From a bacterium (GTDB lineage: Bacteria > Patescibacteriota > Microgenomatia > JAMCZE01): DNA of 64,000 bases. The DNA lies in the NCBI GenBank assembly GCA_021836035.1, contig JAKBJL010000004.1, forward strand, positions 131,841-195,840. Direction: 5' to 3'. Positions 1 through 64,000 of this stretch are shown here, piece after piece. The position numbers and the translations under genes were made by a program. The notes beneath the pieces are model-generated. The model had not been told where the DNA came from, did no database searches, and saw only the letters and a list, made by a program, of their open reading frames with translations. Numbering within the stretch: position 1 is the stretch's first letter; each line of letters starts with the position of its first letter.

Positions 1-744
1 AGCCTCTTTGATGGGAATAATTGTATATTCCCCAACTTCATCATCACTTATTACTCCTAATATCGGCACTTTAATATTTTGAAAGAAAGTCAGATCTTTT
101 CCTTTCCGAAGAGGCAAAGCGACTGCATTTTCTGAATCTTCAGTAAAACCATGAAGATAAGTTTGAGCACTAATTGGCATTTCTCCACATAAGCCAAAAT
201 AATCATTCAAAAGTTTATAGCCTTCTTCTTTGTTATTTAGTTCTTCCGCCTCTTGTCGATAGTTTTTACCAATACTTTTCTCATATTTAATTTGTGTTCC
301 CACATTATCTGAAAACCCAAGAAGAATGACCCCTTTAACTTTGTCTTTATACTTGCCTTTGTTCATGTAATAAACACTTTTTTCTGTTCCATAACTATGG
401 CCTTCAAGAATAATGTTTTCGTAACCCTTGTTTAGGGCAAGCTCAATCCAAGAATCGATATCAAGAATACTGTCTTCAAACTTTTCCAAAGAAACACCAT
501 GATAAACCGTACCTTTTTCAAGCTCGTATACACCAGAACCTCGATTATTAGTGGAGAGATATGCAATTCCTAAATCAATAACGGAATTAGTAAGTAGTTC
601 AAAATAGCTGTTACCGTAGAAACTACCAGAAGAGCCGTGAATATGAAGAACTATTGTTTTTGATGGTCGGGAAGGTTCGGTAAGTATTCCGTGAAGAGTC
701 AAGCCGTCGGGAGTTTTTACGTTAACAATAGGATACATCGCCAT
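1..744 (-). CDS. alpha/beta-fold hydrolase (partial, 3' end runs off window)
   Basis: Reverse-strand translation starts MAMYPIVNVKTPDG at 744, with no stop before position 1. It contains HGSSG and the nucleophile-elbow GHSYG motif. Confidence 0.55.
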   Translation of the reverse strand, partial: MAMYPIVNVKTPDGLTLHGILTEPSRPSKTIVLHIHGSSGSFYGNSYFELLTNSVIDLGIAYLSTNNRGSGVYELEKGTVYHGVSLEKFEDSILDIDSWIELALNKGYENIILEGHSYGTEKSVYYMNKGKYKDKVKGVILLGFSDNVGTQIKYEKSIGKNYRQEAEELNNKEEGYKLLNDYFGLCGEMPISAQTYLHGFTEDSENAVALPLRKGKDLTFFQNIKVPILGVISDDEVGEYTIIPIKEA

Positions 745-1018
745 ATACTTGTATTCTATCAAAAATTAAGGAGCACTAGTTGTGGATTGAGGAACCGTTG
801 AACTTTTTGAATATCGAAAGAGCTTATTTCATGCCAGATTGTTCGAAGGTCGTGTACTAATGCCTGCAAAAACGCACGCTAAGCGATCGTAACCCCTAAA
901 ATAGGTTGGCTATATTTGCTAAGTTTCATTTTAATTTAGGAGGTTTCGGAAGGTATATTTATTAGTCAGCGGTCTTTTTTTACACCCAAAGATACGACTT
1001 TTCGGTCATGAGTGTGGT

Positions 1019-2263
1019 TTATTTGCGAAACCTAAACGGTTTGATCGTTTTGATCCTTTGAAAAATAAGAAAGTCGGTTATGAATAGAATAGCGATAAAA
1101 CTAAAGGAACAAAGCAAAGCTAGATACCAGTTATAGGTAACAGGAATAGTACTGGAAATTACCCGATTGATGTTATTCTCCGTGGGAAGAAAGTGGGGTT
1201 TTGCTGACAATTCCCAAGGGATTTCCATTGATACCTTTTGACGACTAAGGATTAATATTTCCACAAAGGCCAAAAGATTTCCGAATAGCAAAGCTAAGAT
1301 TGTCAACACGAAGTTCTCGGCCAAGAACTGTTTTCTTAAATCGCTTATTTTCCATCCAAGCATTCGCAAAATGGCCACCTCTTTCTCTCTGGTTTTCATA
1401 ATAAAAACAATGATTAAACCGTAAGCGATTGTTAAAGCGATACCCAGAATGAGGAGAGCGGTTTTTCCGAAAGACGATAGCAGTTTTATTTGATCGGTTA
1501 AGGTTTGAGAAAATGTTTTTTCGCTAAAAACGAGATAGTCTTTATTTAAATTTGTAATCGTTTTTGGAATATTTCCTTTCCATTGCGGCTTCGTTTTAAG
1601 TAACACTACGTTTACAAAGTTTTTATCCTGATCGGGAAAGAGCTTTTTCATCTCTTCTGAACCCTGGGCAATTTTCAAAGCCGAAGCATAATTAGTATAA
1701 ATATCGGCGGGGATAATATTCCCTGTAAGATTGGAATTTAAAACTCCTGATATTTTATATTCATTCTGACCCAACTTTATGTTTCCACCGACTTGTAACG
1801 AATTTTTTTGCGCAAAATCCTTATTTATTAAAATGTTATTTCCATCGAGATTAGGATTTCCTTCTATTACATTGGCCTTAAGAACATTAGTAAACAGACC
1901 CCCCTTAGTTTGTACCCCGAAGACATCCTTAAAATAATCGTTATCAAAATACCAAAAGTAAAGACCGGTATCTGCTTTTTGAACAAAATCGAGCTTAGAT
2001 AATCTTTCAACCTCGTTTTGGTAAATAGGTCCGTTAGAGTGCGGGTAAATTGCCCCGACCATCTGCTCGGGAATTTTGCCGGTCTTTTGCACCACCGTAT
2101 CTACACCAATGGCTTTAAATGGCAAGGTAGCGATTTGCTCAAGGTTTTGGCTGATTGTTAGGGTAACTAAAAGGAGGGAAAAGTATATTGCAATACTACA
2201 AACCAAAAGAATGGTTTTCCCGATATTTTTCTTAACCGATGAAAGAAAGTAGCTCAATATCAT
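1019..2263 (-). CDS. ABC transporter permease, FtsX/MacB-like
   Basis: 414 aa with an N-terminal TM helix, a large periplasmic-type domain and C-terminal TM helices typical of the FtsX fold. It is co-oriented with the ATPase at 3769..4446. Confidence 0.6.
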   Translation of the reverse strand: MILSYFLSSVKKNIGKTILLVCSIAIYFSLLLVTLTISQNLEQIATLPFKAIGVDTVVQKTGKIPEQMVGAIYPHSNGPIYQNEVERLSKLDFVQKADTGLYFWYFDNDYFKDVFGVQTKGGLFTNVLKANVIEGNPNLDGNNILINKDFAQKNSLQVGGNIKLGQNEYKISGVLNSNLTGNIIPADIYTNYASALKIAQGSEEMKKLFPDQDKNFVNVVLLKTKPQWKGNIPKTITNLNKDYLVFSEKTFSQTLTDQIKLLSSFGKTALLILGIALTIAYGLIIVFIMKTREKEVAILRMLGWKISDLRKQFLAENFVLTILALLFGNLLAFVEILILSRQKVSMEIPWELSAKPHFLPTENNINRVISSTIPVTYNWYLALLCSFSFIAILFITDFLIFQRIKTIKPFRFRK

Positions 2264-3324
2264 AGTTTCATGTCGTAATTAATCATTGGGGCTGATTTTA
2301 TAAGCTCGGGAAGTTGCCATTGGAGAAGCAAGGCAAAAACAGAAGCCAAAATTATGGCGCAGGTGATAATAAATAAGGAATCAATAATTATCCATTGTTT
2401 AACATTCATTTTCGGCCAGCCTAAAATATTTAATATTTCGGTTTGATATGCATATTCATGATGATGAAGTCGTAATACGGCAATAGTTAATAATAAAGAA
2501 ATTCCAATCATGGCAATACTAAAATATGACCCAAAGCGATAAAACATTTGACTAAGACCCGATAAATTTTTCAACAGGTTATCTTTACTGATAATCGAAA
2601 AGGATGGATATAGTGTTATTAATTTCTCTTTAACTTTCGACAGGTCGGAGGCAGATTGTAGGGAAATAAAGGCTTGATTGACGATGGTACCATTCTCGCC
2701 TGCCAGCTTAAGGGCCGTTTGATACGGCAAGAATCCCTGAGCATTAGCTAGATTGCTTTGCTCCTGAAAATCAACCAACCCGATGATTTTATAGATATTT
2801 GTGCCAATTCGGTAATCCCCCCCAATTTTATATTTAAAAAGTGTGGCAAAATGTCTTTCGAGGATTATTTCCTGCGAATCGTTATTGGTAAAAAATTTAC
2901 TCCCGGCCATGAGCATTTGTTCTATGTCTCTCAGACCTACTTTTGGTTCGTTTACATCCAGCGCTACGAGCGTCCGGTTTTTCTTAATATCAAATTGCCA
3001 TAAAACTAAGGCTGTCGAAACACCTGTGACGCCGGGCAGTTTGGAAATTTGTTCTGACGTTTGCGTTTTGGGAAACGATTCAAGGTTGAATGGTAAAATA
3101 ATCCCGCTGGTTTTTACCTTCTGTGGGTTTTTATTAGTATGATCCTTCTGGAGGATTATTTCCGTCTGTAGTAACTTAAGGGGATTATTGACAAGACCTT
3201 TAATATAGTTGGTAAAAACAATCGAGCTAATCCCCAAGAAAAGGATTGTTCCCGCCAGGCAAACCGTTATAACAGTTTTCCTCCAATAATAGAAGATATT
3301 TTTTAAAACAATTAGTATCATCAT
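2260..3324 (-). CDS. ABC transporter permease, FtsX/MacB-like (second subunit)
   Basis: 354 aa with the same architecture as its neighbour and a 4-nt overlap suggesting translational coupling. Confidence 0.6.
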   Translation of the reverse strand: MMILIVLKNIFYYWRKTVITVCLAGTILFLGISSIVFTNYIKGLVNNPLKLLQTEIILQKDHTNKNPQKVKTSGIILPFNLESFPKTQTSEQISKLPGVTGVSTALVLWQFDIKKNRTLVALDVNEPKVGLRDIEQMLMAGSKFFTNNDSQEIILERHFATLFKYKIGGDYRIGTNIYKIIGLVDFQEQSNLANAQGFLPYQTALKLAGENGTIVNQAFISLQSASDLSKVKEKLITLYPSFSIISKDNLLKNLSGLSQMFYRFGSYFSIAMIGISLLLTIAVLRLHHHEYAYQTEILNILGWPKMNVKQWIIIDSLFIITCAIILASVFALLLQWQLPELIKSAPMINYDMKL

Positions 3325-3329
3325 GCATG

Positions 3330-3761
3330 CTAGTTGAGAGTTTTTAATATGGCTCTCAGATTTTCATAACTCCACCCGCCCTCATACGACGGAGCAAAGG
3401 CGTCATCTTTAGGAAAGTTTTTCAGCTCGATACTTTTATCTCCCAAAGTGAATACATCTTTACCGTCGATGAAAATAGCAATTGGCATATGTTCGGTGAG
3501 GTTGTATTTGTCAATTAAGCTTTTGGCCTGGGGGTCATCAAAGCTAAATTCTTTTACCGTAAACTTCGGAAATTCTGCAATAATTGGCTCAACCTTCCTG
3601 ACAATAGCCTCAGCTGGTGGATGGGGAAGATAGAAAATCTCGACAGTTTGGGGATTCGCCCGATAAGAGGCAACATTGCTTACCAATCGGTGCTTTTGCT
3701 TAAATACTAAAAAGTAAGCGATAATCCCAATAACGCAAAATAATACTAAAATAATAGCCAA
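3330..3761 (-). CDS. membrane-anchored hypothetical protein in ABC operon
   Basis: 143 aa with a single N-terminal TM helix; no recognisable motif. Confidence 0.35.
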   Translation of the reverse strand: MAIILVLFCVIGIIAYFLVFKQKHRLVSNVASYRANPQTVEIFYLPHPPAEAIVRKVEPIIAEFPKFTVKEFSFDDPQAKSLIDKYNLTEHMPIAIFIDGKDVFTLGDKSIELKNFPKDDAFAPSYEGGWSYENLRAILKTLN

Positions 3762-3768
3762 AATTCTT

Positions 3769-4446
3769 TTACTCAGTTTTACCTCCTTTCACTGGCGATA
3801 ACCTTCTATTGGAAAGCTGATAAACCTTTTTTGTTTTTTTGGCAATATCTTTTTCATGGGTCACAATAACGAAGGTCGTGGAATATTTTTTATGAAGACT
3901 TTCAAACAAATTCATTATTTTGTCCGAAGTAGCCTCATCAAGATTGCCGGTCGGTTCATCGGCCAAGACTATTTTAGGTCTGTTAACTAAGCTACGGGCA
4001 ATCGCTACCCGTTGTTTTTCACCGCCGCTTAAATTATCTACACATTTGTTTTCCTTTCCCGAAAGGCCAACTTGATCGATCAAATCAAGGATACGTTTGT
4101 TCTTTTCTTTCTCGTCAATGTCTTTACGTGGATAGATGGCCAAATATATATTGTCAAAGACAGATAATGAGGGAATGAGTTTAAAGTCCTGAAAGACGAT
4201 GCCGATATTTTTAAGACGAAACCCAGCTAGTTGTTCTTCAGAGTAGCGAGTAATATCTGAGTTGGAAAAGATGACTTTGCCGCTGTCAGGAGAAACCAAG
4301 CCTGCCATGATAGATAAAAGGGTCGTTTTGCCAACACCAGATTTACCGATTATGCTAACAAATTCTTCTTCTCCTAATTCAAAACTAATCTGTCCCAAAA
4401 CTTCTTGATTGCCGTATGTTTTTGAAATCTGCTTTAAAGTCAACAC
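3769..4446 (-). CDS. ABC transporter ATP-binding protein (MacB/LolD-like)
   Basis: Walker [13 protein letters not shown] signature [15 protein letters not shown] and Walker [13 protein letters not shown]. Confidence 0.85.
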
Positions 4447-4448
4447 GG

Positions 4449-4727
4449 TTATTTCTTATAAAGATTAATAACTTGGAATAACTTTTCCTTTTGTTCTTTA
4501 GAAAGTCCCTCGCCACCATTCAATATCTGATGGACGATACTCCCTTCCAAAGTTTTGCTCCTTAAAGCATCAAATGACTTCGCGACGGAGGTAACGAGCA
4601 TGGCAATATCCAGGCAATCAGCATCGTCAGCGATGTATTTTTTAAGTGTCTCTATCTGTCCTTGAATGCGACTAAGGTGATCCAGGGTGTGCTTTCTTCG
4701 CCCTTTAATTTTGGAATTTATTTTCAT
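4449..4727 (-). CDS. CsoR/RcnR/FrmR-family metal- or stress-sensing repressor
   Basis: 92 aa, all-helical, with the DUF156-like pattern including Cys38 (DADCLD) and His66 (SIVHQ). It lies divergently upstream of a DsrE-like and a Met-rich gene. Confidence 0.55.
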   Translation of the reverse strand: MKINSKIKGRRKHTLDHLSRIQGQIETLKKYIADDADCLDIAMLVTSVAKSFDALRSKTLEGSIVHQILNGGEGLSKEQKEKLFQVINLYKK

Positions 4728-4847
4728 ATAAATATACCCCTACCCCTATATAATATACACTTATTTCTGCTTAAATGCTGTAACGAATAAAGGAAAAAGA
4801 TTATAATACCCAAATTTATTAAAATACTTTATATAAATGGGTAAAAT

Positions 4848-5171
4848 ATGAAACTTGTCATTATTCTTTCAACTAACAACGCCGAAAGAAGCTGGAACGC
4901 CTTCAGGCTTGGGAACTTAGCGCTAAATAATGGTGATAATGTTAGTGTCTTCCTTATCGGTGAAGGTGTTGAATACTTAAAATTCAGTAGTGATAAATTT
5001 GACATCCAAAAACAAGTTGATGCCCTTCTTGAATCAGGAAAAGGTGAAATTTTAGCCTGTGAGACGTGCATGGTTCTTAGACATCAAGAAGGTAATAAGA
5101 CCTGTCCAGTCAGCGGGATAAAAGAACTATATAGCCTGATAAAAGAGAGCGATAAGGTAGTTACTTTTTAA
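4848..5171 (+). CDS. DsrE/DsrF/TusD-like sulfur-relay family protein
   Basis: 107 aa with a sequence pattern (MKLVIILSTNN...ILACETC) resembling the DsrE/DsrF-like family, including a conserved Cys pair. Confidence 0.5.
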   Translation: MKLVIILSTNNAERSWNAFRLGNLALNNGDNVSVFLIGEGVEYLKFSSDKFDIQKQVDALLESGKGEILACETCMVLRHQEGNKTCPVSGIKELYSLIKESDKVVTF

Positions 5172-5175
5172 TTTT

Positions 5176-5871
5176 ATGAAAAATATACTGTTTGGCTTAA
5201 GTACATTATTGATCTTAGGGTTTGTTTTTTCTGCTTTTGTTTCAGCCCAAGGAATGATGAATTGGGGTAATACTTCCAGTGCGACTCCCTCTTTGGTAAC
5301 TTCTACTGCTCAGGATGAAGCTAGGGGTAAACAAGTTTGGGATCAGCTGCAATCAAAACAAGCGACTTGTGATAGCTTAAAAGCTGACGATTATGAACTG
5401 TTGGGTGAATACTTTATGGGTCAATCTATTGGCAATACCGAAAGACATGCCGTGATGAACCAGATGATGCAAAATATGATGGGCCAAAACGGAGAGGAGC
5501 AAATGCACATATCGCTTGGTAAAAGATCAAGCGGTTGTGATACCAATGCTTCGTTTCCTTCAGGATACGGATTACCTATGGTGTGGTGGATGATGGGAGG
5601 AGGTGGTAATCCTATGATGGGATATGGCGGTTGGAATAACTGGGGCAATATGATGGGTTGGGGAGGTTTTGGCTTCGGTTGGATATTTATGATCATCTTT
5701 TGGATTCTTATTATTCTTGGGGTTGTTGCTTTGGTTCGATACTTTGGAGGTACCAAGCAAACCAGTATGGATAGAGCTAAAACTCCCTTGGATATCCTTA
5801 AAGAGCGATATGCTAAAGGAGAAATTGATAAAAAAGAATTTGAGGATAAGAAGAAAGACTTGAGTTCGTAA
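5176..5871 (+). CDS. secreted/membrane Met- and Gly-rich protein with C-terminal SHOCT domain
   Basis: A signal/TM segment is followed by Met-rich runs (MNQMMQNMMGQ, MVWWMMGGGGNPMMGYGGWNNWGNMMGWGG) and a TM helix. The C-terminus DILKERYAKGEIDKKEFEDKKKDL matches the SHOCT motif. Confidence 0.5.
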   Translation: MKNILFGLSTLLILGFVFSAFVSAQGMMNWGNTSSATPSLVTSTAQDEARGKQVWDQLQSKQATCDSLKADDYELLGEYFMGQSIGNTERHAVMNQMMQNMMGQNGEEQMHISLGKRSSGCDTNASFPSGYGLPMVWWMMGGGGNPMMGYGGWNNWGNMMGWGGFGFGWIFMIIFWILIILGVVALVRYFGGTKQTSMDRAKTPLDILKERYAKGEIDKKEFEDKKKDLSS

Positions 5872-6047
5872 AGGTTTTAACGCTTGCAAGCAAGGTCGGG
5901 TGTTGGGAAAGAGCCGTCCGTAACCACAACTTGGGTTCTAAGTTAATCTATAGCGAACAGCGTTTAGATATTTGTTCTTCCTGTTTACATATTGTACAAT
6001 CCTCTAAATTACCGAAGAAAACCCTCTTTCCTTCTGCCCAGAAATTT

Positions 6048-7805
6048 ATGAATATAGAGTACCTGCACCCCAAGGGGCAAAAGGTTCTGACTACCCGGAA
6101 TCAGGTTCTGGATCGGGTTCTCGAAAACCGGGAAGCAATCTCCTATATTGATAAATATTACTTTCTTAATCCTGAAGATCCTTTAAGAATATCTTTGGAG
6201 AGAAGCGGGATAAAAAAGGAACGGATGAAAGAAGCGATAGGCTTAATCGAGCATTCAATTCACAACGAAGAAACTATTTGTATTTACGGAGATTATGATG
6301 TCGACGGTGTCAGTTCTGCCGCGATTATATATAAGGCTTTAAAAATACGTGATGCTAAAGTAAAAGTATTTATTCCCAACCGCTTTGAAGACGGTTATGG
6401 ATTTACGGTTGAAGGCGTAAATAAAATTCTATCCCAACAAGACGATCTAGCCATGGGTGGGAATAATAAAGGATTATTTTTGATCTTTGATAGCGGAGTT
6501 TCTCCGGATTTCCAAAAAGCGATAGAATACGTTCATGAAAACAATATTAAAACAGCCGCTTTTGACCATCATGAGGCCGATAAGGTTAAACCGCCTCCCG
6601 ATCATGACGCCCTAGTCCATACTACCGAACTTTGTTCCGCCGGTATCAGCTGGTTTACCGCCCGAGAACTTTTACACAAAGAGGATATGGGAGAGCTTTT
6701 GGGTTTAGCTGCGTTAGCTACAATCGCCGACGTGGAAGAACTTAAAAATGTTAATCGGCTGATAACCTATCATGGCCTGAAAATGCTGCAAACGATCCAC
6801 TATCCGGGTTTATTGGCAGTTTACGATAAAGCCAATATTAAATCGATGCGCAATTTACATTATTTTGACATCGATACTTATAAAGTAAGCATGAATGTCG
6901 CTCCCCGCTTTAATTCCGCAGGAAGATACGGGGAAGCCGAAATTGCTTTTAAATGCCTAACCACCAACGACCAGAACGAGGCAGAAGTATTCGCAAAACA
7001 TTTAAATAATCGCAATTCCGAGCGCCGTCACCTTCAGGAAGAACAATCTTTTCAGGCATTAGAAATGGTGGCTAAAGAAGGATTGGAAAAAAACCTTTTC
7101 ATCTTACTGGTTAATAAAGAATTTCATGAAGGCATAGTGGGATTAATTGCCTCGGATATTATCAAAAAACACTATCTGCCTACCATTGTTCTCACTATTG
7201 ATCAAAAGGGCTTTGCCAGAGGTTCGGGTCGTTCAATCCGCAACTTCAGTATCTTAGAGGCCATGAAGTCCGCCGGAGACATTTATCACCGTATGGGCGG
7301 ACATGAGAAAGCCGGCGGTTTGACAATTAAGCCGGAAAATCTTGATATGCTTTATGAGCGATTAAAAGAATATACCCAAAATAAATTTCAAAACGTACGT
7401 CCCATATACAAATACCGGATTGACGCGGCTATTCCATTAAAGCTTGTAGATTTGGAACTTTATCAGGATATGCAAAAATTGGAACCCTTCGGTATCGGCA
7501 GCGAATATAACCAGAGACCAATTTTTATCAGCCGTGATATAAAAGTGGTTTCTGCCGGCGTGATGGGAAAAGAAAAAAACGATCTCTGGCTACAATTGAG
7601 GGATGGTAATGCTGGCCGTTCAACAAAGGCGGTATATTTCCGGCATGGGGAGTTGGCCGCCATAATGAAAAAACAACCGCTGATTTCTTTAGCCTATGAA
7701 ATTAAATATGATAATTATCAAAAACAACGAAACGAAGAGAGACCCGAAGAAGATAAATCGGTACCCCTGGAGTTAATGGTCAAAGACCTCGATATTCAGA
7801 CGTAA
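6048..7805 (+). CDS. recJ: single-stranded-DNA-specific exonuclease RecJ
   Basis: Shows the DHH motif ICIYGDYDVDGVSS and a DHHA1-type C-terminal region (GGHEKAGG). The ATG at 6048 is the likely true start within the longer ORF 5931..7805. Confidence 0.85.
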   Translation: MNIEYLHPKGQKVLTTRNQVLDRVLENREAISYIDKYYFLNPEDPLRISLERSGIKKERMKEAIGLIEHSIHNEETICIYGDYDVDGVSSAAIIYKALKIRDAKVKVFIPNRFEDGYGFTVEGVNKILSQQDDLAMGGNNKGLFLIFDSGVSPDFQKAIEYVHENNIKTAAFDHHEADKVKPPPDHDALVHTTELCSAGISWFTARELLHKEDMGELLGLAALATIADVEELKNVNRLITYHGLKMLQTIHYPGLLAVYDKANIKSMRNLHYFDIDTYKVSMNVAPRFNSAGRYGEAEIAFKCLTTNDQNEAEVFAKHLNNRNSERRHLQEEQSFQALEMVAKEGLEKNLFILLVNKEFHEGIVGLIASDIIKKHYLPTIVLTIDQKGFARGSGRSIRNFSILEAMKSAGDIYHRMGGHEKAGGLTIKPENLDMLYERLKEYTQNKFQNVRPIYKYRIDAAIPLKLVDLELYQDMQKLEPFGIGSEYNQRPIFISRDIKVVSAGVMGKEKNDLWLQLRDGNAGRSTKAVYFRHGELAAIMKKQPLISLAYEIKYDNYQKQRNEERPEEDKSVPLELMVKDLDIQT

Positions 7806-7830
7806 GAAGGGCCGCTTATCGGCCCTTCTT
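7805..7830 (+). terminator. hairpin downstream of recJ (gaagggccg-cttatc-ggcccttct)
   Basis: A 9-bp GC-rich inverted repeat lies immediately after the recJ stop. A second hairpin (cggactaacg..cgttagtctg) follows, and the T-run is weak. Confidence 0.4.
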
Positions 7831-8056
7831 AGCGGACTAACGAGCCTATGGATTCACGTTAGTCTGCTGCTTTCTAAAAACGCTTTTAACCTGTAGGCGC
7901 TTTTAACCTCCGGTACCCGTGGCTGCGGCAATGGGACCGGTAAGCACCCCGAAAATACGGACAAATTGTTTATCACCCCCTTTACGCTTCTAAAATATAT
8001 AACGAAGCATTTACGTTTTTGTTACAGTAGAGTATTTGTTATAAAATAAAATTTCT

Positions 8057-8617
8057 ATGGAAGATTTGAAACTGCTCGTAGATCAGGCCAAGAAAAATAA
8101 TAGCGAGGCTATCGCTAAAATTTATCGGCAGTTTTATAAACGGATTTATCAATACTGCCATTTTAATCTCTACCATACTCAGGATGCGCATGACGTAAGT
8201 CAGGAAATATTCCTGAAGTTCTGGAAGGCTTTGCCGAGGTTCTCCTGGCAAAAAGGAGGATCAATACAAGCTTTCTTTTACCGCATTGCCCGTAACACCA
8301 TTATTGATTTTAATAAAAAGAGGAAGGAAATATCTTTGGAAGATATTCCTGAAATCCCCGTACCAGATATGCTTTTGGAAAAAGCGGTAAAAGCGGATAA
8401 TGCTCAGCAGCTACATGCCGCATTAGATAAACTTGACGGAACGGAAAAAAAGATTTTAATTTTGCGTTACTTTCATAATCTTTCCTATAAAGAATTGTCA
8501 AACAAAATTAAAGTGCGGGAAGGAACGATCCGGATAAAAACTTACCGGTCATTGCAAAAATTAAGAAAAACTTTGGCAGATAAATTTCGCTTACCGCAAC
8601 TGCCTAATAAAAGATAG
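8057..8617 (+). CDS. RNA polymerase ECF-type sigma-70 factor
   Basis: 186 aa with sigma region 2 (HDVSQEIFLKFWK) and a region 4 HTH (LSYKELSNKIKVREGTIRIKTYRSLQKLR). Confidence 0.8.
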   Translation: MEDLKLLVDQAKKNNSEAIAKIYRQFYKRIYQYCHFNLYHTQDAHDVSQEIFLKFWKALPRFSWQKGGSIQAFFYRIARNTIIDFNKKRKEISLEDIPEIPVPDMLLEKAVKADNAQQLHAALDKLDGTEKKILILRYFHNLSYKELSNKIKVREGTIRIKTYRSLQKLRKTLADKFRLPQLPNKR

Positions 8618-10174
8618 CTATTTAGGCCGGAAAAAGGATTGGACCGTAGCATAATCCTGCTTAACCGTAAAATCACTATTAATTAACGACTCGTTTCCCC
8701 CCATACCCTCGTGCCAGTAATTAAAACCGATAACTCCGGATCGTTTAGCTGCGGTCATCGTATCATTTACCTGCTTTATAGGATCCGAAGCCCCCACTGC
8801 TCCCCATTCACCGATGATTATGGGGACATTGGGGTATCTTTTTTGTAATTCATTAAGATCATTTTGCATGGTGTCCCCTACCAGCTGGGGGTAATGGTCA
8901 ATAGTAATATTTCCCATCTGGGTAATGGTCGCGTCTTCTAAAATCCCATGCCAATCCGGGTTGTTATCTCCCCAGGCTACAAAACCATCAAAGCCGAAAT
9001 AACCAACCTTTACCCGTTTACCAATAGACTGAAAAGCATTAGAGGTCTCAGACATCGCCTGGCGCAGCCAGGAATTAAATTCAAAGGCCCCACTAAACTG
9101 GCAAAAATTTTGGGCACAGTAGGTAATTCCGTTAATCCCGCCGTTTTGCGGTTCCGGAATCGGAGTAAAAATGTCATTATCGGCAAAAAATTCCGGATGA
9201 GCTTTAATATAAGCAGATATCTGAGAAAGGTAATCCTGTTTAGTTTTAGTGACGCCATAGATACCTTCAAAAGCTAACGGCATATGGCGATGCCAAACAT
9301 TCAGACCATGGGCTCTAATCGCCTTTACCCAGTTAGCGGTATAATTTATTGCACTCCCGCAGCTTGGGTTGTCATAAGGAGTTTCCAACGCGACATAATT
9401 AACGCCCAAATTTTGAGCTTTATCCAACCATTTATTAATAAAATCCGCATTATCCTGGTTACAAATTTTATCTTTGGTTTCTTTCATGGAAGAAACGCTC
9501 TGGATCTCCCAGGTATGCGCCGAGCTTGTACTCATCGGGTTATTTAAACTGATCGCTACCGGAGTCGGTGAGGAGTCGGGAAATGTTGATGGCGACAAGG
9601 TTGGCGTTATTGTCGGAGTCGGAACGAGACTGGGTATCGGGGTTAGGGACGGAGTAACAACGGAAATTAAACTACCCCTTTTTATTAGTTGGACGTTAAT
9701 AATATCCACCTGAAACTTATGATCGGACCAAATCCGAGCGTGAAATTCACCTACCGGGTAATTGGTATTCAACCCACTAAATTTACTTAATGGAATTTGG
9801 ATATCTTGTTTGCCGTCATAGCAATTTTTACCGTAATTGGAGAGAGAAACATAATGCCAGGATCCCCCAGATGGTTGTTCAAATATAATTGCCGAGGCAT
9901 CCCCGTCTAAAAGACATAAACCGTGTAGGTCATAATTTAATTGTAAAGTATCATAACCGTTTAATGCATTAGCCGGTATATCTTGGTAATTTTCTGCAGC
10001 ACCGTTATTTCCTATAAAGTGCCAGGGAGAGGTTAAAAGGTTGTCTGAAGCCGCTAGAGTTAGAAAATTAAAATTGCTTGCCAGGAATACCGCAATTATT
10101 AAAAAACCGAAAATGATCGCCACCCTTACACTTGTAGACATTAACCGCATAAAGGGCAGACGGGATTCTATCAA
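8618..10174 (-). CDS. secreted glycoside hydrolase, clan GH-A (GH5-like) with N-terminal beta-domain and Pro/Thr linker
   Basis: Has a signal peptide, a PT-rich linker (TPSLTPIPSLVPTPTITPTLSPST) and TIM-barrel-type motifs IPEPQNG (acid/base) and IIGEWGA (nucleophile). Confidence 0.5.
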   Translation of the reverse strand: MIESRLPFMRLMSTSVRVAIIFGFLIIAVFLASNFNFLTLAASDNLLTSPWHFIGNNGAAENYQDIPANALNGYDTLQLNYDLHGLCLLDGDASAIIFEQPSGGSWHYVSLSNYGKNCYDGKQDIQIPLSKFSGLNTNYPVGEFHARIWSDHKFQVDIINVQLIKRGSLISVVTPSLTPIPSLVPTPTITPTLSPSTFPDSSPTPVAISLNNPMSTSSAHTWEIQSVSSMKETKDKICNQDNADFINKWLDKAQNLGVNYVALETPYDNPSCGSAINYTANWVKAIRAHGLNVWHRHMPLAFEGIYGVTKTKQDYLSQISAYIKAHPEFFADNDIFTPIPEPQNGGINGITYCAQNFCQFSGAFEFNSWLRQAMSETSNAFQSIGKRVKVGYFGFDGFVAWGDNNPDWHGILEDATITQMGNITIDHYPQLVGDTMQNDLNELQKRYPNVPIIIGEWGAVGASDPIKQVNDTMTAAKRSGVIGFNYWHEGMGGNESLINSDFTVKQDYATVQSFFRPK

Positions 10175-10282
10175 GAAATGTTAAAAATGCAAGAGCCTTT
10201 TTCACAAACTCTTTCCTAGTCCTTACAATATCAAGCCCCTTTTTTTTAAATTGACGTCTACTATAAGTAAAGTAAAAAGGGG

Positions 10283-10699
10283 GTGAGATTAATGTTCAAA
10301 AAAATTGGTGCTACATTTTTGGCAGCCGCAATGATGACGGTATATACCCCGTCAGCATGGGCTGCCCCTTTTAACTCGACAAACAACCCCAATATAGTGG
10401 CAAATTACCCTAGCGGTAGTCATGGTATCGTAGGAGAAGATTCTCTCCACACCGGAGCGGATTTGGTCGTGGCCGCAGGCCAAAGCGGTAATTTCCAGCA
10501 ATGGTTTGTAGGTAACGGGGACGGTAACGTAAACGACGAGGGCGACCATAGTGTTTGGTTAAGCGTTGGTAACAGTACTTCCTGCCCATCCGGGTGGGAT
10601 TTATTAGTTAATGCGCAAAATAACTGGGGAAGCTACTTAAAACCCGGTAATTATTGCGTACACACCAATAATTTCCAAACCAATACTCCAACACCTTAA
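10283..10699 (+). CDS. small secreted hypothetical protein
   Basis: 138 aa with a cleavable-type signal peptide (AAMMTVYTPSAWA) and a Gly/Asn-rich sequence. Confidence 0.3.
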   Translation: MRLMFKKIGATFLAAAMMTVYTPSAWAAPFNSTNNPNIVANYPSGSHGIVGEDSLHTGADLVVAAGQSGNFQQWFVGNGDGNVNDEGDHSVWLSVGNSTSCPSGWDLLVNAQNNWGSYLKPGNYCVHTNNFQTNTPTP

Positions 10700-10776
10700 T
10701 TCGATGATGTTTTAAGAGTGTTAGTAAAATATCCCGATCAAGTATCGGGATATTTTCGTCTAGAAAGAAATGCTTC

Positions 10777-12327
10777 CTAAGCTTGTCTTTTAAAAATCAG
10801 AATATCCGGAGAAGTATAAATTTTATAGAAATATTTATAAAGCAGTGGTTGAACTTGGGGGTTTTCATATATACCGTTCCAGATCGCATCACCCTTTTGC
10901 ATTACAATCCAACGGGCATATTTCTCCGGAGTTTTCAGAGAGTCTTCCCAATATGGTTTGTTACCGACATAGATCATATTATTCATAGGAACATTGCTTT
11001 TGGCTATACTGATAGTACGGGCATAATCATCCATCAGTACTAAGCCGTAATCATAATGGCCCGCTAGCCAGGTTTGAGCTTCCGGGTGTTTGGATGCGGA
11101 AAGCCCGAGCGTACCGTCGGCTAAAACAATAGGCATCCCGTATTGATTCAAACCATAATAAAGAAGACCGAAAGCAATTAAGAGTAATGTAACAAATTTC
11201 CCAATCCGATTTCGCCACTGAGACCAAAAATAAGCTGTAAAAACAGCCGCGAAGGGAACCATCATAATGCCGTAGCGGACATTAAATAATCGCCATTCAA
11301 ATGAAGCAGGAGTTAACTGCGGAATAAAAATTACCGACTGACCGATATAAAGCGTTGCGACATAAAATGTAAAAGGAACGGATAACAGAAGAATGACTAA
11401 CAATCTTTGCATACTTCTTTTCTGCCAGAGGAAGATGAACAATCCTAGAAGAGAGAGGATTGCTATCGGTATACCAATATTAGCCGCCGAAGTAACGGTA
11501 TAGTAAGCTAGGGAATTAGATAGGTTTTTATAGGCCGGCAACTCCCCTTTTGTTAGCCAGCTGTTTTGCTGCGACTTAGCCGAAAATGGGCTGCTGGTAA
11601 AGTATAAAGGATCTCCGAGAATTATACCGTCCCAAATAAACCAAAGAAGAATGCCAAGAAAAGACAAGGTAGCAAAAAGAATTAGTTTACCTTCCAACTC
11701 ACGAAAAGAAGAGGGTTTTCTAAAATAGAAAATAATTATGGCTAAGGCTTCAAATAGCACCAAAAACCAGCCATCGTAACGGGAAAGGGTGGCACAGAAA
11801 GCGAAAAAAGCAGCAAAAATAAGGACCGGGATATTACTTGAATCCTGAAAATATTTTATCAGATAAAATATGGAGGCTAAAAAGAAAGCTAGTAATGGCA
11901 ACTCTCCCATTGGTGTAGCTTGTAAATAAAGTACATTCTGATTAAGGGCAAATATAAAAGCACCAATAAGTCCCGCGATTTTATTACCGGTAAGAAGATT
12001 GGTAATCTTATAAATGAAATACCCGGCAAAAATATATGCAGCTCCCGAAACAATTGAACCTGCTAAACCGGTATGCCAGAGAAAATCCCATTTAACAAAG
12101 GGAATCATTAATATATGAGGTAAAGGCAACCAGATACCTCCCAGTTGCGCCATTCCCGGCGTTAGGCTGTCTACTACCCTTTTAGCAATATTTATATGCG
12201 ATTCCGCATCGCCGTAGGCCAGAATAGTACCCTGGTGGAAATAATAAATAGTGGAGACGGTGCTTAAAATCGCTAATATTATCGTTAAAAGTAACTCCGG
12301 GTGTTTGGTAAGAGATAACTTTTCCAT
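10777..12327 (-). CDS. polytopic membrane glycosyltransferase, GT39/PMT_2 (ArnT-like) family
   Basis: 516 aa with more than 10 predicted TM helices and an N-terminal loop with Asp/Glu (YGDAESH) as in the PMT/ArnT family. It is adjacent to a GT2 synthase. Confidence 0.5.
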   Translation of the reverse strand: MEKLSLTKHPELLLTIILAILSTVSTIYYFHQGTILAYGDAESHINIAKRVVDSLTPGMAQLGGIWLPLPHILMIPFVKWDFLWHTGLAGSIVSGAAYIFAGYFIYKITNLLTGNKIAGLIGAFIFALNQNVLYLQATPMGELPLLAFFLASIFYLIKYFQDSSNIPVLIFAAFFAFCATLSRYDGWFLVLFEALAIIIFYFRKPSSFRELEGKLILFATLSFLGILLWFIWDGIILGDPLYFTSSPFSAKSQQNSWLTKGELPAYKNLSNSLAYYTVTSAANIGIPIAILSLLGLFIFLWQKRSMQRLLVILLLSVPFTFYVATLYIGQSVIFIPQLTPASFEWRLFNVRYGIMMVPFAAVFTAYFWSQWRNRIGKFVTLLLIAFGLLYYGLNQYGMPIVLADGTLGLSASKHPEAQTWLAGHYDYGLVLMDDYARTISIAKSNVPMNNMIYVGNKPYWEDSLKTPEKYARWIVMQKGDAIWNGIYENPQVQPLLYKYFYKIYTSPDILIFKRQA

Positions 12328-12352
12328 AATTTAACCCTCCTTTTATCGTTAA

Positions 12353-13969
12353 TTAATAAGGCGCGCCGGCAGTAGTAGTCGGCGATATTGCTGGAGGGAG
12401 ATTTACCTTTTGCAAATGAAATCCGTGAATAGTTTTGGCCCAATAGTGCGGTTGGATTAATATTTCATATAAAGCGACCCAGGAAGCAAGGCTCATCCCC
12501 GCCCAGTAAAACGGTACTAGAAAGGCATATTTAACCAAATCATATTGCTCGCGGCGGAGGGAACCGATCATATAAGCATAAATATAAATGAAATTACCGG
12601 CCAGCAAGGAAAAGATCGCTAAGTAAAAAATCGGTCCGGGGAAAAAAGACTCAATTAGGTGCCCCGCTTGCGGACGAAAAAGAAAATAAGCTATCGTCAC
12701 GATCCACATAAAGGAATTAACCAGGGTAGTAAAAGTTTTACCTCCGACTACCAACTGAAATACGGCAAAATTATACTTTTGACCATTCTGCCAATATTGT
12801 CCGGGGTGGCGCATATGGACAAAATAAGTCTGGAGATAACCTTTTATCCAGCGGGTACGCTGGTGAAACCAGTTAAGAACACGGCTATTGGCTTCCTCAA
12901 GGGTCACGGAATCAAAAATAGCCGTACGATAACCCCTTTCCGCTATCCTGATGCCCAAATCGCAGTCTTCGGTAACATTATAAGCATCCCAGCCTAAAAG
13001 CCTCCGTAGATAAACTGTCCGGAAGTGGTTAGAGGTCCCCCCGAGCGGAATAGGAGCACTGATAGATTGCAGACCGGTCAAAATCAGATCAAACCAAAGG
13101 GCGTATTCCGCGGTAAAAAGACGGGTGAGCATATTTTGCCTCGGATTATAGAAATTTAGCTTTGCTTGAACGCAAACCGTATCATTATTCGTCTTGGCAA
13201 AAGCCAGAATAGCCTTCTTCAGCTGTAAAGGTTCGGGTACGTCCTCGGCATCGTAAATGACCAAAAACTCCCCTTTAGCCATTTTCAAGCCATAATTGAG
13301 AGCCTTAGGCTTGGTTTTTGGCCGTGAATCCGGAATAGTGACTATTTTCATGTCTTTTGGCAAGTTCATTTCATATGCCTTCGCTAGGGTTTTCCTATCG
13401 TTTTCTTCAAGCAACAAAAGTATTTGCAGTTTATCGTGGGGATAATCCAAATTTGCCATTGCCCCGACAAACTGTGGAAGTACCTGCCACTCTTTATAGA
13501 GAGGACAAAGTATTGTATAAGTTGGCCAGTGATTTAGCTTTTCAGCTTTGGCTAAAGCTTCATCAGTAATTTTAATTTCCGGATTGCGTGCAAAACTACG
13601 GAAAATCAGGATGAAACTAAACAGCATATCGGCAAAATAAAAGAGGGTAAAACCGCCGATAATTATTAAGATTGTGGCATGCCAATTAAAAAGCAGTGAT
13701 ACGATAAAAATTATAACGCCAAGAGAAAAAGCTAATATTTGCGTCTGCGAGAGGCGGTAAAAAGCAGATTCCGTCAACGGCAAATCCGTGTATTTCCGGT
13801 TTTTTCTTTTGGATCCAGAGTTTCCTTCCCGCGTTCTGAGCAGCAGGGTTAGTTCGTAATAAGACATATTAATATGGGTCTTTTTAAGATATCGGTTGCT
13901 AATTCCAAGAAAGTGATAAGCAGGTAAGAGAAGGGTAAGCGGTTGCCGATTTAAATCTGAAGAGGGCAC
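12353..13969 (-). CDS. membrane-bound processive family-2 glycosyltransferase (cellulose/chitin-synthase-like)
   Basis: Carries a DAED motif and the Q-x-x-R-W motif (QRTRWIKG), flanked by TM helices. The true start may be the internal MSYYEL. Confidence 0.7.
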   Translation of the reverse strand: MPSSDLNRQPLTLLLPAYHFLGISNRYLKKTHINMSYYELTLLLRTREGNSGSKRKNRKYTDLPLTESAFYRLSQTQILAFSLGVIIFIVSLLFNWHATILIIIGGFTLFYFADMLFSFILIFRSFARNPEIKITDEALAKAEKLNHWPTYTILCPLYKEWQVLPQFVGAMANLDYPHDKLQILLLLEENDRKTLAKAYEMNLPKDMKIVTIPDSRPKTKPKALNYGLKMAKGEFLVIYDAEDVPEPLQLKKAILAFAKTNNDTVCVQAKLNFYNPRQNMLTRLFTAEYALWFDLILTGLQSISAPIPLGGTSNHFRTVYLRRLLGWDAYNVTEDCDLGIRIAERGYRTAIFDSVTLEEANSRVLNWFHQRTRWIKGYLQTYFVHMRHPGQYWQNGQKYNFAVFQLVVGGKTFTTLVNSFMWIVTIAYFLFRPQAGHLIESFFPGPIFYLAIFSLLAGNFIYIYAYMIGSLRREQYDLVKYAFLVPFYWAGMSLASWVALYEILIQPHYWAKTIHGFHLQKVNLPPAISPTTTAGAPY

Positions 13970-13992
13970 AAATGGTATAATTTGCTTATTAA

Positions 13993-14066
13993 GGTGGTAT
14001 TAGCTCAACGGTAGAGCGCTACCCTGTGGAGGTAGATGTTGCCGGTTCGAATCCGGTATACCACCC
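13993..14066 (+). tRNA. tRNA-His (anticodon GTG) with encoded G-1
   Basis: Cloverleaf folded by hand: acceptor GTGGTAT/ATACCAC with an extra 5' G pairing to discriminator C, anticodon loop CTGTGGA and T-arm GCCGG-TTCGAAT-CCGGT. Confidence 0.8.
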
Positions 14067-14277
14067 TTGCCAATTTACCTACAATCCGAAAATCTTGGAA
14101 AGACCCACATTCCGAAACTCTTTTTACTTGGGAAATGGGAGCTGTCCGTAATTTTCTAGGTTTAATAGCTCTGCAAAGCTATTCACTGCTAACTTGGTTA
14201 TACCCTGTTACTAACCTTATTATTAACATTATTGAAAGTAGTTTGTTAATTTATAGAAGAAAACAAATAAAAGCAAA

Positions 14278-14850
14278 ATGAAATTTGTAATTTTACACGG
14301 GACAATGGGGTCGCCTAATAGAAATTGGTTCCCTTGGCTGGCAAAAGAATTGGAAAAGCTCGGCCAAACTGTAGTTCGTCCAGGGCTACCAACACCTAAA
14401 GGTCAAAATCCAGAGGAATGGACTAAAGTTATTAAAGAAACGATTAACTCGTTTGGGGATGATGATGAAATTGTAATCGTAGCTCATTCAATGTCTCCCT
14501 GGGCAAGTTGTTATTATCTAGGAGAAACAAATAATAAAATTAAATACGCTTTTTTTGTTTCACCTTTTGCTGAACAAATTGATAATGAAGAGCCTTTTAA
14601 GTCTCTTATTCAACCTTTTGCTGATGGGAAAGTGAATTGGGATAAAGTAAAAGAAAATTGTAAGGATATTATTTGTTTTGTGGGTGATAATGACCCTTAT
14701 GTTTCCCTTGATGTTGCTAAAAGGTTTGTTAAATTGTCAGGAGCCAAACAGTTAATAATTGTTCCTAAGGGTGGTCATCTTAATGAGGAATTTGGATACA
14801 CTTCTTTTTCGTTACTATTGGACACGATTAGAAATGAGCTAAAAATATGA
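14278..14850 (+). CDS. YdeN/RBBP9-family serine hydrolase (alpha/beta fold)
   Basis: 190 aa; the N-terminus MKFVILHGTMGSPNRNWFPWL and the motif VAHSMS are typical of the Ser_hydrolase family. Confidence 0.5.
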   Translation: MKFVILHGTMGSPNRNWFPWLAKELEKLGQTVVRPGLPTPKGQNPEEWTKVIKETINSFGDDDEIVIVAHSMSPWASCYYLGETNNKIKYAFFVSPFAEQIDNEEPFKSLIQPFADGKVNWDKVKENCKDIICFVGDNDPYVSLDVAKRFVKLSGAKQLIIVPKGGHLNEEFGYTSFSLLLDTIRNELKI

Positions 14851-15572
14851 AAGACAAATTTGCAGTTGTAACGGGAGCTTCTACGGGAATTGGTAGAGCT
14901 ATCGCTCTAGCTTTAGCTAAAGAGGGTGCGTATGTATCTTTGGTTGGAAAAAATGAAGAAAAACTTCTAGAAACGAACAATTTGATTAAGGAAATCGGTG
15001 GTAAATCAAAGGTGTTTATCTGTGATTTGGCAAATGATAGTTCGCTAGAGGCTCTAATTGCCTCAATAAAGAACGAAACAAAAAGAGTTGATGTTTTGGC
15101 TAATGTAGCGGGTATATGGCACGGAAAGGATGAAGTTTATGCAGGCAAGGACTTTGAAAGTTTTGATGAAAAGGTTGTTCTGGATACTTATTCAGTTGGT
15201 TTAATCGCACCAACACTCTTGGCTCACGCTTTTATTCCTTTAATGCCTAGCGGAAGCACAATAATCAACCTTTCTGGAACTTTTGAGAATGGTGGAAAAG
15301 GTTGGCTTCCTTATTATGTGTCGAAGCGGGCGATTGAGGATTTAACTATTTGTCTTTCACAAGAGTTGGCTGATAAAGGTGTTAGAGTTAATTGCGTATC
15401 CCCGTCTGACACAGCCACAGAGGAATATGAGCGGTTCTTTCCTGATGATGCAAAAGATGCCCAAACTCCAGAGGAAGTAGCTAAATTATTTGTTGAATTA
15501 GTTAATAATGATGAGACTGGAAAAGTATTTGTCATCAAAAAAGGTAGAGTTGAGGAGGGATTTCACAAATGA
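14847..15572 (+). CDS. SDR-family short-chain dehydrogenase/reductase
   Basis: Shows the Rossmann motif TGASTGIGRAIA and the catalytic YYVSKRA (YxxxK). Confidence 0.8.
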   Translation: MKDKFAVVTGASTGIGRAIALALAKEGAYVSLVGKNEEKLLETNNLIKEIGGKSKVFICDLANDSSLEALIASIKNETKRVDVLANVAGIWHGKDEVYAGKDFESFDEKVVLDTYSVGLIAPTLLAHAFIPLMPSGSTIINLSGTFENGGKGWLPYYVSKRAIEDLTICLSQELADKGVRVNCVSPSDTATEEYERFFPDDAKDAQTPEEVAKLFVELVNNDETGKVFVIKKGRVEEGFHK

Positions 15573-15778
15573 AGCAAGTCAAATTTGTTTATTTTGATTT
15601 GGGTGGCGTTGCTATTCTAGATTTTTCGGGCACAGACAAATGGTCTCAACTTAAAATGGAGTTAGGGATAGGTGCCGAAAAGGAAAAACAATTTGAGGAT
15701 TGGCAAACCCTTCTTTATGATTCATCTAAACCAGATGATTCCAGTAAAAGACTTATGGAAGTTTGGAATAGTTTATAA
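15569..15778 (+). pseudogene. truncated HAD-family hydrolase N-terminal fragment
   Basis: 69 aa beginning VKFVYFDLGGV (HAD motif I variant) but about one-third of normal HAD length. Confidence 0.3.
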
Positions 15779-15926
15779 TGGGGGTTAAGTCGGGCGGATT
15801 TAAGACTAATTGGAGCGTATCTAGTGATACATCAAACTCAAGCTGTTTAGTTCCAAATAAGTCTGCTAACCGACCTAAATTAGCTACAGATATTGACATC
15901 TCCTGTCGTTTAATAAATACTGAATT

Positions 15927-16532
15927 GTGAGACAAAAAGGATTTGCCCCAATAATTATTCTTTTAGTAATTTTTGTCCTAGTAGCCGCTGGTTATTTTGC
16001 ATACACAAATAGGTATTTTGTAAAAAACTCCCCCGCGCCGGTACCTATTCCCGTGCCAACATTGATCGTAAAACCCCCATCTTCCCCCGACCCGACTGCT
16101 AATTGGAAAACGTATAGTAATCCAAAAATCTTTTTTCAGTTTAAATATCCTAGTGACTATACTCTGGCCGACGTTAGTCCTAACGAAGGGCAAAAGGGTA
16201 AGTATGTAATCAATGTTAGTAGTCCTACCACTCCTAATGAAGGAAATACTTTTCAAAAAAATGAATTAGGTATCACAATATTTGTTCAACCTGAAAATTT
16301 CACAAGATATTCATGCTCTGATATTGGCTGCGGCAAAATAACTGAAAAAAATATCAAAATTGGTGACGTTGAAGTTGTTCAAAGAGATATTCTAGGAAGC
16401 CCAGCGGGAGAAAGTAGCGAGTATTATTTCACAGTCAACAATCTATATTATAAAATAGACAAGTACCCCTTTTTATCTTCCCGCGATGAAGAATTTAACC
16501 TAATCCTCTCCACGTTTAAATTTACGCAGTAG
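15927..16532 (+). CDS. secreted protein of the 'NWKTY...STFKFTQ' family
   Basis: GTG start, TM/signal segment and Pro-rich linker, then a domain containing ANWKTYSNPKIFFQFKYPSDY and ending LILSTFKFTQ. It is paralogous to the protein at 50350..51513. Confidence 0.4.
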   Translation: MRQKGFAPIIILLVIFVLVAAGYFAYTNRYFVKNSPAPVPIPVPTLIVKPPSSPDPTANWKTYSNPKIFFQFKYPSDYTLADVSPNEGQKGKYVINVSSPTTPNEGNTFQKNELGITIFVQPENFTRYSCSDIGCGKITEKNIKIGDVEVVQRDILGSPAGESSEYYFTVNNLYYKIDKYPFLSSRDEEFNLILSTFKFTQ

Positions 16533-16654
16533 AATATTTTCTCAATTCCTTCAAGAGAAACCCCAAAATGAACCCGTCTAGTTCTAAATACGTCCACCAA
16601 GCGAAACACTACCCTATAGTTGACTAACTTACTAATAGCTCCTATAATTTCTTC

Positions 16655-17362
16655 ATGGCTGAGTGGCTTCCAATTACCAGTCTTAATCCTGAAACCCAAA
16701 GAGAAAAAGCCAGGGGAAGGCAAATATTTTTACGAAGCGAAAATCCAGCTGTTTATTCGCAAATAGCAGAACTTCTTGCAAGTGGATATGCCTTAACTAT
16801 GGATAATCTTAGAGCTATTTACCTAAGCAACGGTTATTCACCGGCGTCTTCAAAAAATTTTATCACTCAAGCTGAAACAGGACGTTTTACTCGAGAAACC
16901 GGAGTTACTGTTTCAGGAGTTAGAATTAATAATCAAAAGGTCTTCTTTAACGGCAGTCTAGCCCCTAAAGATACTGACCTCGAAGTTGTTGCGGCCGAAG
17001 TGTTGACTCAAAAAGTGATAAAGCGAAAAAAGGGAAAAATTATTAATGGTTCTCAAAGTGCACCCACCTCTCCCAGCAGGGCTCTTAAGGTGGAAAATTT
17101 AATTAACGAGCCGGGCTTCCCGTTTTCGGTGGCCAGAATAACTGTAACTGGTACAAATGAACCTACGATAAATTCTTACTGTGACACCACTTATTATGTA
17201 ATAGATGGTAAAGGTCGTTTTATCATTGACGGCCAAGAACAGATGGTAGAACCTGGAGAGCTTGTAGTTATACCCAGAGAAACACCCTATCTGGATTATG
17301 GGGAGCCAGTTTTAGGACTTTTAGCGGTCTCTTGGCCAAGATTTCCAGGAAATTTTGGCTGA
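16655..17362 (+). CDS. cupin-domain hypothetical protein
   Basis: 235 aa; the C-terminal IDGKGRFIIDGQEQMVEPGELVVIPRETPY matches the cupin beta-barrel motifs. Confidence 0.35.
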   Translation: MAEWLPITSLNPETQREKARGRQIFLRSENPAVYSQIAELLASGYALTMDNLRAIYLSNGYSPASSKNFITQAETGRFTRETGVTVSGVRINNQKVFFNGSLAPKDTDLEVVAAEVLTQKVIKRKKGKIINGSQSAPTSPSRALKVENLINEPGFPFSVARITVTGTNEPTINSYCDTTYYVIDGKGRFIIDGQEQMVEPGELVVIPRETPYLDYGEPVLGLLAVSWPRFPGNFG

Positions 17363-17431
17363 AACAAACACACGGCTTATTTCTGTCATTGGCTGTATAA
17401 TTGATTCTAACTGATCGTCAGCAATGACCCC

Positions 17432-17875
17432 ATGAAAATATTTTGGAAAGCGACATGGCTAAAATTCCTTCCTGTTATTTTAAAGAATGAAAATGAAGAT
17501 ATTGTTGGTGAGATAAAATCTTGGAACAAACTAGTCTACCAAGGGGCTGAATATAATTTTGAATTTGTACCTAAACCAATTAGTAAAGCATTTACTACTA
17601 ATAAAATCCGCGTATTTAAAGGTTTGACCGAAGAGGTCGCGGAAATAATTGATCCTCAATGGCTAAGGAAGATACAAATCGTTGTTTCGAGTCAAGAAAT
17701 ATTTGAAATGTCTCCAAAATTATCATCCGGGGAAAATTATGATGTTAATCATAATAACACTAAAATAGGAGAATTCAGGGAACGGTATTTTGCTCCAACA
17801 GCAAGAGGCCATCTTGAATTAGATGAATCGCAAGTAAATAACATCCCGTTAATTGCGTCTGTTTTATACCGCTGA
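17432..17875 (+). CDS. hypothetical protein
   Basis: An ORF of 147 aa with no recognisable motif. Confidence 0.25.
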   Translation: MKIFWKATWLKFLPVILKNENEDIVGEIKSWNKLVYQGAEYNFEFVPKPISKAFTTNKIRVFKGLTEEVAEIIDPQWLRKIQIVVSSQEIFEMSPKLSSGENYDVNHNNTKIGEFRERYFAPTARGHLELDESQVNNIPLIASVLYR

Positions 17876-18582
17876 GTTTATAACTTGATGATAGGGTAGT
17901 AAGCCACTTAATTTAGTCTAACTTAACCCTCCGCGAACTTAAAACTAAAAGGATATAACCTGTTCTGGGTACGAGCTTTTTCGGTCCATTCGCCCCAAAG
18001 TATTTAGATTCAAATAATGCAACCATTAACGGCATGCTCGTGCTCAAAGCGGTTATTCTTTTTCTCCCAAAATTACTTTGCGGCGTTCGGGGTTTTGAAT
18101 TATCTTTTCCGGTGATTTGGCAGCGGTACGTGAGAATTCTCCCCTTAAGTCAAGCAATTTTCTCCCTTCCGGGTGCAAGGCAGACAAAGGTGTGCCCTCA
18201 ATTCCTAACTCATCCTGAATCTCTCTTAGTTCCAAGCGACTGGCCTTTCGGTTCTTTTTATTTCTGTTTTTGACGCGAGGAAGGATACTTTTTCTCATTT
18301 ACCAAGTATAATAACGTAACCTATATATATCGAAGGTAAATAATATTATATGCTTATTATGTCTAATGTTGAAAGGGCTCATGCACTTAACCAGCTGAAA
18401 ATACTTTCCATGACTATTAAGATGGAGCAAAATCCTTTTGTCAAACATCACTTAACCATGCTGGTAATCCGGCTTAGTAAAGAAGCTGATGTATTGTTGC
18501 CGGAATTAATGGAGCTTATTACTTTGGGAGAAAAAGAAGCAGATATTACCCTGCGTAACTAATAGCCGTATAATAAAATTTA

Positions 18583-19983
18583 TTAAAATAGTTGCTTTTC
18601 CAGCTCTTTACGAATCAATTCTTTATCCACTCCAGGCAGCAGTTTAATAACAGCTCCCATCAAAAATCCCAGCGCTGTCTTTTTCCCCTTTTGATAATCA
18701 TTAACCGCCTGCTTGTTCGCGCCTAAAACTTCTTTTACTATTCCCGATAATTTTCCCTCATCTACCGCGGCAATGGTATTTGCCCGGATAATTTTTGCTA
18801 TCAACTCTGCCGGTAAAGTATTTTCCGTTTCTATCCGCTTATTAATCAGCCAGTTGGCAATTGTTTTTACAATATTACCGGTCTTGAGCTGGCCAATTTC
18901 TCCTGCAGCCTTCACTGCTTCTTCAAAATAATCACCCAGTTCCTGGTTTTCCGTTAATATTCCCGCGTCATAATCAGAAAGACTGTAATCTCTCTGGAAG
19001 CGGACTAATTTTTGATCCGGTAATTCCGGTATTTGTTTTTTGATTATCGCTAACTGCTCATTATCCAAAACTATCGGGGGGATATCCGGTTCGGGAAAAT
19101 AACGGTAGTCATGAGCCTCTTCCTTCTCCCGCTGGGGGAATGTGACGTTTTTTTCCTCATTCCAGCCTCGCGTTTGTTGGGGGATTTTCTCGCCCTTTTC
19201 CAGAAGATCGGTCTGTCTTTTTATTTCGTACTCTAATGCCTTTCTGGCAAATCTAAAGGAATTAATGTTTTTCAGTTCAACACGATAATCCGGTAATTGA
19301 TCATTGGGCATCGGAAATTGGATTTGGCCATTATTTTTATTGACCCGAATTGAAATACTGGGTTCTATCCTCATACTTCCCTTTTCCATATCCGCTTGAG
19401 ATATCCCCAAATACCTGATAATTTTTTGCAATTTTTTAAGATATAGATCTACCTCCTCAAGGCTGCGGAAATCCGGTTCGGTTACAATTTCAACCAGAGG
19501 GACACCGCTGCGATTGAAATCCACTAAAGTAACCTTTTCGCCGCCAATTTCCGTATGCTGCAATTTTCCCGTATCCTCTTCCAGATGCACTCTCCTAATA
19601 CGTATAACTTTTTGCTGCGAGACGGTTGACATTAACGCCGATTTGATCGCGGTTAGCTTTAAGCATCCGTCGTAGCCGAATGGTTCCTCGAATTGCGTAA
19701 TTTGATATCCCTTGGGCAAATCGGGATAAAAATAATTTTTCCGGTCAAAGTGTGAATGCTGATTGATACGGCAATCAAGAGCCATAGCCAGCATTAACGT
19801 CCAGTCGATTGCTTTTTTATTCGGTACCGGCAGCGCTCCGGGAAGTCCCAAACATACGGGGCAGGTATGCGTATTTGGTTCTACTCCAAAATGTTCCGCG
19901 CTGCAGCCACAAAACATTTTGCTCACCGTCGCTAATTCTACATGTACTTCCAAACCGATAATTGTTTGATATCCTATAGGCAT
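18583..19983 (-). CDS. gatB: Asp-tRNA(Asn)/Glu-tRNA(Gln) amidotransferase subunit B
   Basis: Canonical N-terminus MPIGYQTIIGLEVHVELAT..CGCS and a C-terminal YqeY-like tail. Confidence 0.9.
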   Translation of the reverse strand: MPIGYQTIIGLEVHVELATVSKMFCGCSAEHFGVEPNTHTCPVCLGLPGALPVPNKKAIDWTLMLAMALDCRINQHSHFDRKNYFYPDLPKGYQITQFEEPFGYDGCLKLTAIKSALMSTVSQQKVIRIRRVHLEEDTGKLQHTEIGGEKVTLVDFNRSGVPLVEIVTEPDFRSLEEVDLYLKKLQKIIRYLGISQADMEKGSMRIEPSISIRVNKNNGQIQFPMPNDQLPDYRVELKNINSFRFARKALEYEIKRQTDLLEKGEKIPQQTRGWNEEKNVTFPQREKEEAHDYRYFPEPDIPPIVLDNEQLAIIKKQIPELPDQKLVRFQRDYSLSDYDAGILTENQELGDYFEEAVKAAGEIGQLKTGNIVKTIANWLINKRIETENTLPAELIAKIIRANTIAAVDEGKLSGIVKEVLGANKQAVNDYQKGKKTALGFLMGAVIKLLPGVDKELIRKELEKQLF

Positions 19984-20030
19984 AAGAAAAAGACCTCCCT
20001 TAAGCTTTGCATTATTTTTGTCTTATTAAT

Positions 20031-21431
20031 CTATAAAAGCGCCTTCCTTCGGTGCCATTCAGTATTGTCTTCATATTTCTCTGCCAGATATAAAATTAAG
20101 TCCTCACTCCACTGCGGTCCGATAATTTGCATACCTACCGGTAAACCTTCTATAAAACCGCAGGGCAAATTAATTCCGGGTAAACCGGCTATGCTGCTGG
20201 GTTCTACTAGCATATCGGATATTTCTCCGTACATGGCTTGTCCCTTAGTGGCTCCTATTTTTTGCGCTACTGTCGGTGATGTCGGAGCGAGTAATAAATC
20301 TACCTCTTTCCAGGCACGGTTAAAATTATTAACAATTAAAGTCCGGACCTTTTGCGCCCGCTTATAATAAGCATCATAATAACCGGCTGATAAAGTATAA
20401 GTGCCTAACATTATCCGGCGCATGTTTTCCTCATTAAAATTATCTCTCGTGCCTCCGAAACGAATACCGTCGAAGCGGGCTAAATTGGAAGAAACTTCCG
20501 CTCTTTGAACAACCGTATAATCAGAAATAGCGTATTCCGGGTCTAATAAGGATAATTCTATGATCCTTGCTCCAAGTTTTTCCAATATTTTAGCTGACGC
20601 AAGCACCATTTCATTAATCCCCTTTTGCGTTTCGGAACGGTAATACTCTTTGGGAATGCCTATTTTCAATTCCCGGATGTTTTTAGTTTTATAATTAACT
20701 GGATTTACTGCCGTTGTCGCGTCATTTTCGTCAAAACCCGCTAGGATTTTATATATTAATTTAGCATCGGCAACGCTTTTGGTAAGCGGACCAGGCGAAT
20801 CTGTTGAGGAGGCCATGGCAATAAGACCAAACCTACTGATCCTTCCGTACGTTGGTTTAAATCCCACGACTCCGCACCAAGCGGCTGGTTGTCTTATGGA
20901 TCCGGCAGTTTCGCTGCCAACAGCAAAGATGGTTTCATTTGCGGCCACTGCCGCTGCTGATCCTCCTGAGGAACCGCCGGGAAGATAATTTAAATTCCAA
21001 GGATTTTTGGTAGATCCGAAATCGGAAGTTTCCGTAGAAGATCCGTGTGCGAACGCGTCCATGTTTGTTTTGCCAAGAATAATAGCTCCGGCATCCCGCA
21101 ATTTATTTACCACCGTGGCGTTATAGGGTGGCTGGTAATTTATTAAAATATTTGAGGAAGCAGTTGTCGTTAAACCGACGGTGTTAAAATTATCCTTAAT
21201 GGCGACTGGTATTCCTAAAAGGGGTTTTTCTGTTTGACCGGTATTGAGAATTTTCTCGACTTCTCCGGCCTGTTGTAAAGCCAGCTCTTTATTTAAGGCC
21301 AAAAAGGCATGAATTTTATTATCAACCTGCTCTATTCTGCGATAACAGTCTTCTAGTAAATCTCGGGCGGAAAAATTTTTCTTTTTTAAACCCTCTGAGG
21401 CCTCTATGATAGTCAAATCGTTTAGTCCCAT
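20031..21431 (-). CDS. gatA: Asp-tRNA(Asn)/Glu-tRNA(Gln) amidotransferase subunit A
   Basis: Amidase signature GGSSGGSAAAVAA and Ser-cisSer-Lys triad context. Confidence 0.9.
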   Translation of the reverse strand: MGLNDLTIIEASEGLKKKNFSARDLLEDCYRRIEQVDNKIHAFLALNKELALQQAGEVEKILNTGQTEKPLLGIPVAIKDNFNTVGLTTTASSNILINYQPPYNATVVNKLRDAGAIILGKTNMDAFAHGSSTETSDFGSTKNPWNLNYLPGGSSGGSAAAVAANETIFAVGSETAGSIRQPAAWCGVVGFKPTYGRISRFGLIAMASSTDSPGPLTKSVADAKLIYKILAGFDENDATTAVNPVNYKTKNIRELKIGIPKEYYRSETQKGINEMVLASAKILEKLGARIIELSLLDPEYAISDYTVVQRAEVSSNLARFDGIRFGGTRDNFNEENMRRIMLGTYTLSAGYYDAYYKRAQKVRTLIVNNFNRAWKEVDLLLAPTSPTVAQKIGATKGQAMYGEISDMLVEPSSIAGLPGINLPCGFIEGLPVGMQIIGPQWSEDLILYLAEKYEDNTEWHRRKALL

Positions 21432-21730
21432 ACTGAAGGTACCACAAAAAAGCCGTTATAACTCCGCCGGGCATTTTTTAAAGCTTCTTCCCGAGTTAAC
21501 CCCGGCCTGGTTATATCGTCTCTTAAAGCATTTTCTTTTCCGGTTACCTGGTAGGTTGGGGGAAGAGATTTAACCTTATTGTCCAATTCCGCGAGATGAT
21601 TAATATAATCTATGGTTGCGGATAGTTGTTCTTTTAGTTTTTCCCCCTCGTTTTCATTAAGCGGTAAATTTGCCAATTTAGCTACATGCATAACCTCTTC
21701 TTTGCTCAATTTAGTTATAGATTTAGACAT
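21422..21730 (-). CDS. gatC: Asp-tRNA(Asn)/Glu-tRNA(Gln) amidotransferase subunit C
   Basis: 102 aa directly upstream of and overlapping gatA, in the gatCAB order. Confidence 0.7.
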   Translation of the reverse strand: MSKSITKLSKEEVMHVAKLANLPLNENEGEKLKEQLSATIDYINHLAELDNKVKSLPPTYQVTGKENALRDDITRPGLTREEALKNARRSYNGFFVVPSVWD

Positions 21731-21750
21731 ATTTTTACTATCACGCTGTC

Positions 21751-22503
21751 TTATTGATCCGCAATTTTCCGGACAATCGCCATTGGCGTTTGTTCATGCG
21801 CTTGTCCCAGGGGATTATCCCGGAACATTTTACAGATTAAATCACGGTTAACCCCCTCGGTTGCTCCCTCAATTCTGGCACCGATATCGTTAGCATCAAT
21901 AATAGCTACACTCACTTTTAGCTTTAGGCTGTTCGCTATTTGCTCCTGGATCTTCCTTGCTACATTCTCCGGATCTTTCGGACCTAAGGTAGCGCATTTA
22001 TTTCCGGGGGGCAACGTATAACTGGTCGGTCCGTCGATAGCGTTAATCCCATTTCCTACCAGACGGTAAAATAGTCCTCTAATCCCGACTAATTTTCCCA
22101 ATGTTCCCAACGCTCCGGCCGTAATTATTCGTACTGCACCCGCCTCGTCTATTGCCGCCTGCATCGTCCACGGGCTTCCGATACCGATCCCCCAGGAAGG
22201 TTTATAAACAAACTTTACCAACAACTTAGCTATCCAAGAGGGATGAATTTTTGAGATGGGGATAGCCCGTCCCTGGGTAATCGCTACCACCCTTTCGGAA
22301 ATAACTACCATGTCGTTGTTTTGCAGATAAGATCCGGAATATTCAGTAACTACCTCGCTGATATTATCTTTCTCGGAAATTACTCTAGTTTTTATCGGAT
22401 AGCGACAGTATTTCTCCCCCTCAACTATAATTTCCAGCTTTTTCCCCTCATTCGGTTTTAGCATTCTTATCTGCTTACGTTCTTCAGACGGAATAATCTT
22501 CAT
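21751..22503 (-). CDS. CofE/FbiB-like F420-0:gamma-glutamyl ligase family protein
   Basis: 250 aa; the motifs VVISERVVAITQGR and SVAIIDANDIGA resemble the CofE family. Confidence 0.5.
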   Translation of the reverse strand: MKIIPSEERKQIRMLKPNEGKKLEIIVEGEKYCRYPIKTRVISEKDNISEVVTEYSGSYLQNNDMVVISERVVAITQGRAIPISKIHPSWIAKLLVKFVYKPSWGIGIGSPWTMQAAIDEAGAVRIITAGALGTLGKLVGIRGLFYRLVGNGINAIDGPTSYTLPPGNKCATLGPKDPENVARKIQEQIANSLKLKVSVAIIDANDIGARIEGATEGVNRDLICKMFRDNPLGQAHEQTPMAIVRKIADQ

Positions 22504-22505
22504 AT

Positions 22506-24359
22506 TTATTTATCAATAAATATTCTCATCCAAAGCTCCAGATTGATAATCCTCCAAAATACGAGGCTTTCCTCGTTTTTTCCCTCCAGGAACTCCTTAA
22601 ACCTTTCCCGTATTTTAGCAGAATTAAAATATGACCGGTTACGGAAACTTTCGCTGTTAATAATTGTGTTTATTTCCCGAGCGGATTTCCTCATCCAGGC
22701 AATTTCCGGAGTGGTAAATCCTACTTTCCAGCGACGATTTCTAATTTTTTCCGGTAGCAGATCTTTAAACGCTTCTCGCATCACCCACTTATTCCAGCCA
22801 TTTCTAATTTTAAAATTAGCTGGAAGACTGGCAACAAACTCTACTAGCCGGGGGTCAAGAAACGGAACCCGTGCTTCAATGGAAAAAGCCATCGAATTGC
22901 GGTCTTCGTAGCGTAAAAGGGCCGGTAGGCTATTTTTAAAAATATCCTCCTCTAATCTCTTATTCAGCACGCTATCTTGCGTTGCCGCTTGATGCGAATT
23001 TATGAGTAGGGAATCCGGAAAACGGAACAACTCGCTTATTTTAAAGCCCTTTTTTATTCCTAACAGGATAAGAGCGCGCTCTTTAATAAAAGGCCAAAAT
23101 ACATCGCGGGCCGATAACGCTTCTTGTAGCAGACGGAAATATTTTTTCTCCCGCCATAATTCCTTTAAATAAATAAAATGGTAAGGAATATAACCGGCTA
23201 ACATTTCATCAGCACCTTGACCGTCTAGCAGAACTTTAATCCCTTTATGATGGGCCAACTCCATCACTTTCCATTGAGCGTATGGCCCGCTGGAAATCAT
23301 CGGCTCGTCCTGGTAATAAATAAGTTTATCCAAATCCTGCCACATCTGCTCCCGTTGCGGTCTAATTTCATAGTTATCCACCCGCGTTTGGTTAACCACC
23401 TCATCAATATAAAATTTTTCATTATTAGCTTCCCCGGGAAATACTGCACTAAAAGTTTTCTGTCGTTCACCTAACGTTTTAAACAACTGGCTATTCTTCG
23501 TCTTCTGCTCGTTTTTCACCAGGCTATTGATCATTCTCACTACCGCCGAACTGTCCAGCCCGCCTGAAAGCGCCGTCCCGACGGGTACTTCGCTGATAAG
23601 CCGTAATTTAACTGAATTCCGGAATAACTCAAGAAATTTATTCTTCGCATCTTCAAACGTTATGTTTTTATCTTCCAAACCGGTCGGAAAACTCCAATAT
23701 CGCTGAACTTGGTAATGCGACGTATTTAGGTCCCACTCCAAAAAACTAGAAGGTGGCAACCTTTTAATATCGTTAAAAAAAGTTTCCTGGTTATCATCAT
23801 GCTTCCGGGTAAGTAAGTATTTTTGGATAGTTTCCCCATTTGGTTGGATAGGAATTTTTAATTTTCTTAGGGCTACTAATATGGCTTTAATTTCCGAAGA
23901 GAAAATTAATTTCTTACCCTCAGCATAATAAAACAGCGGTTTAATACCGAAGTGGTCCCTTGCCAGAATAATTTTCCTTATTTTCCGATCATAAATCGCC
24001 AACCCAAACATCCCGTTCAATTGCGCAAAGCCGCTGCTACCATTCTCCTCATACCAATGTACTATCGCTTCACCATCGCCTTCGGTGTAAAAGCGGTGTC
24101 CTTTATCTGTCAGCTTATTTTTTAGCTCCCGAAAGTTGTAAACTTCGCCGTTATAAACCAACGCAAGGGATTTATCCTCGTTGTAAAGAGGCTGAAAGCT
24201 TCCCTGTAAATCGATGATAGCTAATCTTCTATAGCCAAGATTAATACTCTCTTCCTGGAAATATTGCTGATCATCCGGTCCGCGGTGAGAAAGGGTATGA
24301 CCCATTTCTTCGAGAAGTTTATTGTCCTTAAATCCTATGAAGCCGTAAATACCGCACAT
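22506..24359 (-). CDS. asnB: asparagine synthase (glutamine-hydrolysing)
   Basis: A class-II amidotransferase must begin MCGI (Cys2). The ORF as drawn (to 24434) has 25 extra N-terminal residues, so the true start is the internal MCGIYGF. The synthetase motif SGGLDSS is present. Confidence 0.85.
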   Translation of the reverse strand: MCGIYGFIGFKDNKLLEEMGHTLSHRGPDDQQYFQEESINLGYRRLAIIDLQGSFQPLYNEDKSLALVYNGEVYNFRELKNKLTDKGHRFYTEGDGEAIVHWYEENGSSGFAQLNGMFGLAIYDRKIRKIILARDHFGIKPLFYYAEGKKLIFSSEIKAILVALRKLKIPIQPNGETIQKYLLTRKHDDNQETFFNDIKRLPPSSFLEWDLNTSHYQVQRYWSFPTGLEDKNITFEDAKNKFLELFRNSVKLRLISEVPVGTALSGGLDSSAVVRMINSLVKNEQKTKNSQLFKTLGERQKTFSAVFPGEANNEKFYIDEVVNQTRVDNYEIRPQREQMWQDLDKLIYYQDEPMISSGPYAQWKVMELAHHKGIKVLLDGQGADEMLAGYIPYHFIYLKELWREKKYFRLLQEALSARDVFWPFIKERALILLGIKKGFKISELFRFPDSLLINSHQAATQDSVLNKRLEEDIFKNSLPALLRYEDRNSMAFSIEARVPFLDPRLVEFVASLPANFKIRNGWNKWVMREAFKDLLPEKIRNRRWKVGFTTPEIAWMRKSAREINTIINSESFRNRSYFNSAKIRERFKEFLEGKNEESLVFWRIINLELWMRIFIDK

Positions 24360-24360
24360 T

Positions 24361-25260
24361 TTACATACTCCGGAGAATTTTGATCCTTTCCTCAATCGGC
24401 GGATGAGTATCGAAAAGTCCGGCAAACCAGGCACCCGTATCTTTCCCTTTAAACGGATTCACGATAAATAGATGCGCTGTAGCGTTGGAAGCAAAAGTTT
24501 CCGGTTGTTTATCGGCGGCTAGTTTTTCCAAAGCGTCGGCAAGTCCTTCGGGGTAACGGGTAAGGTAAGCACCGTTGGCGTCAGCCAAAAATTCCCGTCT
24601 CCGGGAAATTGCTAATTGAATTAGACTGGCTATTAATGGTGAAAGAATCGCCAAGATGATTCCCAACACAATAAATATCATTTGTAATTGTCCCCCGCCC
24701 TCTTCCCTGTCTCTACGTCCGCCGAACCACATGTTGCGCATAAATAAATCAGCCAATATAGTTACCAAACCTACTAAAACCGCGACTATAGCCATTAAGC
24801 GGGTATCGTAATCTTTGACATGGGATAATTCATGGGCAATAACGCCTTCCAGCTCGTTTTTATCCATCATCTCAATTAAGCCGCGCGTTGCGCAAATGAC
24901 TGCATGCTGCGGATCCCGACCGGTAGCGAAAGCATTAGGAGCCGAACTTTCTATGAGATATACCCTGGGTTTCGGTAAGCCGGCCGCCAGTGCCAGATTT
25001 TCGACCGCGTGCACCAATTTTGGCTCTTCAGCTTCGCTTACCTCATGAGCGCCGGATAAGGATAGGACTAGGCTGTCCGAATAATAATAACTTCCCAGAG
25101 ACATTAGCCCCGAGAAAATAAGGGCAATGCCCACAAAGCTTACACCGTATCCCGTAGCCTGGCCAAAAATATAAGCCAAAAGGGAAATAAAAAGAATAAA
25201 CGCGGCCATGACTAACCATGTCCGACGCTTATTCGAATCAATCTGGGTATAGATACTCAT
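24361..25260 (-). CDS. htpX: M48-family zinc metalloprotease HtpX
   Basis: TM helices and an HELSHV (HExxH) motif. Confidence 0.8.
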   Translation of the reverse strand: MSIYTQIDSNKRRTWLVMAAFILFISLLAYIFGQATGYGVSFVGIALIFSGLMSLGSYYYSDSLVLSLSGAHEVSEAEEPKLVHAVENLALAAGLPKPRVYLIESSAPNAFATGRDPQHAVICATRGLIEMMDKNELEGVIAHELSHVKDYDTRLMAIVAVLVGLVTILADLFMRNMWFGGRRDREEGGGQLQMIFIVLGIILAILSPLIASLIQLAISRRREFLADANGAYLTRYPEGLADALEKLAADKQPETFASNATAHLFIVNPFKGKDTGAWFAGLFDTHPPIEERIKILRSM

Positions 25261-25365
25261 ACGAATTATTCACAAATAGGTAATATACAAATCTAGGTAA
25301 AATACAAATACTTTGCAAATACAAATTTGTTAATTTGTATATTCCCACTGGCAAGAATTCGTTAC

Positions 25366-25929
25366 CTAGGTAAAATCAACTTTGACCGCTTTTCTTTCTT
25401 CCTCGGTAGCTCCAAAAAATTCCCGTGGTTGAAAGCCTAACGCGCCGGCGATCAAAACATTCGGGAAGACCTTTAGGCTGGTATTGTAATCCATTACCAC
25501 ATTGTTGTAAAACTGGCGGCTATAAGCAACCTTATCCTCGGTATCCGTATATTCATCCTGAAACTGTTTAAAATTTTCGGCTGCCCTAAGTTGCGGATAT
25601 CCTTCTGCAACGGCAAATAAGGATTTCATTACCCCGCCTAGCTGGTCGTTGGCATTAGCTTTCTCTCCTGGAGTTCTTGCTGATAGCAGGGCCGATCTGG
25701 CTTTAGTAACATTTTCAAATAGCTCCTTTTCGTGTTTGGCATAAGCCTTGACTGTTTCTACTAAATTAGGGATCAGGTCTGCTCTTCTTTTCAATTGAAC
25801 ATCAATCTGGCTCCAGGCTTCATCAACGTGCATCCTGGCGGTTACCAAACCGTTATAAAGTGACCAGAGAAAAAAGCCGGCAATTACTAAAATAATTAAT
25901 GGTATAAGCAACGCTCCCATAATTCTCAC
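25366..25929 (-). CDS. LemA-family membrane protein
   Basis: An N-terminal TM helix plus the LemA signature region NGLVTARMHVDEAWSQIDVQLKRRADLIPNLVETVK. Confidence 0.8.
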   Translation of the reverse strand: MRIMGALLIPLIILVIAGFFLWSLYNGLVTARMHVDEAWSQIDVQLKRRADLIPNLVETVKAYAKHEKELFENVTKARSALLSARTPGEKANANDQLGGVMKSLFAVAEGYPQLRAAENFKQFQDEYTDTEDKVAYSRQFYNNVVMDYNTSLKVFPNVLIAGALGFQPREFFGATEEERKAVKVDFT

Positions 25930-27719
25930 CCCCTAACCCTCTTTTTTAACCACAATAAAATCTTATCATAATCCCAGGTATTAATAATATCGGAGGCCTG
26001 AGACCAACCCCTCCTGGCAACGCTGACCCCGAATCTCATAAGATTCAGGTCTTCTTTATTATGAGCATCTGTTCCCAAACTCAGCTTTACGCCTCTTTTA
26101 ATCGCTTCGCGCACTAAAGTATCTGGTAAATCCAATCGATTGGGATAAGCGTTAATTTCTATTGCCTTATCATTGTCTAATAAGAAACGGAAAATGGTTT
26201 CCCAGTCAAGTTCATAACCTTCCCTGGTACCCAATAACCTTCCTGTGGGGTGAGCAAAAATCCTGACCAGGGGATGGGACAATCCCTTGATTACTCGTTT
26301 TGTCATCTCCTCGCGGCCAAGGTTAAAATTGCTATGAATACTTGCTAAACAACCATCGAGTAATAATTCTGCTCCTTTAGGCAAATTTAATATGCCCTTA
26401 GTATCTATATCAACTTCCAGTAAGTTTAATATATGAATACTATTAGTTGACTTCCTTAGGTGTTCAATATAAGCTAACCTGGCTGTCAATATATTTATTA
26501 TCTGTTCTTCACTATGATTGGAAACGCTGGGGTTATGCTCGCTAAAGGCTAAATATTCATAATTTAAATCTTTGGCAACTTGCAGCATGCTTTCCATCGT
26601 GTCTGCTCCCAAATCATGACTGGGTTCAACATTGTAATTACTGTGAGTTTGTAAATCGCCACGGATTTCCTTTAGCTCTACCAGTTTCGGTAGTTTTTTA
26701 CCCAGAGCCGCTTCGATTTCCCCGGTATCTTCCCTTATTTCCGGAGGGATCCATTCCATCCCCAAATATTTATAGAAAATGTCTTCTTCGGAAAATTGTT
26801 TGATCATACCATTTTTCAGAGATTTAATTCCGTATTCACTTAAGGAATTTCCACCTTGCCGTGCCCATTCCCGTAAATGGATATTGTGTTGTTTGCTGCC
26901 GGTAAAATATTGCAGCATTGATCCCCAATCTTCGGGGCTACACACTCGGAGATCTACCTGCCTACCGGAGGATATAAGCAATGAAGCGCCGGTGGGGCCA
27001 CGCTCGATAATCTGTTTCTTGCGCGGATAACCAGTGAAGATTTTTAAAACTTCCTCTGGTTTTCGGGTTGCTATGGCCAGATCAACATCCCCTATGGTAG
27101 ATACTCTTCTTCTTAGGCTTCCTAATTTTTCAATCTTCAAAATCTCTTCTCCAGCATTTTCTTTAAGATAAGAGATTAAATCTTCGGCCAACTGATCAGC
27201 AAACACTAAAGACATGCGGTTTTCCTTAACCTGGCCCAGTTCGTATAGACGAATTCCTTCTAAAATATCTTTTTCGCTCTTTTCACCGAAATTTTTCAGT
27301 GAAGCAATCTGGTGTTGTTTGGCTGCTTTTTTAAGTTCATTGATGGCGTTATGAGGATCATTTATACCCAATTCTATAACTAGTTTATGGGCTTTTTTTG
27401 GTCCAAATCCGGGTAAATCCAGAAGATTAAACATTGCCGGGGGCATTTTTTTCAAAACCACTTCGAAGTGGCCTACTTTTCCGGTACGGAACAATTCGTC
27501 GAGATGGTCGGCAATATTTTTCCCTACTCCGGGAATATCTTCCAATTTCCCGTCGTCCCAAAGATCTTTCGCCTCGCTGGTAGCGTGTTCAATTGCCGTA
27601 GCTGCGGATTCATAGGCTAAAACTCTGAATCTATTCTCGCCAAGAATGGTATAAGCTGCTGCTACCTTGCGTAACAAACGCGCTATCTCCAGATTTGTGA
27701 AGCCGTAGATTGATTTCAT
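25926..27719 (-). CDS. polX: DNA polymerase X family protein with C-terminal PHP domain
   Basis: HhH motifs (GIGKNIADHL, GFGPKKAHKL), pol-beta-like palm GDVD and PHP motifs LQTHSNYN, FSEHN. Confidence 0.8.
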   Translation of the reverse strand: MKSIYGFTNLEIARLLRKVAAAYTILGENRFRVLAYESAATAIEHATSEAKDLWDDGKLEDIPGVGKNIADHLDELFRTGKVGHFEVVLKKMPPAMFNLLDLPGFGPKKAHKLVIELGINDPHNAINELKKAAKQHQIASLKNFGEKSEKDILEGIRLYELGQVKENRMSLVFADQLAEDLISYLKENAGEEILKIEKLGSLRRRVSTIGDVDLAIATRKPEEVLKIFTGYPRKKQIIERGPTGASLLISSGRQVDLRVCSPEDWGSMLQYFTGSKQHNIHLREWARQGGNSLSEYGIKSLKNGMIKQFSEEDIFYKYLGMEWIPPEIREDTGEIEAALGKKLPKLVELKEIRGDLQTHSNYNVEPSHDLGADTMESMLQVAKDLNYEYLAFSEHNPSVSNHSEEQIINILTARLAYIEHLRKSTNSIHILNLLEVDIDTKGILNLPKGAELLLDGCLASIHSNFNLGREEMTKRVIKGLSHPLVRIFAHPTGRLLGTREGYELDWETIFRFLLDNDKAIEINAYPNRLDLPDTLVREAIKRGVKLSLGTDAHNKEDLNLMRFGVSVARRGWSQASDIINTWDYDKILLWLKKRVRG

Positions 27720-27837
27720 AAGGCGCCTCTGCTAATATTCTACTGCAAACGTGCACTTTTAATAAATATGTGGGGTGGCAGCCTAACCGATAAATATTCG
27801 GCGATTGGGCTAAAGCGTCCCGCACATTTTGCGTTCA

Positions 27838-27910
27838 GGACCCGTAGTGTAGCGGCTAACACGCTGCCCTGTCACGGCAGAGATCACCGGTTCGAATCCG
27901 GCCGGGTCCG
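27838..27910 (+). tRNA. tRNA-Asp (anticodon GTC)
   Basis: Hand-folded: acceptor GGACCCG/CGGGTCC, anticodon stem CTGCC/GGCAG with loop CTGTCAC, T-loop TTCGAAT and discriminator G. Confidence 0.8.
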
Positions 27911-28020
27911 CGAAATGTTTCGGGATAACATCTTTTCGCGCGTCCCCACAGATTTAACTGCTGAAACACTCCTGCCTGTTTGACTTTCTGCCCCTTATTT
28001 ATTTCTGCCTTGAAAGGAGG

Positions 28021-28638
28021 ATGGAAATGGATAAATATCAGAAGCGCCTGAATAATTTGCTTAAAAAACATAAAATCTCCGAAGCTAATTTACGTATGGT
28101 TCTGGGGCTGGTTATTATTTTGGTCATCGGTATTCTGGCTTACAACATTTTTAAAGGCCAGCAGGTTTCACCGAATATCCCGGGCCAACCCCCAACCGAA
28201 GAACAACAGGGAGGAAGTAAAAGCGGCGGTTTAACTGCTCCGACAGCTGCGGTTGCTTTACCTACTGAACATACGGTGAAAGCCGGAGAGAATCTTTGGG
28301 GTATTGCGGAAAAATACTATACTTCCGGTTACAATTGGGTGGATATAGCTAAAGTTAATAATCTTTCCGATCCGAACGAAATAAACGATGGCCAAAAGTT
28401 AACTATTCCCAAAGTGGAAATCCGCCAACCTACCGTTTCTAATAGTCAGATAACTACTGTTATAACGGAAAGTAAAATAACCGGGAAAACTTACACAGTC
28501 ATCCACGGAGATAACCTTTGGGATATTGCGGTCAGAGCATACGGTGATGGGTTTAAATGGACGGAAATAGCTAAGGTCAATCAATTAGCAGATCCACAAA
28601 TAATTCACGCCGGAAATGTTCTTTCTATACCCCGATAA
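28021..28638 (+). CDS. LysM-repeat peptidoglycan-binding protein
   Basis: An N-terminal TM helix followed by two LysM repeats (HTVKAGENLWGIAEKYY..., YTVIHGDNLWDIAVRAYG...). Confidence 0.75.
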   Translation: MEMDKYQKRLNNLLKKHKISEANLRMVLGLVIILVIGILAYNIFKGQQVSPNIPGQPPTEEQQGGSKSGGLTAPTAAVALPTEHTVKAGENLWGIAEKYYTSGYNWVDIAKVNNLSDPNEINDGQKLTIPKVEIRQPTVSNSQITTVITESKITGKTYTVIHGDNLWDIAVRAYGDGFKWTEIAKVNQLADPQIIHAGNVLSIPR

Positions 28639-28900
28639 ATTCTTAACCGGGATAAAGTCGAAGGTTTTGTTATATAATTTAAGTGCTTAGCACGAAGTTA
28701 ATTCATGTGTGTTAAGTGGGTTTAGCACACCGGTTGTATGCTACCGGACTTTACCCTGTTAAATTCGCGGGTGTGGTGTACCGGTAACACGTCTCCTTCC
28801 CAAGGAGAAGACAGAGGGTCCAATTCCCTTCACCCGCTCCAGATGTGACAGAAATAAACACAAATGTACACAAAGTTACTAGTAAATTACATAAATTAAC

Positions 28901-29542
28901 ATGAAGATTCATGAAATCTACAGAAAATATAGGGTAACCCCCAATCTTCAAGAGCACATGTTAAGAGTTTGCAGTATTGTTGAGTTTATTCAAAGACATT
29001 GGCAAGCAGAAGGACTTGTCGATTGGAATTTTCTTAAAAAAATAGCTTTACTTCACGATTTGGGCAACACTGTGAAATTCGATTTAGACAAAAATCCTGA
29101 ATTTCTTGGTAAAGAAAAATCAAACATCCGATATTGGAAGCAGGTCCAGAAAGAAATTATCAAAAAATACGGGTTAAACGATCACGAAGCAACAAAACGA
29201 ATGCTCCAGGAAATTGGCGTAGAAGACGAGATGATAAAAACAATTCTTCAAAAAAGCTTTGGCAACTCAGTTGAGACAAAAAATTCAAACAATTGGCCAC
29301 TGAAAATTTTGTATTATGCTGATTTGAGAATTCTTCCTTTTGGAATTGGGACTTTAAAGGAGAGAATTGACGACGTCAGAGATAGAATGCCTAAGTACAC
29401 AAACAGACCTGATTTTGATGATTTGGTTAATGCGTGCAGAGAAATTGAAGAACAAATACAAAGCAACCTTACCGTTTCAGTAAATGATATTGGTGATAAG
29501 ACAACGGGTTTAAATCAAGAGCTATTGAACCTTGAAGTTTAA
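28901..29542 (+). CDS. HD-domain protein (putative phosphohydrolase)
   Basis: A His ...(x27)... HDLG arrangement (HMLRVCSIVEFI ... IALLHDLGN) consistent with the HD motif; 213 aa. Confidence 0.4.
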   Translation: MKIHEIYRKYRVTPNLQEHMLRVCSIVEFIQRHWQAEGLVDWNFLKKIALLHDLGNTVKFDLDKNPEFLGKEKSNIRYWKQVQKEIIKKYGLNDHEATKRMLQEIGVEDEMIKTILQKSFGNSVETKNSNNWPLKILYYADLRILPFGIGTLKERIDDVRDRMPKYTNRPDFDDLVNACREIEEQIQSNLTVSVNDIGDKTTGLNQELLNLEV

Positions 29543-30121
29543 AAAAGCCGATCCTCGTGGCAGGAAAAGTGAAACTTTTCCGAGATGGATCAATTACGTC
29601 CAACATTTGTTCCCTAAATAAGGTGCTTTTACCACGAGGATCATTCGGTATGCTTATGATACCATTTCTCGTAATTCTTGAAACTTGGGATGCCAAGACG
29701 GCTTTTTAAAAAATTAAGTTTTAAAACAAGATCTGGGGTAATATACTTGTACAGGTTAACAAATAACCAAATAGGCAATAGGTTCGAGCTGAGTACCGTC
29801 CCCAGCTCCATATGAGGGTGGTTTTGTTTTGGTCAAATATTTCCCCTTTAAATCAAATTTTCCCCGAGTTCGAGCCCAAATTTTCAACAAAATTCTCTTA
29901 GCCTGAAAATGAAAGATACTGGTAACGAGGGTCGGACCTAATGTATAAAACGGGTCCAGTGGGAAAGTAATTTAATTCTTTTGCACAATCCCGCTGAAAA
30001 TATTGGGATTAAATGCCTTCCGGCCGATCCCCAGACGCTAGAAATTCAAACATCCTACTTAATTGTATGAACGGGGCGGCTGTTTCTTATACAAAACGCC
30101 AGATTTTGCTAAACTAAATTA

Positions 30122-30685
30122 ATGGTTGTTTTTATCGATGAATCGGGGACCAATAAGCATGAAGGACACGCAACGATGGCAGTGGTGTATGTTGAAGTAG
30201 TCAACAGAGAAAAGTTTGAAAAGGGCTTTTCCGACGCTCTTCAGGAGGTAGATATAGCGGAATTCCACTGGGCCGATCAGGGCTGGAAAGTGCGCCGCAA
30301 GTTTTTCGAGAAAGTCTTCTCCTTAGACTTCTTTTTTAAGGTGGCTGTCTTTAAAAATCCAGCCCACCCGGAAAAGATGATGGAGATTGTTTTCCAGCAC
30401 TTAATTACAGAGAAAAATATTCGGTGGATATTTATCGACGGCAAGAAGTCCCGGCGCTATGAGAATGAGTTTAAAAACGTTCTACGTTCTAAGGATATAA
30501 CCGTCAAGAAGTTGAAAACGGTTCGTAGTGAATCTTCTTATTTTGGTGTCCAGTTAGCCGACGCTCTGGCTGGGCTGATGCGCTATTTAGAGTACAATCC
30601 GGGCGCCGAAGATGCCAAACAAATGGTTTCAAAGCTGCAGAGATCTAAAAAGCTGTTTGCAAAATATATTTTCTCCGGTAAATAA
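30122..30685 (+). CDS. DUF3800-family protein
   Basis: The N-terminus MVVFIDESG matches the characteristic DUF3800 start (x-x-YIDESG). Confidence 0.5.
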   Translation: MVVFIDESGTNKHEGHATMAVVYVEVVNREKFEKGFSDALQEVDIAEFHWADQGWKVRRKFFEKVFSLDFFFKVAVFKNPAHPEKMMEIVFQHLITEKNIRWIFIDGKKSRRYENEFKNVLRSKDITVKKLKTVRSESSYFGVQLADALAGLMRYLEYNPGAEDAKQMVSKLQRSKKLFAKYIFSGK

Positions 30686-31337
30686 AACCTTCCAGAAATA
30701 TAAAAGCCCCGCGGAATGCGAGGCCAGTTAATCCAGCTAGATTGCCTTGCGGCAAACTTTCTCACACGGAGATTTGTCGCTGGTAACTTGTTGACTGTAT
30801 GTTACCACAAAAGTCAAGGAAAAACAACCGCAACTTGAGGCAAAAAAGAGTCGGTCTTGGCTATCCGCACACATACCGACTCCTTATACTGGTATATTAC
30901 CAAAAAACCAAGAGTTATCCACGCCAAAAATAGCCTCGCGATTTGCGAGGCCAGTTAAGTAAGTAGCTTATTTCTAAGCTCGTCCGCACGGGCCCTTGTC
31001 CCTACCAACCTAAGGAAGAAAGACAAATTATTGTTGATATGATTTCAACAATTAATTATTAGAAAATTTATTTAAGGTGCGAATACGTTCGATCTCCGGC
31101 ATGCTTCTCCCAAATTGGTAAGGATCGTCCTGGGCCGGCCCAACTATTCTCTAGTCTTTCCCGGGACAACACTCGTCTCTTTTGTGAAAAGATCATGACC
31201 AAAAGTCATTTTCCCCTAACTTAGGTGCGCATGGATAATGGTGCTGAGATTCGATCAAAAATGAGAGGATTTTTACGGGCCAGGCTGCTTAGCCATATTT
31301 ACAATCGGCCTTTCGGGCCAGATATGAATGGCAAGTT

Positions 31338-31550
31338 TTGGCCAAACAATCGGTCGATACCGAAGAATTCTTTTTGAGATACTCGCGTAGGACTTTTGGG
31401 GGGAGAAAATCCCGTTTAGTCAAGTATGTTAGTTTATTTGACAACGAAAGGCCCCACCGGCGTTTTGGTAGGGATGGTAAAACACCTCTCGAGAAGTTCA
31501 AACCCTTAGGGGGTATGAAGCGTTCGCCTAATTGTTATTATACCGGATGA
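31338..31550 (+). pseudogene. C-terminal remnant of a DDE (rve-type) transposase/integrase
   Basis: LVKYVSLFDNERPHRRFGRDGKTPLEKF matches the conserved C-terminal rve block (NxERPH..G..TP). Only about 70 codons remain, with no catalytic core, in a 700-bp non-coding stretch. Confidence 0.4.
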
Positions 31551-31768
31551 TCGCCGAAGTAAAGTAAGAGAAAGAAGGTCGTCACCAAACAAAAGAACAG
31601 TACTTGTTCTCAACGAACAATGGGCGTTGGTCCTTTAAGCATTAACTTCCTGAAAACTTTGGCTTGACTCTAGTTAAAAATCCATTTCTGAATTGCCTTT
31701 TTGGTTAGCGTAGTCGCTTCTCCGGCGAGAAATATTTTGAAAATAACCGTGGGAATAGAATACGACTT

Positions 31769-34700
31769 TTATCTTGGTACCACAGTTAACCAGCCCCCAT
31801 CGGAATGGCCGGAAACATCTGGAAAATACATTTCATAAGCCTGGGCTGGAAGATAATGGTACTTACCTGGAGTTGTAGCCCTAACACGATAAGTTACTTC
31901 ATAAACTCCGGCTGGAAGATAACGGGCAAAGAGAGTTGTTCTATCGTCATGGTATTCTTTATGGTCAAAATATGACGGCTGATAATGTTGTTCATGGTTT
32001 CGGGTTTGTGATTTTGGTGGTGTCTTACTTAAACTGACCACGTTTTTTAAACTTTCGTTAACCGATTCCAGTCCTGCTGGCAAAATATCTTCAACGGTTA
32101 CGTATTGGCGAAGTGCCGGGGCTACAATCGTCAAACGGACCCATGCTTCCGTACCCTCTTTAATTGTATCTGACGGTAGAATATGTCCATTACTATCAAC
32201 AAATTCCCGTACGACAACAATTCCCTGATCTAAAGATTTAATTTGTGCAAACGGTAGGAAATATCTTAAATTAAAATTGTAATAAAGATTGCCCGTCCCG
32301 CTTTTTGACAGACGGAAACTGTTATCCTTTCCAAGCTTTAGATTTGAAACAGGAGCAATGTACTTTTCTAAGTTAAGAAGGTCAGAAGGTTGGAATTGGC
32401 CCGATTTCAAATTTTGCCCATTAACCTCAAGTTTATATTTTTCCTGGAGGTTTTTATTTTGCTGGGAAAGCAACTGCATCGAAATAGCTTTTACCACTGA
32501 CGCTGTTTCTTGGGTTGATCCCCAATAATTGTCTGTGCGGCTAGCCATTAAATATCTGACAACTTCGGGAATGTAAGGACTGTGGGGATCAAATGCCAGA
32601 AGCATTTCTAGACCGGCGGCGGTAGCCGATTTGGCATCACTAAACCAGTAGAAATAATTTTTATTTGAATCTTCCCAATGGGTTGAAGTAGCGGTTTTCT
32701 TAGCCAGACTGATCATTTCTCCGTAAACCCGATTTGCTTGTCCTGACATACCTGATTTGTGAAGTACCAAAGCTAAATAAGCTCTGGACTGCATTGTCAG
32801 TTCAAAACGATGGTCATAAAGAGTGGCCGCAAAGGGGGCCGTAATATCGCGACGGGAATCCTTAAGAGCGTATAAAATATAAGCTTGAGAATCGCGGTCC
32901 AGAGTTTTTCCGCGTGATAGACTCTGCCACAAGTAACTTTCGGCCTGATTAAAAGTATTATCCGAGACGATTAATCCGTCTTTCTTTGCTTCGTAAAGAG
33001 ACTGATAGGCATAGGCTGTCATGACAGGATCCGAATCTCCTTCTAACCACCAGCTCCATCCGCCATCGGAATGTTGAGTATTATTTAATCTTTGCAGACC
33101 ATCATTGATAAGAAATTTCAATTGCGCCATAGTTACCACACCCAAACTGTCAATTTTAGCCTGTTTGAAAACCCGACGGGCGTAGATGGCGGGCAATAGC
33201 TTACTGGTAGTTTGTTCTGTACAGTAATATGGATATTCATATAAATAGGAAAGTGCCTCTATACTTCCGGAACCCAACGAGGGAGAAATAGTCACTTCCG
33301 CCTGGCCGCGGGTGGGATCGATGTCTTTTGGAAGATTTACGTTTTCCTGGGCAGTATCCGCAACTTGTCCCGCCGTGGCCACCACTTCCGGAATGGAATA
33401 CGACTTTACCGGTAGGGTTTGTAGTAAGCTGTCCCGTGGACTTCCGTCTTTATCGTTTACCGAAATATAAACCTGGGCAGAATTGGTACTGCTAACCATG
33501 GTTGTCCATAAGAGCTTAACCTGATCTCCATCAGCTATAGTGGCAACACGGGGTTGGTTATCATTAACGGTAAATCCTTTTCCGGACATACTGACACTTA
33601 CATCAGCAGTTGCCCCGCTAGTATTAACAATGATTGCTCCCATTTGAGCTTGGTCACCAACAGATAGGAAGCGTGGCAAAACGGGACGAATAAGAACGTC
33701 TCGGTTAACCAGAAATTCTGTTATGGCAGAACCGAAAGCCGAATCAGACGTATCGGCTATGACGGCTAACCTCCAAGTGGTTAGATTATCGGGTAATTTA
33801 ACAGTTATGTCTGCTTGTCCGTTGGCCCCGGTAATTAAGGAGGGATTCCAATAAGCTGTTTCCGGAAAGTTTTGACGAGCAGTATCTGGTCCGCCGCCTT
33901 TCTGATTATGAACATAAATTCCATCAGCAAAATAGGTATGATATTTATCGACCTCAAGATTGTAAACCGCGATATCTTTTCCGAAAACCTGTTCTAGTGA
34001 GAAAACTCTTATGGGGAGATTATTTTTATCCAAAAGGTAATCACCGATTTTAATTTTACCCGCGACTTTCCAACCGTTGTTCACATATATTAGATGAACT
34101 GGCGTTACTTGAATTGTTCCGTTAATAATGATGTAATGGTCGACGGAATGCTTGTAAGTGGCAGTCACTTTGCCTGGTTCCAATGTTACAGACGCCGGAT
34201 AACTTTTTGTTAAAACAGTGTCCCCGGGTTGAATATCTGCAATCCTTTTGGTCATACCACCCTGAAGTAGAATCTGAGTGTCGGCTGTAAAACATCCTCC
34301 GCTTCCGCCTTTAGCTCCGAGGTTGGTGTTTTTATTTATCCGATCCATAGAAATAGTAAGAAGCTGCGAAGTGTCAACTTCAAGGTTCCGCGGTTGGTAA
34401 AAATACTGATAAATATCAGGCAGCTGAATACGAGACAAATCCCAAACCGCTTTATCTACTAATCCCACAGCTAATTCGGAACTAACCGGATGACCCAAAA
34501 GGTCTTTGGTGGTAATAGTTGCGTGCATGGTATCTCCCGGCTTGTAGCGTTTCTTATCTGTTTGAATGTCTACTGCAACCTGTTGCTTCTTGTCAGTCAC
34601 CTTGACTTCTACATAACCAATTTTCATTTCCGGTGGGGCTTTAACCAGATTACCGCCTTTAACTAAGACCGCGCCGATGTAAACATTTGGCGAGTAGCCA

Positions 34701-37700
34701 GGATTAATAGTCAGAGGAAAATTATTTGTCTGATCGTTAGTATCAACGATTTGGTATCCGATGACTTTCGCCCGTTCAACTGTTAAGAGTGTTTTTGCTG
34801 ATCCCGAAGCAAATGGAGAATTAACAAAAATCGACGCAGTATCACCAACCGCATATTGTCGTTTATCTGGAACGACTAAAATTCGGTCATTATTATTTCT
34901 GTCAGTCACAAAACCATACCCGGATACCCAAAGATAGCTGCTAGTTCGGTTTGTATTTCCCGAAGAATCAGTCGCCTTTGCCAAAACTCTATAAGTTCCT
35001 CCCTCGCTTGGAGTAAAAGAGGCTGCCGAGTAGCCCAGATTATCCGTTGTTACGGAAGTTGAAGAAACTAATGTATCATGAGGGTTACTAACATAAATAT
35101 ACTGACCGCTGCTGGGGTCTTGTTGACGAACCGTATCCCACGTCCGCTTATAAAATTCAATAGAAACCGGGGTATTAGGCGCTTCGTTACCGTTTGGTAA
35201 TACCGTTACTACCCCAACTTTCGATTCCTGGCCGGACTTGCTGCCATAACTTTCCGGGTGAAGTCCGACATAGATTCCGCCCTGATGAATAATGTATTCC
35301 CCTGACGAACCAACCGCTTGGTTACTCTGGTCAGAAACGGACGCAGCGACAATTAAACGCTGGCTGGTTTTATATTTACCCATGTTGAAGGGAAGCTGTA
35401 AATTAAGGTTTCCATCATTGTCGGTAACTCCTTTGCCACTTCCAACCAGCGTTTCCGAACCGTTATTTTGCCCATAACCCGACCATCGAGCCCAATAACC
35501 TTCGGGGTCGCCAAACTCATACCGCCAATCCTTGTCCCATTTAAAGAAATAATCTTGAGTTTGGACTGACCATTGAACTGGGGCATTCGTTACTGGTGCT
35601 CCAAAATAATAAGAAGAATTTATGGAGATTTGCGGCACCTCATTTGGTAAGTAGTAGCTTTTATTGGTTTTTATTGTCAAAAGCATGTCTGGGCGACGGT
35701 ATTCCTCCACCTGAAATTGCTGGGTAATACCGTTATTGGAATACGTTGCCTGAAGTTGATAATCTCCGAGAGTGGCATCGGCACTAAGGACAAACGAATC
35801 GGCAAAAGAACCATAGGAATTGATTGGCAAAGATTGGGTATAAAGTGGACGGTTCCGGGCGTCATTAATTGTTACTGAAACCTTTTCTCCCGGGGCAAGA
35901 TTCGCATAAGCGGCATCGTTATCTTTTTTAATTAATCCTTTGAAATAGACTTTTTGCCCCGGGCGGTAGATCGGTCGGTCCAAAGTCAGGAATAGCTTAT
36001 ATCGGTTGGTACTATCCTGATAATCTTTTTGCTCAGAGGGGTTGTAATAACTAGGTAGTCCAAAATCGTAACGGTTTATTCCCTGACGCCAATTACTGGA
36101 GGCAACCACTAAATCGTTGTCTTTTTGGGCAAATAGGAGCAGATTATCTTTCTGATTAAGGTTTACGTCCTGTTGCCAAACACCATCCTGGTTTGACTGA
36201 CCTTTAGCTAGTGAATTGCCGTAACTATCAGTCAATTCCATATTCATCCCTGACAGAACCGTTCCTGAACTTTGATCAACCGCCCAAGAGAAGATCTGCT
36301 GACTGCTTTTTTTAACTGTCAAAGTAGCGTTCGAAACAATCATTACTAAATTATCGTGTTGCCCCGTTGATAATTTAGCTTCCAGAAAATAAAAACCCGA
36401 CTGCAAATTTCCGCCGTTCTGATCGGTTACTTTTGTCACTACTGTTATGGGAACATTAGGATTTATGTCGAAGGTCTCGTTCCAGCTACGAACTTTTTGG
36501 AGAGCCGCGGGGTTATAATTTTGCCAGTTTCTACATTGATGATAGTCTGACCCACAGACGTTTTCATAGCGCTTTCGGTAGAGATCCAATAAATCGTTCC
36601 TGCTAAGCTTGTAAAGGTTGTAATCAATCCGGGAAGTATTAGTAACCTGGGCAACGATGCGGGGGGTAATTTGTTGGTTAAAAGTGGCAAAGAAAACGCC
36701 GAATGGCATGATTGAAACATTGGGCTGGTAAGGAGCAGTGTTGAAATTAAAAGTGTAGGCTTTTCCCAACGGAACTCCGTATTGATCTTTAACATCGGGT
36801 CCGATTGTGATCGTGTAATTGGTTGATCTTTGAAGATAGGTCCCAATTGTTAAAGTATTAACACCCTGATAATTATTAAAAACTAGCTCCGGTTTGGCAT
36901 CGGGTTCCGGACTAATAAATACGTTGCCAATGAAAGATTCCTGATCCATAGGGGTTTTGAAAATAACCTCGATCGAGTTTCGCGCCTGAATATCTTTTCC
37001 TTCGTTCTCCGGCGAGGACTTAAGCACCTTGGGCAGGTCAGCTACGGTAAAATTCCATGAGTAGTCGCTTTCCAAACCATTAGGGCCGTCGGTGCTTTGT
37101 AATCCGGAAGAAACTACAGCCCGGTAATTCTTTTCCCGATTCAATGGCGTTGATGCGTAGAACCCCAATGTTTTACCAGAAACAACCACTTTTCCGGGAA
37201 CAGAGGTGTTGGTTGAATCAAGTAGCTTGAAATATTTTGCCGCCGATGCTGGGTCGACTGGTTGGTTAAATGTAGCTGATACCGACGCAACAGGCGAGGC
37301 AAAAGAGTAACCCGAACGGGGCGTCACTGCCTCGACGTGTGGTCTTGGGCTGGAAAATTGCCAGGAAATGTTGGAATTTAAAGAACCACCGTCTTGTGAT
37401 TTCAAACCGGAATCTACCACTACGGTATAAGTTGTCGCTTTCTTAAAAGGAACTGACGGGGTAAATTGATAAGCGGTAGTGCCTAACCAACGGCCTTCCC
37501 CAACAACTGAGGGTGAAATTGTGAATGCCGGTTTTTTAAGTACACTTTTAGTAGTTGCGGTTAACGGAATCATTGGCCGATCGAAAACTACAATTACCGG
37601 GGAAAAACCCTCAACCGCTTCGTTTTGTGGGGAATAAACAGCTACTTTCGGGTCACCAACGGTGGTAAAACTAATCGTGTGGCTTCCCCAAAGGGGGGAG

Positions 37701-38320
37701 AAAAAACTCGAAAGAGTTAAACCGCCAAGTTCTGCGGTGTATTTCTGTCCCCGTATCAGCTGTGTCTTAGGAGTAAAAATCAACTTTTGGTTGCTTTCCC
37801 AGTCGAAAGTTCCCTCGACCGCAGGCGAAAGACGGAAATTTTTCTCAACCAGTGATTTGTTCATTCCTCGGTCAAAGATAATTTCAATTTTGGAATCCAG
37901 TGGGTTTTCAGTGGAGGCGTTACCCGGAAAAGAGAACGAAACTCTAGGGGGTAGGAATAACGGACCTATCTGCCACAGAAGAAACAACACGATAAATATT
38001 AGGCCCGGTTTCTTTATTATTCTCAGTTGCTCCTGCCGAGAGGAAGTTCGGAAACGTTGCAGCCATTCCTTAACATAAGTTATTACCCGATTGGGGTATG
38101 GTAATAACCTGGCGAACAGTTGGCGGATTTTTTCTTTATGGTAATCCCCTAATCTTTTGTAAATAATAAAAATAATTGCTGCTAGGGCCAAAAGCAGTTG
38201 GATAATTTGGCTTTTAATGGTCGTGAAGGGAATAATTATGAAGTAAATGCATAAAAAAAATGCAATAATAAAAAGTAAAAATATGCCGATTACTTTTCCA
38301 AATTTTCTGATAAAGCCCAT
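31769..38320 (-). CDS. bacterial alpha-2-macroglobulin-like giant protein (thioester CTEQ) carrying an inserted Hint/mini-intein-like domain
   Basis: 2183 aa with N-terminal TM helices. It has the thioester motif YPYYCTEQTTS and is adjacent to a PBP1C-type gene, the conserved A2M-PbpC pairing. A Hint domain is embedded at about aa 1343-1472. Confidence 0.7.
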   Translation of the reverse strand: MGFIRKFGKVIGIFLLFIIAFFLCIYFIIIPFTTIKSQIIQLLLALAAIIFIIYKRLGDYHKEKIRQLFARLLPYPNRVITYVKEWLQRFRTSSRQEQLRIIKKPGLIFIVLFLLWQIGPLFLPPRVSFSFPGNASTENPLDSKIEIIFDRGMNKSLVEKNFRLSPAVEGTFDWESNQKLIFTPKTQLIRGQKYTAELGGLTLSSFFSPLWGSHTISFTTVGDPKVAVYSPQNEAVEGFSPVIVVFDRPMIPLTATTKSVLKKPAFTISPSVVGEGRWLGTTAYQFTPSVPFKKATTYTVVVDSGLKSQDGGSLNSNISWQFSSPRPHVEAVTPRSGYSFASPVASVSATFNQPVDPASAAKYFKLLDSTNTSVPGKVVVSGKTLGFYASTPLNREKNYRAVVSSGLQSTDGPNGLESDYSWNFTVADLPKVLKSSPENEGKDIQARNSIEVIFKTPMDQESFIGNVFISPEPDAKPELVFNNYQGVNTLTIGTYLQRSTNYTITIGPDVKDQYGVPLGKAYTFNFNTAPYQPNVSIMPFGVFFATFNQQITPRIVAQVTNTSRIDYNLYKLSRNDLLDLYRKRYENVCGSDYHQCRNWQNYNPAALQKVRSWNETFDINPNVPITVVTKVTDQNGGNLQSGFYFLEAKLSTGQHDNLVMIVSNATLTVKKSSQQIFSWAVDQSSGTVLSGMNMELTDSYGNSLAKGQSNQDGVWQQDVNLNQKDNLLLFAQKDNDLVVASSNWRQGINRYDFGLPSYYNPSEQKDYQDSTNRYKLFLTLDRPIYRPGQKVYFKGLIKKDNDAAYANLAPGEKVSVTINDARNRPLYTQSLPINSYGSFADSFVLSADATLGDYQLQATYSNNGITQQFQVEEYRRPDMLLTIKTNKSYYLPNEVPQISINSSYYFGAPVTNAPVQWSVQTQDYFFKWDKDWRYEFGDPEGYWARWSGYGQNNGSETLVGSGKGVTDNDGNLNLQLPFNMGKYKTSQRLIVAASVSDQSNQAVGSSGEYIIHQGGIYVGLHPESYGSKSGQESKVGVVTVLPNGNEAPNTPVSIEFYKRTWDTVRQQDPSSGQYIYVSNPHDTLVSSTSVTTDNLGYSAASFTPSEGGTYRVLAKATDSSGNTNRTSSYLWVSGYGFVTDRNNNDRILVVPDKRQYAVGDTASIFVNSPFASGSAKTLLTVERAKVIGYQIVDTNDQTNNFPLTINPGYSPNVYIGAVLVKGGNLVKAPPEMKIGYVEVKVTDKKQQVAVDIQTDKKRYKPGDTMHATITTKDLLGHPVSSELAVGLVDKAVWDLSRIQLPDIYQYFYQPRNLEVDTSQLLTISMDRINKNTNLGAKGGSGGCFTADTQILLQGGMTKRIADIQPGDTVLTKSYPASVTLEPGKVTATYKHSVDHYIIINGTIQVTPVHLIYVNNGWKVAGKIKIGDYLLDKNNLPIRVFSLEQVFGKDIAVYNLEVDKYHTYFADGIYVHNQKGGGPDTARQNFPETAYWNPSLITGANGQADITVKLPDNLTTWRLAVIADTSDSAFGSAITEFLVNRDVLIRPVLPRFLSVGDQAQMGAIIVNTSGATADVSVSMSGKGFTVNDNQPRVATIADGDQVKLLWTTMVSSTNSAQVYISVNDKDGSPRDSLLQTLPVKSYSIPEVVATAGQVADTAQENVNLPKDIDPTRGQAEVTISPSLGSGSIEALSYLYEYPYYCTEQTTSKLLPAIYARRVFKQAKIDSLGVVTMAQLKFLINDGLQRLNNTQHSDGGWSWWLEGDSDPVMTAYAYQSLYEAKKDGLIVSDNTFNQAESYLWQSLSRGKTLDRDSQAYILYALKDSRRDITAPFAATLYDHRFELTMQSRAYLALVLHKSGMSGQANRVYGEMISLAKKTATSTHWEDSNKNYFYWFSDAKSATAAGLEMLLAFDPHSPYIPEVVRYLMASRTDNYWGSTQETASVVKAISMQLLSQQNKNLQEKYKLEVNGQNLKSGQFQPSDLLNLEKYIAPVSNLKLGKDNSFRLSKSGTGNLYYNFNLRYFLPFAQIKSLDQGIVVVREFVDSNGHILPSDTIKEGTEAWVRLTIVAPALRQYVTVEDILPAGLESVNESLKNVVSLSKTPPKSQTRNHEQHYQPSYFDHKEYHDDRTTLFARYLPAGVYEVTYRVRATTPGKYHYLPAQAYEMYFPDVSGHSDGGWLTVVPR
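33905..34294 (-). other. Hint / mini-intein-like domain (130 aa) inside the A2M-like ORF
   Basis: Block A CFTADTQILLQGGMTKRIADIQPGDTVLT, block B TPVH, and blocks F/G VYNLEVDKYHTYFADGIYVHN. The terminal HN is followed by Gln, not Cys/Ser/Thr. Flanking extein reads GAKGGSGG | ... | QKGGGPD. Confidence 0.65.
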
Positions 38321-38376
38321 ACTTTACTCTTAATATTATTAAAGTAAAAAGGTTGGGTATTTACAATGAGGAACAA

Positions 38377-40809
38377 TTACGGATAGTCGACAACAGACAT
38401 GTTAACCGCATCAGCGTCGATTGTCTTTCCAGAAGCTGATTTGCCCTCCGCTTTCACGACATGCTTTCCTGTAATCAAAGACCAAGAAACGGTGAACGGC
38501 TGGCTCGTTGTTGTTTGGTAAAACACACCATCAACATACCAGTCAACCTTTATAATATCGGCAGACGCATTGACCTTTAAGTCTAACGACTGGTTTTTGA
38601 CGAGTGTCGGAGCTGATTGATAAACCGCCTTGGATTCTGGTGATGTAACCGCCAAATAAGAGTTTTGCGATTGAGGGGTGCTTACTTGTCCGCACAGCGG
38701 CGAATAATCTTTAGGAATCGCAACTAAGTTGTTTTCCACGGCCCATTGGTAAACCTGGGGAGGATAATCCAGAAAGGTTTTTTCCATAACAGCCGACGGC
38801 GGACAACTATCTGTCGCCAATAAATCATTGCGGAGGTCCACTTTAACTGTCTTATAAATGTGGGAAATATTTTTAGGCTCTGTGCCTTCAATAAATAGCT
38901 CAGTTAGTCGATCGGTGCATAAATTATTCGGTAAAAGGCCATCCGCTTTGCAAATTTCAACTTCCTTCAGGCCCGGGGGACGGACAAAATTCTCAACCGT
39001 CTTTCCCTTGGCAAACTCTTCAAAAAATTGGTGCCAGATCGGTGCTGCCCCGGTAATTCCCGTTAATTGGGTCATTGGGTTGTTATCATTGTTTCCGACC
39101 CAAACACCGACAGAATATGAGGGAGTATATCCGACAGTCCAATTATCATGCCAATCGGTAGTCGTCCCGGTTTTAACTGCGGCCGGAAAAGATAACACCA
39201 GGGGATTTTTTTCGCCAAAACCTAAAATTCTGGCGTGGGGATCGGAAAGAATATTGGTAATCAGATAAGCTATTTGTTGGCTTTTTGCACCGAGCGCCGG
39301 CTTGGAATTAGGGATCTGGTGTTGATACAAAACCTTCCCGCCGTCATAGGTTATTTTTTCGATCGCGTATGGAGGCAAATAATTACCCCCACGAGAAAAG
39401 TCTGAGTAAACATTAGTTAAGTCTAACAGTGTTACTTCTCCGCCACCTAAGGTTAGCGCCAAGTCATATTTGGGATCTGGTGCTAAGGTAGTGATACCCA
39501 GGCTCGAAGCTGTATTAAGAAAACTTCCTATTCCGATTCGGTGAAACATTTCCACGGCGGGAAGGTTAAGTGATGAAGCTAAAGCTTCCCGGGCCAATAC
39601 TAATCCATGAAATTGGTTATCATAATTATTCGGGGCAAATCCTTCACCCTTATTAGTTTTGTAAACCGTACGCACGTCATAGATCAAGGTCGCTGGAGTA
39701 TATCCCTGCATAAAGGCGGTGGCATAAGTAATTGGTTTCAGGGCTGACCCTGGCTGGCGCGGGCTAGTAGTCAAATTGACTTGCCCGGCGTGCGTTGCGT
39801 CAAAATAATCTATCCCGCCCAACATTACTCTTATCGCACCCGTTTGATTTTCCAGCATAATAAGTGCCGCGTTGGACAGATTGTGATCGTCGCGTAGCTT
39901 GTTAACCCAATTACTGGCTATATCTTGGGCTAAAGAATAGTCTGGATAATCCAGGGTTGTGTAAACATTAATCCCCTGTTTTTGCTCCTTTATCCCGGTT
40001 TGTTCGATTTCTTGGCGAACATAATCTATAAAATGCGGGGCCTTAATCCGGTAACCGTCTCTGGACAGGATTATCGGTACGGATTTAGCAAGCGCTGCTT
40101 GATCGATGGTTATAAATTTATTCTTCACCATTAAATCCAATACCGTGGTCTGCCGTTGTTTTGCCTGTTCGAAATTCACATAAGGATTATTCCTGTCCGG
40201 GGAGGAAATCAGTCCGATCAAGAAAGCACTTTCGGCTAAAGAAAGATTATTAACGCTCTTATCAAAGTATGACAACGAGGCCGCTTGTATACCGTATGCC
40301 AAATTTCCAAAATACATTTGATTAAGATACGTTGTTAAGATAGATTTTTTAGAGTATAACGCCGTTAGCCTTAGGGCGATTATCATTTCCCGGATTTTAC
40401 GGACCACGCTTCTGGAGCTGGAAGACCGATCGGATATCACTAGCGCGCGTGCTAACTGCTGTGTAATTGTACTTGCCCCGCTGACGATCTTTTTTGCCTT
40501 AATATCTAAAAGCGCCGATCTTGCCATGGCCGGGATATCAATCCCCGAATTGGTCCAAAACGTGTTATCTTCAGAGGCAATTACGGCATTTTTTAAAGTG
40601 TCGGGGAGGTTATCATAGCTCACGGGGATTTTTCTCCCAATTCCCCCCGCTGATTCATAAAGTAAAATCCCGTTCCGGTCCCAAATTTTAACCGTTCCCG
40701 GGCTTTTTAGCTCCGGGTTAGTCCACCAGAAGGCAAGAACAAACAATCCGGCGAAGATAACTATCAGGACCTTAAAGCGAAGGCCGAAACTCTTCGGGTA
40801 AATCTTCAT
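38377..40809 (-). CDS. pbpC: bifunctional penicillin-binding protein, PBP1C-like (GT51 transglycosylase + transpeptidase)
   Basis: GT51 motifs (ASEDNTFWTNSGID, RKIREMIIALRL), transpeptidase SALKP (SxxK) and KTGTT, and an N-terminal TM anchor. Confidence 0.75.
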   Translation of the reverse strand: MKIYPKSFGLRFKVLIVIFAGLFVLAFWWTNPELKSPGTVKIWDRNGILLYESAGGIGRKIPVSYDNLPDTLKNAVIASEDNTFWTNSGIDIPAMARSALLDIKAKKIVSGASTITQQLARALVISDRSSSSRSVVRKIREMIIALRLTALYSKKSILTTYLNQMYFGNLAYGIQAASLSYFDKSVNNLSLAESAFLIGLISSPDRNNPYVNFEQAKQRQTTVLDLMVKNKFITIDQAALAKSVPIILSRDGYRIKAPHFIDYVRQEIEQTGIKEQKQGINVYTTLDYPDYSLAQDIASNWVNKLRDDHNLSNAALIMLENQTGAIRVMLGGIDYFDATHAGQVNLTTSPRQPGSALKPITYATAFMQGYTPATLIYDVRTVYKTNKGEGFAPNNYDNQFHGLVLAREALASSLNLPAVEMFHRIGIGSFLNTASSLGITTLAPDPKYDLALTLGGGEVTLLDLTNVYSDFSRGGNYLPPYAIEKITYDGGKVLYQHQIPNSKPALGAKSQQIAYLITNILSDPHARILGFGEKNPLVLSFPAAVKTGTTTDWHDNWTVGYTPSYSVGVWVGNNDNNPMTQLTGITGAAPIWHQFFEEFAKGKTVENFVRPPGLKEVEICKADGLLPNNLCTDRLTELFIEGTEPKNISHIYKTVKVDLRNDLLATDSCPPSAVMEKTFLDYPPQVYQWAVENNLVAIPKDYSPLCGQVSTPQSQNSYLAVTSPESKAVYQSAPTLVKNQSLDLKVNASADIIKVDWYVDGVFYQTTTSQPFTVSWSLITGKHVVKAEGKSASGKTIDADAVNMSVVDYP

Positions 40810-41334
40810 CAGTTAAATTTTATCAAAGAGTTCCTAAGCGAAATATCCGGAGAATTTCTCTCCTTTTTGTTTTATTTCTAAACGAGGCTAAAAACTGGAC
40901 AGCGAGGCAAAATTAAAGTGGCAAAAATAACGGATAATCTGCTGTTCTTTTGCTTGATCGTTTAGTCAGGATACTACTCACAACCCATTTATACTTTAAA
41001 TTCCAAATATAACCTCCACTTACGTAGACAAATTATCGAATGATTTTTCAGTTAACCCCTATTATCGTCTCGTTTTGTTTTTTAGGGGTTTCTAAAGCTA
41101 CTTCGGTTAAAATCGCTTCTGGGGGAACAATTATTTTATCTTCATAAAAAAGCGCCAAATCGTCCGTAGTCATATCTTATAACTTTTAATTCAGTCTCCA
41201 TACTAACCGTATCCGGTTTTCCGTCAAGCGGAAATGAAAAACCCTTTCTCCTTTACAATAAGCGCTTCTTTGCTATATTAGGGGGTAGAAAATCATTAAC
41301 AATTTATCTTGCCCCGGAAAGCCTGCCCGTTAAA

Positions 41335-43917
41335 ATGGGAAACATAAACTGGCACAATCTGGAGGCGGGGTATTTATTAAGTCATTTCTCTTCTTATTCA
41401 GAATTACTTAAAGAAAGTTTATTTTCTGTCTCTTCCCGTTATTTTTTCCTCTCCCCTTCTTTTCTACTTTTGATATCCATAGCGCTCTCCCTTCTTATCG
41501 TTATTCGCAGGCTTTTTATCCTAAAAAGATCGCTGAGTGAAGAACCGGTATTTCTGGAACTGACCCCGCCGGCCCTCACCGATAAAACCTCTTATACCAC
41601 CGCCCGGCTTTTCTCCGTCGTCCACGAACTGGGGAAGATTGGGTACCCGGGCGATAAGCTTTTAGGTAAAAAGACCGTTTTTTCTTTTGAAATCTCCTCC
41701 ACCCTTAAGCAGGGTATTCGCTATTTCATACGGACTACCCGGACCGAAGAAGATAACATCAAAAAAAGCCTTTTAGCCTACCTTCCCCAAATAAGCGTTA
41801 AAGAAGCGACTGATTACCTGCCGGGAAAGGCCGGCGGTTTATTTTGCCTAAAAGTACTTGAATTTAAACTCAACCGCCACTTTGCCTTTCCCCTTAAAAA
41901 ACAGAATGTTTTGGAAGAACACGATCCCCTCGCCTACATAACCGGCATGATGACCAAGCTCAAACCCGGGGAATTAGTCTCTTTCCAAATTGTCCTGTCT
42001 CCGGTTCAGCCAAAGGAAACAGAGACTATCTCCGACAAGATTCTTCACGGCGATGATGTATTTAAGTATCTGGAAAGAATACCTCTACCGTCGCTTTTTA
42101 AACCGCTAACCTATGGCTTATCGCTTTTGTCTAAACTGCTGCATCCTTTCGCTGCCCTACCAAAAAGAACCTATAACACCTTCGAACAACAGGCGGTAAA
42201 AAGCATTCAGGAGAAAATCGAACAACCGCTTTTTGAGACTTCGGTCAGATTATTGCTTATGGTAAAGAACAAAAATCAGATAAGGGAAAGAAAAAACGGT
42301 TTTGTTTCCTCCTTGGCCACTTTCTCTGTGCCTAAATATCAGGCTTTTAAGGCCAAATATAATCTTCTGCCCTGGATCCTGGACAAAATTAACCTTTTTA
42401 ACTTCCAAAAGAGACGGTTGTCTTGGCTTTTAAATTCCAGTCCCGTGTATCTTTCTTTAGCTGAGGTTTCCGACCTCTATCACTTTCCATTTAAGAGGGT
42501 CACCCAGACAGAAGACCTGGTAAAAGTGTATGCCAAAGACCTTCCCGCGCCGTTATCGTTGAAAAACACCAAGCTTGATTATGTTTTTGCTAAAAACAGC
42601 TTCGGAGGTACGGTTACCGATATCGGGCTAACAGACAAGGAGAGGGAAAAACACGTGTACATTATCGGCGCTACCGGCACCGGCAAGACCACGATGATTA
42701 TGTCCATGGCCAATAATGACTTGAAAAACGGTAAGGGACTGTGTGTTATTGACCCTCACGGCGACCTGGCTGAAAGTATTATCGCCTGTGTTCCGGATGA
42801 AAGAATTTCGGATTTTATCTACTTTAACCCGGACGATATCAAATATCCCATCGGGCTAAATCTCTTGGAACTGACTCCCGGACTGGATGAAGACGAGCTT
42901 TTAAGGGAAAAAGAGCTGATTACCGAAAGCGTGGTGTCCCTGTTTAGGAAAATCTTCTCCGAAGTCTGGTCTGCCCATGCCCATAGGATTGAATATATCT
43001 TAAGAAACACCATCCAGACAGCTTTGTGCCTGAAAGATCCGACCATCTTTACCGCCTACCGCCTTTTGACCGATCCGGAGTTTCAAAAATCGGCTATGCA
43101 TGATGTCACGGATGAAAATTTGAAAAACTTCTGGAAAAACGAGTTTGGCAAGGCCGGCGATTTCCAGAAAGTGAAAATGATCGGGCCAATTACTTCAAGA
43201 ATCGGACGTCTTCTATTTTCTCCATCTGCTAAAAGGATTTTGGAACAGCCCAGGTCAACGATTAACTTTGATGAGATCCTGGACAAGGGAAAAATCCTGG
43301 TTTGCAACTTGTCTAAAGGCCGCCTGGGAGAGGATACGTCAGAAGTTTTGGGAATTATGATTTTAACTAAAATCCAGCTGGCTTCTCTTAAGAGGGCACG
43401 GATCGATGAAGGGAAAAGAAGTCCTTATTACGTTTACGTTGACGAATTCCAAACCTTTGCCACCCCGTCTTTTATCCAGATGATATCTGAGTCGAGAAAA
43501 TACAAGGTTTACCTCGTCATGGCCGAGCAGTCCACTTCCCAGCAAAAAGACCGCAATATAACAAACGTCATAATCGCCAACGTCGGAACAGTCATAAGTT
43601 TTCGAAGCGCCAACCCGGAGGATGAAAAACTGATGCTTCCGCAGTTTGAACCGTATGTTGATAAGGGAGAAATTACCAATCTGCCATCCTTCAAGTTCTA
43701 CATGAAGATATCAGCCATTACTCCCCGGGAACCTTTCTCCGGGGAAACGATTTTAACTCCGGTAAATAAGGATAAAGACCGGTGTACGTCGCTTATCCAA
43801 TCCTCGCGCAATTTGTATGCCAAAGAATATCTCGCTCCGGTTGCAACCAAAGTTATTCCCAGAGCAAAAAAGCCCGGAAAAGAAGAAGTTTTTGAATCGA
43901 TAAGCGTCCTGACTTAA
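41335..43917 (+). CDS. type IV coupling protein-like P-loop ATPase (VirD4/TraD/TraG superfamily)
   Basis: 860 aa with an N-terminal TM segment, Walker A IIGATGTGKTTMI, VIDPHGD and Walker B YVYVDEFQTF. Confidence 0.6.
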   Translation: MGNINWHNLEAGYLLSHFSSYSELLKESLFSVSSRYFFLSPSFLLLISIALSLLIVIRRLFILKRSLSEEPVFLELTPPALTDKTSYTTARLFSVVHELGKIGYPGDKLLGKKTVFSFEISSTLKQGIRYFIRTTRTEEDNIKKSLLAYLPQISVKEATDYLPGKAGGLFCLKVLEFKLNRHFAFPLKKQNVLEEHDPLAYITGMMTKLKPGELVSFQIVLSPVQPKETETISDKILHGDDVFKYLERIPLPSLFKPLTYGLSLLSKLLHPFAALPKRTYNTFEQQAVKSIQEKIEQPLFETSVRLLLMVKNKNQIRERKNGFVSSLATFSVPKYQAFKAKYNLLPWILDKINLFNFQKRRLSWLLNSSPVYLSLAEVSDLYHFPFKRVTQTEDLVKVYAKDLPAPLSLKNTKLDYVFAKNSFGGTVTDIGLTDKEREKHVYIIGATGTGKTTMIMSMANNDLKNGKGLCVIDPHGDLAESIIACVPDERISDFIYFNPDDIKYPIGLNLLELTPGLDEDELLREKELITESVVSLFRKIFSEVWSAHAHRIEYILRNTIQTALCLKDPTIFTAYRLLTDPEFQKSAMHDVTDENLKNFWKNEFGKAGDFQKVKMIGPITSRIGRLLFSPSAKRILEQPRSTINFDEILDKGKILVCNLSKGRLGEDTSEVLGIMILTKIQLASLKRARIDEGKRSPYYVYVDEFQTFATPSFIQMISESRKYKVYLVMAEQSTSQQKDRNITNVIIANVGTVISFRSANPEDEKLMLPQFEPYVDKGEITNLPSFKFYMKISAITPREPFSGETILTPVNKDKDRCTSLIQSSRNLYAKEYLAPVATKVIPRAKKPGKEEVFESISVLT

Positions 43918-43983
43918 GTAATTTCAGTGTCAGACCTTTGACACCGGATCTAATTAAAATTGAGGCTAACCAGCTAAAAAGTC

Positions 43984-44838
43984 TTGTCTATATATTACTT
44001 ATACAAGTATAAGGAGAGAAACAATATAAAAGCTGTTAAGGAACAAAAAAATATGAAGACTCCCCCTAAACTAAATCCCAGACTTGAAGAGATCCTCCTT
44101 CTAATTTACCGATTCCGATTTCTAACTACTTCTCAAATTCAAATCCTTCTTAATCATAAATATCACAGCCGTGTCAATCTCTGGCTAAATCAATTAACCG
44201 CTAGAAATTATCTCAAGCGCTACTATAACTTAAAATTTGCCGGTGAGCCAGCTTTATACTCTTTGGGAACTGCCGGAAGAAAATATTTCAAAACCCACAA
44301 AGAAATTAACAGAATAAAATTGTCGCTTCTTGATAGGGTTTGGACGGAGTACCGTAATTCCTCCCAATTTAAGCGTAACTGCCTGTTGCTGGCTGATATT
44401 TATATCTCCCTTTTAAGTTTAGCTAATAAAGCAAAAGCCAAGCTGGGTTTTTATTCCAAAGTCGATCTTTTCGGCATGAAATTTATGGTTTTGCCCGAAC
44501 CATCGTGTTATTTTTCCCTGGAAGACCAAAACGGCGTAACCAAACGCTATTTTCTGGATATCTTTGACTACTTTGTTCCCAAAGACCTTTTTAAACGGAT
44601 TAAAAAATACCTCTACTACTTTGAAAAACGCTACTGGCAGGACCATACCGACAAAACCTTCCCGGAGATAATCCTGGTCTGTCCCAATAAAGCGGCAAGA
44701 ACTTATCTGGAGAAAACCATCAGGGGCAACCTTGAAGATAAAGATTATTCCCTAACATTTTACTTGGCCTTGACAGAAGATATTCAGCAAAAAGGATTAA
44801 ACAGACAGGTATTACAAAAAGTAGAAATTCAATATTAA
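43984..44838 (+). CDS. replication-relaxation (Replic_Relax) family protein, putative relaxase/mobilisation protein
   Basis: An N-terminal wHTH-like LNPRLEEILLLIYRFRFLTTSQIQILL is typical of the Replic_Relax family. It sits directly downstream of the coupling ATPase. Confidence 0.5.
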   Translation: MSIYYLYKYKERNNIKAVKEQKNMKTPPKLNPRLEEILLLIYRFRFLTTSQIQILLNHKYHSRVNLWLNQLTARNYLKRYYNLKFAGEPALYSLGTAGRKYFKTHKEINRIKLSLLDRVWTEYRNSSQFKRNCLLLADIYISLLSLANKAKAKLGFYSKVDLFGMKFMVLPEPSCYFSLEDQNGVTKRYFLDIFDYFVPKDLFKRIKKYLYYFEKRYWQDHTDKTFPEIILVCPNKAARTYLEKTIRGNLEDKDYSLTFYLALTEDIQQKGLNRQVLQKVEIQY

Positions 44839-44875
44839 ATGAAATAGTGGCAGTAAAAATTGATACAATTTAGAT

Positions 44876-45733
44876 ATGAATTGGATAATTGCCAGCTTAG
44901 TAATGTTCGTTTCCTCGGTAGTGATGTATTTGTTTATCCGTAAATCGGCTTTACTAAAACTTCCTTCTCAATATAACAACCTCGCAATGTTTGGGATACC
45001 ATTATTCGTCTTTATTACCATAGGGTTGTTTTCAAAACAAAATTTCATAATTCCTTTTAACTATCTTCTCGCTATCTTTATAATTTCTATATTATTTAGT
45101 TATCTTGGAAACGTATTTTCTTTAATTAGTATCGAACGGTCTCCCAATCCTGGTTACAGCTTAGTAATCTCAAAAAGCTATGTAGTATTTACGACCATAC
45201 TTTCCGTTTTGTTCTTCAATTCCGAGTTGTCCATCAAGAAAGGGATCGCAATACTTCTTATCGTCGTATTTTCTGCACTCATAATGTTGTCGCAAAAATC
45301 TATAAAAAAAGTCTCTAACAATAGGTGGCTGTTCCTTGCTTTTGGAGCGTTTTTTTGCTGGGGCTTCTTATCTTTAGCCTCTAAATATATGTTTAACTTA
45401 GGGGTTGGGCTTTACGTATTTTTGTCTTATACCTACCTTTTCGTAAGTATTTGTATATTAATTGAAATGCATATTAAGAAAATGTCCCTCAAGTCATTTG
45501 TAAAGAATCCTTGGCAATTTTTATTAATCGGTCTTGCCTCGATTGGGTTCAATCTTTTTCTTTTCTTGGCAATAAAGCTGGCTCCAAATGTTGGATATGT
45601 TAATGCAATTAACGCTGGCTCAATTTCCGCGGTAACGGTACTAGCGATTTTATTATTTAAAGATGAATTTTCACTACGAAAGCTTGTTGGTGTAATTGGG
45701 GTTACAGCCGGACTTTTGATGCTGTTAATTTAG
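44876..45733 (+). CDS. polytopic membrane protein, DMT/EamA-like
   Basis: 285 aa with about 10 TM helices arranged as two similar halves. Confidence 0.35.
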   Translation: MNWIIASLVMFVSSVVMYLFIRKSALLKLPSQYNNLAMFGIPLFVFITIGLFSKQNFIIPFNYLLAIFIISILFSYLGNVFSLISIERSPNPGYSLVISKSYVVFTTILSVLFFNSELSIKKGIAILLIVVFSALIMLSQKSIKKVSNNRWLFLAFGAFFCWGFLSLASKYMFNLGVGLYVFLSYTYLFVSICILIEMHIKKMSLKSFVKNPWQFLLIGLASIGFNLFLFLAIKLAPNVGYVNAINAGSISAVTVLAILLFKDEFSLRKLVGVIGVTAGLLMLLI

Positions 45734-45800
45734 ACCAAAAAACCGCAAGCGAGAGGGGTTAGTCTCCCGCCTGCGGTTGAAAACTCACTTGCTCATGATT
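45733..45800 (-). terminator. repeat element Y copy 1: hairpin + T-run on minus strand, carrying the 3' tail (IMSK*) of a lost DUF2958-like gene
   Basis: gaccaaaaaaccgcaagcg..cgcctgcggtt..ctcacttgctcatgat is near-identical to the element at 47498..47551. Read on minus it gives ATCATGAGCAAGTGA = I-M-S-K-stop, a hairpin and a TTTTTT run. Confidence 0.5.
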
Positions 45801-45897
45801 TTGTTAATCGACAAATTTCAATGCATGGCTCTATCTTATGCAAGATATTTGTTTTACTTTTATAGTAAAGCCAGGAAATTTATTGATTCTTTTAGTA

Positions 45898-45925
45898 TTG
45901 ACAATATATCATATTATGATATAAT
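45898..45925 (+). promoter_or_regulatory. sigma-70-like promoter for AbiEi gene (TTGACA-N16-TATAAT), apparently leaderless
   Basis: ttgaca atatatcatattatga tataat cagcat ATG; the -10 ends 6 nt before the start codon. Confidence 0.45.
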
Positions 45926-45931
45926 CAGCAT

Positions 45932-46714
45932 ATGAAAAGAACTTTACTTACATCCCGGGATTCAGCTATTCTTGAGGAAGCTTTGGCTAAATTCGGGAAT
46001 ATTGTGACAACCCGCGATCTTTACAGCATCCTTAAAGACGCCTCAAAAGCTCAAGCTTTAAATATCATTAGCAGGTTAGCCAAAAGAGGCTGGTTAGTTC
46101 GTATAAAGCACGGTACTTATAGTATTGCAGATTTAACTTCGCGGGGTTATTTAGATGCTTCACAGTTGGTAGTTGCCCAAACAATTTGTAGCAATTCCTA
46201 TGTGACTATGGAGGCGGCGCTCGGTTATCACGGTATGTTTGACCAGTTATTAAGTACCATAACCTCAGTTTCTCTTGCTCAAATACGAACAACTAATTCC
46301 GGCAGCAGCAACTACCATTATATCTCGACGCAAAATCACTTCTTTTACGGTTTTGACGAGGTAACTATCGAAGGAAAACAAGTAAAAATTGCCACAATTG
46401 AAAAAGCCCTCATCGATCTTATTCAGTTTAATCGATCAATATACTCGGTCGATTTAGTTATCGAAAAAATGCAAACTTATAAAGATAAAATAAATTTCAA
46501 TCGGCTGGCGAGCTATTTAGAAAAATCCACAACCGCAACTACGCGTATATTCGGGTATATTTTTGATCTGCTTGGGATAAAAAGTTCCAGTCTTGATAAT
46601 ATAGTCAAAGAAGATACAAGTACGACATATCTTTCCAAAGACAGCGGGGTGTATCAGGCGAAATGGAGGTTATATATAGATAAATATTTTGACAAATATT
46701 CACAAAGTGCATGA
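45932..46714 (+). CDS. AbiEi-family antitoxin-like protein (type IV TA / abortive infection)
   Basis: An N-terminal wHTH (SRDSAILEEALAKFGNIVTTRDLYSIL) plus a C-terminal domain. It overlaps by 4 nt with a downstream AbiEii-type gene. Confidence 0.55.
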   Translation: MKRTLLTSRDSAILEEALAKFGNIVTTRDLYSILKDASKAQALNIISRLAKRGWLVRIKHGTYSIADLTSRGYLDASQLVVAQTICSNSYVTMEAALGYHGMFDQLLSTITSVSLAQIRTTNSGSSNYHYISTQNHFFYGFDEVTIEGKQVKIATIEKALIDLIQFNRSIYSVDLVIEKMQTYKDKINFNRLASYLEKSTTATTRIFGYIFDLLGIKSSSLDNIVKEDTSTTYLSKDSGVYQAKWRLYIDKYFDKYSQSA

Positions 46715-47475
46715 ATACCACTGTTCTTAGCCGGCAACAGTTAACGATAATTAACAGGAAAACATTAAGATACCCGCTTCATATTGCGGAAAAGGATTAT
46801 TTTCTAGCTTTTGTCATGCAGATTATTTCCAGATCAACTTTAGGGCAAAGTTTGGTGTTTAAAGGTGGCACCGCTTTACACCACTGTTTTTTAAATCAAT
46901 ATCGCTTCTCCGAAGACCTGGATTTTTCCGCTAATAGGTCTCCGGTATCACTTGATCGGGTGCGGACAATGTTTGCCGGAGTTGATTGCTTAACTATTAA
47001 AAAAGACTATCTGTCAAATGCCACAATTAAAATTGAAAAACTGCAGTACACTGGACCATTAATTCAACCCAATTCCCTTAAAGTAGAAATTGATTTTCTT
47101 CAGGATGTACTTTTACCTTCGAAATCCATGAAATATCAAAATGTTTGGGGAATTGATTTTAAAGTCAATGCTATGGACCAAAAAGAAATTTGCGCCGAAA
47201 AAATACGCGCCATGAGCGACCGTGCCCGCTATCGTGATTTTTATGATTTATACCTCCTTTTCGAAAAATACCAACCTGATATACATGAAATAATAGAGTA
47301 TGTTAAACAAAAAGAAATCAGGCGTCCCATTACCAAAGAAAATATTATTAATAACTGGAAAGTTGTTAACTCTCAAAAAGTGCAAGAAATGAGCCGGATT
47401 TATTTCTCAAAAGATGTAGCTGATACACGGATAAAAGCAATGATTGATATGCTTCCGTTCACAACAATAGACTAA
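46711..47475 (+). CDS. AbiEii/AbiGii-family nucleotidyltransferase toxin (DUF1814)
   Basis: Signature LVFKGGTALHHCFLNQYRFSEDLDFS (KGGTAL...RxSxDLDF). Confidence 0.7.
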   Translation: MNTTVLSRQQLTIINRKTLRYPLHIAEKDYFLAFVMQIISRSTLGQSLVFKGGTALHHCFLNQYRFSEDLDFSANRSPVSLDRVRTMFAGVDCLTIKKDYLSNATIKIEKLQYTGPLIQPNSLKVEIDFLQDVLLPSKSMKYQNVWGIDFKVNAMDQKEICAEKIRAMSDRARYRDFYDLYLLFEKYQPDIHEIIEYVKQKEIRRPITKENIINNWKVVNSQKVQEMSRIYFSKDVADTRIKAMIDMLPFTTID

Positions 47476-47497
47476 AAATTTGAAAGATAAAACTTTA

Positions 47498-47545
47498 GAC
47501 CAAAAAACCGCAGGCAAGAGTTGTCAGTTCCCACCTGCGGTTATA
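47498..47545 (-). terminator. repeat element Y copy 2: rho-independent terminator of the DUF2958 gene
   Basis: A 9-bp stem aaccgcagg/cctgcggtt followed on minus by TTTTTT, immediately after the stop at 47549. Confidence 0.55.
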
Positions 47546-47548
47546 AGC

Positions 47549-47842
47549 TCACTTGCTCATGATCTCTGACAAGTGACAAGGCTTGAAATAGCGATCCCGT
47601 TCCACCGGCAATCCCAGCTTGCCCCGGTTGGAAGTAAGTTCGCTTAGGCTAAAGTAGCCCAGCTCCTTCTCAAACCCATCGACCAATCCGAAGAACTGGT
47701 CACGGCCATCAAACTCAATGGCGTACCAGGTCCAGGAAAAGTCCGGATAGAAGAACTTACAAATTATCATGGGATCTTTAACTTCCTCCTGGGAATAAAG
47801 CGGGGGCAGTTTTTCCAGAATATCTTTAGTCAAAAGCTGCAT
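47549..47842 (-). CDS. DUF2958-family protein (plasmid/ICE-associated)
   Basis: 97 aa from the ATG preceded by GGAGGTG. The ORF track extends it to a TTG at 47857. The pattern W.WY..EFDG...FGLV.G.E.ELGYFSL.EL resembles DUF2958. Confidence 0.45.
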   Translation of the reverse strand: MQLLTKDILEKLPPLYSQEEVKDPMIICKFFYPDFSWTWYAIEFDGRDQFFGLVDGFEKELGYFSLSELTSNRGKLGLPVERDRYFKPCHLSEIMSK

Positions 47843-47861
47843 CTTTATCACCTCCAATCTA

Positions 47862-47950
47862 AAAAATACGGATAGGAACTTTGTCCTGTCCGTTAAATTG
47901 GGGGCATGGGGTGAAAAGCGGGTGTCAAAAGTCGAAGCAAAGCGAGAGGA
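47862..47950 (-). promoter_or_regulatory. repeat element X copy A' (diverged), 5' leader of DUF2958 gene
   Basis: On minus it reads cttttgacacccgcttttcaccccatgcccccaatttaacGGACAGGACAAAGttcc, i.e. TTGACA plus a conserved GGACAGGACAAAG leader ending at the RBS. It forms a 16-bp inverted repeat with copy A. Confidence 0.45.
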
Positions 47951-47999
47951 TTTTAACGCCTGTCAGAAAAATGCCAACATCAGTAATAAGTCTTATTAA

Positions 48000-48088
48000 A
48001 ACCGCATTTTTCTACAGGCTTAAATACCCACCTTTTGACAGCCGGTTTGAACCCCATAAAATAAGAAGACAAGGACAGGACAAAGTTC
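48000..48088 (+). promoter_or_regulatory. repeat element X copy A: TTGACA-N16-TAAAAT promoter + CAAGGACAGGACAAAG leader, upstream of second AbiE pair
   Basis: ggcttaaatacccaccTTTTGACAgccggtttgaaccccaTAAAATaagaagaCAAGGACAGGACAAAG. Confidence 0.5.
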
Positions 48089-48237
48089 TAAAAGGGTTTA
48101 GGAATACTTTATCCCTAAGATAATAAAAACATTTATATAATCGATTCCACTTTTGCCGGCATTCCTCTTGACAGGGACACAAAAATAATCTTTTATGTAC
48201 TAAATATCTTAAATATTAAGATGTATAGTACATTTAT

Positions 48238-48828
48238 ATGATATCCATGGATAATGATTTTATATTATCTCTTTATCGCCGGCCGGAAACCGTTTTTAGT
48301 GTTGATGAGATCGCCCAGCTTTTTCCCCATCTATCAACGGAAAGCTTGCGTAACCGTCTCTACTATTTCAGTAAATCCGGCAAGCTGAAAAGACTTCATA
48401 CCGGAATTTATGCCAAAGAGGGCTATAATAACTTTGAACTAGTTAATAAACTGTACAAGCCTTCCTATATCAGTCTGGAAACCGTTCTTAGTCGTGGCGG
48501 AGTCATCTTTCAGTATTACGAGACCATCTTTGCCGTTTCTTATGTTACCCGGGAGGTCCGGTTAAACAACTTGGGGATACAGTATCGCCGGGTAAAAGGT
48601 CCTGTTTTAACAAACTTGACTGGAATTAATCGGGAAAACGGTTACTTTATCGCTTCATTGGAGCGGGCTTTCCTCGATGCCATTTATGTCTACAAAAACT
48701 ATCACTTTGATAATTTAAGAGGCCTTGATTGGGATAAGGTAGCTGTTTTTAAAACAATTTATAACAACGCCATTCTGGAAAAGAAAGTTGAGGAGTATTA
48801 TCAGACTTTTAAAGAAGAAAATGCTTAA
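48238..48828 (+). CDS. AbiEi-like antitoxin (second copy, divergent sequence)
   Basis: 196 aa with an N-terminal HTH-like region, a C-terminal domain, and an overlapping downstream AbiEii-type gene. Confidence 0.5.
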   Translation: MISMDNDFILSLYRRPETVFSVDEIAQLFPHLSTESLRNRLYYFSKSGKLKRLHTGIYAKEGYNNFELVNKLYKPSYISLETVLSRGGVIFQYYETIFAVSYVTREVRLNNLGIQYRRVKGPVLTNLTGINRENGYFIASLERAFLDAIYVYKNYHFDNLRGLDWDKVAVFKTIYNNAILEKKVEEYYQTFKEENA

Positions 48829-49525
48829 TATTGATTTACATCGTAATATGGAAATTTCCATATTAAAAGCAATTTATGCTGATCCTTTTTTACGCAATAT
48901 TTTAGGATTTAAAGAAGGAACAGCGGCGATGCTTTTTTACGATTTACCGCGATTTTCCGTTGATCTCGATTTTAATTTGCTCGACGAGAATAAACAATAC
49001 GAAGTTTTTGAGAAAATAAAAAAGTTGCTTTTAAACTTCGGGGTACTTGATGATGCTTCCGATAAAAAAAACACGCTTTTTTTTCTTTTAACTTACCAAA
49101 AAGGGGAAAGAAAATTGAAAATAGAAATCTCCAAAAGGCCGCTGCAGTTTGTTTACCTACCGAAAAATTATTTAGGTATTTCCATGCTGGCTATGCAGGA
49201 AAAGGACATGCTACCCGCTAAACTATCAGCTCTTTTAACCAGACGGAAGTTTGCGGCCCGGGATATGTATGATTTGTGGTTTTTCCTAAAAAACAACTGG
49301 CCGATAAATGAAAATATCCTTAAGCAGAATACCGATTTATCGGTTAAAGAAGCTTTCATGGAAGCCCAAAAAAAGATTGCGGCGGTTAAAAAAAGCGAGA
49401 TGTTGTCCGGTATAGGGGATTTACTGGATAATAAACAGAAATCCTGGGTAAAGGAAAAACTTCGTGATGAATTGATCTTTCAGTTGAAATTGCACTCACA
49501 AAACTATCAAAATAAAAGTGACTAA
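48821..49525 (+). CDS. AbiEii-family nucleotidyltransferase toxin (second copy)
   Basis: FKEGTAAMLFYDLPRFSVDLDFN. Its ATG at 48821 overlaps the upstream stop in ATGCTTAA, so the pair is probably translationally coupled. The ORF track starts at 48788. Confidence 0.65.
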   Translation: MLNIDLHRNMEISILKAIYADPFLRNILGFKEGTAAMLFYDLPRFSVDLDFNLLDENKQYEVFEKIKKLLLNFGVLDDASDKKNTLFFLLTYQKGERKLKIEISKRPLQFVYLPKNYLGISMLAMQEKDMLPAKLSALLTRRKFAARDMYDLWFFLKNNWPINENILKQNTDLSVKEAFMEAQKKIAAVKKSEMLSGIGDLLDNKQKSWVKEKLRDELIFQLKLHSQNYQNKSD

Positions 49526-49539
49526 CCCTTTTTGAACTT

Positions 49540-49704
49540 CTACCGTAGATTAAAACCGCATTTTTCTACAGGCTGAAAACCCGCCTTTTGACGGCCGGTT
49601 TGACCTTTGGGCGGATATTCCCAGGCTTTTTTAAATCCCAACTTACCATAGAAGTCGATAACTTTCTCAAAATCTGGAACATGAAGTTCGAAGATGACGT
49701 CAAA
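49540..49704 (-). pseudogene. start-less N-terminal fragment of a VOC/glyoxalase-family gene
   Basis: Minus-strand frame FDVIFELHVPDFEKVIDFYGKLGFKKAW... (VOC motif) with no start codon. Its tail overlaps repeat element X copy B. Confidence 0.35.
49553..49625 (+). repeat. repeat element X copy B (5' half conserved, 3' half diverged)
   Basis: aaaaccgcatttttctacaggctgaaaacccgccttttgacggccggtttgacc shares about 50 nt with copy A, and then diverges. Confidence 0.4.
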
Positions 49705-49718
49705 TTAAGCCAGCCTAC

Positions 49719-50207
49719 TCACCCTTTCATTGTAGCAAGTTTCTCTTCGCGCTGATCTCTGCCTTTTTTAACCAGGTCCTGAAATTTTTGGTTAAACTCC
49801 GGATCTTCAAAAACTGTTTCCGTGCCGATAACCGGTAACTCGCCATGAAGATATCCGGCACTTACCAAAGCCTGGCGGTTTTCCGGTGTGTCAAAACCCG
49901 CCAAAATCCCTTCAGGAGAAAGGGCTGTCAGCATGCTGTTATTGGCTGAATATTTTCCGCGCTGCTCTTTCTTATAGGCGGGAAATTCCGTAGATCGGGA
50001 ATAATAATCACGGTGGCCGGGATTATCCAAGCCAAGGATTAAACTTCCCTCCCCGCTTCCTGGGTGATCTCCGTGGTTAGTTATCCGGTCGTATTCTGCC
50101 TTGTCTGCAGCATTGGCAAAAGCTCTTTTGCCGGAGACATTAAGAAATTCTCCTCCGATGAGAGGTTTAAGTTCCGAAGTTAAGTTGAGGTCTTCTTTGG
50201 TATCCAT
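49719..50207 (-). CDS. hypothetical protein
   Basis: An ORF of 162 aa with no recognised motif. It sits between the second AbiE pair and the secreted tandem-domain gene. Confidence 0.3.
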   Translation of the reverse strand: MDTKEDLNLTSELKPLIGGEFLNVSGKRAFANAADKAEYDRITNHGDHPGSGEGSLILGLDNPGHRDYYSRSTEFPAYKKEQRGKYSANNSMLTALSPEGILAGFDTPENRQALVSAGYLHGELPVIGTETVFEDPEFNQKFQDLVKKGRDQREEKLATMKG

Positions 50208-50349
50208 GAACAGTTTATATCAATAAATAAGATAAAAAGCAAAAAACCTTTATATCTCGTTAACTACAATGTAATCCTCTTTAACCCAGCCGGGACGTGA
50301 ATAAATCTCCACACGGCACTCGTCATCACTTTGTGATAAGATAAGTTTA

Positions 50350-51513
50350 ATGGAACAAACTAGTCCTTTAGCAAACCCAGTAATACCTCCCCAGGCGCCG
50401 CTTAATCCAACGGTCAACTCTTCATCCCCAAACAAACGCGTTTTAATTATTCTATTGGTAATCTTGCTGGTGGCCTTATCTTCCTTAGCTGCCTATCTTT
50501 TTGTTAAATCACAGGCTCCGTCCCAAAAGCCAACAATTGCTACATCTCCATCAGTCCAAGCAACACCTACTCCGGGCCCGGTGGCAGATTGGAAAACCTA
50601 TACAAACTCTTCATTTGGTTTTTCATTCCGATATCCCGCCGACTGGAATGCAGAATGGGACAATCAAGTAACTGTTAAGAACGGGGATGGAAATTACGCG
50701 TTAGTTATTATCCCCTCAAATAATTCAAAGCATTTGTCGCTAAAAGACTACGTCACAACTGCTCCATATACCAGTCTTCACGAGGATCATCGGCTGACAT
50801 TGTCTCAGTTTAATTCAGCTGAAAATATATTTATAAATACAATACCTGCTATAAAAACACAGGAGGTATCAGGAGGAATAGCCGGAACCTCCGAAAATAT
50901 TTATTTAGTAAAAAATAATACCTTCCTTTTTATCAGCTATCCGGCTAAGAATAATTCATACTTTTCTAATTCGGCTCAAAATTATCAGATTGTCCAACAA
51001 ATCCTCTCCACTTTTAAATTTACAGATCAAAATCAGGCAACCAATACCTCAAATTGGAAAACGTATACAAACGTAAGCTCCGGCTTTTCCGTCAACTATC
51101 CATCAGATTATTTTACCTATAAAGACCCACTGGTTGATTTCTCGGTGGCAACGAAGGCACCTCAGGGGGGAAATGGAATCAAAAACTCTGCTCCCAAGGA
51201 TATTTGGCTCGATATACAAGTTAGCAAAAATACAACAAACACTTCGCTGGATGCATATATTACCCAACTAAATGCTTCTTCTTTAAAAAGAATGCCAACG
51301 ACAATTGGTGGTATTGCTGGTGATAAGCTTAGCTATATGATGCAAGTTTTTTGCGCCGGTACGACCTGCACACCGGTGTACCTATATGAAGGATTAGTTT
51401 TACATAACGGCAATATCTACCAAATTAGAATGTCTTCGTTAGACAAATCGTCACTTGATGCAAATAATGCAATGTTTGATCAAATCCTCTCCACTTTTAA
51501 ATTTACGCAGTAA
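50350..51513 (+). CDS. secreted tandem-domain protein of the 'NWKTY...STFKFTQ' family
   Basis: A TM/signal segment and a PT-rich linker precede two repeats. The first contains DWKTYTNSSFGFSFRYPADW and ends QQILSTFKFTDQ; the second contains NWKTYTNVSSGFSVNYPSDY and ends DQILSTFKFTQ. Confidence 0.45.
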   Translation: MEQTSPLANPVIPPQAPLNPTVNSSSPNKRVLIILLVILLVALSSLAAYLFVKSQAPSQKPTIATSPSVQATPTPGPVADWKTYTNSSFGFSFRYPADWNAEWDNQVTVKNGDGNYALVIIPSNNSKHLSLKDYVTTAPYTSLHEDHRLTLSQFNSAENIFINTIPAIKTQEVSGGIAGTSENIYLVKNNTFLFISYPAKNNSYFSNSAQNYQIVQQILSTFKFTDQNQATNTSNWKTYTNVSSGFSVNYPSDYFTYKDPLVDFSVATKAPQGGNGIKNSAPKDIWLDIQVSKNTTNTSLDAYITQLNASSLKRMPTTIGGIAGDKLSYMMQVFCAGTTCTPVYLYEGLVLHNGNIYQIRMSSLDKSSLDANNAMFDQILSTFKFTQ

Positions 51514-51539
51514 TTTAGAGATCTCATTTAACTTCCGCA

Positions 51540-51635
51540 GTCGACTACAAATGTATTCTTTTACCGGCTTAAACCCGCCTTTTGACAGATCATTTAAACC
51601 CTATATAACGAAAAGGCAGGACAGGACGAAGAGAG
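51540..51635 (+). promoter_or_regulatory. repeat element X copy C: TTGACA-N16-TATAAC promoter + CAGGACAGGACGAAG leader upstream of S51 peptidase operon
   Basis: ccggcttaaacccgccTTTTGACAgatcatttaaaccctaTATAACgaaaagGCAGGACAGGACGAAG. Confidence 0.5.
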
Positions 51636-51731
51636 AAAAAGTATTTTCGAGGATCTTCAGTTATAAAGCTTTTGATGGAAAATACTCGAACGTATTACGA
51701 TTGATAAATGTAATTATAGTAAAATGTATCT

Positions 51732-52787
51732 GTGAAGTTATTATTTTTAACCTCTGTCGGATTACCTCCAGAAACCAGAGAATATTTTTTAAAGGAACTT
51801 CCCAAAAAACCCGAGGAAATGAAAGTGGCTTTTATTCCGACAGCCGCTGATCCGGAGGAAAACAAAGGGTTTGTCAGGGCAGCCTACGATGAATTGGTAG
51901 AACTTAAATTTCCCGTTATCCAAGTTGATCTGAAAGAATCAAAAGAGAAAGTCCGAACGAAGTTGGAAAAAGCGGATATTATTTACATTAACGGCGGCAA
52001 TACTTTTTACCTTTTAGATTGGGCTCGAAAAAGCGGCTTGGATACATATCTTCCGAAGCTAATTAATAATGGAAAAGTATATCTTGGAGTTAGTGCCGGC
52101 AGTATTTTAGCGGGACCGGATATTGCCATTTCCGGTTGGGACCCGTCATGGGATAAAAACGATTATGTCTCGGATACAACCGGTTTAAACCTTGTACAGT
52201 TTGCAGTCTCTCCGCATTATACGGAAAAAGAAAGACAGGTGTTGGAAAAAGAAGGAAGAAAAGTAACCTTTCCGGTAATTGCTATAAGTGACGAGCAGGC
52301 GATTCTAGTTAAAGATGGAAGCTGGAAAGTAGTTGGGAAAGGGAAACCGGAATTTTATGGTGCGAAGTTTTCAAATGATGATGATTTTTACCGTCTACTG
52401 GAAAGCTTAACAGATAACGAGTGGAATACTAGAGTTGATGATATGTGGACGGTCAAGAATGTAGTAGCTCATTTAGTCGGCTGGGAAGAAGAACTCTCTA
52501 AATTATTACCTCAGATTTGGAAAAATCAGGAAAAACCATGGTTTACAGAAACTAACAACTGGGATGAGCTTAACGAAAAGAGCACAGATAAGTTTAAAGG
52601 CTTCACTCCTAGACAACTCCTAGACGAATGGTATAAATGGCAAGGAAAATTAATGAAAGAGGCAGAAAAGATTGGAGAAAATAATATGCGATCACGGCCG
52701 GATTTATTTGGTTGGTGGTTTGAAGAGGGAGAAGAAAGTCACTATCAAACGCATTATAAACAAATAAGGAAAGCTTTAAATAAATGA
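51732..52787 (+). CDS. peptidase S51 (PepE/cyanophycinase-like) domain fused to DinB_2/YfiT-like domain
   Basis: The N-terminal half has GGNTFYLL and GVSAGS (Ser nucleophile context). The C-terminal half has WTVKNVVAHLVGWEEE, a DinB-type helical bundle. Confidence 0.5.
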   Translation: MKLLFLTSVGLPPETREYFLKELPKKPEEMKVAFIPTAADPEENKGFVRAAYDELVELKFPVIQVDLKESKEKVRTKLEKADIIYINGGNTFYLLDWARKSGLDTYLPKLINNGKVYLGVSAGSILAGPDIAISGWDPSWDKNDYVSDTTGLNLVQFAVSPHYTEKERQVLEKEGRKVTFPVIAISDEQAILVKDGSWKVVGKGKPEFYGAKFSNDDDFYRLLESLTDNEWNTRVDDMWTVKNVVAHLVGWEEELSKLLPQIWKNQEKPWFTETNNWDELNEKSTDKFKGFTPRQLLDEWYKWQGKLMKEAEKIGENNMRSRPDLFGWWFEEGEESHYQTHYKQIRKALNK

Positions 52788-53161
52788 AGGGCACAAGGAT
52801 TAATCCATTATTAGTTGTAAAAGACATCGAAAAGTCAGTCGATTTTTACGAGAACCTATTGGGTTTTAAGAAGAACACGGTTTTAAAAAATGGCGATAGC
52901 AGTTTGCGGTATGTGGATTTTACCGTTGGCACCTCAGTTTTAATGCTGGTTCCAGAAAGCACCAGAGCAGAAATTCCAGATAAAGGAAACGGGGTAGAGC
53001 TTTACATTGATATTGATGAGGATATTAAAGCTCTTTTTGAATGTTTAAAAAGTAAAGGCATGATCTTTATAAAAGAACTTTACGAAACTCCCTGGCAAAC
53101 CTATCAATTTCATTTTAAAGATCCGGACGGATATGTGTTAATTGTTTCACAACAAGCATGA
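52784..53161 (+). CDS. VOC-family protein (glyoxalase/bleomycin-resistance fold)
   Basis: 125 aa with N-terminal VVKDIEKSVDFYENLLGFKK; 4-nt overlaps with both neighbours. Confidence 0.65.
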   Translation: MKGTRINPLLVVKDIEKSVDFYENLLGFKKNTVLKNGDSSLRYVDFTVGTSVLMLVPESTRAEIPDKGNGVELYIDIDEDIKALFECLKSKGMIFIKELYETPWQTYQFHFKDPDGYVLIVSQQA

Positions 53162-53643
53162 CTTGGAGTAGATATAAAACCAACACTATCGACGAATTTA
53201 CCCTGTCTTTAGAAACCCTTGCTTTAGAAATTGCAAAGATAGCAGAACAAAATAGTAAAAAGTATATGATCGGGGGTGGGTGGGCACTAGAACTTACGCT
53301 GGGTAAAATAACCAGAAACCACCATGATATCGATTTCTTTCCATTAAAAGATGATGTCGTTTGGTGGCGGAATTGGTTTGAAAGCCAAGGCTTAAAAACG
53401 AAAGATGAACAAACTAATGAAGGTTTAATCATTAAGGTCTTAGGTAACAAGAAAGAAACGCTTGTGGATATGGTGCCATCAGATTTGGGCAATGTTATGT
53501 CCGTTATTTACAAAGGCATAAAAATCTTTATCGATGATCCCCAAAAAATCCTGGACGAGAAGCTACGTAATGCTAAAGAAGGAAAGCCATTAAGACGCCA
53601 GGATCTTCACGATATTTCTATAATGGGGAGAAAACTAAAATAG
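53158..53643 (+). CDS. Lnu/ANT(2'')-like nucleotidyltransferase (PF10706-like)
   Basis: 161 aa. MIGGGWALELTLGKITRNHHDIDFF parallels the LnuA/ANT(2'') core GGWGVD.L.GKQ.R.H.DID. Confidence 0.5.
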   Translation: MTWSRYKTNTIDEFTLSLETLALEIAKIAEQNSKKYMIGGGWALELTLGKITRNHHDIDFFPLKDDVVWWRNWFESQGLKTKDEQTNEGLIIKVLGNKKETLVDMVPSDLGNVMSVIYKGIKIFIDDPQKILDEKLRNAKEGKPLRRQDLHDISIMGRKLK

Positions 53644-54297
53644 TTACTCTTTACCTTCCCATTCAGAGATAAACCTACGGGCAAATTCTTCTACAAACTT
53701 GAAGCGTTCCTTTGCATATTTTCTTCCCAGTCTGGTATGAAAGTTTGTGGGCTGCATTTTGGGATGGGAAATCTTGTACAGCAAATAATTGATTGCTGAT
53801 TTATTGTTATCTTCCAGTTTGTTTGAGGGTTTTCCGTCATAAATAGGTCTTCTATACTTTTTTGATTGGAATGAGCTTCCAATAATTCGGGCCACATCAA
53901 TAGCCCCTAAAGCGTCAAGGTAATCCGCATCCTGAAGAATTTTGGCCTCGGTAGTTTCGGGAACCCGGTCCATGCTTTTTCTATGAACCAATATCGCATG
54001 GCAAACTGGTTCGATCTTTTCTTTAGGAAAGTTGATCTTATATAAGATTTCCCGGGCAATATCACTGCCTGCCTTTGCGTGATCTTCGACTTCTCCTCTG
54101 TCTTCTAACCCACGGGCAACATCAAAAAGAAGTGTGGCCGCCTCAAGAATTTCAAGGTCTGCTTCCTCATCCTGGCCAATTTGCTTTGCTAATCTCTCCA
54201 CCCGGAAAACATGGTTAATATCATGGGAGAAGTCGTTATTTAGCTCCTCGTAATATTTACTGGTTAGGTTTAGAATCTTATCCTTGAAATTGCTCAT
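53644..54297 (-). CDS. HD-domain phosphohydrolase
   Basis: HVFRVERLAKQI ... ILVHRKSMDR ... DADYLDALGA (H..HD..D pattern). Confidence 0.6.
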   Translation of the reverse strand: MSNFKDKILNLTSKYYEELNNDFSHDINHVFRVERLAKQIGQDEEADLEILEAATLLFDVARGLEDRGEVEDHAKAGSDIAREILYKINFPKEKIEPVCHAILVHRKSMDRVPETTEAKILQDADYLDALGAIDVARIIGSSFQSKKYRRPIYDGKPSNKLEDNNKSAINYLLYKISHPKMQPTNFHTRLGRKYAKERFKFVEEFARRFISEWEGKE

Positions 54298-54389
54298 ATA
54301 TCAATACTACTTATTCTATATCGATCTGTTATTGGTAACTAGATCTTAATTTCTTGTAATTTTCTTCGTTGGATAATCCAAATAATTCC

Positions 54390-54482
54390 ATACTTTTCTA
54401 ATTCGGCTCAAAATTATCAGATTGTCCAACAAATCCTCTCCACTTTTAAATTTACACAGTAATTTAGCGATCTCATTTAACC
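54390..54482 (+). pseudogene. 3' remnant of a 'STFKFTQ'-family gene (duplicate of parts of 50350..51513)
   Basis: The segment is about 95% identical to 50951..51024 joined to 51507..51530. It encodes ...NSAQNYQIVQQILSTFKFTQ* without an upstream start. Confidence 0.55.
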
Positions 54483-54580
54483 TCCGCAGTCGACTACAAA
54501 TGTATTCTTTTACCGGCTTAAAACCACCTTTTGACAGGTCCTTTAAACCCTATATAACGAAAAGCAGGACAGGACAAAAT
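54483..54580 (+). promoter_or_regulatory. repeat element X copy D (near-identical to copy C)
   Basis: ccggcttaaaaccaccTTTTGACAggtcctttaaaccctaTATAACgaaaagCAGGACAGGACAAAA. Confidence 0.5.
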
Positions 54581-54729
54581 CCACTCGGAACCTGATAAGA
54601 TTTGTAACAGGTTGATATACTAAATTAACCACATTACCACCCTTGCTTCTGGATGCGGCTGAAGTAAATCCAGGAGTAGTCAATTTTTGACAGGGTGGTA
54701 ATTTATTTTTACCAATATCGGTAAAATAT

Positions 54730-54879
54730 AAGGAATTTAACTCGGAACGAGCTGGCAAGATTAGCAAAAATGGACAGAAGCGGGTTAACCGATATCGAAA
54801 GCGGTAAAAATAACATTACACTGCGGACCCTTCTTAAAATTGCCCGCGCTCTTAATGTTAAGGTAAGTGAATTAGTATA
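54730..54879 (+). pseudogene. 5'-truncated XRE/Cro-type HTH regulator
   Basis: The frame NLTRNELARLAKMDRSGLTDIESGKNNITLRTLLKIARALNVKVSELV* is a typical XRE HTH core. It lacks helix 1 and any in-frame start after the upstream stop. Confidence 0.35.
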
Positions 54880-55042
54880 AAGGGAGTTTGATCTATTAAA
54901 ATATCTTGCAAATGGCCGATAAATAGTACTATATTAGCCACATGACCACGATTAGCGATTATCTGTGTGTCAGGAACCAACCGTCATAGGTTGGTTTTTT
55001 TGTTTAAAAATTGAAATTTAAACGGAAAGGGGGTGAAAAAAT

Positions 55043-55609
55043 ATGAAGAAATTATTACTTGGAATTACCTTAACCGTTGTTGGTTTGGTTTTGTTTGCCG
55101 GACAAGCTTATGCAACTGGAAATGTTGTTCATTACGGTCCGATTGCTAGTACATCACCTGATTCTAGTACTTGCGGAAATTACTGGGCAACCGACACATT
55201 CGACCGTGTCTTTACAGTTGACACTGTCCCTAACTTTGATGGTACTTATACTGTTAAAGAAGAGTTCAAAAACGGTACATTTGTTACCATTTCTGGTGCT
55301 AGTCCAGGTGCATGCCAAACTTTACCAGTACCAACTGGCAACGGAAATACTATTGGATCCGGTGTAACAGGAAAAATGCAAGGATCATTTGATATTGTTG
55401 TTACAGGAAATTACGATCCTAAAGCTGAATGCGGGCCGACTACCTGCAATACAACGGCCGGATTTGTCTCCACAATCTTTGGGGGCAGTACCAAATATGT
55501 CAGTGGTGCTACATATTTTATTTTTAATTACAGTACAGACACAAATGGTCATTGGAAGAACGCTTCCGCCAATCGTGGTGGTAATCTTGGAGACATAACA
55601 GGATTTTAA
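55043..55609 (+). CDS. secreted Thr/Gly-rich protein (possible pilus- or surface-associated)
   Basis: A signal peptide MKKLLLGITLTVVGLVLFAGQAYA and several Cys pairs; first gene of the T4SS block. Confidence 0.35.
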   Translation: MKKLLLGITLTVVGLVLFAGQAYATGNVVHYGPIASTSPDSSTCGNYWATDTFDRVFTVDTVPNFDGTYTVKEEFKNGTFVTISGASPGACQTLPVPTGNGNTIGSGVTGKMQGSFDIVVTGNYDPKAECGPTTCNTTAGFVSTIFGGSTKYVSGATYFIFNYSTDTNGHWKNASANRGGNLGDITGF

Positions 55610-55878
55610 CCTTTACTGTTACGACATCTAAAACAACCCATCGGAAACGGTGGGTTGTTTGTTACGATATTAACAATGGCTGGGAAAATCAAAATTCCTC
55701 GATTAAATAAATAATGCTTCGTCTAATTTAATTTAGATTTTCATATCATAATCTTCTCTTGATTTACGGGCTATTTTCCGTTATTATAGCCCCAAATTAT
55801 AAGTTGGTTTGAAATGCTGCCCCTAAAGGTGGCATTTTTTATAGCCATTTTGGGAAAGCTACGAGAGGGGGTGAAACT

Positions 55879-56226
55879 ATGAAAAGAATCACCGCTTTTT
55901 GTGTATTAACTCTGCCCTTCTTGCTTCTTTCAGGAAGTCCCGCCTTCGCCGCCTCCGGAGATGTCACTAAAATCCAAACATTTATCCAAAGCGTTATTCA
56001 AGTCCTGGTTACCCTGGCCGGACTTTTATCGGCCGGATTTTTTGTTTGGGGAGGCGTCGGGTACATAACCAGTTCCGGCAATCCTGAAAGCCTGGATAGA
56101 TCCAAAAAGACCATCTTTTATTCCGCTATCGGTCTGGCAATCGTGCTTGGAGCTTTTGTGCTGTCCAATATCGTCACGCAGCTGGCCGGATCCGCTTTCG
56201 GAACAACAAGTACAACGACGCCTTAA
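55879..56226 (+). CDS. T4SS pilin-like protein (VirB2/TrbC-like)
   Basis: 115 aa with a signal peptide ending AFA and then two hydrophobic helices separated by GGVGYITSSGNPESLDRSKKT, the VirB2-type hairpin topology. Confidence 0.5.
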   Translation: MKRITAFCVLTLPFLLLSGSPAFAASGDVTKIQTFIQSVIQVLVTLAGLLSAGFFVWGGVGYITSSGNPESLDRSKKTIFYSAIGLAIVLGAFVLSNIVTQLAGSAFGTTSTTTP

Positions 56227-56246
56227 AAATTTGGCTGTCTAAATAT

Positions 56247-57548
56247 ATGATGAAAAAGTTAGTCTTTTTCGGCTCACTGTTTAGCCTCTTGCCTGCTGTC
56301 TTCGCCCCTTCTGTTTCGGCCGCAACTACCAGCTCCGAAATTACCCAATATACTAACGACACCTTAAGTATCATTACCGTTATCGCCTCGGCGGCCGCCG
56401 TCTTTTTCCTGATTAAAGGCGGTTATTTATATATCGCTTCAACCGGCAACCCCGAAGTTATTACCGAAGCCAAAAAAACCATAAAAAACGCCATAATCGG
56501 GCTGATACTGGTTTTAGGGGCAAGTTTACTAATTTCCCTTTTTAAAGGCGCCTTAAACTCCTCATCTGCCGCCGGATCTAATCCGGCTATAACTATTTCC
56601 CAAATAGAACCGGCCAAACCAACCGGGGGACTGACCCAGGTGCTTATTGATGCCGTCTCCGGATTTATGCAAAACATCGTGGAATCGGCCACCAGGCCGA
56701 TCGTCGACGGGATCATCGGTTATCTGACCACCACCCCGAGCTTGTTAGGCAATAAGGTCGTCTTTAATTTCTGGCTGGTAATCCTGGGAATCACCGATTC
56801 CCTCTTTGCCGTCATTGTGGCCCTCTTGGGGCTTCATTTCATGAGCGCCTCAACCTTTGGCTATGATGAGATGGAACTATCCAAACTGCTGCCCAAAATC
56901 GGCCTGGCTTTTTTGGGCGCCAATGTTTCCCTCTTTCTTGCCGATTATGTCGTTTTCAGCTGCAACGTTTTAGTTAAGGCGGTTATCGCCGCCACCGGAG
57001 GGCTAAGTAACGCCTGGGTGGTTAACGCCATTAACCTCCCTGCGCTTTCCGCGGGGACGACTCCCCTAATTACCCTGATTTTTTTGATTCTGTTTTTAAT
57101 CATTGCCATAGTTTTGCTTTTTATGTATATCGGCCGGCTGATAGTAATTTCCCTGGGGGCTGTTTTGTCCCCCTTAATCTTTCTGCTCTCCATTATCCCC
57201 AAACTGTCCGATTTTGCCGAGATTGCCGCCAAAAGCTACTTTGTGACGGTATTTATGGTCTTTGTCCATGTGGTGCTAATCCAGCTGGCCTCCTCGTTTC
57301 TAAGCTTGCCTTCCGGTTCCGCTAACTCCCTGGTCTCCATTGCCGTGGCCATCGGCTTATTTCTGACCCTTCTTAAAGCCCCCCAGATTATGATGCAGAT
57401 GGTTTTTTACAATTCGGCCAACCACGTGATGCGCAAAATCGGCCACGAGATAACCAATGTCATCTCCACCGATAACAGCGCGGCGGCTTCCCGGCAAACG
57501 TCTATAAACACGGCCTTCAAGGCCCCCGGAAAGGCGGTTGCGCCATGA
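56247..57548 (+). CDS. VirB6/TrbL-like polytopic membrane protein with N-terminal pilin-like module
   Basis: The N-terminal 100 aa are paralogous to the preceding pilin-like gene (GGYLYIASTGNPEVITEAKKT), followed by at least 6 TM helices. Confidence 0.5.
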   Translation: MMKKLVFFGSLFSLLPAVFAPSVSAATTSSEITQYTNDTLSIITVIASAAAVFFLIKGGYLYIASTGNPEVITEAKKTIKNAIIGLILVLGASLLISLFKGALNSSSAAGSNPAITISQIEPAKPTGGLTQVLIDAVSGFMQNIVESATRPIVDGIIGYLTTTPSLLGNKVVFNFWLVILGITDSLFAVIVALLGLHFMSASTFGYDEMELSKLLPKIGLAFLGANVSLFLADYVVFSCNVLVKAVIAATGGLSNAWVVNAINLPALSAGTTPLITLIFLILFLIIAIVLLFMYIGRLIVISLGAVLSPLIFLLSIIPKLSDFAEIAAKSYFVTVFMVFVHVVLIQLASSFLSLPSGSANSLVSIAVAIGLFLTLLKAPQIMMQMVFYNSANHVMRKIGHEITNVISTDNSAAASRQTSINTAFKAPGKAVAP

Positions 57549-58060
57549 GAACGACCGTTATCCCGGCCCAGATCACGACAGTTGAAGACAAGATCGCGGG
57601 CAACCTGAACTTAACCCAGATTTTAATTCTTCTCATACCCGTATTTTGGACAACCGTCGTTTACGCTTTCTTTGCCCCGGGGGTAAAACTTGTCTGGTAT
57701 AAATTCCCGCTGATTTTGGCGGTGCTTTTTATCTGTTTAGCCCTGGCGATCCGGCTTAAGGGAAAGGTCGCTTTAGAGTGGCTCATGGTTCTTTTAAAGT
57801 ATCGCTTAAGGCCGAAATACTATCTGTTTGACAAAAACAGCCCCTACCTTCGCCCCCGGGACCTGCCGGTATTTGAAAAGAAGCCTGTATTTAACAAACC
57901 AAAAGTCTCAAAAATTGAGGCTCGGCCGCCGGCTGGCGATTTCCCACCGGGAGAAATAATTAAACTGGACAATCTGCTTGTCCAACATAACTACACCTTA
58001 AGTTACAAAGCGGGAAGGAGGGGAGGTATCCGTGTGGCCCTGGAAAAAATTCCGAAATAA
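57545..58060 (+). CDS. VirB3/PrgI-like small membrane protein
   Basis: 171 aa with two adjacent TM helices, located immediately upstream of the VirB4 reading frames. Confidence 0.4.
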   Translation: MRTTVIPAQITTVEDKIAGNLNLTQILILLIPVFWTTVVYAFFAPGVKLVWYKFPLILAVLFICLALAIRLKGKVALEWLMVLLKYRLRPKYYLFDKNSPYLRPRDLPVFEKKPVFNKPKVSKIEARPPAGDFPPGEIIKLDNLLVQHNYTLSYKAGRRGGIRVALEKIPK

Positions 58061-58652
58061 AGCCAGCTCCAGACAACAAATCCAGGTTAAGGAGGTCAAG
58101 GACTCCATCCTGGTCCTGCCCAAGAACCAGTACCGGATAATTCTGGAAACCTCCTCCTTTAACTTTGAGCTCAAAAGCGAGGAGGAACAGGACGTTTTGG
58201 TTGATTCCTTCCAGAATTTCCTCAACTCCCTTCCCTGCCAACTGCAAATTCTTATCCGTATCCGGGATGTGGATATTGACCGCTACCTCGAGCAGATCTC
58301 CCGGACGAAGCATGATGAAAAAGAGCAAGTTTACAAAGAGCAGATAAGCAACTATTGCCTTTTTGTAAAAGGGATCGTCTCGGGCAATAAAATCCTCTCC
58401 CGGCGCTTTTATGTGATTATCCCCTACCGCCACCCCGCAGGGGCAAACGACTTTAACCTTGCCAGGGAGCAGATAAATCTAAACCGCGATATTGTGATAC
58501 GGGGTCTTGAGAAGCTTGGCCTGAAAGCCCGGCAACTGGCCAGCCTGGAAATTCTTGACCTTTTTTACAGTTTCTACAATCCCCACCAGACTAAAACCCA
58601 AAAGCTAAAAGGGCAAACCCTGCAAATGCTTTTGCAAAATAATGATGTTTAA
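58032..58652 (+). CDS. virB4: VirB4/TraE N-terminal domain (separate ORF; gene split by +1 frame change)
   Basis: The N-terminal-domain-like sequence (ILETSSFNFELKSEEEQDVLVDSFQNFLNSL) ends 11 nt inside the start of the ATPase ORF, which is in the +1 frame. Confidence 0.45.
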   Translation: MWPWKKFRNKASSRQQIQVKEVKDSILVLPKNQYRIILETSSFNFELKSEEEQDVLVDSFQNFLNSLPCQLQILIRIRDVDIDRYLEQISRTKHDEKEQVYKEQISNYCLFVKGIVSGNKILSRRFYVIIPYRHPAGANDFNLAREQINLNRDIVIRGLEKLGLKARQLASLEILDLFYSFYNPHQTKTQKLKGQTLQMLLQNNDV

Positions 58653-60462
58653 TCTCTTTGTTAAAGCCAAAAAGAAAATCAAAAATCCCCAGATTTCCCG
58701 GAAAGATTTTCTTCAAAAGTCTTGGGAATTTACTTTTGGCGAGCAGGACCAGGTTGACCTTATTTCCTACTCCGGATTAAAAGAAGAACCCTCATACCTG
58801 CAAGTGGGGGATAAATATGTTCGTACAGTATTTATCTCCGGCTACCCCTACGTCGCCTCTACCGGCTGGCTAAGCATGCTGATAAACTTTAACCATAATA
58901 TCGATATCTCTTATCATATTGAGCAGGTAAACCCGATCTACGCCCTGCCAAAACTTAACCGGAAGATTACCGAGCTGGAATCAACCAAAAGAACCATGCT
59001 CAAGCAGGGAAAAGTCATCGGATCGGAAGTTACCGACCCGTTGGAATCGGCCATGGAGCTAAAAGATAAGATTCAAAGAGGCCAGGAAAAACTCTTCCAG
59101 GTATCAATTTACATGACGGTCACCGCCGACAGCCTAAACGACTTAAACAAAATCACCACCCTTCTGGAAACCGTCATGTCGACCCGCCTCTTTTATACAA
59201 AAACGGCCGTCTTCCAGCAGTTGGAGGGCTTGCAGTCCATTCTTCCCCGGGCGGAGAACCTGCTGGCCCAGAAACGAAACCTGGACAGCTCTTCAGCCGC
59301 CCTGACATTTCCGTTTGTGTCCTCCGAACTGGTCCAGGAATCGGGAATTTTGTATGGAATCAATAAATCCAATAACTCCCTGGTGATCGTGGACCGTTTC
59401 AGCTTAAATAACGCCAACTCCATTATCTTTGCCCAGTCCGGATCGGGCAAAAGCTATACGGCCAAAGTGGAAATTCTTCGCCAGCTGATGCAGGGCACCA
59501 AAGTCATCGTCATCGATCCGGAGCGGGAATATAAACAGCTGGCTTCCTCCGTTAAGGGAACCTATATTAAGCTTTCCGTCAAATCCAGGGAGAAAATTAA
59601 CCCGTTTGATTTTTCCGTCAGTGCCTATTCCGGGGAAAATGACCTGGCTGAGCATATCCAGGACTTAACCGAAATTGTCTCCCTTATGGCGGGCGGTCTT
59701 AATGCCGAGGAAAAGGCGGTTGTCGACAAAGCCCTCCTGCAAACCTACAAAGACCACGGTTACCTCATGTATTACCGTTACACGCCCAAAGAAAATCGGG
59801 ATAAGCACGGCCGAAAACCCGGAAAGAAAAGTATTCCCCGACTGATAGACTTTTACCAAACCCTTAAATCCCTGAAGCAAAAAGACCTCTGCAACCGTCT
59901 GGAACGGTTTGTAAAAGGGTCGCTCTCTTCGGCTTTTGATTCCCAAACCAATATAGAGCTTAATAACCGGCTGGTCATCTTTGACCTTAAAGACCTTAAT
60001 GAATCTTTAAGACAAATTATGATGCTGGTGGTGGCCAACTTTGTCCATTCCCGGGTCAAAACCAAACCGCAAAAAAGAATCCTGGTCATCGACGAGGGAT
60101 GGATGCTTTTGCAACAGGAAGAAAGCGCCCGGTTTATCTCCAACCTGGTCAGGCGGGCCAGAAAATACTACCTGGGAGTCACTCTTATTTCCCAGCAGGC
60201 TAGCGATTTTCTAACCCAGGAATACGGCCGGGCTATCGCTTCCCAATCCGCCTTAAGAATTCTTATGAAGCAGGATACGACCACCATTAAGAAAGTTACC
60301 GAGGAGTTCGACCTGAGCGGGTATGAAGCGCACTTTTTATTAACCTGTGACCGGGGAGAAGCTTTAATTATTGCCGACCAGAACCACGTGGCCCTCAAAG
60401 TGGTGGCCTCGGAAAAAGAACACCCGCCCTTAACCACCGACCCGAGAGAAATTTATCTTTAA
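58642..60462 (+). CDS. virB4: VirB4/TraE-family T4SS ATPase (C-terminal NTPase part)
   Basis: Walker A AQSGSGKSYTAK, VIDPEREY and Walker B RILVIDEGWMLL. Confidence 0.8.
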   Translation: MMFNLFVKAKKKIKNPQISRKDFLQKSWEFTFGEQDQVDLISYSGLKEEPSYLQVGDKYVRTVFISGYPYVASTGWLSMLINFNHNIDISYHIEQVNPIYALPKLNRKITELESTKRTMLKQGKVIGSEVTDPLESAMELKDKIQRGQEKLFQVSIYMTVTADSLNDLNKITTLLETVMSTRLFYTKTAVFQQLEGLQSILPRAENLLAQKRNLDSSSAALTFPFVSSELVQESGILYGINKSNNSLVIVDRFSLNNANSIIFAQSGSGKSYTAKVEILRQLMQGTKVIVIDPEREYKQLASSVKGTYIKLSVKSREKINPFDFSVSAYSGENDLAEHIQDLTEIVSLMAGGLNAEEKAVVDKALLQTYKDHGYLMYYRYTPKENRDKHGRKPGKKSIPRLIDFYQTLKSLKQKDLCNRLERFVKGSLSSAFDSQTNIELNNRLVIFDLKDLNESLRQIMMLVVANFVHSRVKTKPQKRILVIDEGWMLLQQEESARFISNLVRRARKYYLGVTLISQQASDFLTQEYGRAIASQSALRILMKQDTTTIKKVTEEFDLSGYEAHFLLTCDRGEALIIADQNHVALKVVASEKEHPPLTTDPREIYL

Positions 60463-60469
60463 TAAATGA

Positions 60470-61087
60470 ATGAATCAGCTAAAAATCGGGTTGCTCTTAT
60501 GGTCATATAAGCGGGAATTATCCTACGTTTTACTGGCCTTCCTAATTGTTCTTCTCCTTCCGGTTATTGCCGTGATTATTCTTATGAATACCGGTATTAA
60601 TATCGTTTCTGATAAATTAGCTACGGTTGACAGCAAAACCCAGGCAATTGAAATCCACGATCCCAAAGACGGCTCGATAATTAAAAAGATTAAGCCTGTC
60701 ATCTCCTGGCCGGTCGGAGGGGTTTATACCCTGGAATTTGGCCAGTCAGACCTGCCTTATGAGGTTCTCCATTCCGGGATCGATATTGCCAATCCGCAGG
60801 GTAAAGTCGGTGATCCCGTCCACCCGTTCATGGACGGAACGGTTATTTACGCCGGGGAAATTTGGTGGGGTTACGGAAAACATATAATTATCGATAATGG
60901 AAATAATATTACTTCGCTATACGGGCATCTGGATAAAATTTACGCCTATCCGGGACAACAGGTGACAATCAACGATGTTATCGGCAACGAAGGAACCTCG
61001 GGTTGGTCTACCGGGCCGCATTTGCATTTCCAAGTTAGTGTTTTTGGAATTCCGCTAAATCCGAGAACGTTTTTAAGATCAGGTTAA
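60470..61087 (+). CDS. membrane-anchored M23-family peptidoglycan endopeptidase (T4SS-associated cell-wall hydrolase)
   Basis: An N-terminal TM helix plus M23 motifs HSGIDIA (HxxxD) and GPHLHFQV (HxH). Confidence 0.8.
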   Translation: MNQLKIGLLLWSYKRELSYVLLAFLIVLLLPVIAVIILMNTGINIVSDKLATVDSKTQAIEIHDPKDGSIIKKIKPVISWPVGGVYTLEFGQSDLPYEVLHSGIDIANPQGKVGDPVHPFMDGTVIYAGEIWWGYGKHIIIDNGNNITSLYGHLDKIYAYPGQQVTINDVIGNEGTSGWSTGPHLHFQVSVFGIPLNPRTFLRSG

Positions 61088-61477
61088 CTTTAAAAAGTTT
61101 ATTTAGGCAAAACGTTGCTTGGCTCTCTTAGACAAATATAGTAACCAATGGGGTCAATCATTCGAAAATCCTTACTTCCCCAAAGTTTCATTTCTGATGG
61201 TGTAATAATGCTTTTTATTCCAATAGTTTGTAATGCCTTTCGTTAATTACTTGAATCTTTGTCTATTTTACCGGAGACCTGCCAAACTAGGTGTTTCACA
61301 GGGAAGTTGATAACAGGAAATGCCATGATTATTGTGCTCAACCAACGATAGGCAACGTCTCTTTAAGCATTGAATTTCTGAAAATCTTGATTGACTAACC
61401 CCTGGTTTCAAATTCTATTTTTGATGTTTTTCTCGCGCTACCGTAGGCTCTTTTAGCAGAAGAAAAATTTTTGAAAA

Positions 61478-63919
61478 TTATGAGAGTAACATTTTCTCTA
61501 GCCTAGCTAGGGTGTGATTAATACTTCCAACCTCAGAGCCACTTTTCCATGAAGTAAATCCATCTATCTTGGCTACCATGGCAGCAATTTTCGGCCTGAG
61601 CTGTTTTTCTTGTATAGTCATTTCCGTGAATTCCTCTAGTGCTGATAAAAATTGCCCTAGTCTAAATGCGTTAGGCTCTGCTGTGTCTAATATTCCTGCT
61701 AACCTATTCATAACACCTACATAAGTTGTTCTATCGGTCCTAGCTAAGTCTAAAAGTGCTTTTGGATAGTTTTCATACAATTTATCTCTTGCTTGACCAT
61801 TAGCCCACTGGGCAAATTTACTGGCAGGATAGATTGAATCTATAGTGCTCAACTTTCTCTTCCCTTCGATTGAAAGTGGCCCGCCCGCTGGTGGAATGGG
61901 AATTGTTGGTCCAGAAACTTTTCCTTTCCCAGCCCCGGGTATGGCCGTCGAGGCTGAGGGGGTTTTGAGTGGTTCTTCCTCTTTTACCTCCTCTACTGTT
62001 TCACCTTCATCCAGAAGATCACTAGCCGCTGCGCTTACTGGTCGTCTTAATCGACCGTACGGATCAAGTTTGGCAACAATTTCGGCAGAGGTGTATTGGC
62101 TCTTAGGGACATAACGCTTGCCGTCGTAACCGCTCCAGGCGTTAAGAGTGTTTTGGTCAAGGCCCGCAATTCTTAAGTCTTCAACTTTTACGCCACGAAA
62201 GAATCCTTGCAGGGCAAAAATCTCCGCCAGGTAATAGCGGTCTTCCTCTGGGAAGTTTTCATTATTAATAAAGGCGACAATCCGGCGGTTAAGAAACTCT
62301 CGGAATGTTAATCCCTCCCGCTGGGCATCTTCCCAGCCAACTAACATGTCCAAGGCTTTGCCCGGATCGAGGACTGCTTCTCTTAGAGTGGCGGGTTTCC
62401 CGATTGACTCTTGTCCTCTGGCTGCCAAAATCTGGCCTTGCGCTGTGGCGACAGTTTGGCCGAGATATGATTTTTGAACCCATTCGGTGGCGTCACAAAG
62501 CGCACGCAGAGTATCGTTGGCATCCTTGACCGACAACCTCACTCCACCTCGAACATCCATCAGAGAAGCCAACATAATGTCGTATAGCTCGGCGGGCGGA
62601 AAATAATCAATTGGTAACGGTTCAAACATTCTGACGAGTGCTGGGTCAAGTTTTTCTCTGTCAGCGTGTTTCTCGCTTTTAACATTCTCGGTGGCGCCAA
62701 CGGCAAATCTGTCTCCCACAGTAATCTTTTTATCGCTGTCCTCCTGGATAGTAATTGGCTGACCAACTCGGGCATTAAGATCTGTCTTGAGTCTTAATAG
62801 AATCTTATTTGGTACGGCGTTTATTTCGTCAAAAATGAAGGGTACGTTTCTCTCGATAGACCTGACAAACGGAGCCGAACCAAACATCAGGGTAACTTGG
62901 CCTTCTTTAACGCCGCCCTTGGTCTTGCCATAAACTTCATAATTGGTCATCAGCTCATGGCCCGTTAATCGCTCTGCTTCTTCCCCGAACAAACCTCTCG
63001 AGGCATGAAGAAGAAGCTCGGTTTTACCGCCACCGGTTGGCCCCGTTAAAAGAACTTTCTTACCCCGTGACCAATATTCTCTAACTGCGTCGATATATTT
63101 TCCTCGGCTCGGGGTCTCGGCAAATCGATCAGTTTTTAGTCCGTGCTGGTATCCTTCCAATTCCCGAAGTCTGGCGAGGTCAAAAACCTCCGGATCCTTC
63201 TTAAGAAAATCTGCTCGTTCTTCAAGAGCTTTTGTTATTTGTCGATTTTCGTCGATAATTCTTTGTTCCCCTGGCGAATACTGCCTGCCTTGCAAAAAGG
63301 CTGCTCTCGCCATTTTTTCTTGCTGTAATCTTAGCTGACATACCGCCGTCTCACATTCGGTAGCTTCTTTGGCGCTTCGCAGTTTATTCACTCTCTCTTC
63401 TCTTAAACGGGCGTATTGCTGCGCCACTTGGGGATATTTTGTCAGTTCGCTAATATGCTCTTCCACTTCCCGCAGTTCTCTCAGGTCGCTTTCGACAGTG
63501 CGCTGGCTAACATCGGTTCGGGTAACTTCGGCTACAACCGCTCGCATGTCACCTTTTTTAATTTGATCGAGTCTTTCTTGCAACGACTTAACAGGTTGTT
63601 GGGCTGACTTGCTATCTGGAACCGGGGTACCGCCTTTTGAGTGCCGTGTTAAATCAATTCTCAGTTCCACTCTTTTAACCAAGAAGTCATATAGCTCGGC
63701 AGTTTTATCTTGAATTTCCTGGGGGGAGAGAGGGGCACCTTCGATTTTCTTAGCTGCCTGTCCGACAGTCTCTTTTGCTTTGGCAGTTAACTCGCCAAGA
63801 AATCCGCCTTTAGGTTCTAGCGGTTTTTGCCCAGAAATTGGTTGTCTTTGTGCCTCTAAATCCTTTGGCAGTGTTGGCGCAAAATTTCTCGATACTTCTT
63901 TAACAAGTAATTCAGCCAC
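61478..63919 (-). CDS. large AAA_5 (MoxR/McrB-like) ATPase with long N-terminal coiled-coil region
   Basis: 813 aa with Walker A VLLTGPTGGGKTEL and Walker B/sensor FIFDEINAVPNKILLRLKTDLNAR, and a charged helical N-terminal region of about 280 aa. The gene is GC-richer than the host genes. Confidence 0.55.
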   Translation of the reverse strand: MAELLVKEVSRNFAPTLPKDLEAQRQPISGQKPLEPKGGFLGELTAKAKETVGQAAKKIEGAPLSPQEIQDKTAELYDFLVKRVELRIDLTRHSKGGTPVPDSKSAQQPVKSLQERLDQIKKGDMRAVVAEVTRTDVSQRTVESDLRELREVEEHISELTKYPQVAQQYARLREERVNKLRSAKEATECETAVCQLRLQQEKMARAAFLQGRQYSPGEQRIIDENRQITKALEERADFLKKDPEVFDLARLRELEGYQHGLKTDRFAETPSRGKYIDAVREYWSRGKKVLLTGPTGGGKTELLLHASRGLFGEEAERLTGHELMTNYEVYGKTKGGVKEGQVTLMFGSAPFVRSIERNVPFIFDEINAVPNKILLRLKTDLNARVGQPITIQEDSDKKITVGDRFAVGATENVKSEKHADREKLDPALVRMFEPLPIDYFPPAELYDIMLASLMDVRGGVRLSVKDANDTLRALCDATEWVQKSYLGQTVATAQGQILAARGQESIGKPATLREAVLDPGKALDMLVGWEDAQREGLTFREFLNRRIVAFINNENFPEEDRYYLAEIFALQGFFRGVKVEDLRIAGLDQNTLNAWSGYDGKRYVPKSQYTSAEIVAKLDPYGRLRRPVSAAASDLLDEGETVEEVKEEEPLKTPSASTAIPGAGKGKVSGPTIPIPPAGGPLSIEGKRKLSTIDSIYPASKFAQWANGQARDKLYENYPKALLDLARTDRTTYVGVMNRLAGILDTAEPNAFRLGQFLSALEEFTEMTIQEKQLRPKIAAMVAKIDGFTSWKSGSEVGSINHTLARLEKMLLS

Positions 63920-64000
63920 GGTTTTCTTCTCTACTATTATTATTATAGCTCAATTCATCGATAGCTTGTCCGAGAATCCGAGCCATTTGCGAGGTAAAGT

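Follow-up and report, generated by a model that had tools for sequence, protein, structure and literature searches.

The 64-kb stretch of DNA analysed here (the window) carries repeated promoter-like sequences scattered through a cargo region. They raise the question of whether these copies form a set of similar promoters co-regulating cargo genes, as the initial annotation proposed, or whether some of them belong together in a different kind of element.

Five promoter-like copies in the window

An nhmmer search of the window, with a profile built from the five copies, returned copy A on the minus strand (47989-47875) and copies B (47992-48089), C (49545-49610), D (51540-51631) and E (54489-54584) on the plus strand. 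The E-values of the five matches range from 1e-25 to 3e-16, the runner-up has E = 0.5, and the remaining 57 kb of the window contain no further copy; the annotated minimum of five copies is thus borne out as exactly five. The degenerate pattern TTTTGACRG-N5-TTNRAMCYY likewise has five matches in the window, compared to 0.67 expected, and the element is absent from Rfam. Copies A, B, D, and E all contain GGACAGGAC, located at approximately +4 to +12 relative to the promoter. Judged by their sequences, the copies are a genuine family centred on a promoter of the sigma-70 type and its conserved GGACAGGAC box. To that extent the picture of a set of similar promoters holds, but the five are not equivalent: there is no -10 in A, only a truncated remnant is left of C, and the -10 of D and E reads TATAAC. 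Similarly, the proposal that the leader lies close to the ribosome binding site of the downstream gene applies only to copy A, which is 33 nt from the ATG of a DUF2958 gene at 47842; for copies B, D, and E, the next gene begins 100-190 nt away.

Architecture and fold of the head-to-head pair

Copies A and B form a single quasi-palindrome of 213 nt (47876-48088). The 16-bp inverted repeat previously noted in their leaders is indeed a 16/16 match (47876-47891 and 48073-48088, with 181 nt between the arms), but complementarity spans almost the whole 213 nt and not just these 16 positions. The left, or template, arm of this outer stem (47876-47891, minus strand) is paired in the single-stranded DNA (ssDNA) minimum free energy (MFE) folds of all 36 aligned elements, and reads GGACAGGACAAAGTTC on the minus strand, as the leader of the predicted DUF2958 transcript. 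Its right arm (48073-48088, plus strand), located by repeat search, alignment and folds, carries GGACAGGACAAAGTTC as the leader box of the rightward transcript. Inside the outer stem is an internal loop. Its left side (47892-47905, minus strand; GTTAAATTGGGGGC on the plus strand), delimited by alignment and folds, places an invariant GGGGC across from the -10, and T(T/C)(A/G)AT coincides with the predicted RNA start, an A within TTAAC on the minus strand; its right side (48058-48072, plus strand) is unpaired from A(-11) to about +3 in the ssDNA MFE folds. On the template arm, GGGGCATGGGG is invariant or nearly so across the 36 aligned sequences.

The left-arm inner stem (47906-47931, minus strand) is 85% complementary to 48032-48057 and comprises, on the minus strand, CCCCAT, the spacer, and the -35 (TTGACA); where a -10 hexamer would be expected, copy A has GCCCCC. 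The right, non-template arm (CTTTTGACA, 48032-48062, plus strand) contains the copy B promoter, TTGACA-N16-TAAAAT at 48035-48062 (-35 at 48035-48040, a 16-nt spacer, and -10 at 48057-48062), an 11/12 match to consensus. Beside the left -35 is a small central hairpin region (47932-47950) that is degenerate in the window and has a stem of 5-9 bp in relatives. The inner inverted repeat of the long form, TTTTAACGCCTGTCAGAAAAATGC ... GCATTTTTCTACAGGCTTAAA (47951-48024), is paired in the fold and has its apical loop at 47975-48003.

Folded as ssDNA, the A/B element of the window has an MFE of -54.4 kcal/mol (z = -9.3). With DNA parameters, most of the 36 elements fold into an outer stem, a 14x14 loop, and then a stem that holds the spacer and the -35. 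The symmetric 14x14 nt loop opens right after T(-12), that is, from A(-11), and closes near +3; in these models it would mimic the open complex of RNA polymerase. Since the arms are too conserved for covariation, their pairing is deduced from complementarity only. In the central hairpin, stem positions 2-6 switch from T-A to C-G or G-C in eight of 30 distinct sequences from relatives, and the loop measures between 2 and 16 nt. This hairpin sits between both -35 boxes and is therefore untranscribed from either arm, so the compensatory changes argue for selection on DNA structure.

A backbone element beside transfer genes

The metagenome scan returned 38 loci, 37 of them real, and the head-to-head pair is present in 36 of the 37, although the search pattern partly fixed the left arm and so introduced an ascertainment bias; the one exception is cut by a contig end. 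The pair is also present in three of three loci chosen by DUF2958 homology alone. Elements in relatives measure 140-220 nt (up to 222 nt), with a long class of 195-222 nt (9-10 of 36) possessing an inner inverted repeat that is absent from the 140-158 nt class. The arm distal to DUF2958 is conserved as TTGA(C/T)A-N16-TATAAT, its -10 being TATAAT in 33/36, TAAAAT in 2/36, and CATAAT in 1/36; the proximal arm shares this -35 and the GGACAGGAC leader, with GCCCC instead of a -10. The two arms match in length and remain complementary over about 50 nt. Between loci, the nucleotide identity of the arms is 88-90% even where the DUF2958 genes share 56% of their nucleotides and 45% of their amino acids.

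The DUF2958 gene itself (47549-47842, minus strand; 97 aa; Pfam PF11171, E = 8.5e-15) is followed by an intrinsic terminator found by a terminator scan (47506-47542, minus strand; a hairpin and T-run), which is duplicated at about 45741-45778 and is represented in relatives by a conserved stem and T7-8. In 32 of 32 informative loci, a DUF2958 homologue begins 28-58 nt past the arm without a -10, and no acceptable sigma-70 -10 is present in that arm. Pfam searches also identified two backbone genes found with the element in every case, a type IV secretion coupling protein (T4CP; 41335-43917, plus strand) and a Replic_Relax/MOBC-type relaxase candidate (43984-44838, plus strand), and the order T4CP, relaxase, convergent DUF2958, element recurs in more than 20 loci. 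The A/B pair, initially assigned to the cargo, is a backbone module with DUF2958, the MOBC relaxase, and T4CP, and it retains its TATAAT arm even in the 10 of 33 loci in which the cargo begins with an antisense gene. The architecture, its conservation, and the synteny come directly from the sequences and the tools applied to them, and the best explanation is that the pair is a single functional unit, an asymmetric quasi-palindrome of the backbone of a conjugative element whose host is probably a member of the Patescibacteria. Homologues of DUF2958 occur on 178 PLSDB plasmids, 120 of which are conjugative. The two plasmid neighbourhoods examined for this both contain a ParB-like gene, accompanied in one by an ArdC-like zincin protein and in the other by DUF932; DUF932 and ParB-like genes are also found in the F leading region.

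The head-to-head arrangement had suggested an invertible promoter switch in which recombination at the 16-bp inverted repeat flips the 181-bp segment and points the -10 arm toward either DUF2958 or the cargo. The repeat is perfect, and inversion would redirect the promoter because only one arm has a -10. However, the TATAAT arm is distal to DUF2958 in all 32 informative assemblies, which come from many samples, with no inverted isoform; no recombinase gene adjoins the element in the window, and none is conserved beside it in relatives; and complementarity covers the whole segment and not its ends alone. We consider such a switch highly improbable.

Another proposal, close to that of the initial annotation, is an ordinary divergent regulatory region in double-stranded DNA (dsDNA), in which the right arm serves as a strong cargo promoter, the left arm and the two GGACAGGAC boxes serve as operators, and a regulator encoded by the element co-regulates DUF2958 and the cargo promoters, including those of solo copies. 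The right arm does carry a consensus promoter, in 20 of 33 loci the gene that follows it lies on the same strand, in many cases with its start about 50-160 nt beyond the arm, and +4 to +12 is a typical operator position. Yet the left arm, always followed by DUF2958, has no usable -10, and the right arm is retained where the next gene is antisense. Two independent sites would need neither equal arm lengths nor complementarity over about 50 nt, compensatory changes occur in an untranscribed hairpin, and no conserved regulator gene adjoins the element. Together these points make purely double-stranded regulation unlikely. What remains of the shared operator or 5'-UTR idea is the GGACAGGAC box, which is kept even in solo copies that lack a pairing partner (D and E in the window, L035, and L006), a point that also favours double-stranded regulation; A and B are tied to the backbone and not to the cargo. 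This retention makes a sequence-specific role plausible, and from sequence the box may plausibly be an operator, an initial transcribed sequence, or part of a 5'-UTR.

Each of the five solo copies in the window and relatives is a right half starting within the apical loop, and all lie in direct orientation on the cargo side. They fold no better than shuffled sequences (z -0.8 to +1.2), and their leader sequence is invariant. Copy C (49558-49604, plus strand; model positions 2-67 only in the nhmmer match, and confirmed in alignments) retains the right half of the inner inverted repeat, the -35 (TTGACG), and part of the spacer, within which it ends at about 49604, without a -10 or GGACAGGAC leader; it is a remnant. 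Copy D (51553-51627, plus strand, by nhmmer; -35 TTGACA at 51582-51587, -10 TATAAC at 51604-51609, GGACAGGAC at 51619-51627) lies upstream of S51-DinB, glyoxalase, and nucleotidyltransferase genes. Copy E (54502-54575, plus strand, by nhmmer; -35 TTGACA at 54531-54536, -10 TATAAC at 54553-54558, GGACAGGAC at 54567-54575) is preceded by a remnant of the 3' end of a PsbP-like gene. TATAAC loses the key T at -7, which weakens the -10, and D and E may be weak ordinary promoters. Both are contained in a 154-nt repeat (51462-51615 and 54411-54564, 90% identical) that includes the PsbP-like 3' end, in agreement with the annotation of two copies attached to duplicated gene 3' ends. That copies might occur only as parts of longer duplicated blocks, the alternative offered there, describes D and E but not the A/B unit.

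Origin of transfer or single-strand promoter

A large inverted repeat beside a MOBC relaxase is also oriT-like, an observation that counts against a single-strand promoter. The main rival, a possible but tentative reading, is that the quasi-palindrome is a MOBC-relaxase oriT like pAD1 oriT2 and pAM373 oriT, in which the nick would fall inside the large inverted repeat. Those origins, served by the MOBC relaxase TraX, likewise lie near T4CP-like and Replic_Relax/MOBC relaxase genes and are built on a large inverted repeat, about 140 bp in size, that includes an internal loop and a small apical hairpin. The 142-bp repeat of pAM373, which lies between T4CP-like and replication-relaxation genes, is built from an 18-bp outer and a 25-bp inner stem, separated by a 17x12 internal loop and topped by a 27-nt apex, matching the short-form element in gross plan and size. 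TraX is reported (Francia and Clewell, 2002; Francia et al., 2013) to nick within the repeat and to recombine two oriT2 copies, and the repeat is said to be homologous among plasmids of different specificity. No other large inverted repeat was seen in the backbone near the relaxase. The uniform solo right halves would be products of relaxase-mediated oriT recombination or of Campbell-type insertion of circular cargo DNA. Furthermore, Replic_Relax (PF13814) is the MOBC family in CONJscan (PMC5357655 Table 1; PMC3424549), and MOBC is the commonest relaxase class of Patescibacteria (PMC12102498).

On the other hand, the element has no sequence similarity to the pAM373 oriT, and it lies beyond DUF2958 and not in the T4CP-relaxase interval as in pAM373. 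The pAM373 repeat lacks a -35/-10 pair, and six 12-nt direct repeats come after it, whereas beside our element there is no such series, only two GGACA per end and 1-3 GAAGC units in the apex. The inverted repeat is invariant although the relaxases are only 24-52% identical to that of the window. An oriT alone also leaves unexplained the perfect TTGAYA-N16-TATAAT, the loop at -11 to +3, the variable discriminator, and the promoter-less DUF2958. Across the 36 aligned sequences, the -10 hexamer hardly varies and the discriminator after it is variable, a sequence pattern that fits a promoter rather than a nick site. The two readings are compatible, as one hairpin could serve both.

Other palindromic or folded elements share fewer features. 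The ssoA and ssoU origins of rolling-circle plasmids and sso1 of ICEBs1 are folded ssDNAs with promoter-like boxes on which RNA polymerase makes a complementary-strand primer, and their function is orientation-dependent. Their products are short primers, and no gene with a ribosome binding site follows them, whereas the template arm here runs into DUF2958; the conserved sso motifs (RSB, CS-6) are not evident in the element, short of a dedicated search. Correia elements, ERIC, and MITE-like palindromes are also 100-200 bp imperfect palindromes with outward-facing promoter boxes, but they are dispersed genome-wide in many copies, whereas the unit described here occurs once per element, at a fixed position in the backbone.

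Frpo and ssi single-strand promoters are said to have been described by Masai and Arai in 1997. They are found on F-like and IncI plasmids (Couturier et al., 2023, PMC9849209; Samuel et al., 2024, PMC11541004), and they provide a precedent for the mechanism (see also PMC7690428). Like them, the A/B unit is an imperfect one-strand hairpin in a conjugative element, predicted here to rebuild a -35/-10 duplex for host RNA polymerase, strand-specific, and upstream of a small establishment-type family gene. It has no sequence similarity to F Frpo and is smaller (140-220 nt versus about 330 nt for the F Frpo2 fold); its hexamers are full consensus, its -10 to +3 region is a clean symmetric 14x14 loop where Frpo has scattered mismatches, and its hexamer arm is also a complete dsDNA promoter in the opposite direction. 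Unlike Frpo, it is present once per element, adjoining the relaxase, in a host that is probably patescibacterial.

We favour, with a probability of about one half, the reading of A/B as a strand-specific, Frpo-like single-strand promoter that drives DUF2958 and whose distal arm is also an ordinary dsDNA promoter; the context beside T4CP and the relaxase fits. Several features are not required by this model, namely the invariant GGGGCATGGGG of the template arm, the invariant GGACAGGAC (solo copies included), and the extra inner inverted repeat of the long forms. In one relative (L047), a 62-nt insertion lies within the template side of the loop, which counts against a single-strand promoter.

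Taking the plus strand to be the transferred strand, the A/B unit would fold as a hairpin whenever that strand is single-stranded, for example after conjugative transfer. The 3' arm (48032-48088) would supply the non-template strand of a consensus sigma-70 promoter and the 5' arm (47876-47931) the template, with the -35, the spacer, and +4 onward base-paired and -11 to about +3 kept open because the GGGGC of the template arm lies opposite the -10. With the loop pre-opened, RNA polymerase should bind a ready-made open complex, and would transcribe leftward, from about AAU-GGACAGGACAAAG, into the monocistronic DUF2958 gene up to its strong terminator. In dsDNA, the same -35/-10 strand would be an ordinary promoter firing rightward into the adjoining cargo, and C, D, and E would derive from such elements, of which only the right halves remain at the junctions between cargo modules. 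Both the use of the hairpin by RNA polymerase and the assignment of DUF2958 to the early establishment genes are inferences; as the template arm has no -10, DUF2958 should, like genes under Frpo and ssi control, fall silent once the complementary strand has been made.

The repeat family and the element that carries it

The five promoter-like repeats listed in the initial annotation (copy A on the minus strand, copies B to E on the plus strand) are real: searching the 64-kb window with a profile made from them recovers those five alone (E = 1e-25 to 3e-16), the sixth-best match has E = 0.5, and a degenerate core pattern occurs 5 times versus 0.67 expected. Both promoter hexamers are present in B, D and E, as TTGACA-N16-TAAAAT or TATAAC with GGACAGGAC downstream, but not in the other two: copy A has the -35 and the leader and lacks a -10, and copy C (49558-49604), a truncated remnant, stops in the spacer. 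The sigma-70 hexamers of B match the consensus at 11/12 positions (11-12/12 in the corresponding arm of relatives), and D (51553-51627) and E (54502-54575) have TTGACA-N16-TATAAC, without T(-7). D and E share a 154-nt duplication that takes in the tail of the PsbP gene. Both may act as weak promoters, D for the S51-DinB operon and E for a truncated Xre gene. The Xre-type HTH reading frame downstream of E (54740-54880, plus strand; ...LTRNELARLAKMDRSGLTDIESGKNNITLRTLLKIARALNVKVSELV*) has no normal start codon and is interrupted by a stop two codons before the first conserved residue, so that it probably represents a pseudogene truncated at its N-terminus. The PsbP-like gene itself (50350-51513) encodes two domains with similar C-terminal ends (50957-51024 and 51440-51507), and the 68-nt stretch at the end of domain 1 has a copy of 100% identity at 54389-54456 that is joined to the 3' UTR from the gene's end. 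The copy is left over from a single-domain relative and marks a cargo-module junction.

These repeats lie in a conjugative element spanning 41.3-60.5 kb of the window. Its type IV coupling protein (T4CP) gene (41335-43917) is followed by that of a Replic_Relax protein (43984-44838), a member of the MOBC relaxase family (PMC5357655; PMC3424549), the relaxase class met most often in Patescibacteria (PMC12102498); a tblastn search of PLSDB with this relaxase returned no match. Next comes a cargo stretch encoding, in order, EamA, two AbiE pairs, DUF2958 (47549-47842, minus strand), a PsbP-like protein, an S51-DinB fusion, a glyoxalase, a nucleotidyltransferase and an HD protein, and beyond it are a PF18895 pilin, TrbL, PrgI and VirB4. 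The pilin, the gene content and contigs of 0.37-0.58 Mb suggest that the host belongs to Patescibacteria. A direct repeat of ~70 nt (45729-45799 and 47494-47563, 86-89% identical), which contains a DUF2958-type terminator hairpin, brackets the AbiEi/AbiEii_1 pair; in relatives, neither this pair nor EamA separates the relaxase gene from DUF2958, so the block has the look of an insertion in whose course the terminator was duplicated. The AbiEi-like gene (48238-48828) is immediately preceded, at 48160-48235, by a second promoter-like site (CTTGACAGGG...) and a palindrome of 14-15 nt (ATGTACTAAATATC...GATGTATAGTACAT), which probably make up the AbiE toxin-antitoxin pair's own autoregulated promoter, so that the arm formed by copy B would not be the sole promoter of this gene. 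Immediately left of the element, a 2183-aa alpha-2-macroglobulin-like protein (31769-40809, minus strand) is encoded beside a PBP1-type transglycosylase/transpeptidase, a chromosomal pair that probably marks the left boundary near 40.8-41.3 kb. Also outside the element, near tRNA-Asp and tRNA-Gly genes, is a DUF3800-II RNA motif (30722-30794, minus strand; 67.7 bits versus an Rfam gathering threshold of 43.2).

A conserved quasi-palindrome next to DUF2958

Copies A and B are head-to-head, and the 16-bp inverted repeat noted in their leaders is confirmed (47876-47891 and 48073-48088, 16/16 around 181 bp); it is merely the outer part of a 213-nt quasi-palindrome (47876-48088). We refer to the side facing DUF2958 (copy A) as the proximal arm and to the side facing the cargo (copy B) as the distal arm. 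As single-stranded DNA, the element is predicted to fold into a long imperfect hairpin (-54.4 kcal/mol, z = -9.3).

Scanning GTDB species representatives for CCTTTTGACAG-N27-33-GGACAGGAC gave three matches, all attributable to chance (nhmmer, at most 11.7 bits); the source lineage is either outside the species representatives or different at the pattern. A metagenome scan with TTTTGACA-N10-ACCC-N12-20-GGACAGGAC returned 38 loci, comprising one chance match, one element cut by a contig end and 36 others, every one of which has a head-to-head pair like A/B. Because the scan pattern fixed part of one arm, three loci were also picked solely for encoding a DUF2958 homologue, and the element is present in all three. 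By length, the elements form two classes (138-158 nt and 195-222 nt); those of the longer class, like the window element, have an extra inner inverted repeat.

Alignment reveals an asymmetry between the arms that is kept across the elements. The distal arm reads CCTTTTGA(C/T)A, a 16-nt spacer ending CCCCA, TATAAT, a variable purine-rich 8-9 nt and AGGACAGGACAA, and the proximal arm, read toward DUF2958, CTTTTGACA, a spacer ending CCCCA, TGCCCC, four variable bases, T(T/C)(A/G)AT and GGACAGGACAAA. When the 36 elements were folded with DNA parameters, a common picture emerged in most of them: an outer stem of GTCCTGTCC paired with GGACAGGAC, a symmetric 14x14 internal loop, an inner stem of CCCCAT with ATGGGG plus the spacer and -35, and a small hairpin at the apex. 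In these folds, the -35 of the distal arm is rebuilt as a duplex by TGTCAA of the proximal arm and the -10 is unpaired from A(-11), the first unpaired base since the loop starts directly after T(-12); the loop ends ~3 nt beyond the expected start site. At sigma-70 promoters, the open complex formed by RNA polymerase spans the same extent, from -11 to about +3. The near-invariant -10 hexamer next to a variable discriminator is the signature of a promoter, not of a nick site.

Covariation between the arms is uninformative, as they are nearly invariant (one compensatory pair of 32). In the small hairpin between the two -35 boxes, by an end-anchored count, 8/30 distinct sequences have T-A replaced by C-G or G-C within positions 2-6 of the stem; its loops are 2-16 nt, and neither arm's promoter would transcribe it. 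One natural variant (L047, ~4335-4500 in reverse-complement view) has an insertion of ~62 nt in the template-arm (proximal) side of the internal loop and could reveal whether loop size matters; there, a RadC gene separates the element from a 147-aa DUF2958.

The gene order around the element is constant, with T4CP followed by the relaxase gene, a convergent DUF2958 gene and then the element. In 32/32 informative loci, DUF2958 begins 28-58 nt beyond the arm that lacks a -10 (in two, RadC comes first and DUF2958 after it), always in the same orientation. DUF2958 ends in a strong hairpin plus T-run terminator, and its ~300-bp gene is all that lies between element and relaxase gene in the relatives. 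The cargo flank is variable, and in 10/33 loci its first gene is antisense, with the TATAAT arm intact. Next to the TATAAT arm, the cargo of L047 (1325-4179) and of the right flanks of three other loci encodes a bAvd-like four-helix protein, and the L047 cargo also includes a reverse transcriptase (RVT_1), which together look like a diversity-generating retroelement; in a further locus, a mer operon lies on the DUF2958 side, between that gene and the relaxase gene.

This fixed orientation bears on the earlier suggestion of an invertible promoter switch. As in fimS-like switches, the 16/16 repeat does flank 181 bp that carry a promoter, but none of the 32 informative loci is inverted and no recombinase is adjacent: no recombinase domain was found among the ORFs scanned, which were the larger ones of 41.3-60.5 kb except 58032-58652. 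We therefore consider inversion very unlikely. A plain divergent promoter/operator region would explain neither the -10-less arm nor the maintained complementarity. Retention of GGACAGGAC in solo copies, the right halves without a partner arm, nevertheless leaves room for the proposed shared operator or leader box. As to an RNA motif, the solo copies and leaders fold no better than shuffled sequences, and the region has no Rfam match at the gathering threshold, a permissive scan yielding only chance matches (E > 0.2).

A possible single-strand promoter and origin of transfer

The simplest model covering the arm asymmetry, the position of the loop, the fixed orientation and the promoter-less DUF2958 is a single-strand promoter of the kind represented by Frpo of the F plasmid (PMC7690428, PMC9849209, PMC11541004). 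When the plus strand is single-stranded, the distal arm would serve as non-template and the proximal arm as template, and DUF2958 would be transcribed into an RNA that begins with A's (AAU-GGACAGGAC...). In the duplex, the proximal arm has no -10 and the distal arm would be an ordinary promoter firing the opposite way. As with Frpo/ssi sites, the hairpin is stable, long and imperfect, the hexamers are on the 3' arm and a gene continues from the template arm; F Frpo2 folds as a 320-nt hairpin with z = -7.4. Comparison of F 54000-67500 with the element by blastn-short and nhmmer returned only chance 10-11-mers and no homology to Frpo/ssi. The invariance of GGGGCATGGGG and GGACAGGAC is left unexplained by the model.

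An early or establishment role of DUF2958 would fit, by association only. Of DUF2958, 2,928 homologues were recovered in a general search, and PLSDB has it in 178 plasmids, 120 of them conjugative. Of two plasmid neighbourhoods inspected, one holds an ArdC-like zincin and a ParB-like gene and the other DUF932 and a ParB-like gene; the F leading region also holds DUF932 and ParB-like genes. The predicted fold of DUF2958 gives no hint of its role. In Salipiger abyssi pPABY8 (L044, 5541-6070), an unrelated DUF2958 gene is preceded by a 526-nt spacer whose template strand is predicted to form a long hairpin (z = -3.2); no such hairpin precedes DUF2958 in an IncHI-type plasmid of E. coli (z = -1.4). 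That hairpin promoters may serve DUF2958 in other lineages is suggestive at best.

The main rival to a single-strand promoter is that the quasi-palindrome is a MOBC-type origin of transfer like pAD1 oriT2 or that of pAM373. MOBC elements have large-inverted-repeat origins, those of the pAD1/pAM373 type with a series of short relaxase-binding direct repeats alongside. The element is near a MOBC relaxase gene and a T4CP gene, no other large inverted repeat was found near the relaxase, and its size (138-158 or 195-222 nt) is similar, in the shorter class, to that of the 142-bp inverted repeat that we located in pAM373, between a T4CP-like gene and a replication-relaxation gene, and that agrees with what Francia & Clewell (2002) and Francia et al. 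(2013) reportedly described. The gross plan is also alike, the pAM373 repeat having an 18-bp outer stem, a 17x12 internal loop, a 25-bp inner stem and a 27-nt apex. Furthermore, all five solo copies (C, D and E in the window, and one each in L035 and L006, two metagenome loci) are right halves starting in the apical loop, in direct orientation and on the cargo side, precisely the pattern expected if recombination or insertion took place at a site of this kind. However, pAM373 has 5-6 direct repeats of 12 nt beside its inverted repeat, whereas the element has no such adjacent series: within 250 nt on either side, TRF finds only 2.4 copies of CAGGA at the arm ends and 2.6-2.8 copies of GAAGC in the apex of a few loci. 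Its position differs from that in pAM373, the sequences are not similar, and no origin requires consensus hexamers with a loop from -11 to +3.

Other structures are found near the relaxase gene. The gap between T4CP and relaxase genes in at least six loci contains three that are short and conserved: a terminator after T4CP, a perfect palindrome (CCTTATATATAAGG, CCTTATA(T)ATAAGG) and an anti-SD/SD hairpin (TCCTCCC-N6-GGGAGGA) in which the Shine-Dalgarno sequence of the relaxase gene would be sequestered. These could represent translational control or an alternative candidate for the origin. Upstream of T4CP are an inverted repeat of ~35 bp and a promoter.

Promoter and origin functions may also coexist in one hairpin. 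More specifically, the hairpin could be both the origin of a Patescibacteria MOBC element and a pre-melted single-strand promoter, with one sigma-70 strand using two templates, a reading that we hold to be unlikely (roughly one chance in five). In the single-stranded state, the template would be the opposite hairpin arm, with transcription leftward into DUF2958; in the duplex, it would be the complementary strand, with transcription rightward into the cargo. The direction of transcription would then report whether the DNA had just been transferred, and the hairpin would be sequence-level evidence that these Patescibacteria type IV secretion system elements move single-stranded DNA.

Implications for single-strand promoters and Patescibacteria conjugation

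Single-strand promoters are an active field (Nature 2024; Nat Commun 2023; bioRxiv 2026), and nearly all of the validated examples are Frpo homologues from enterobacterial plasmids. The element would represent a separate design of far smaller size. Its geometry coincides with that of the open complex at every base, being duplex as far as -12 and open between -11 and +3, which allows a direct test with oligonucleotides of 150 nt.

The element also bears on a question left open in PMC12102498, namely if the type IV secretion systems of Patescibacteria carry out conjugation in the first place. The arms are 88-90% identical between loci whose DUF2958 genes share 56% nucleotide and 45% amino-acid identity, and the relatives' relaxases are 24-52% identical to that of the window. 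Such conservation of a noncoding hairpin beside T4CP and a MOBC relaxase, with the proteins at 25-50%, is an argument for selection acting there on the transfer of single-stranded DNA. The hairpin also offers a DNA signature with which to find such elements, and a first way into the function of DUF2958.

Follow-up and report, generated by a model that had tools for sequence, protein, structure and literature searches.

Closest described systems and genomic setting

Patescibacteria carry chromosomal, MPF-FATA-like T4SS loci that comprise a T4CP, VirB2-like pilins, VirB6/TrbL, PrgI, VirB4, and an M23 peptidase (PMC12102498). The four-gene block described here lies on a CPR/Patescibacteria chromosome, probably of a member of the Microgenomatia, within the 64-kb stretch of DNA that was analysed (the window), and its context is consistent with these loci in both components and chromosomal location. 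The comparison revealed 2 differences: (i) the T4CP is followed here by a Replic_Relax protein; and (ii) a 12-kb low-GC spacer, which contains TA systems and the block, splits the locus.

The closest described relatives of the block proteins are (i) for the S51 peptidase domain, Lmo0363 (PDB 3L4E), the aspartyl dipeptidase PepE (1FY2, 6A4R), and cyanophycinase; (ii) for the C-terminal domain of the same protein, the DinB/YfiT-like four-helix-bundle metalloproteins (ClbS/DUF1706 belongs to the same clan); (iii) for the VOC protein, Sh Ble (1BYL/1XRK), 4HC5, 5UHJ, EhpR (3SK1), and the integron cassette protein 3GHJ, with a single module of ~125 aa; (iv) for the nucleotidyltransferase (NTase), ANT(2'')-Ia (4WQK, 5KQJ) and LnuA (4FO1); and (v) for the HD protein, the stand-alone YedJ-like HD proteins (E. 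coli YedJ, 3GW7; 2PQ7; YpgQ, 5DQV). YpgQ of B. subtilis is a Mn-dependent (d)NTP pyrophosphohydrolase with the ligands H29, H58, D59, and D124 (PMC8177086).

The variable spacer (about 44–56 kb of the window) has the T4CP/Replic_Relax genes on one side and the pilin/VirB6/VirB4 genes on the other; its GC content is 0.34–0.405, compared with 0.42–0.49 in the flanking T4SS genes. It contains 2 AbiEi/AbiEii NTase toxin systems and several gene remnants, which indicate turnover: a VOC fragment (49600–49715, minus strand), the 3' end of a PsbP_2 gene at 54389, and an XRE HTH fragment (54770–54880). The scanned ORFs of the window contained neither an integrase nor a recombinase domain, and the T4SS locus is set among chromosomal housekeeping genes. 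Therefore, the status of the block as cargo carried by an element, which had been proposed in an earlier reading of the letters and translated ORFs (the sequence-only reading), is uncertain.

Table 1. Features of the block and its flanks (positions in the window)
Feature	Coordinates	Strand	Remarks
Left copy of perfect 68-nt direct repeat	50957..51024	+	End of domain 1 of a PsbP_2-like gene
Repeat X copy C	51509..51625	+	Non-coding intergenic module; candidate promoter for the 3 plus-strand genes
S51 (PepE/Lmo0363-like) serine peptidase domain	51732..52370	+	Residues 1–213 of the 351-aa fusion ORF
Fusion junction	52371..52389	+	TCA-A ATGATGATG A TTTTT
DinB-like C-terminal domain	52380..52787	+	Residues about 217–351; Pfam DinB_2, MDMPI_N
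VOC protein, bleomycin-resistance/glyoxalase type, 125 aa	52784..53161	+	Pfam E 1.7e-20
NTase, 161 aa, ANT(2'')-Ia/LnuA fold	53158..53643	+	Motif GGGW..LGKITRNHHD57ID59; conserved D104
YedJ/2PQ7-like HD-superfamily protein, 217 aa	53644..54297	-	Dyad F58-D59; convergent on the operon
Right copy of 68-nt repeat	54389..54459 (repeat 54389–54456)	+	3' remnant of a single-domain PsbP_2-type gene (...ILSTFKFTQ-stop)
Repeat X copy D	54458..54575	+	About 90–95% identical to copy C; same TTGACA-16-TATAAC

Gene organization and candidate promoter

The block consists of 4 ORFs, the first of which (51732–52787, plus strand) encodes the S51–DinB fusion; the other 3 are listed in Table 1. These genes are real, and their layout is that given in the sequence-only reading: the plus-strand ORFs overlap by 4 nt at both junctions (S51–DinB/VOC and VOC/NTase), and the HD gene converges on them, its stop codon abutting that of the NTase gene with 0 nt in between. 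Pfam searches likewise bore out the domain calls of that reading (S51 plus DinB_2, VOC, PF10706, and HD). Overlaps of 4 nt occur at 7 of the 34 same-strand junctions in the window, unrelated pairs included; therefore, they reflect genome style and are not evidence of coupling. The S51 gene is also edged by 4-nt overlaps in 2 homologous loci (L002 and L005), where its partners are unrelated genes.

The trio is preceded by copy C of a repeat element, X, which had been noticed from the letters and is real: 4 copies were found at about 47995, 49549, 51544, and 54493, all on the plus strand, with 0 expected by chance. Copy C contains a sigma-70-like TTGACA (51582–51587) and a TATAAC (51604–51609) separated by a 16-nt spacer, and the S51–DinB ORF starts, with GTG, 122 nt downstream of this site. 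The site is absent from the list of a generic promoter scan because its -10 hexamer ends in a base other than T; in this region, the scan found as many promoter-like sites as expected by chance. It is plausible that X drives the three-gene set, as had been claimed. The 3 plus-strand genes would probably be co-transcribed from the sigma-70-like promoter of copy C, and the HD gene would be transcribed toward them from a promoter of its own. The NTase and HD genes are convergent and are therefore not co-transcribed.

The S51–DinB fusion

The N-terminal domain matches Pfam Peptidase_S51 over residues 15–199 (E 4.8e-37; 128.1 bits versus a cutoff of 23.9) and Lmo0363 in the PDB (3l4e, E 1.3e-22), and Foldseek aligned its AF2 model (pLDDT 95–98) to 3l4e with a TMt of 0.86 and an rmsd of 2.1 Å. 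S121 (in GVSAGS), H162, and D141 are invariant across a 44-sequence alignment, with D141 as the predicted acid of the S51 Ser-His-Asp triad. The likeness to Lmo0363, PepE, and cyanophycinase thus includes the Ser-His-acid residues and extends over the N-terminal 213 residues, whereas the NCBIfam equivalog cutoffs were missed both for PepE (70.6 bits versus 156) and for cyanophycinase. The window protein has a C-terminal DinB-like domain, which is absent from all of its 119 nearest relatives.

The DinB part is joined to the S51 domain by a linker of about 3 residues. It scored above the gathering scores of Pfam DinB_2 (residues 217–319, 29.5 bits versus 24.8) and MDMPI_N (29.7 bits versus 24.2) and beneath that of DUF1706 (20.3 bits versus 24.2). 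Its only 3 histidines, H247, H337, and H341, form an H...HxxxH pattern that resembles the His triad of YfiT. No low-molecular-weight thiol partner is known in CPR bacteria. The AF2 model of this part is helical, with low confidence (pLDDT 35–70), and gave no DinB match in Foldseek; a word-index search returned no homologues of it. Compared with known DinB/YfiT-like proteins, the domain differs in being fused to a peptidase and in having no close sequence relatives. The product of the first gene would be an active S51 peptidase carrying a DinB-type domain with a putative metal site at the 3 histidines.

The sequence-only reading had called this architecture unusual, and no second case occurs in the best 120 of 706 homologues; when clustered at 90%, the fusion is a singleton. 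As judged by these searches, the fusion is confined to this population. It is no assembly artefact because the junction is 100% identical in the assemblies ERZ27233565 and ERZ27233560 and in an independent Logan assembly of SRR13170412. The junction, which reads ATGATGATGA plus T5, contains 3 ATG codons in frame +1 and 3 TGA codons in frame +2, and its T5 run lies at 52385–52389; one more T in this run would split the ORF into a 228-aa S51 gene and a 137-aa DinB gene (MMMIFYRLL...). A single-base loss in the T run could explain the fusion. It is conceivable, but in our view unlikely, that the fusion is a recent accident, in which a 1-nt homopolymer slip joined 2 overlapping genes in this one population and left a neutral or early-decaying product that did not evolve as a bifunctional enzyme. 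Such an accident would fit the uniqueness of the architecture, the T5 junction, the pseudogene remnants close by, and the extent of the S51 homology, which stops at residue 213, the exact full length of the nearest relative (P0002). It fits less well with the key residues being intact in both halves and with an open frame of 351 codons shared by all 3 assemblies; moreover, a stand-alone relative of the DinB part, as a guide to the ancestor, was not found, and other S51 fusions exist, such as the MGMT–S51 fusion in P0030.

The VOC protein

The VOC protein matches Pfam Glyoxalase (74 bits versus a cutoff of 20.6) and has an N-terminal Ble-like match (PF22677). The solved structures closest to it include proteins for the binding of, or resistance to, bleomycin, enediyne, and phenazine compounds, and also a protein from an integron cassette; 4hc5 (9e-8) and Sh Ble (1xrk, 6e-5) were matched, and the E-values for the solved members of this group are only 1e-7 to 1e-3. 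All NCBIfam models fell far beneath their cutoffs. Two specific identities were rejected, namely glyoxalase I (TIGR00068, 31.3 versus 120) and bleomycin-binding protein (ble_Sh, 23.5 versus 260; BLMA, 17.7 versus 140). By inspection, Pro8 replaces the first metal-binding His of glyoxalase I, the metal ligands of which are H/E/H/E. The protein looks like a metal-free binder, which would sequester rather than transform a ligand, in the manner of bleomycin-binding proteins. A copy 78.5% identical to it is present in L005.

The nucleotidyltransferase

The NTase is, by its profile match, a member of the PF10706 superfamily (Aminoglyc_resit, 28.8 bits versus 21), as the sequence-only reading had correctly assigned; the match covers only the N-terminal 43 residues (24–66). 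Foldseek searches with its AF2 model (pLDDT 90) returned 5kqj (ANT(2'')-Ia) and 4fo1 (LnuA) with TM 0.64–0.65, probability 1.0, and 19–20% identity, and the MenT1 tRNA-NTase toxin with TM 0.57. The NTase shares the GGGW...DxD core and a two-lobed fold over ~165 columns with ANT(2'')-Ia and LnuA, and D57, D59, and D104 are invariant within its subfamily, so that the catalytic DxD is present. By contrast, it belongs to a separate subfamily, which is rare and environmental (128 representatives among 1.84 billion), and lies far beneath the cutoffs of the NCBIfam resistance models: ANT(2'')-Ia (26.3 versus 350), LnuD (23.2 versus 325), LnuP (21.9 versus 300), LnuC (20.2 versus 300), and LnuAN2 (18 versus 340). 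Sequence similarity is limited to ~40 N-terminal residues, the nucleotide-binding core, and no sequence match was detected in the C-terminal, substrate-binding half. Thus, the link to Lnu and ANT(2'') is at the superfamily and fold level only. The length of 161 aa, which had been likened to that of LnuA, is indeed that of LnuA (4fo1), but the agreement is coincidental because the nearest NTase relatives have 175–188 aa. One relative (P0127, 47% identical) is fused to a GNAT acetyltransferase. Distant PF10706 domains were also found inserted in LeuRS.

The leading idea of the sequence-only reading was that the NTase is a genuine lincosamide or aminoglycoside resistance enzyme of the Lnu or ANT(2'') type and that the block is an antibiotic resistance cassette. 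The Pfam score, the alignment of the GGGW..G..TR.H.DID motif with ANT(2'')-Ia, and the full-length top Foldseek matches favor this idea. We nevertheless consider it very unlikely, given resistance-model scores of 18–26 bits against cutoffs of 300–350, the unmatched substrate half, a TM of just 0.64–0.65 at low identity with a toxin close behind, and the rarity and environmental distribution of the subfamily. The protein would instead be an O-nucleotidyltransferase of a rare subfamily with the ANT(2'')/Lnu fold and intact catalytic carboxylates.

The HD protein

The convergent gene encodes a protein that matches Pfam HD (E 2.3e-15; 57.4 bits versus a cutoff of 22) and is similar over its full length to the YedJ-like proteins (2pq7, 3.5e-31; YedJ 3gw7, 8e-21; YpgQ 5dqv, 2e-10), although beneath the PRK10119 equivalog cutoff (88.7 versus 286 bits). 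Its conserved residues are H25, H29, D59, D72-H73, H105, and D123/D125. The H...HD...D signature is broken at the dyad, where the residue corresponding to H58 of YpgQ is a Phe both in the window protein and in each of the 16 relatives aligned with it (17 sequences). The gene product would belong to a CPR subfamily of YedJ-like, HD-fold proteins with Phe in place of the HD histidine, and this replacement raises the possibility that it may not be a hydrolase at all.

As an alternative, the sequence-only reading had proposed that the NTase and the HD protein make up a nucleotide-signalling or defence module. Such a pair, whether it acts in signalling, as a toxin–antitoxin system, or against phages, was not supported by the searches and appears highly improbable. 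The 2 genes are adjacent with abutting stop codons, the island already holds the 2 AbiEi/AbiEii systems, MenT1 is a structural neighbour of the NTase, and the PF10706 domains in LeuRS hint at tRNA-end chemistry in the wider family. The pairing, however, is not conserved (an adjoining NTase was seen in 0 of 21 loci of HD relatives and an HD gene in 0 of 3 loci of NTase relatives), the HD protein belongs to a widespread YedJ-like family, and PADLOC defence models matched 0 families for the 4 block proteins and 4 neighbours.

Conservation of the gene neighbourhood

The contexts of homologues were read at 3 NTase loci (L008, L009, and L010) and 21 mostly short HD loci. At the NTase loci, S51, VOC, and HD neighbours are all absent; beside the HD relatives, which occur in varied housekeeping contexts, neither an NTase nor a VOC gene was found in any of the 21 loci. 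The S51...VOC pair recurs in the same order in one locus, L005, where the proteins are 70% and 78% identical to those of the window and an unrelated 151-aa gene lies in between. In L024–L026, which represent one lineage, an HD gene is directly followed by an S51 gene. Judged by these contexts, the four-gene block is not a conserved unit. The possibility raised with the sequence-only reading, that the cluster is never conserved elsewhere, largely holds, with only the S51...VOC and HD–S51 pairs recurring; these pairs may reflect a non-random association among some of the block genes.

These results bear on a coherent detoxification pathway, in which the trio, perhaps with the HD protein, would act on one toxic class, such as an aminoglycoside-like or peptide-nucleotide antibiotic that the host or a neighbour produces, through binding (VOC), cleavage or conjugation (S51–DinB), and nucleotidylation (NTase). 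Tight packing behind one candidate promoter, antibiotic or xenobiotic resistance members in all 4 families, the 2 recurrent pairs, and the resemblance of the NTase–GNAT fusion to bifunctional antibiotic-modifying enzymes are in keeping with such a pathway. Against it stand the lack of conservation of the unit, with the NTase alone in its 3 loci, the housekeeping contexts of the HD relatives, the unrelated gene swapped in between S51 and VOC in L005, and the frequency of 4-nt overlaps between unrelated genes; we consider it rather improbable. The earlier proposal of an antibiotic-modification or detoxification cassette is thus only partly supported, its family assignments being correct.

Our preferred reading, which we hold at about even confidence, is that the block is a lineage-specific mosaic of independent small-molecule-handling accessory genes in the T4SS-locus spacer. 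The 4 products would most likely be independent enzymes of this kind and not the steps of one pathway. By analogy with their families, their likely collective role is to confer tolerance to toxic small molecules of exogenous origin or to modify them.

Flanking repeats and mobility

The block is bracketed by the 2 copies of the 68-nt direct repeat, which are 100% identical. The left copy lies in a gene (50350–51513) that encodes a two-domain PsbP_2-like secreted protein (Pfam PsbP_2), and segment 51025–54388 comprises the second PsbP_2 domain, copy C of X, the trio, and the HD gene. On each side, the 68-nt repeat is followed by a near-identical X copy. Such a footprint would be expected of a single-crossover (Campbell-type) insertion or of unequal homologous recombination, either of which may have produced it. 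One Logan contig (L033) ends within the right copy.

The short promoter-proximal arrays of small genes (VOC, NTase, DinB, and TA) with a repeat in between superficially resemble integron cassettes. An integron cassette array was rejected: X has no significant secondary structure compared with shuffles (z from -0.8 to +1.0; copy C, z = +0.47), and the window lacks an integrase in its scanned ORFs. Unlike attC, X bears a promoter-like motif and lies upstream, not downstream, of its accompanying genes. A further possibility, to which we give little credence, is that the segment between the repeats acts as a mobile cassette, moving within the T4SS spacer through homologous recombination at promoter-bearing X modules, and that the trio is a multi-mechanism resistance module against antibiotics made by the host or neighbours. 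In a variant, the LeuRS-inserted relatives and the MenT-like fold suggest tRNA 3' ends as the target of the NTase subfamily. If the mobile-cassette resistance reading were true, the T4SS loci of Patescibacteria would have their first described resistance island.

Implications for CPR genomes

As it stands, the block is mainly an example of a compact CPR genome that packs unrelated accessory genes with 4-nt overlaps; therefore, tight coupling together with resistance-like Pfam names does not amount to a one-function operon. Two small leads stand apart from this, namely the conserved replacement of H by F in the HD dyad and the LeuRS-inserted PF10706-like domains. If the block is protective, enzymology would gain from it a natural S51–DinB fusion and an NTase subfamily that is rare and testable. 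If it protects against toxic small molecules, the T4SS loci of ultra-small episymbiotic CPR bacteria would be shown to harbour genes for chemical defence that can be exchanged.

Gene content of the block and its chromosomal setting

The window comes from the chromosome of a CPR/Patescibacteria bacterium; the named homologues belong to Shapiro-, Roizman- and Gottesmanbacteria, which points to Microgenomatia. Housekeeping genes (RecJ, GatA/B/C, AsnB, PolX, tRNAs, PBP1 and alpha-2-macroglobulin) lie 5' of a T4SS locus, in which T4CP and Replic_Relax are followed by EamA, two AbiEi/AbiEii pairs, a PsbP_2-like gene, the four-gene block and then the pilins onward (see the table). The scanned ORFs of the window include no integrase or recombinase by which an ICE might be delimited. 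Chromosomal T4SSs of this kind, most of them lacking a recognisable relaxase, are described for Patescibacteria (PMC12102498), and the locus in the window is likewise chromosomal. The region from 44 to 56 kb is a low-GC block (0.34–0.405) between T4SS genes of 0.42–0.49. It holds several gene remnants and is a place where genes come and go, with no evident bounds of a mobile element.

Features of the block and its surroundings
Feature	Position	Strand	Remark
DUF3800 gene	30122–30685	+	
DUF3800-II RNA motif	30722–30794	−	after the DUF3800 gene; RF02961, 67.7 bits
Bacterial alpha-2-macroglobulin	31769–38320	−	2183 aa; Hint/PT-HINT module inserted at residues ~1340–1472
PBP1c-type transglycosylase/transpeptidase	38377–40809	−	adjoins the alpha-2-macroglobulin gene
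T4CP	41335–43917		first in T4SS locus order
Replic_Relax	43984–44838		next after T4CP
AbiEi/AbiEii pair	45932–47475		type IV TA; same spacer as the block
AbiEi/AbiEii pair	48238–49525		type IV TA; same spacer as the block
Candidate promoter in X copy C	TTGACA 51582–51587, 16-nt spacer, TATAAC 51604–51609	+	122 nt before the GTG
S51-DinB fusion ORF	51732–52787	+	351 aa, GTG start (ORF scan)
VOC ORF	52784–53161	+	125 aa (ORF scan)
NTase ORF	53158–53643	+	161 aa (ORF scan)
HD ORF	53644–54297	−	217 aa (ORF scan)
PsbP_2 3' fragment	54389–54459		gene remnant in the low-GC block
Truncated XRE HTH gene remnant	54770–54880	+	36 codons, downstream of X copy D
Terminator-like hairpin	54972–54999		good; 3' of the XRE remnant
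Pilins, TrbL/VirB6, PrgI, VirB4, M23 peptidase	55879–61087		end of T4SS locus

The ORF scan and Pfam bore out every factual statement of the sequence-only reading, namely the ORFs, the 4-nt overlaps at both + strand junctions of the block, and the domain calls. The stop codon of the nucleotidyltransferase (NTase) gene abuts that of the HD gene, with no spacer between. In the fusion ORF, Pfam matched Peptidase_S51 at residues 15–199 (E 4.8e-37), DinB_2 at residues 217–319 (29.5 bits; gathering score 24.8) and MDMPI_N (29.7 bits versus 24.2); DUF1706 matched over its full length, but below threshold. The VOC protein matched Glyoxalase (E 1.7e-20), the 217-aa protein matched HD (E 2.3e-15), and the NTase matched PF10706 (28.8 bits versus 21) over residues 24–66 only. 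All four proteins are singletons at 90% identity. The four genes are divergent members of superfamilies already known, and nothing in the block is categorically new.

Repeats bracketing the block

The 68 nt that end domain 1 of the PsbP_2 gene (50957–51024) recur perfectly at 54389–54456; after the right copy come a stop codon and copy D of repeat element X, which is ~90–95% identical to copy C. Between the repeats lie 3364 nt (51025–54388) with PsbP_2 domain 2, X copy C, the three-gene operon and the HD gene. A contig from an independent short-read assembly ends inside the right repeat, as a true repeat would cause. A single crossover between a single-domain PsbP_2 gene and a circular DNA with the 68-nt homology may have produced this footprint; unequal recombination is expected to leave the same trace. 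The arrangement of the repeats suggests that the two-domain PsbP_2 gene and the block came from the same recombination. In the secreted PsbP_2-like protein (387 aa, encoded at 50350–51513), each of the two domains ends in ILSTFKFT, and the right copy of the domain 1 end, with its own stop codon, lies 3.4 kb downstream.

Element X, which the sequence-only reading had described, is present in four + strand copies (~47995, 49549, 51544 and 54493), none of them expected by chance. Copy A precedes the second AbiEi/AbiEii pair, and copy B is the only one next to a VOC pseudogene fragment, the start-less, N-terminus-like remains of a second, decayed VOC gene (…ELHVPDFEKVIDFYGKLGFKKAWEYPP…; ~49600–49715, − strand) that read into it. 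Copy A matches the promoter consensus at 11 of 12 positions (TTGACA-16-TAAAAT), better than any other promoter match in the region. Copies C and D were omitted by a generic promoter scan because the final T of their −10 hexamer is absent; the number of promoter-like sites that the scan found in the region was not above chance. Two other interpretations of X were rejected: (i) an attC-like recombination hairpin or structured RNA (ssDNA-fold z −0.14, −0.81, +0.47 and +1.04; no Rfam family there); and (ii) a coding remnant (in six-frame translation no frame was consistent across the copies, and indels shift the frame). X is best read as a duplicated intergenic module that would carry a promoter.

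The nucleotidyltransferase, HD and VOC proteins

A confident NTase model (pLDDT 90) was obtained from a five-sequence alignment. Its best full-length PDB matches are ANT(2'')-Ia and LnuA (TM 0.64–0.65, 19–20% identity), followed by the tRNA-NTase toxin MenT1 (TM 0.57). Residues D57, D59 and D104 are invariant across the subfamily. In sequence, the NTase resembles ANT(2'')-Ia only across the ~40-residue GGGW...DxD core, and all NCBIfam Lnu and ANT models score 18–26 bits against cutoffs of 300–350; a true Lnu/ANT resistance gene, which the fold matches would recommend, is very improbable. An exhaustive profile search of 1.84 billion proteins gave 128 representatives at E <= 1e-3 and 5 at E <= 1e-30. 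The closest multi-domain relative (P0127, 47% identity over 166 aa) has a fused C-terminal GNAT acetyltransferase and resembles bifunctional antibiotic-modifying enzymes; the fusion mildly supports small-molecule or acyl-acceptor chemistry. In bacterial LeuRS, more distant PF10706-like domains sit as inserts directly after the CP1 editing domain (P0161, P0168, P0172 and P0188); P0161 is a bacterial-type leucyl-tRNA synthetase (TIGR00396, 877 bits) with a NUDIX domain after the insert. A literature search for nucleotidyltransferase insertions in LeuRS found nothing in the searchable library, and viral contigs contained neither NTase relatives nor element X. It is improbable that the NTase represents a tRNA-directed family, or that the block is a resistance cassette which moves by recombination in the T4SS locus of a CPR bacterium.

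The HD protein is similar over its full length to 2PQ7 and YedJ, and more distantly to YpgQ. Its dyad is F58-D59 instead of H-D, and the Phe (LLFD[VI]AR) is present in 17 of 17 aligned sequences, that is, the window protein and 16 relatives (55–83% identical). In YpgQ, the corresponding residue H58 coordinates metal (PMC8177086). By sequence, the protein is thus assigned to a conserved, atypical CPR subfamily of YedJ-like proteins (L011–L028), and it cannot be taken for granted that it is a hydrolase. The second HD gene of the window was considered as a paralogue and rejected as unrelated.

The VOC protein is a single module. Among solved structures it is closest to small proteins of the glyoxalase/bleomycin-resistance type, such as Sh Ble, EhpR and an integron cassette protein. 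On inspection, Pro8 occupies what we take to be the position of the first metal-binding His of glyoxalase I. Because of this replacement, and because all NCBIfam enzyme and resistance models score far below cutoff, binding is a likelier role for the protein than metal-dependent catalysis.

The S51-DinB fusion

The S51 half appears intact on four counts: (i) 78% identity to P0002 across all 213 residues of that homologue; (ii) an AF2 model with pLDDT 95–98; (iii) superposition on Lmo0363 (3L4E; TMt 0.86); and (iv) S121, D141 and H162, which are invariant in 44 S51 homologues. It scores below the NCBIfam PepE and cyanophycinase equivalog cutoffs. The DinB half begins 3–4 residues past the end of S51 homology, and its only histidines, H247, H337 and H341, are arranged H...HxxxH. 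A word-index search gave no homologues of this half, PDB sequences gave only noise, and AF2 modelled it without homologues at pLDDT 35–70, poorly because no close relatives are detectable. With the fusion model, Foldseek retrieved S51 structures alone and none of DinB.

The sequence-only reading had called the fusion unusual, and the architecture indeed occurs in the query alone among the best 120 of 706 homologues; a literature search for S51-DinB fusions found nothing. Three assemblies carry the identical fused frame, and the fusion is therefore real DNA. If the T5 run at the junction (TCAAATGATGATGATTTTTAC) were one T longer, the ORF would split into two overlapping genes, one of 228 aa and one of 137 aa whose product starts MMMIFYRLL. 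In the nearest relatives (L002 and L005), an unrelated 151-aa protein follows S51, again with a 4-nt overlap; its gene was considered as a diverged DinB and rejected (no similarity, no Pfam hit). Another homologue, P0030 (Shapirobacteria), is an MGMT (PF01035)-S51 fusion, and stop-loss or fusion variants of the small S51 peptidase therefore recur in CPR genomes. The architecture is new, yet only one population has it and a single indel could explain it, and the fusion may be a recent single-base accident. Such an accident is a fairly unlikely account of the fusion, and is compatible with the block being a mosaic.

Conservation of the block

At three loci with NTase relatives (L008–L010; 50%, 38% and 35% identity), S51, VOC and HD genes are all missing from the ~6 kb read on either side. 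Neither NTase nor VOC is among the neighbours at 21 loci with HD relatives, where the neighbours vary (e.g., EEP nuclease, Nudix and HAD genes). Conservation of the cluster as a unit, on which the sequence-only reading had made its proposal depend, was thus largely absent, and the residual pairwise associations are weak: in L005, S51 (70% identical) and VOC (78% identical) keep the block order with the unrelated 151-aa gene between them, and in L024–L026, from one lineage, the HD gene stands at a housekeeping position syntenic with 20–28.6 kb of the window, with an S51 gene immediately after. The L026 contig is syntenic with 20031–28638 (GatA-GatC-...-LemA-PolX-LysM); after LysM it has YedJ-like HD and S51 genes, whereas the window has an unrelated HD-domain gene (28901–29542). 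Of the 34 same-strand junctions in the window, 7 are 4-nt overlaps, some of them between genes that are clearly unrelated. A coherent detoxification pathway, to which tight coupling and these pairings might point, is unlikely. The alternative proposal of a defence module found no match among PADLOC models, and a defence system was rejected; an NTase-HD defence or TA pair, whose genes do adjoin in the window, is highly improbable.

The best-supported reading, to which we give roughly even credence, is a lineage-specific mosaic of independent small-molecule-handling genes, which recombination would have assembled in the variable spacer of the chromosomal T4SS locus and which would probably be expressed from the X promoter.
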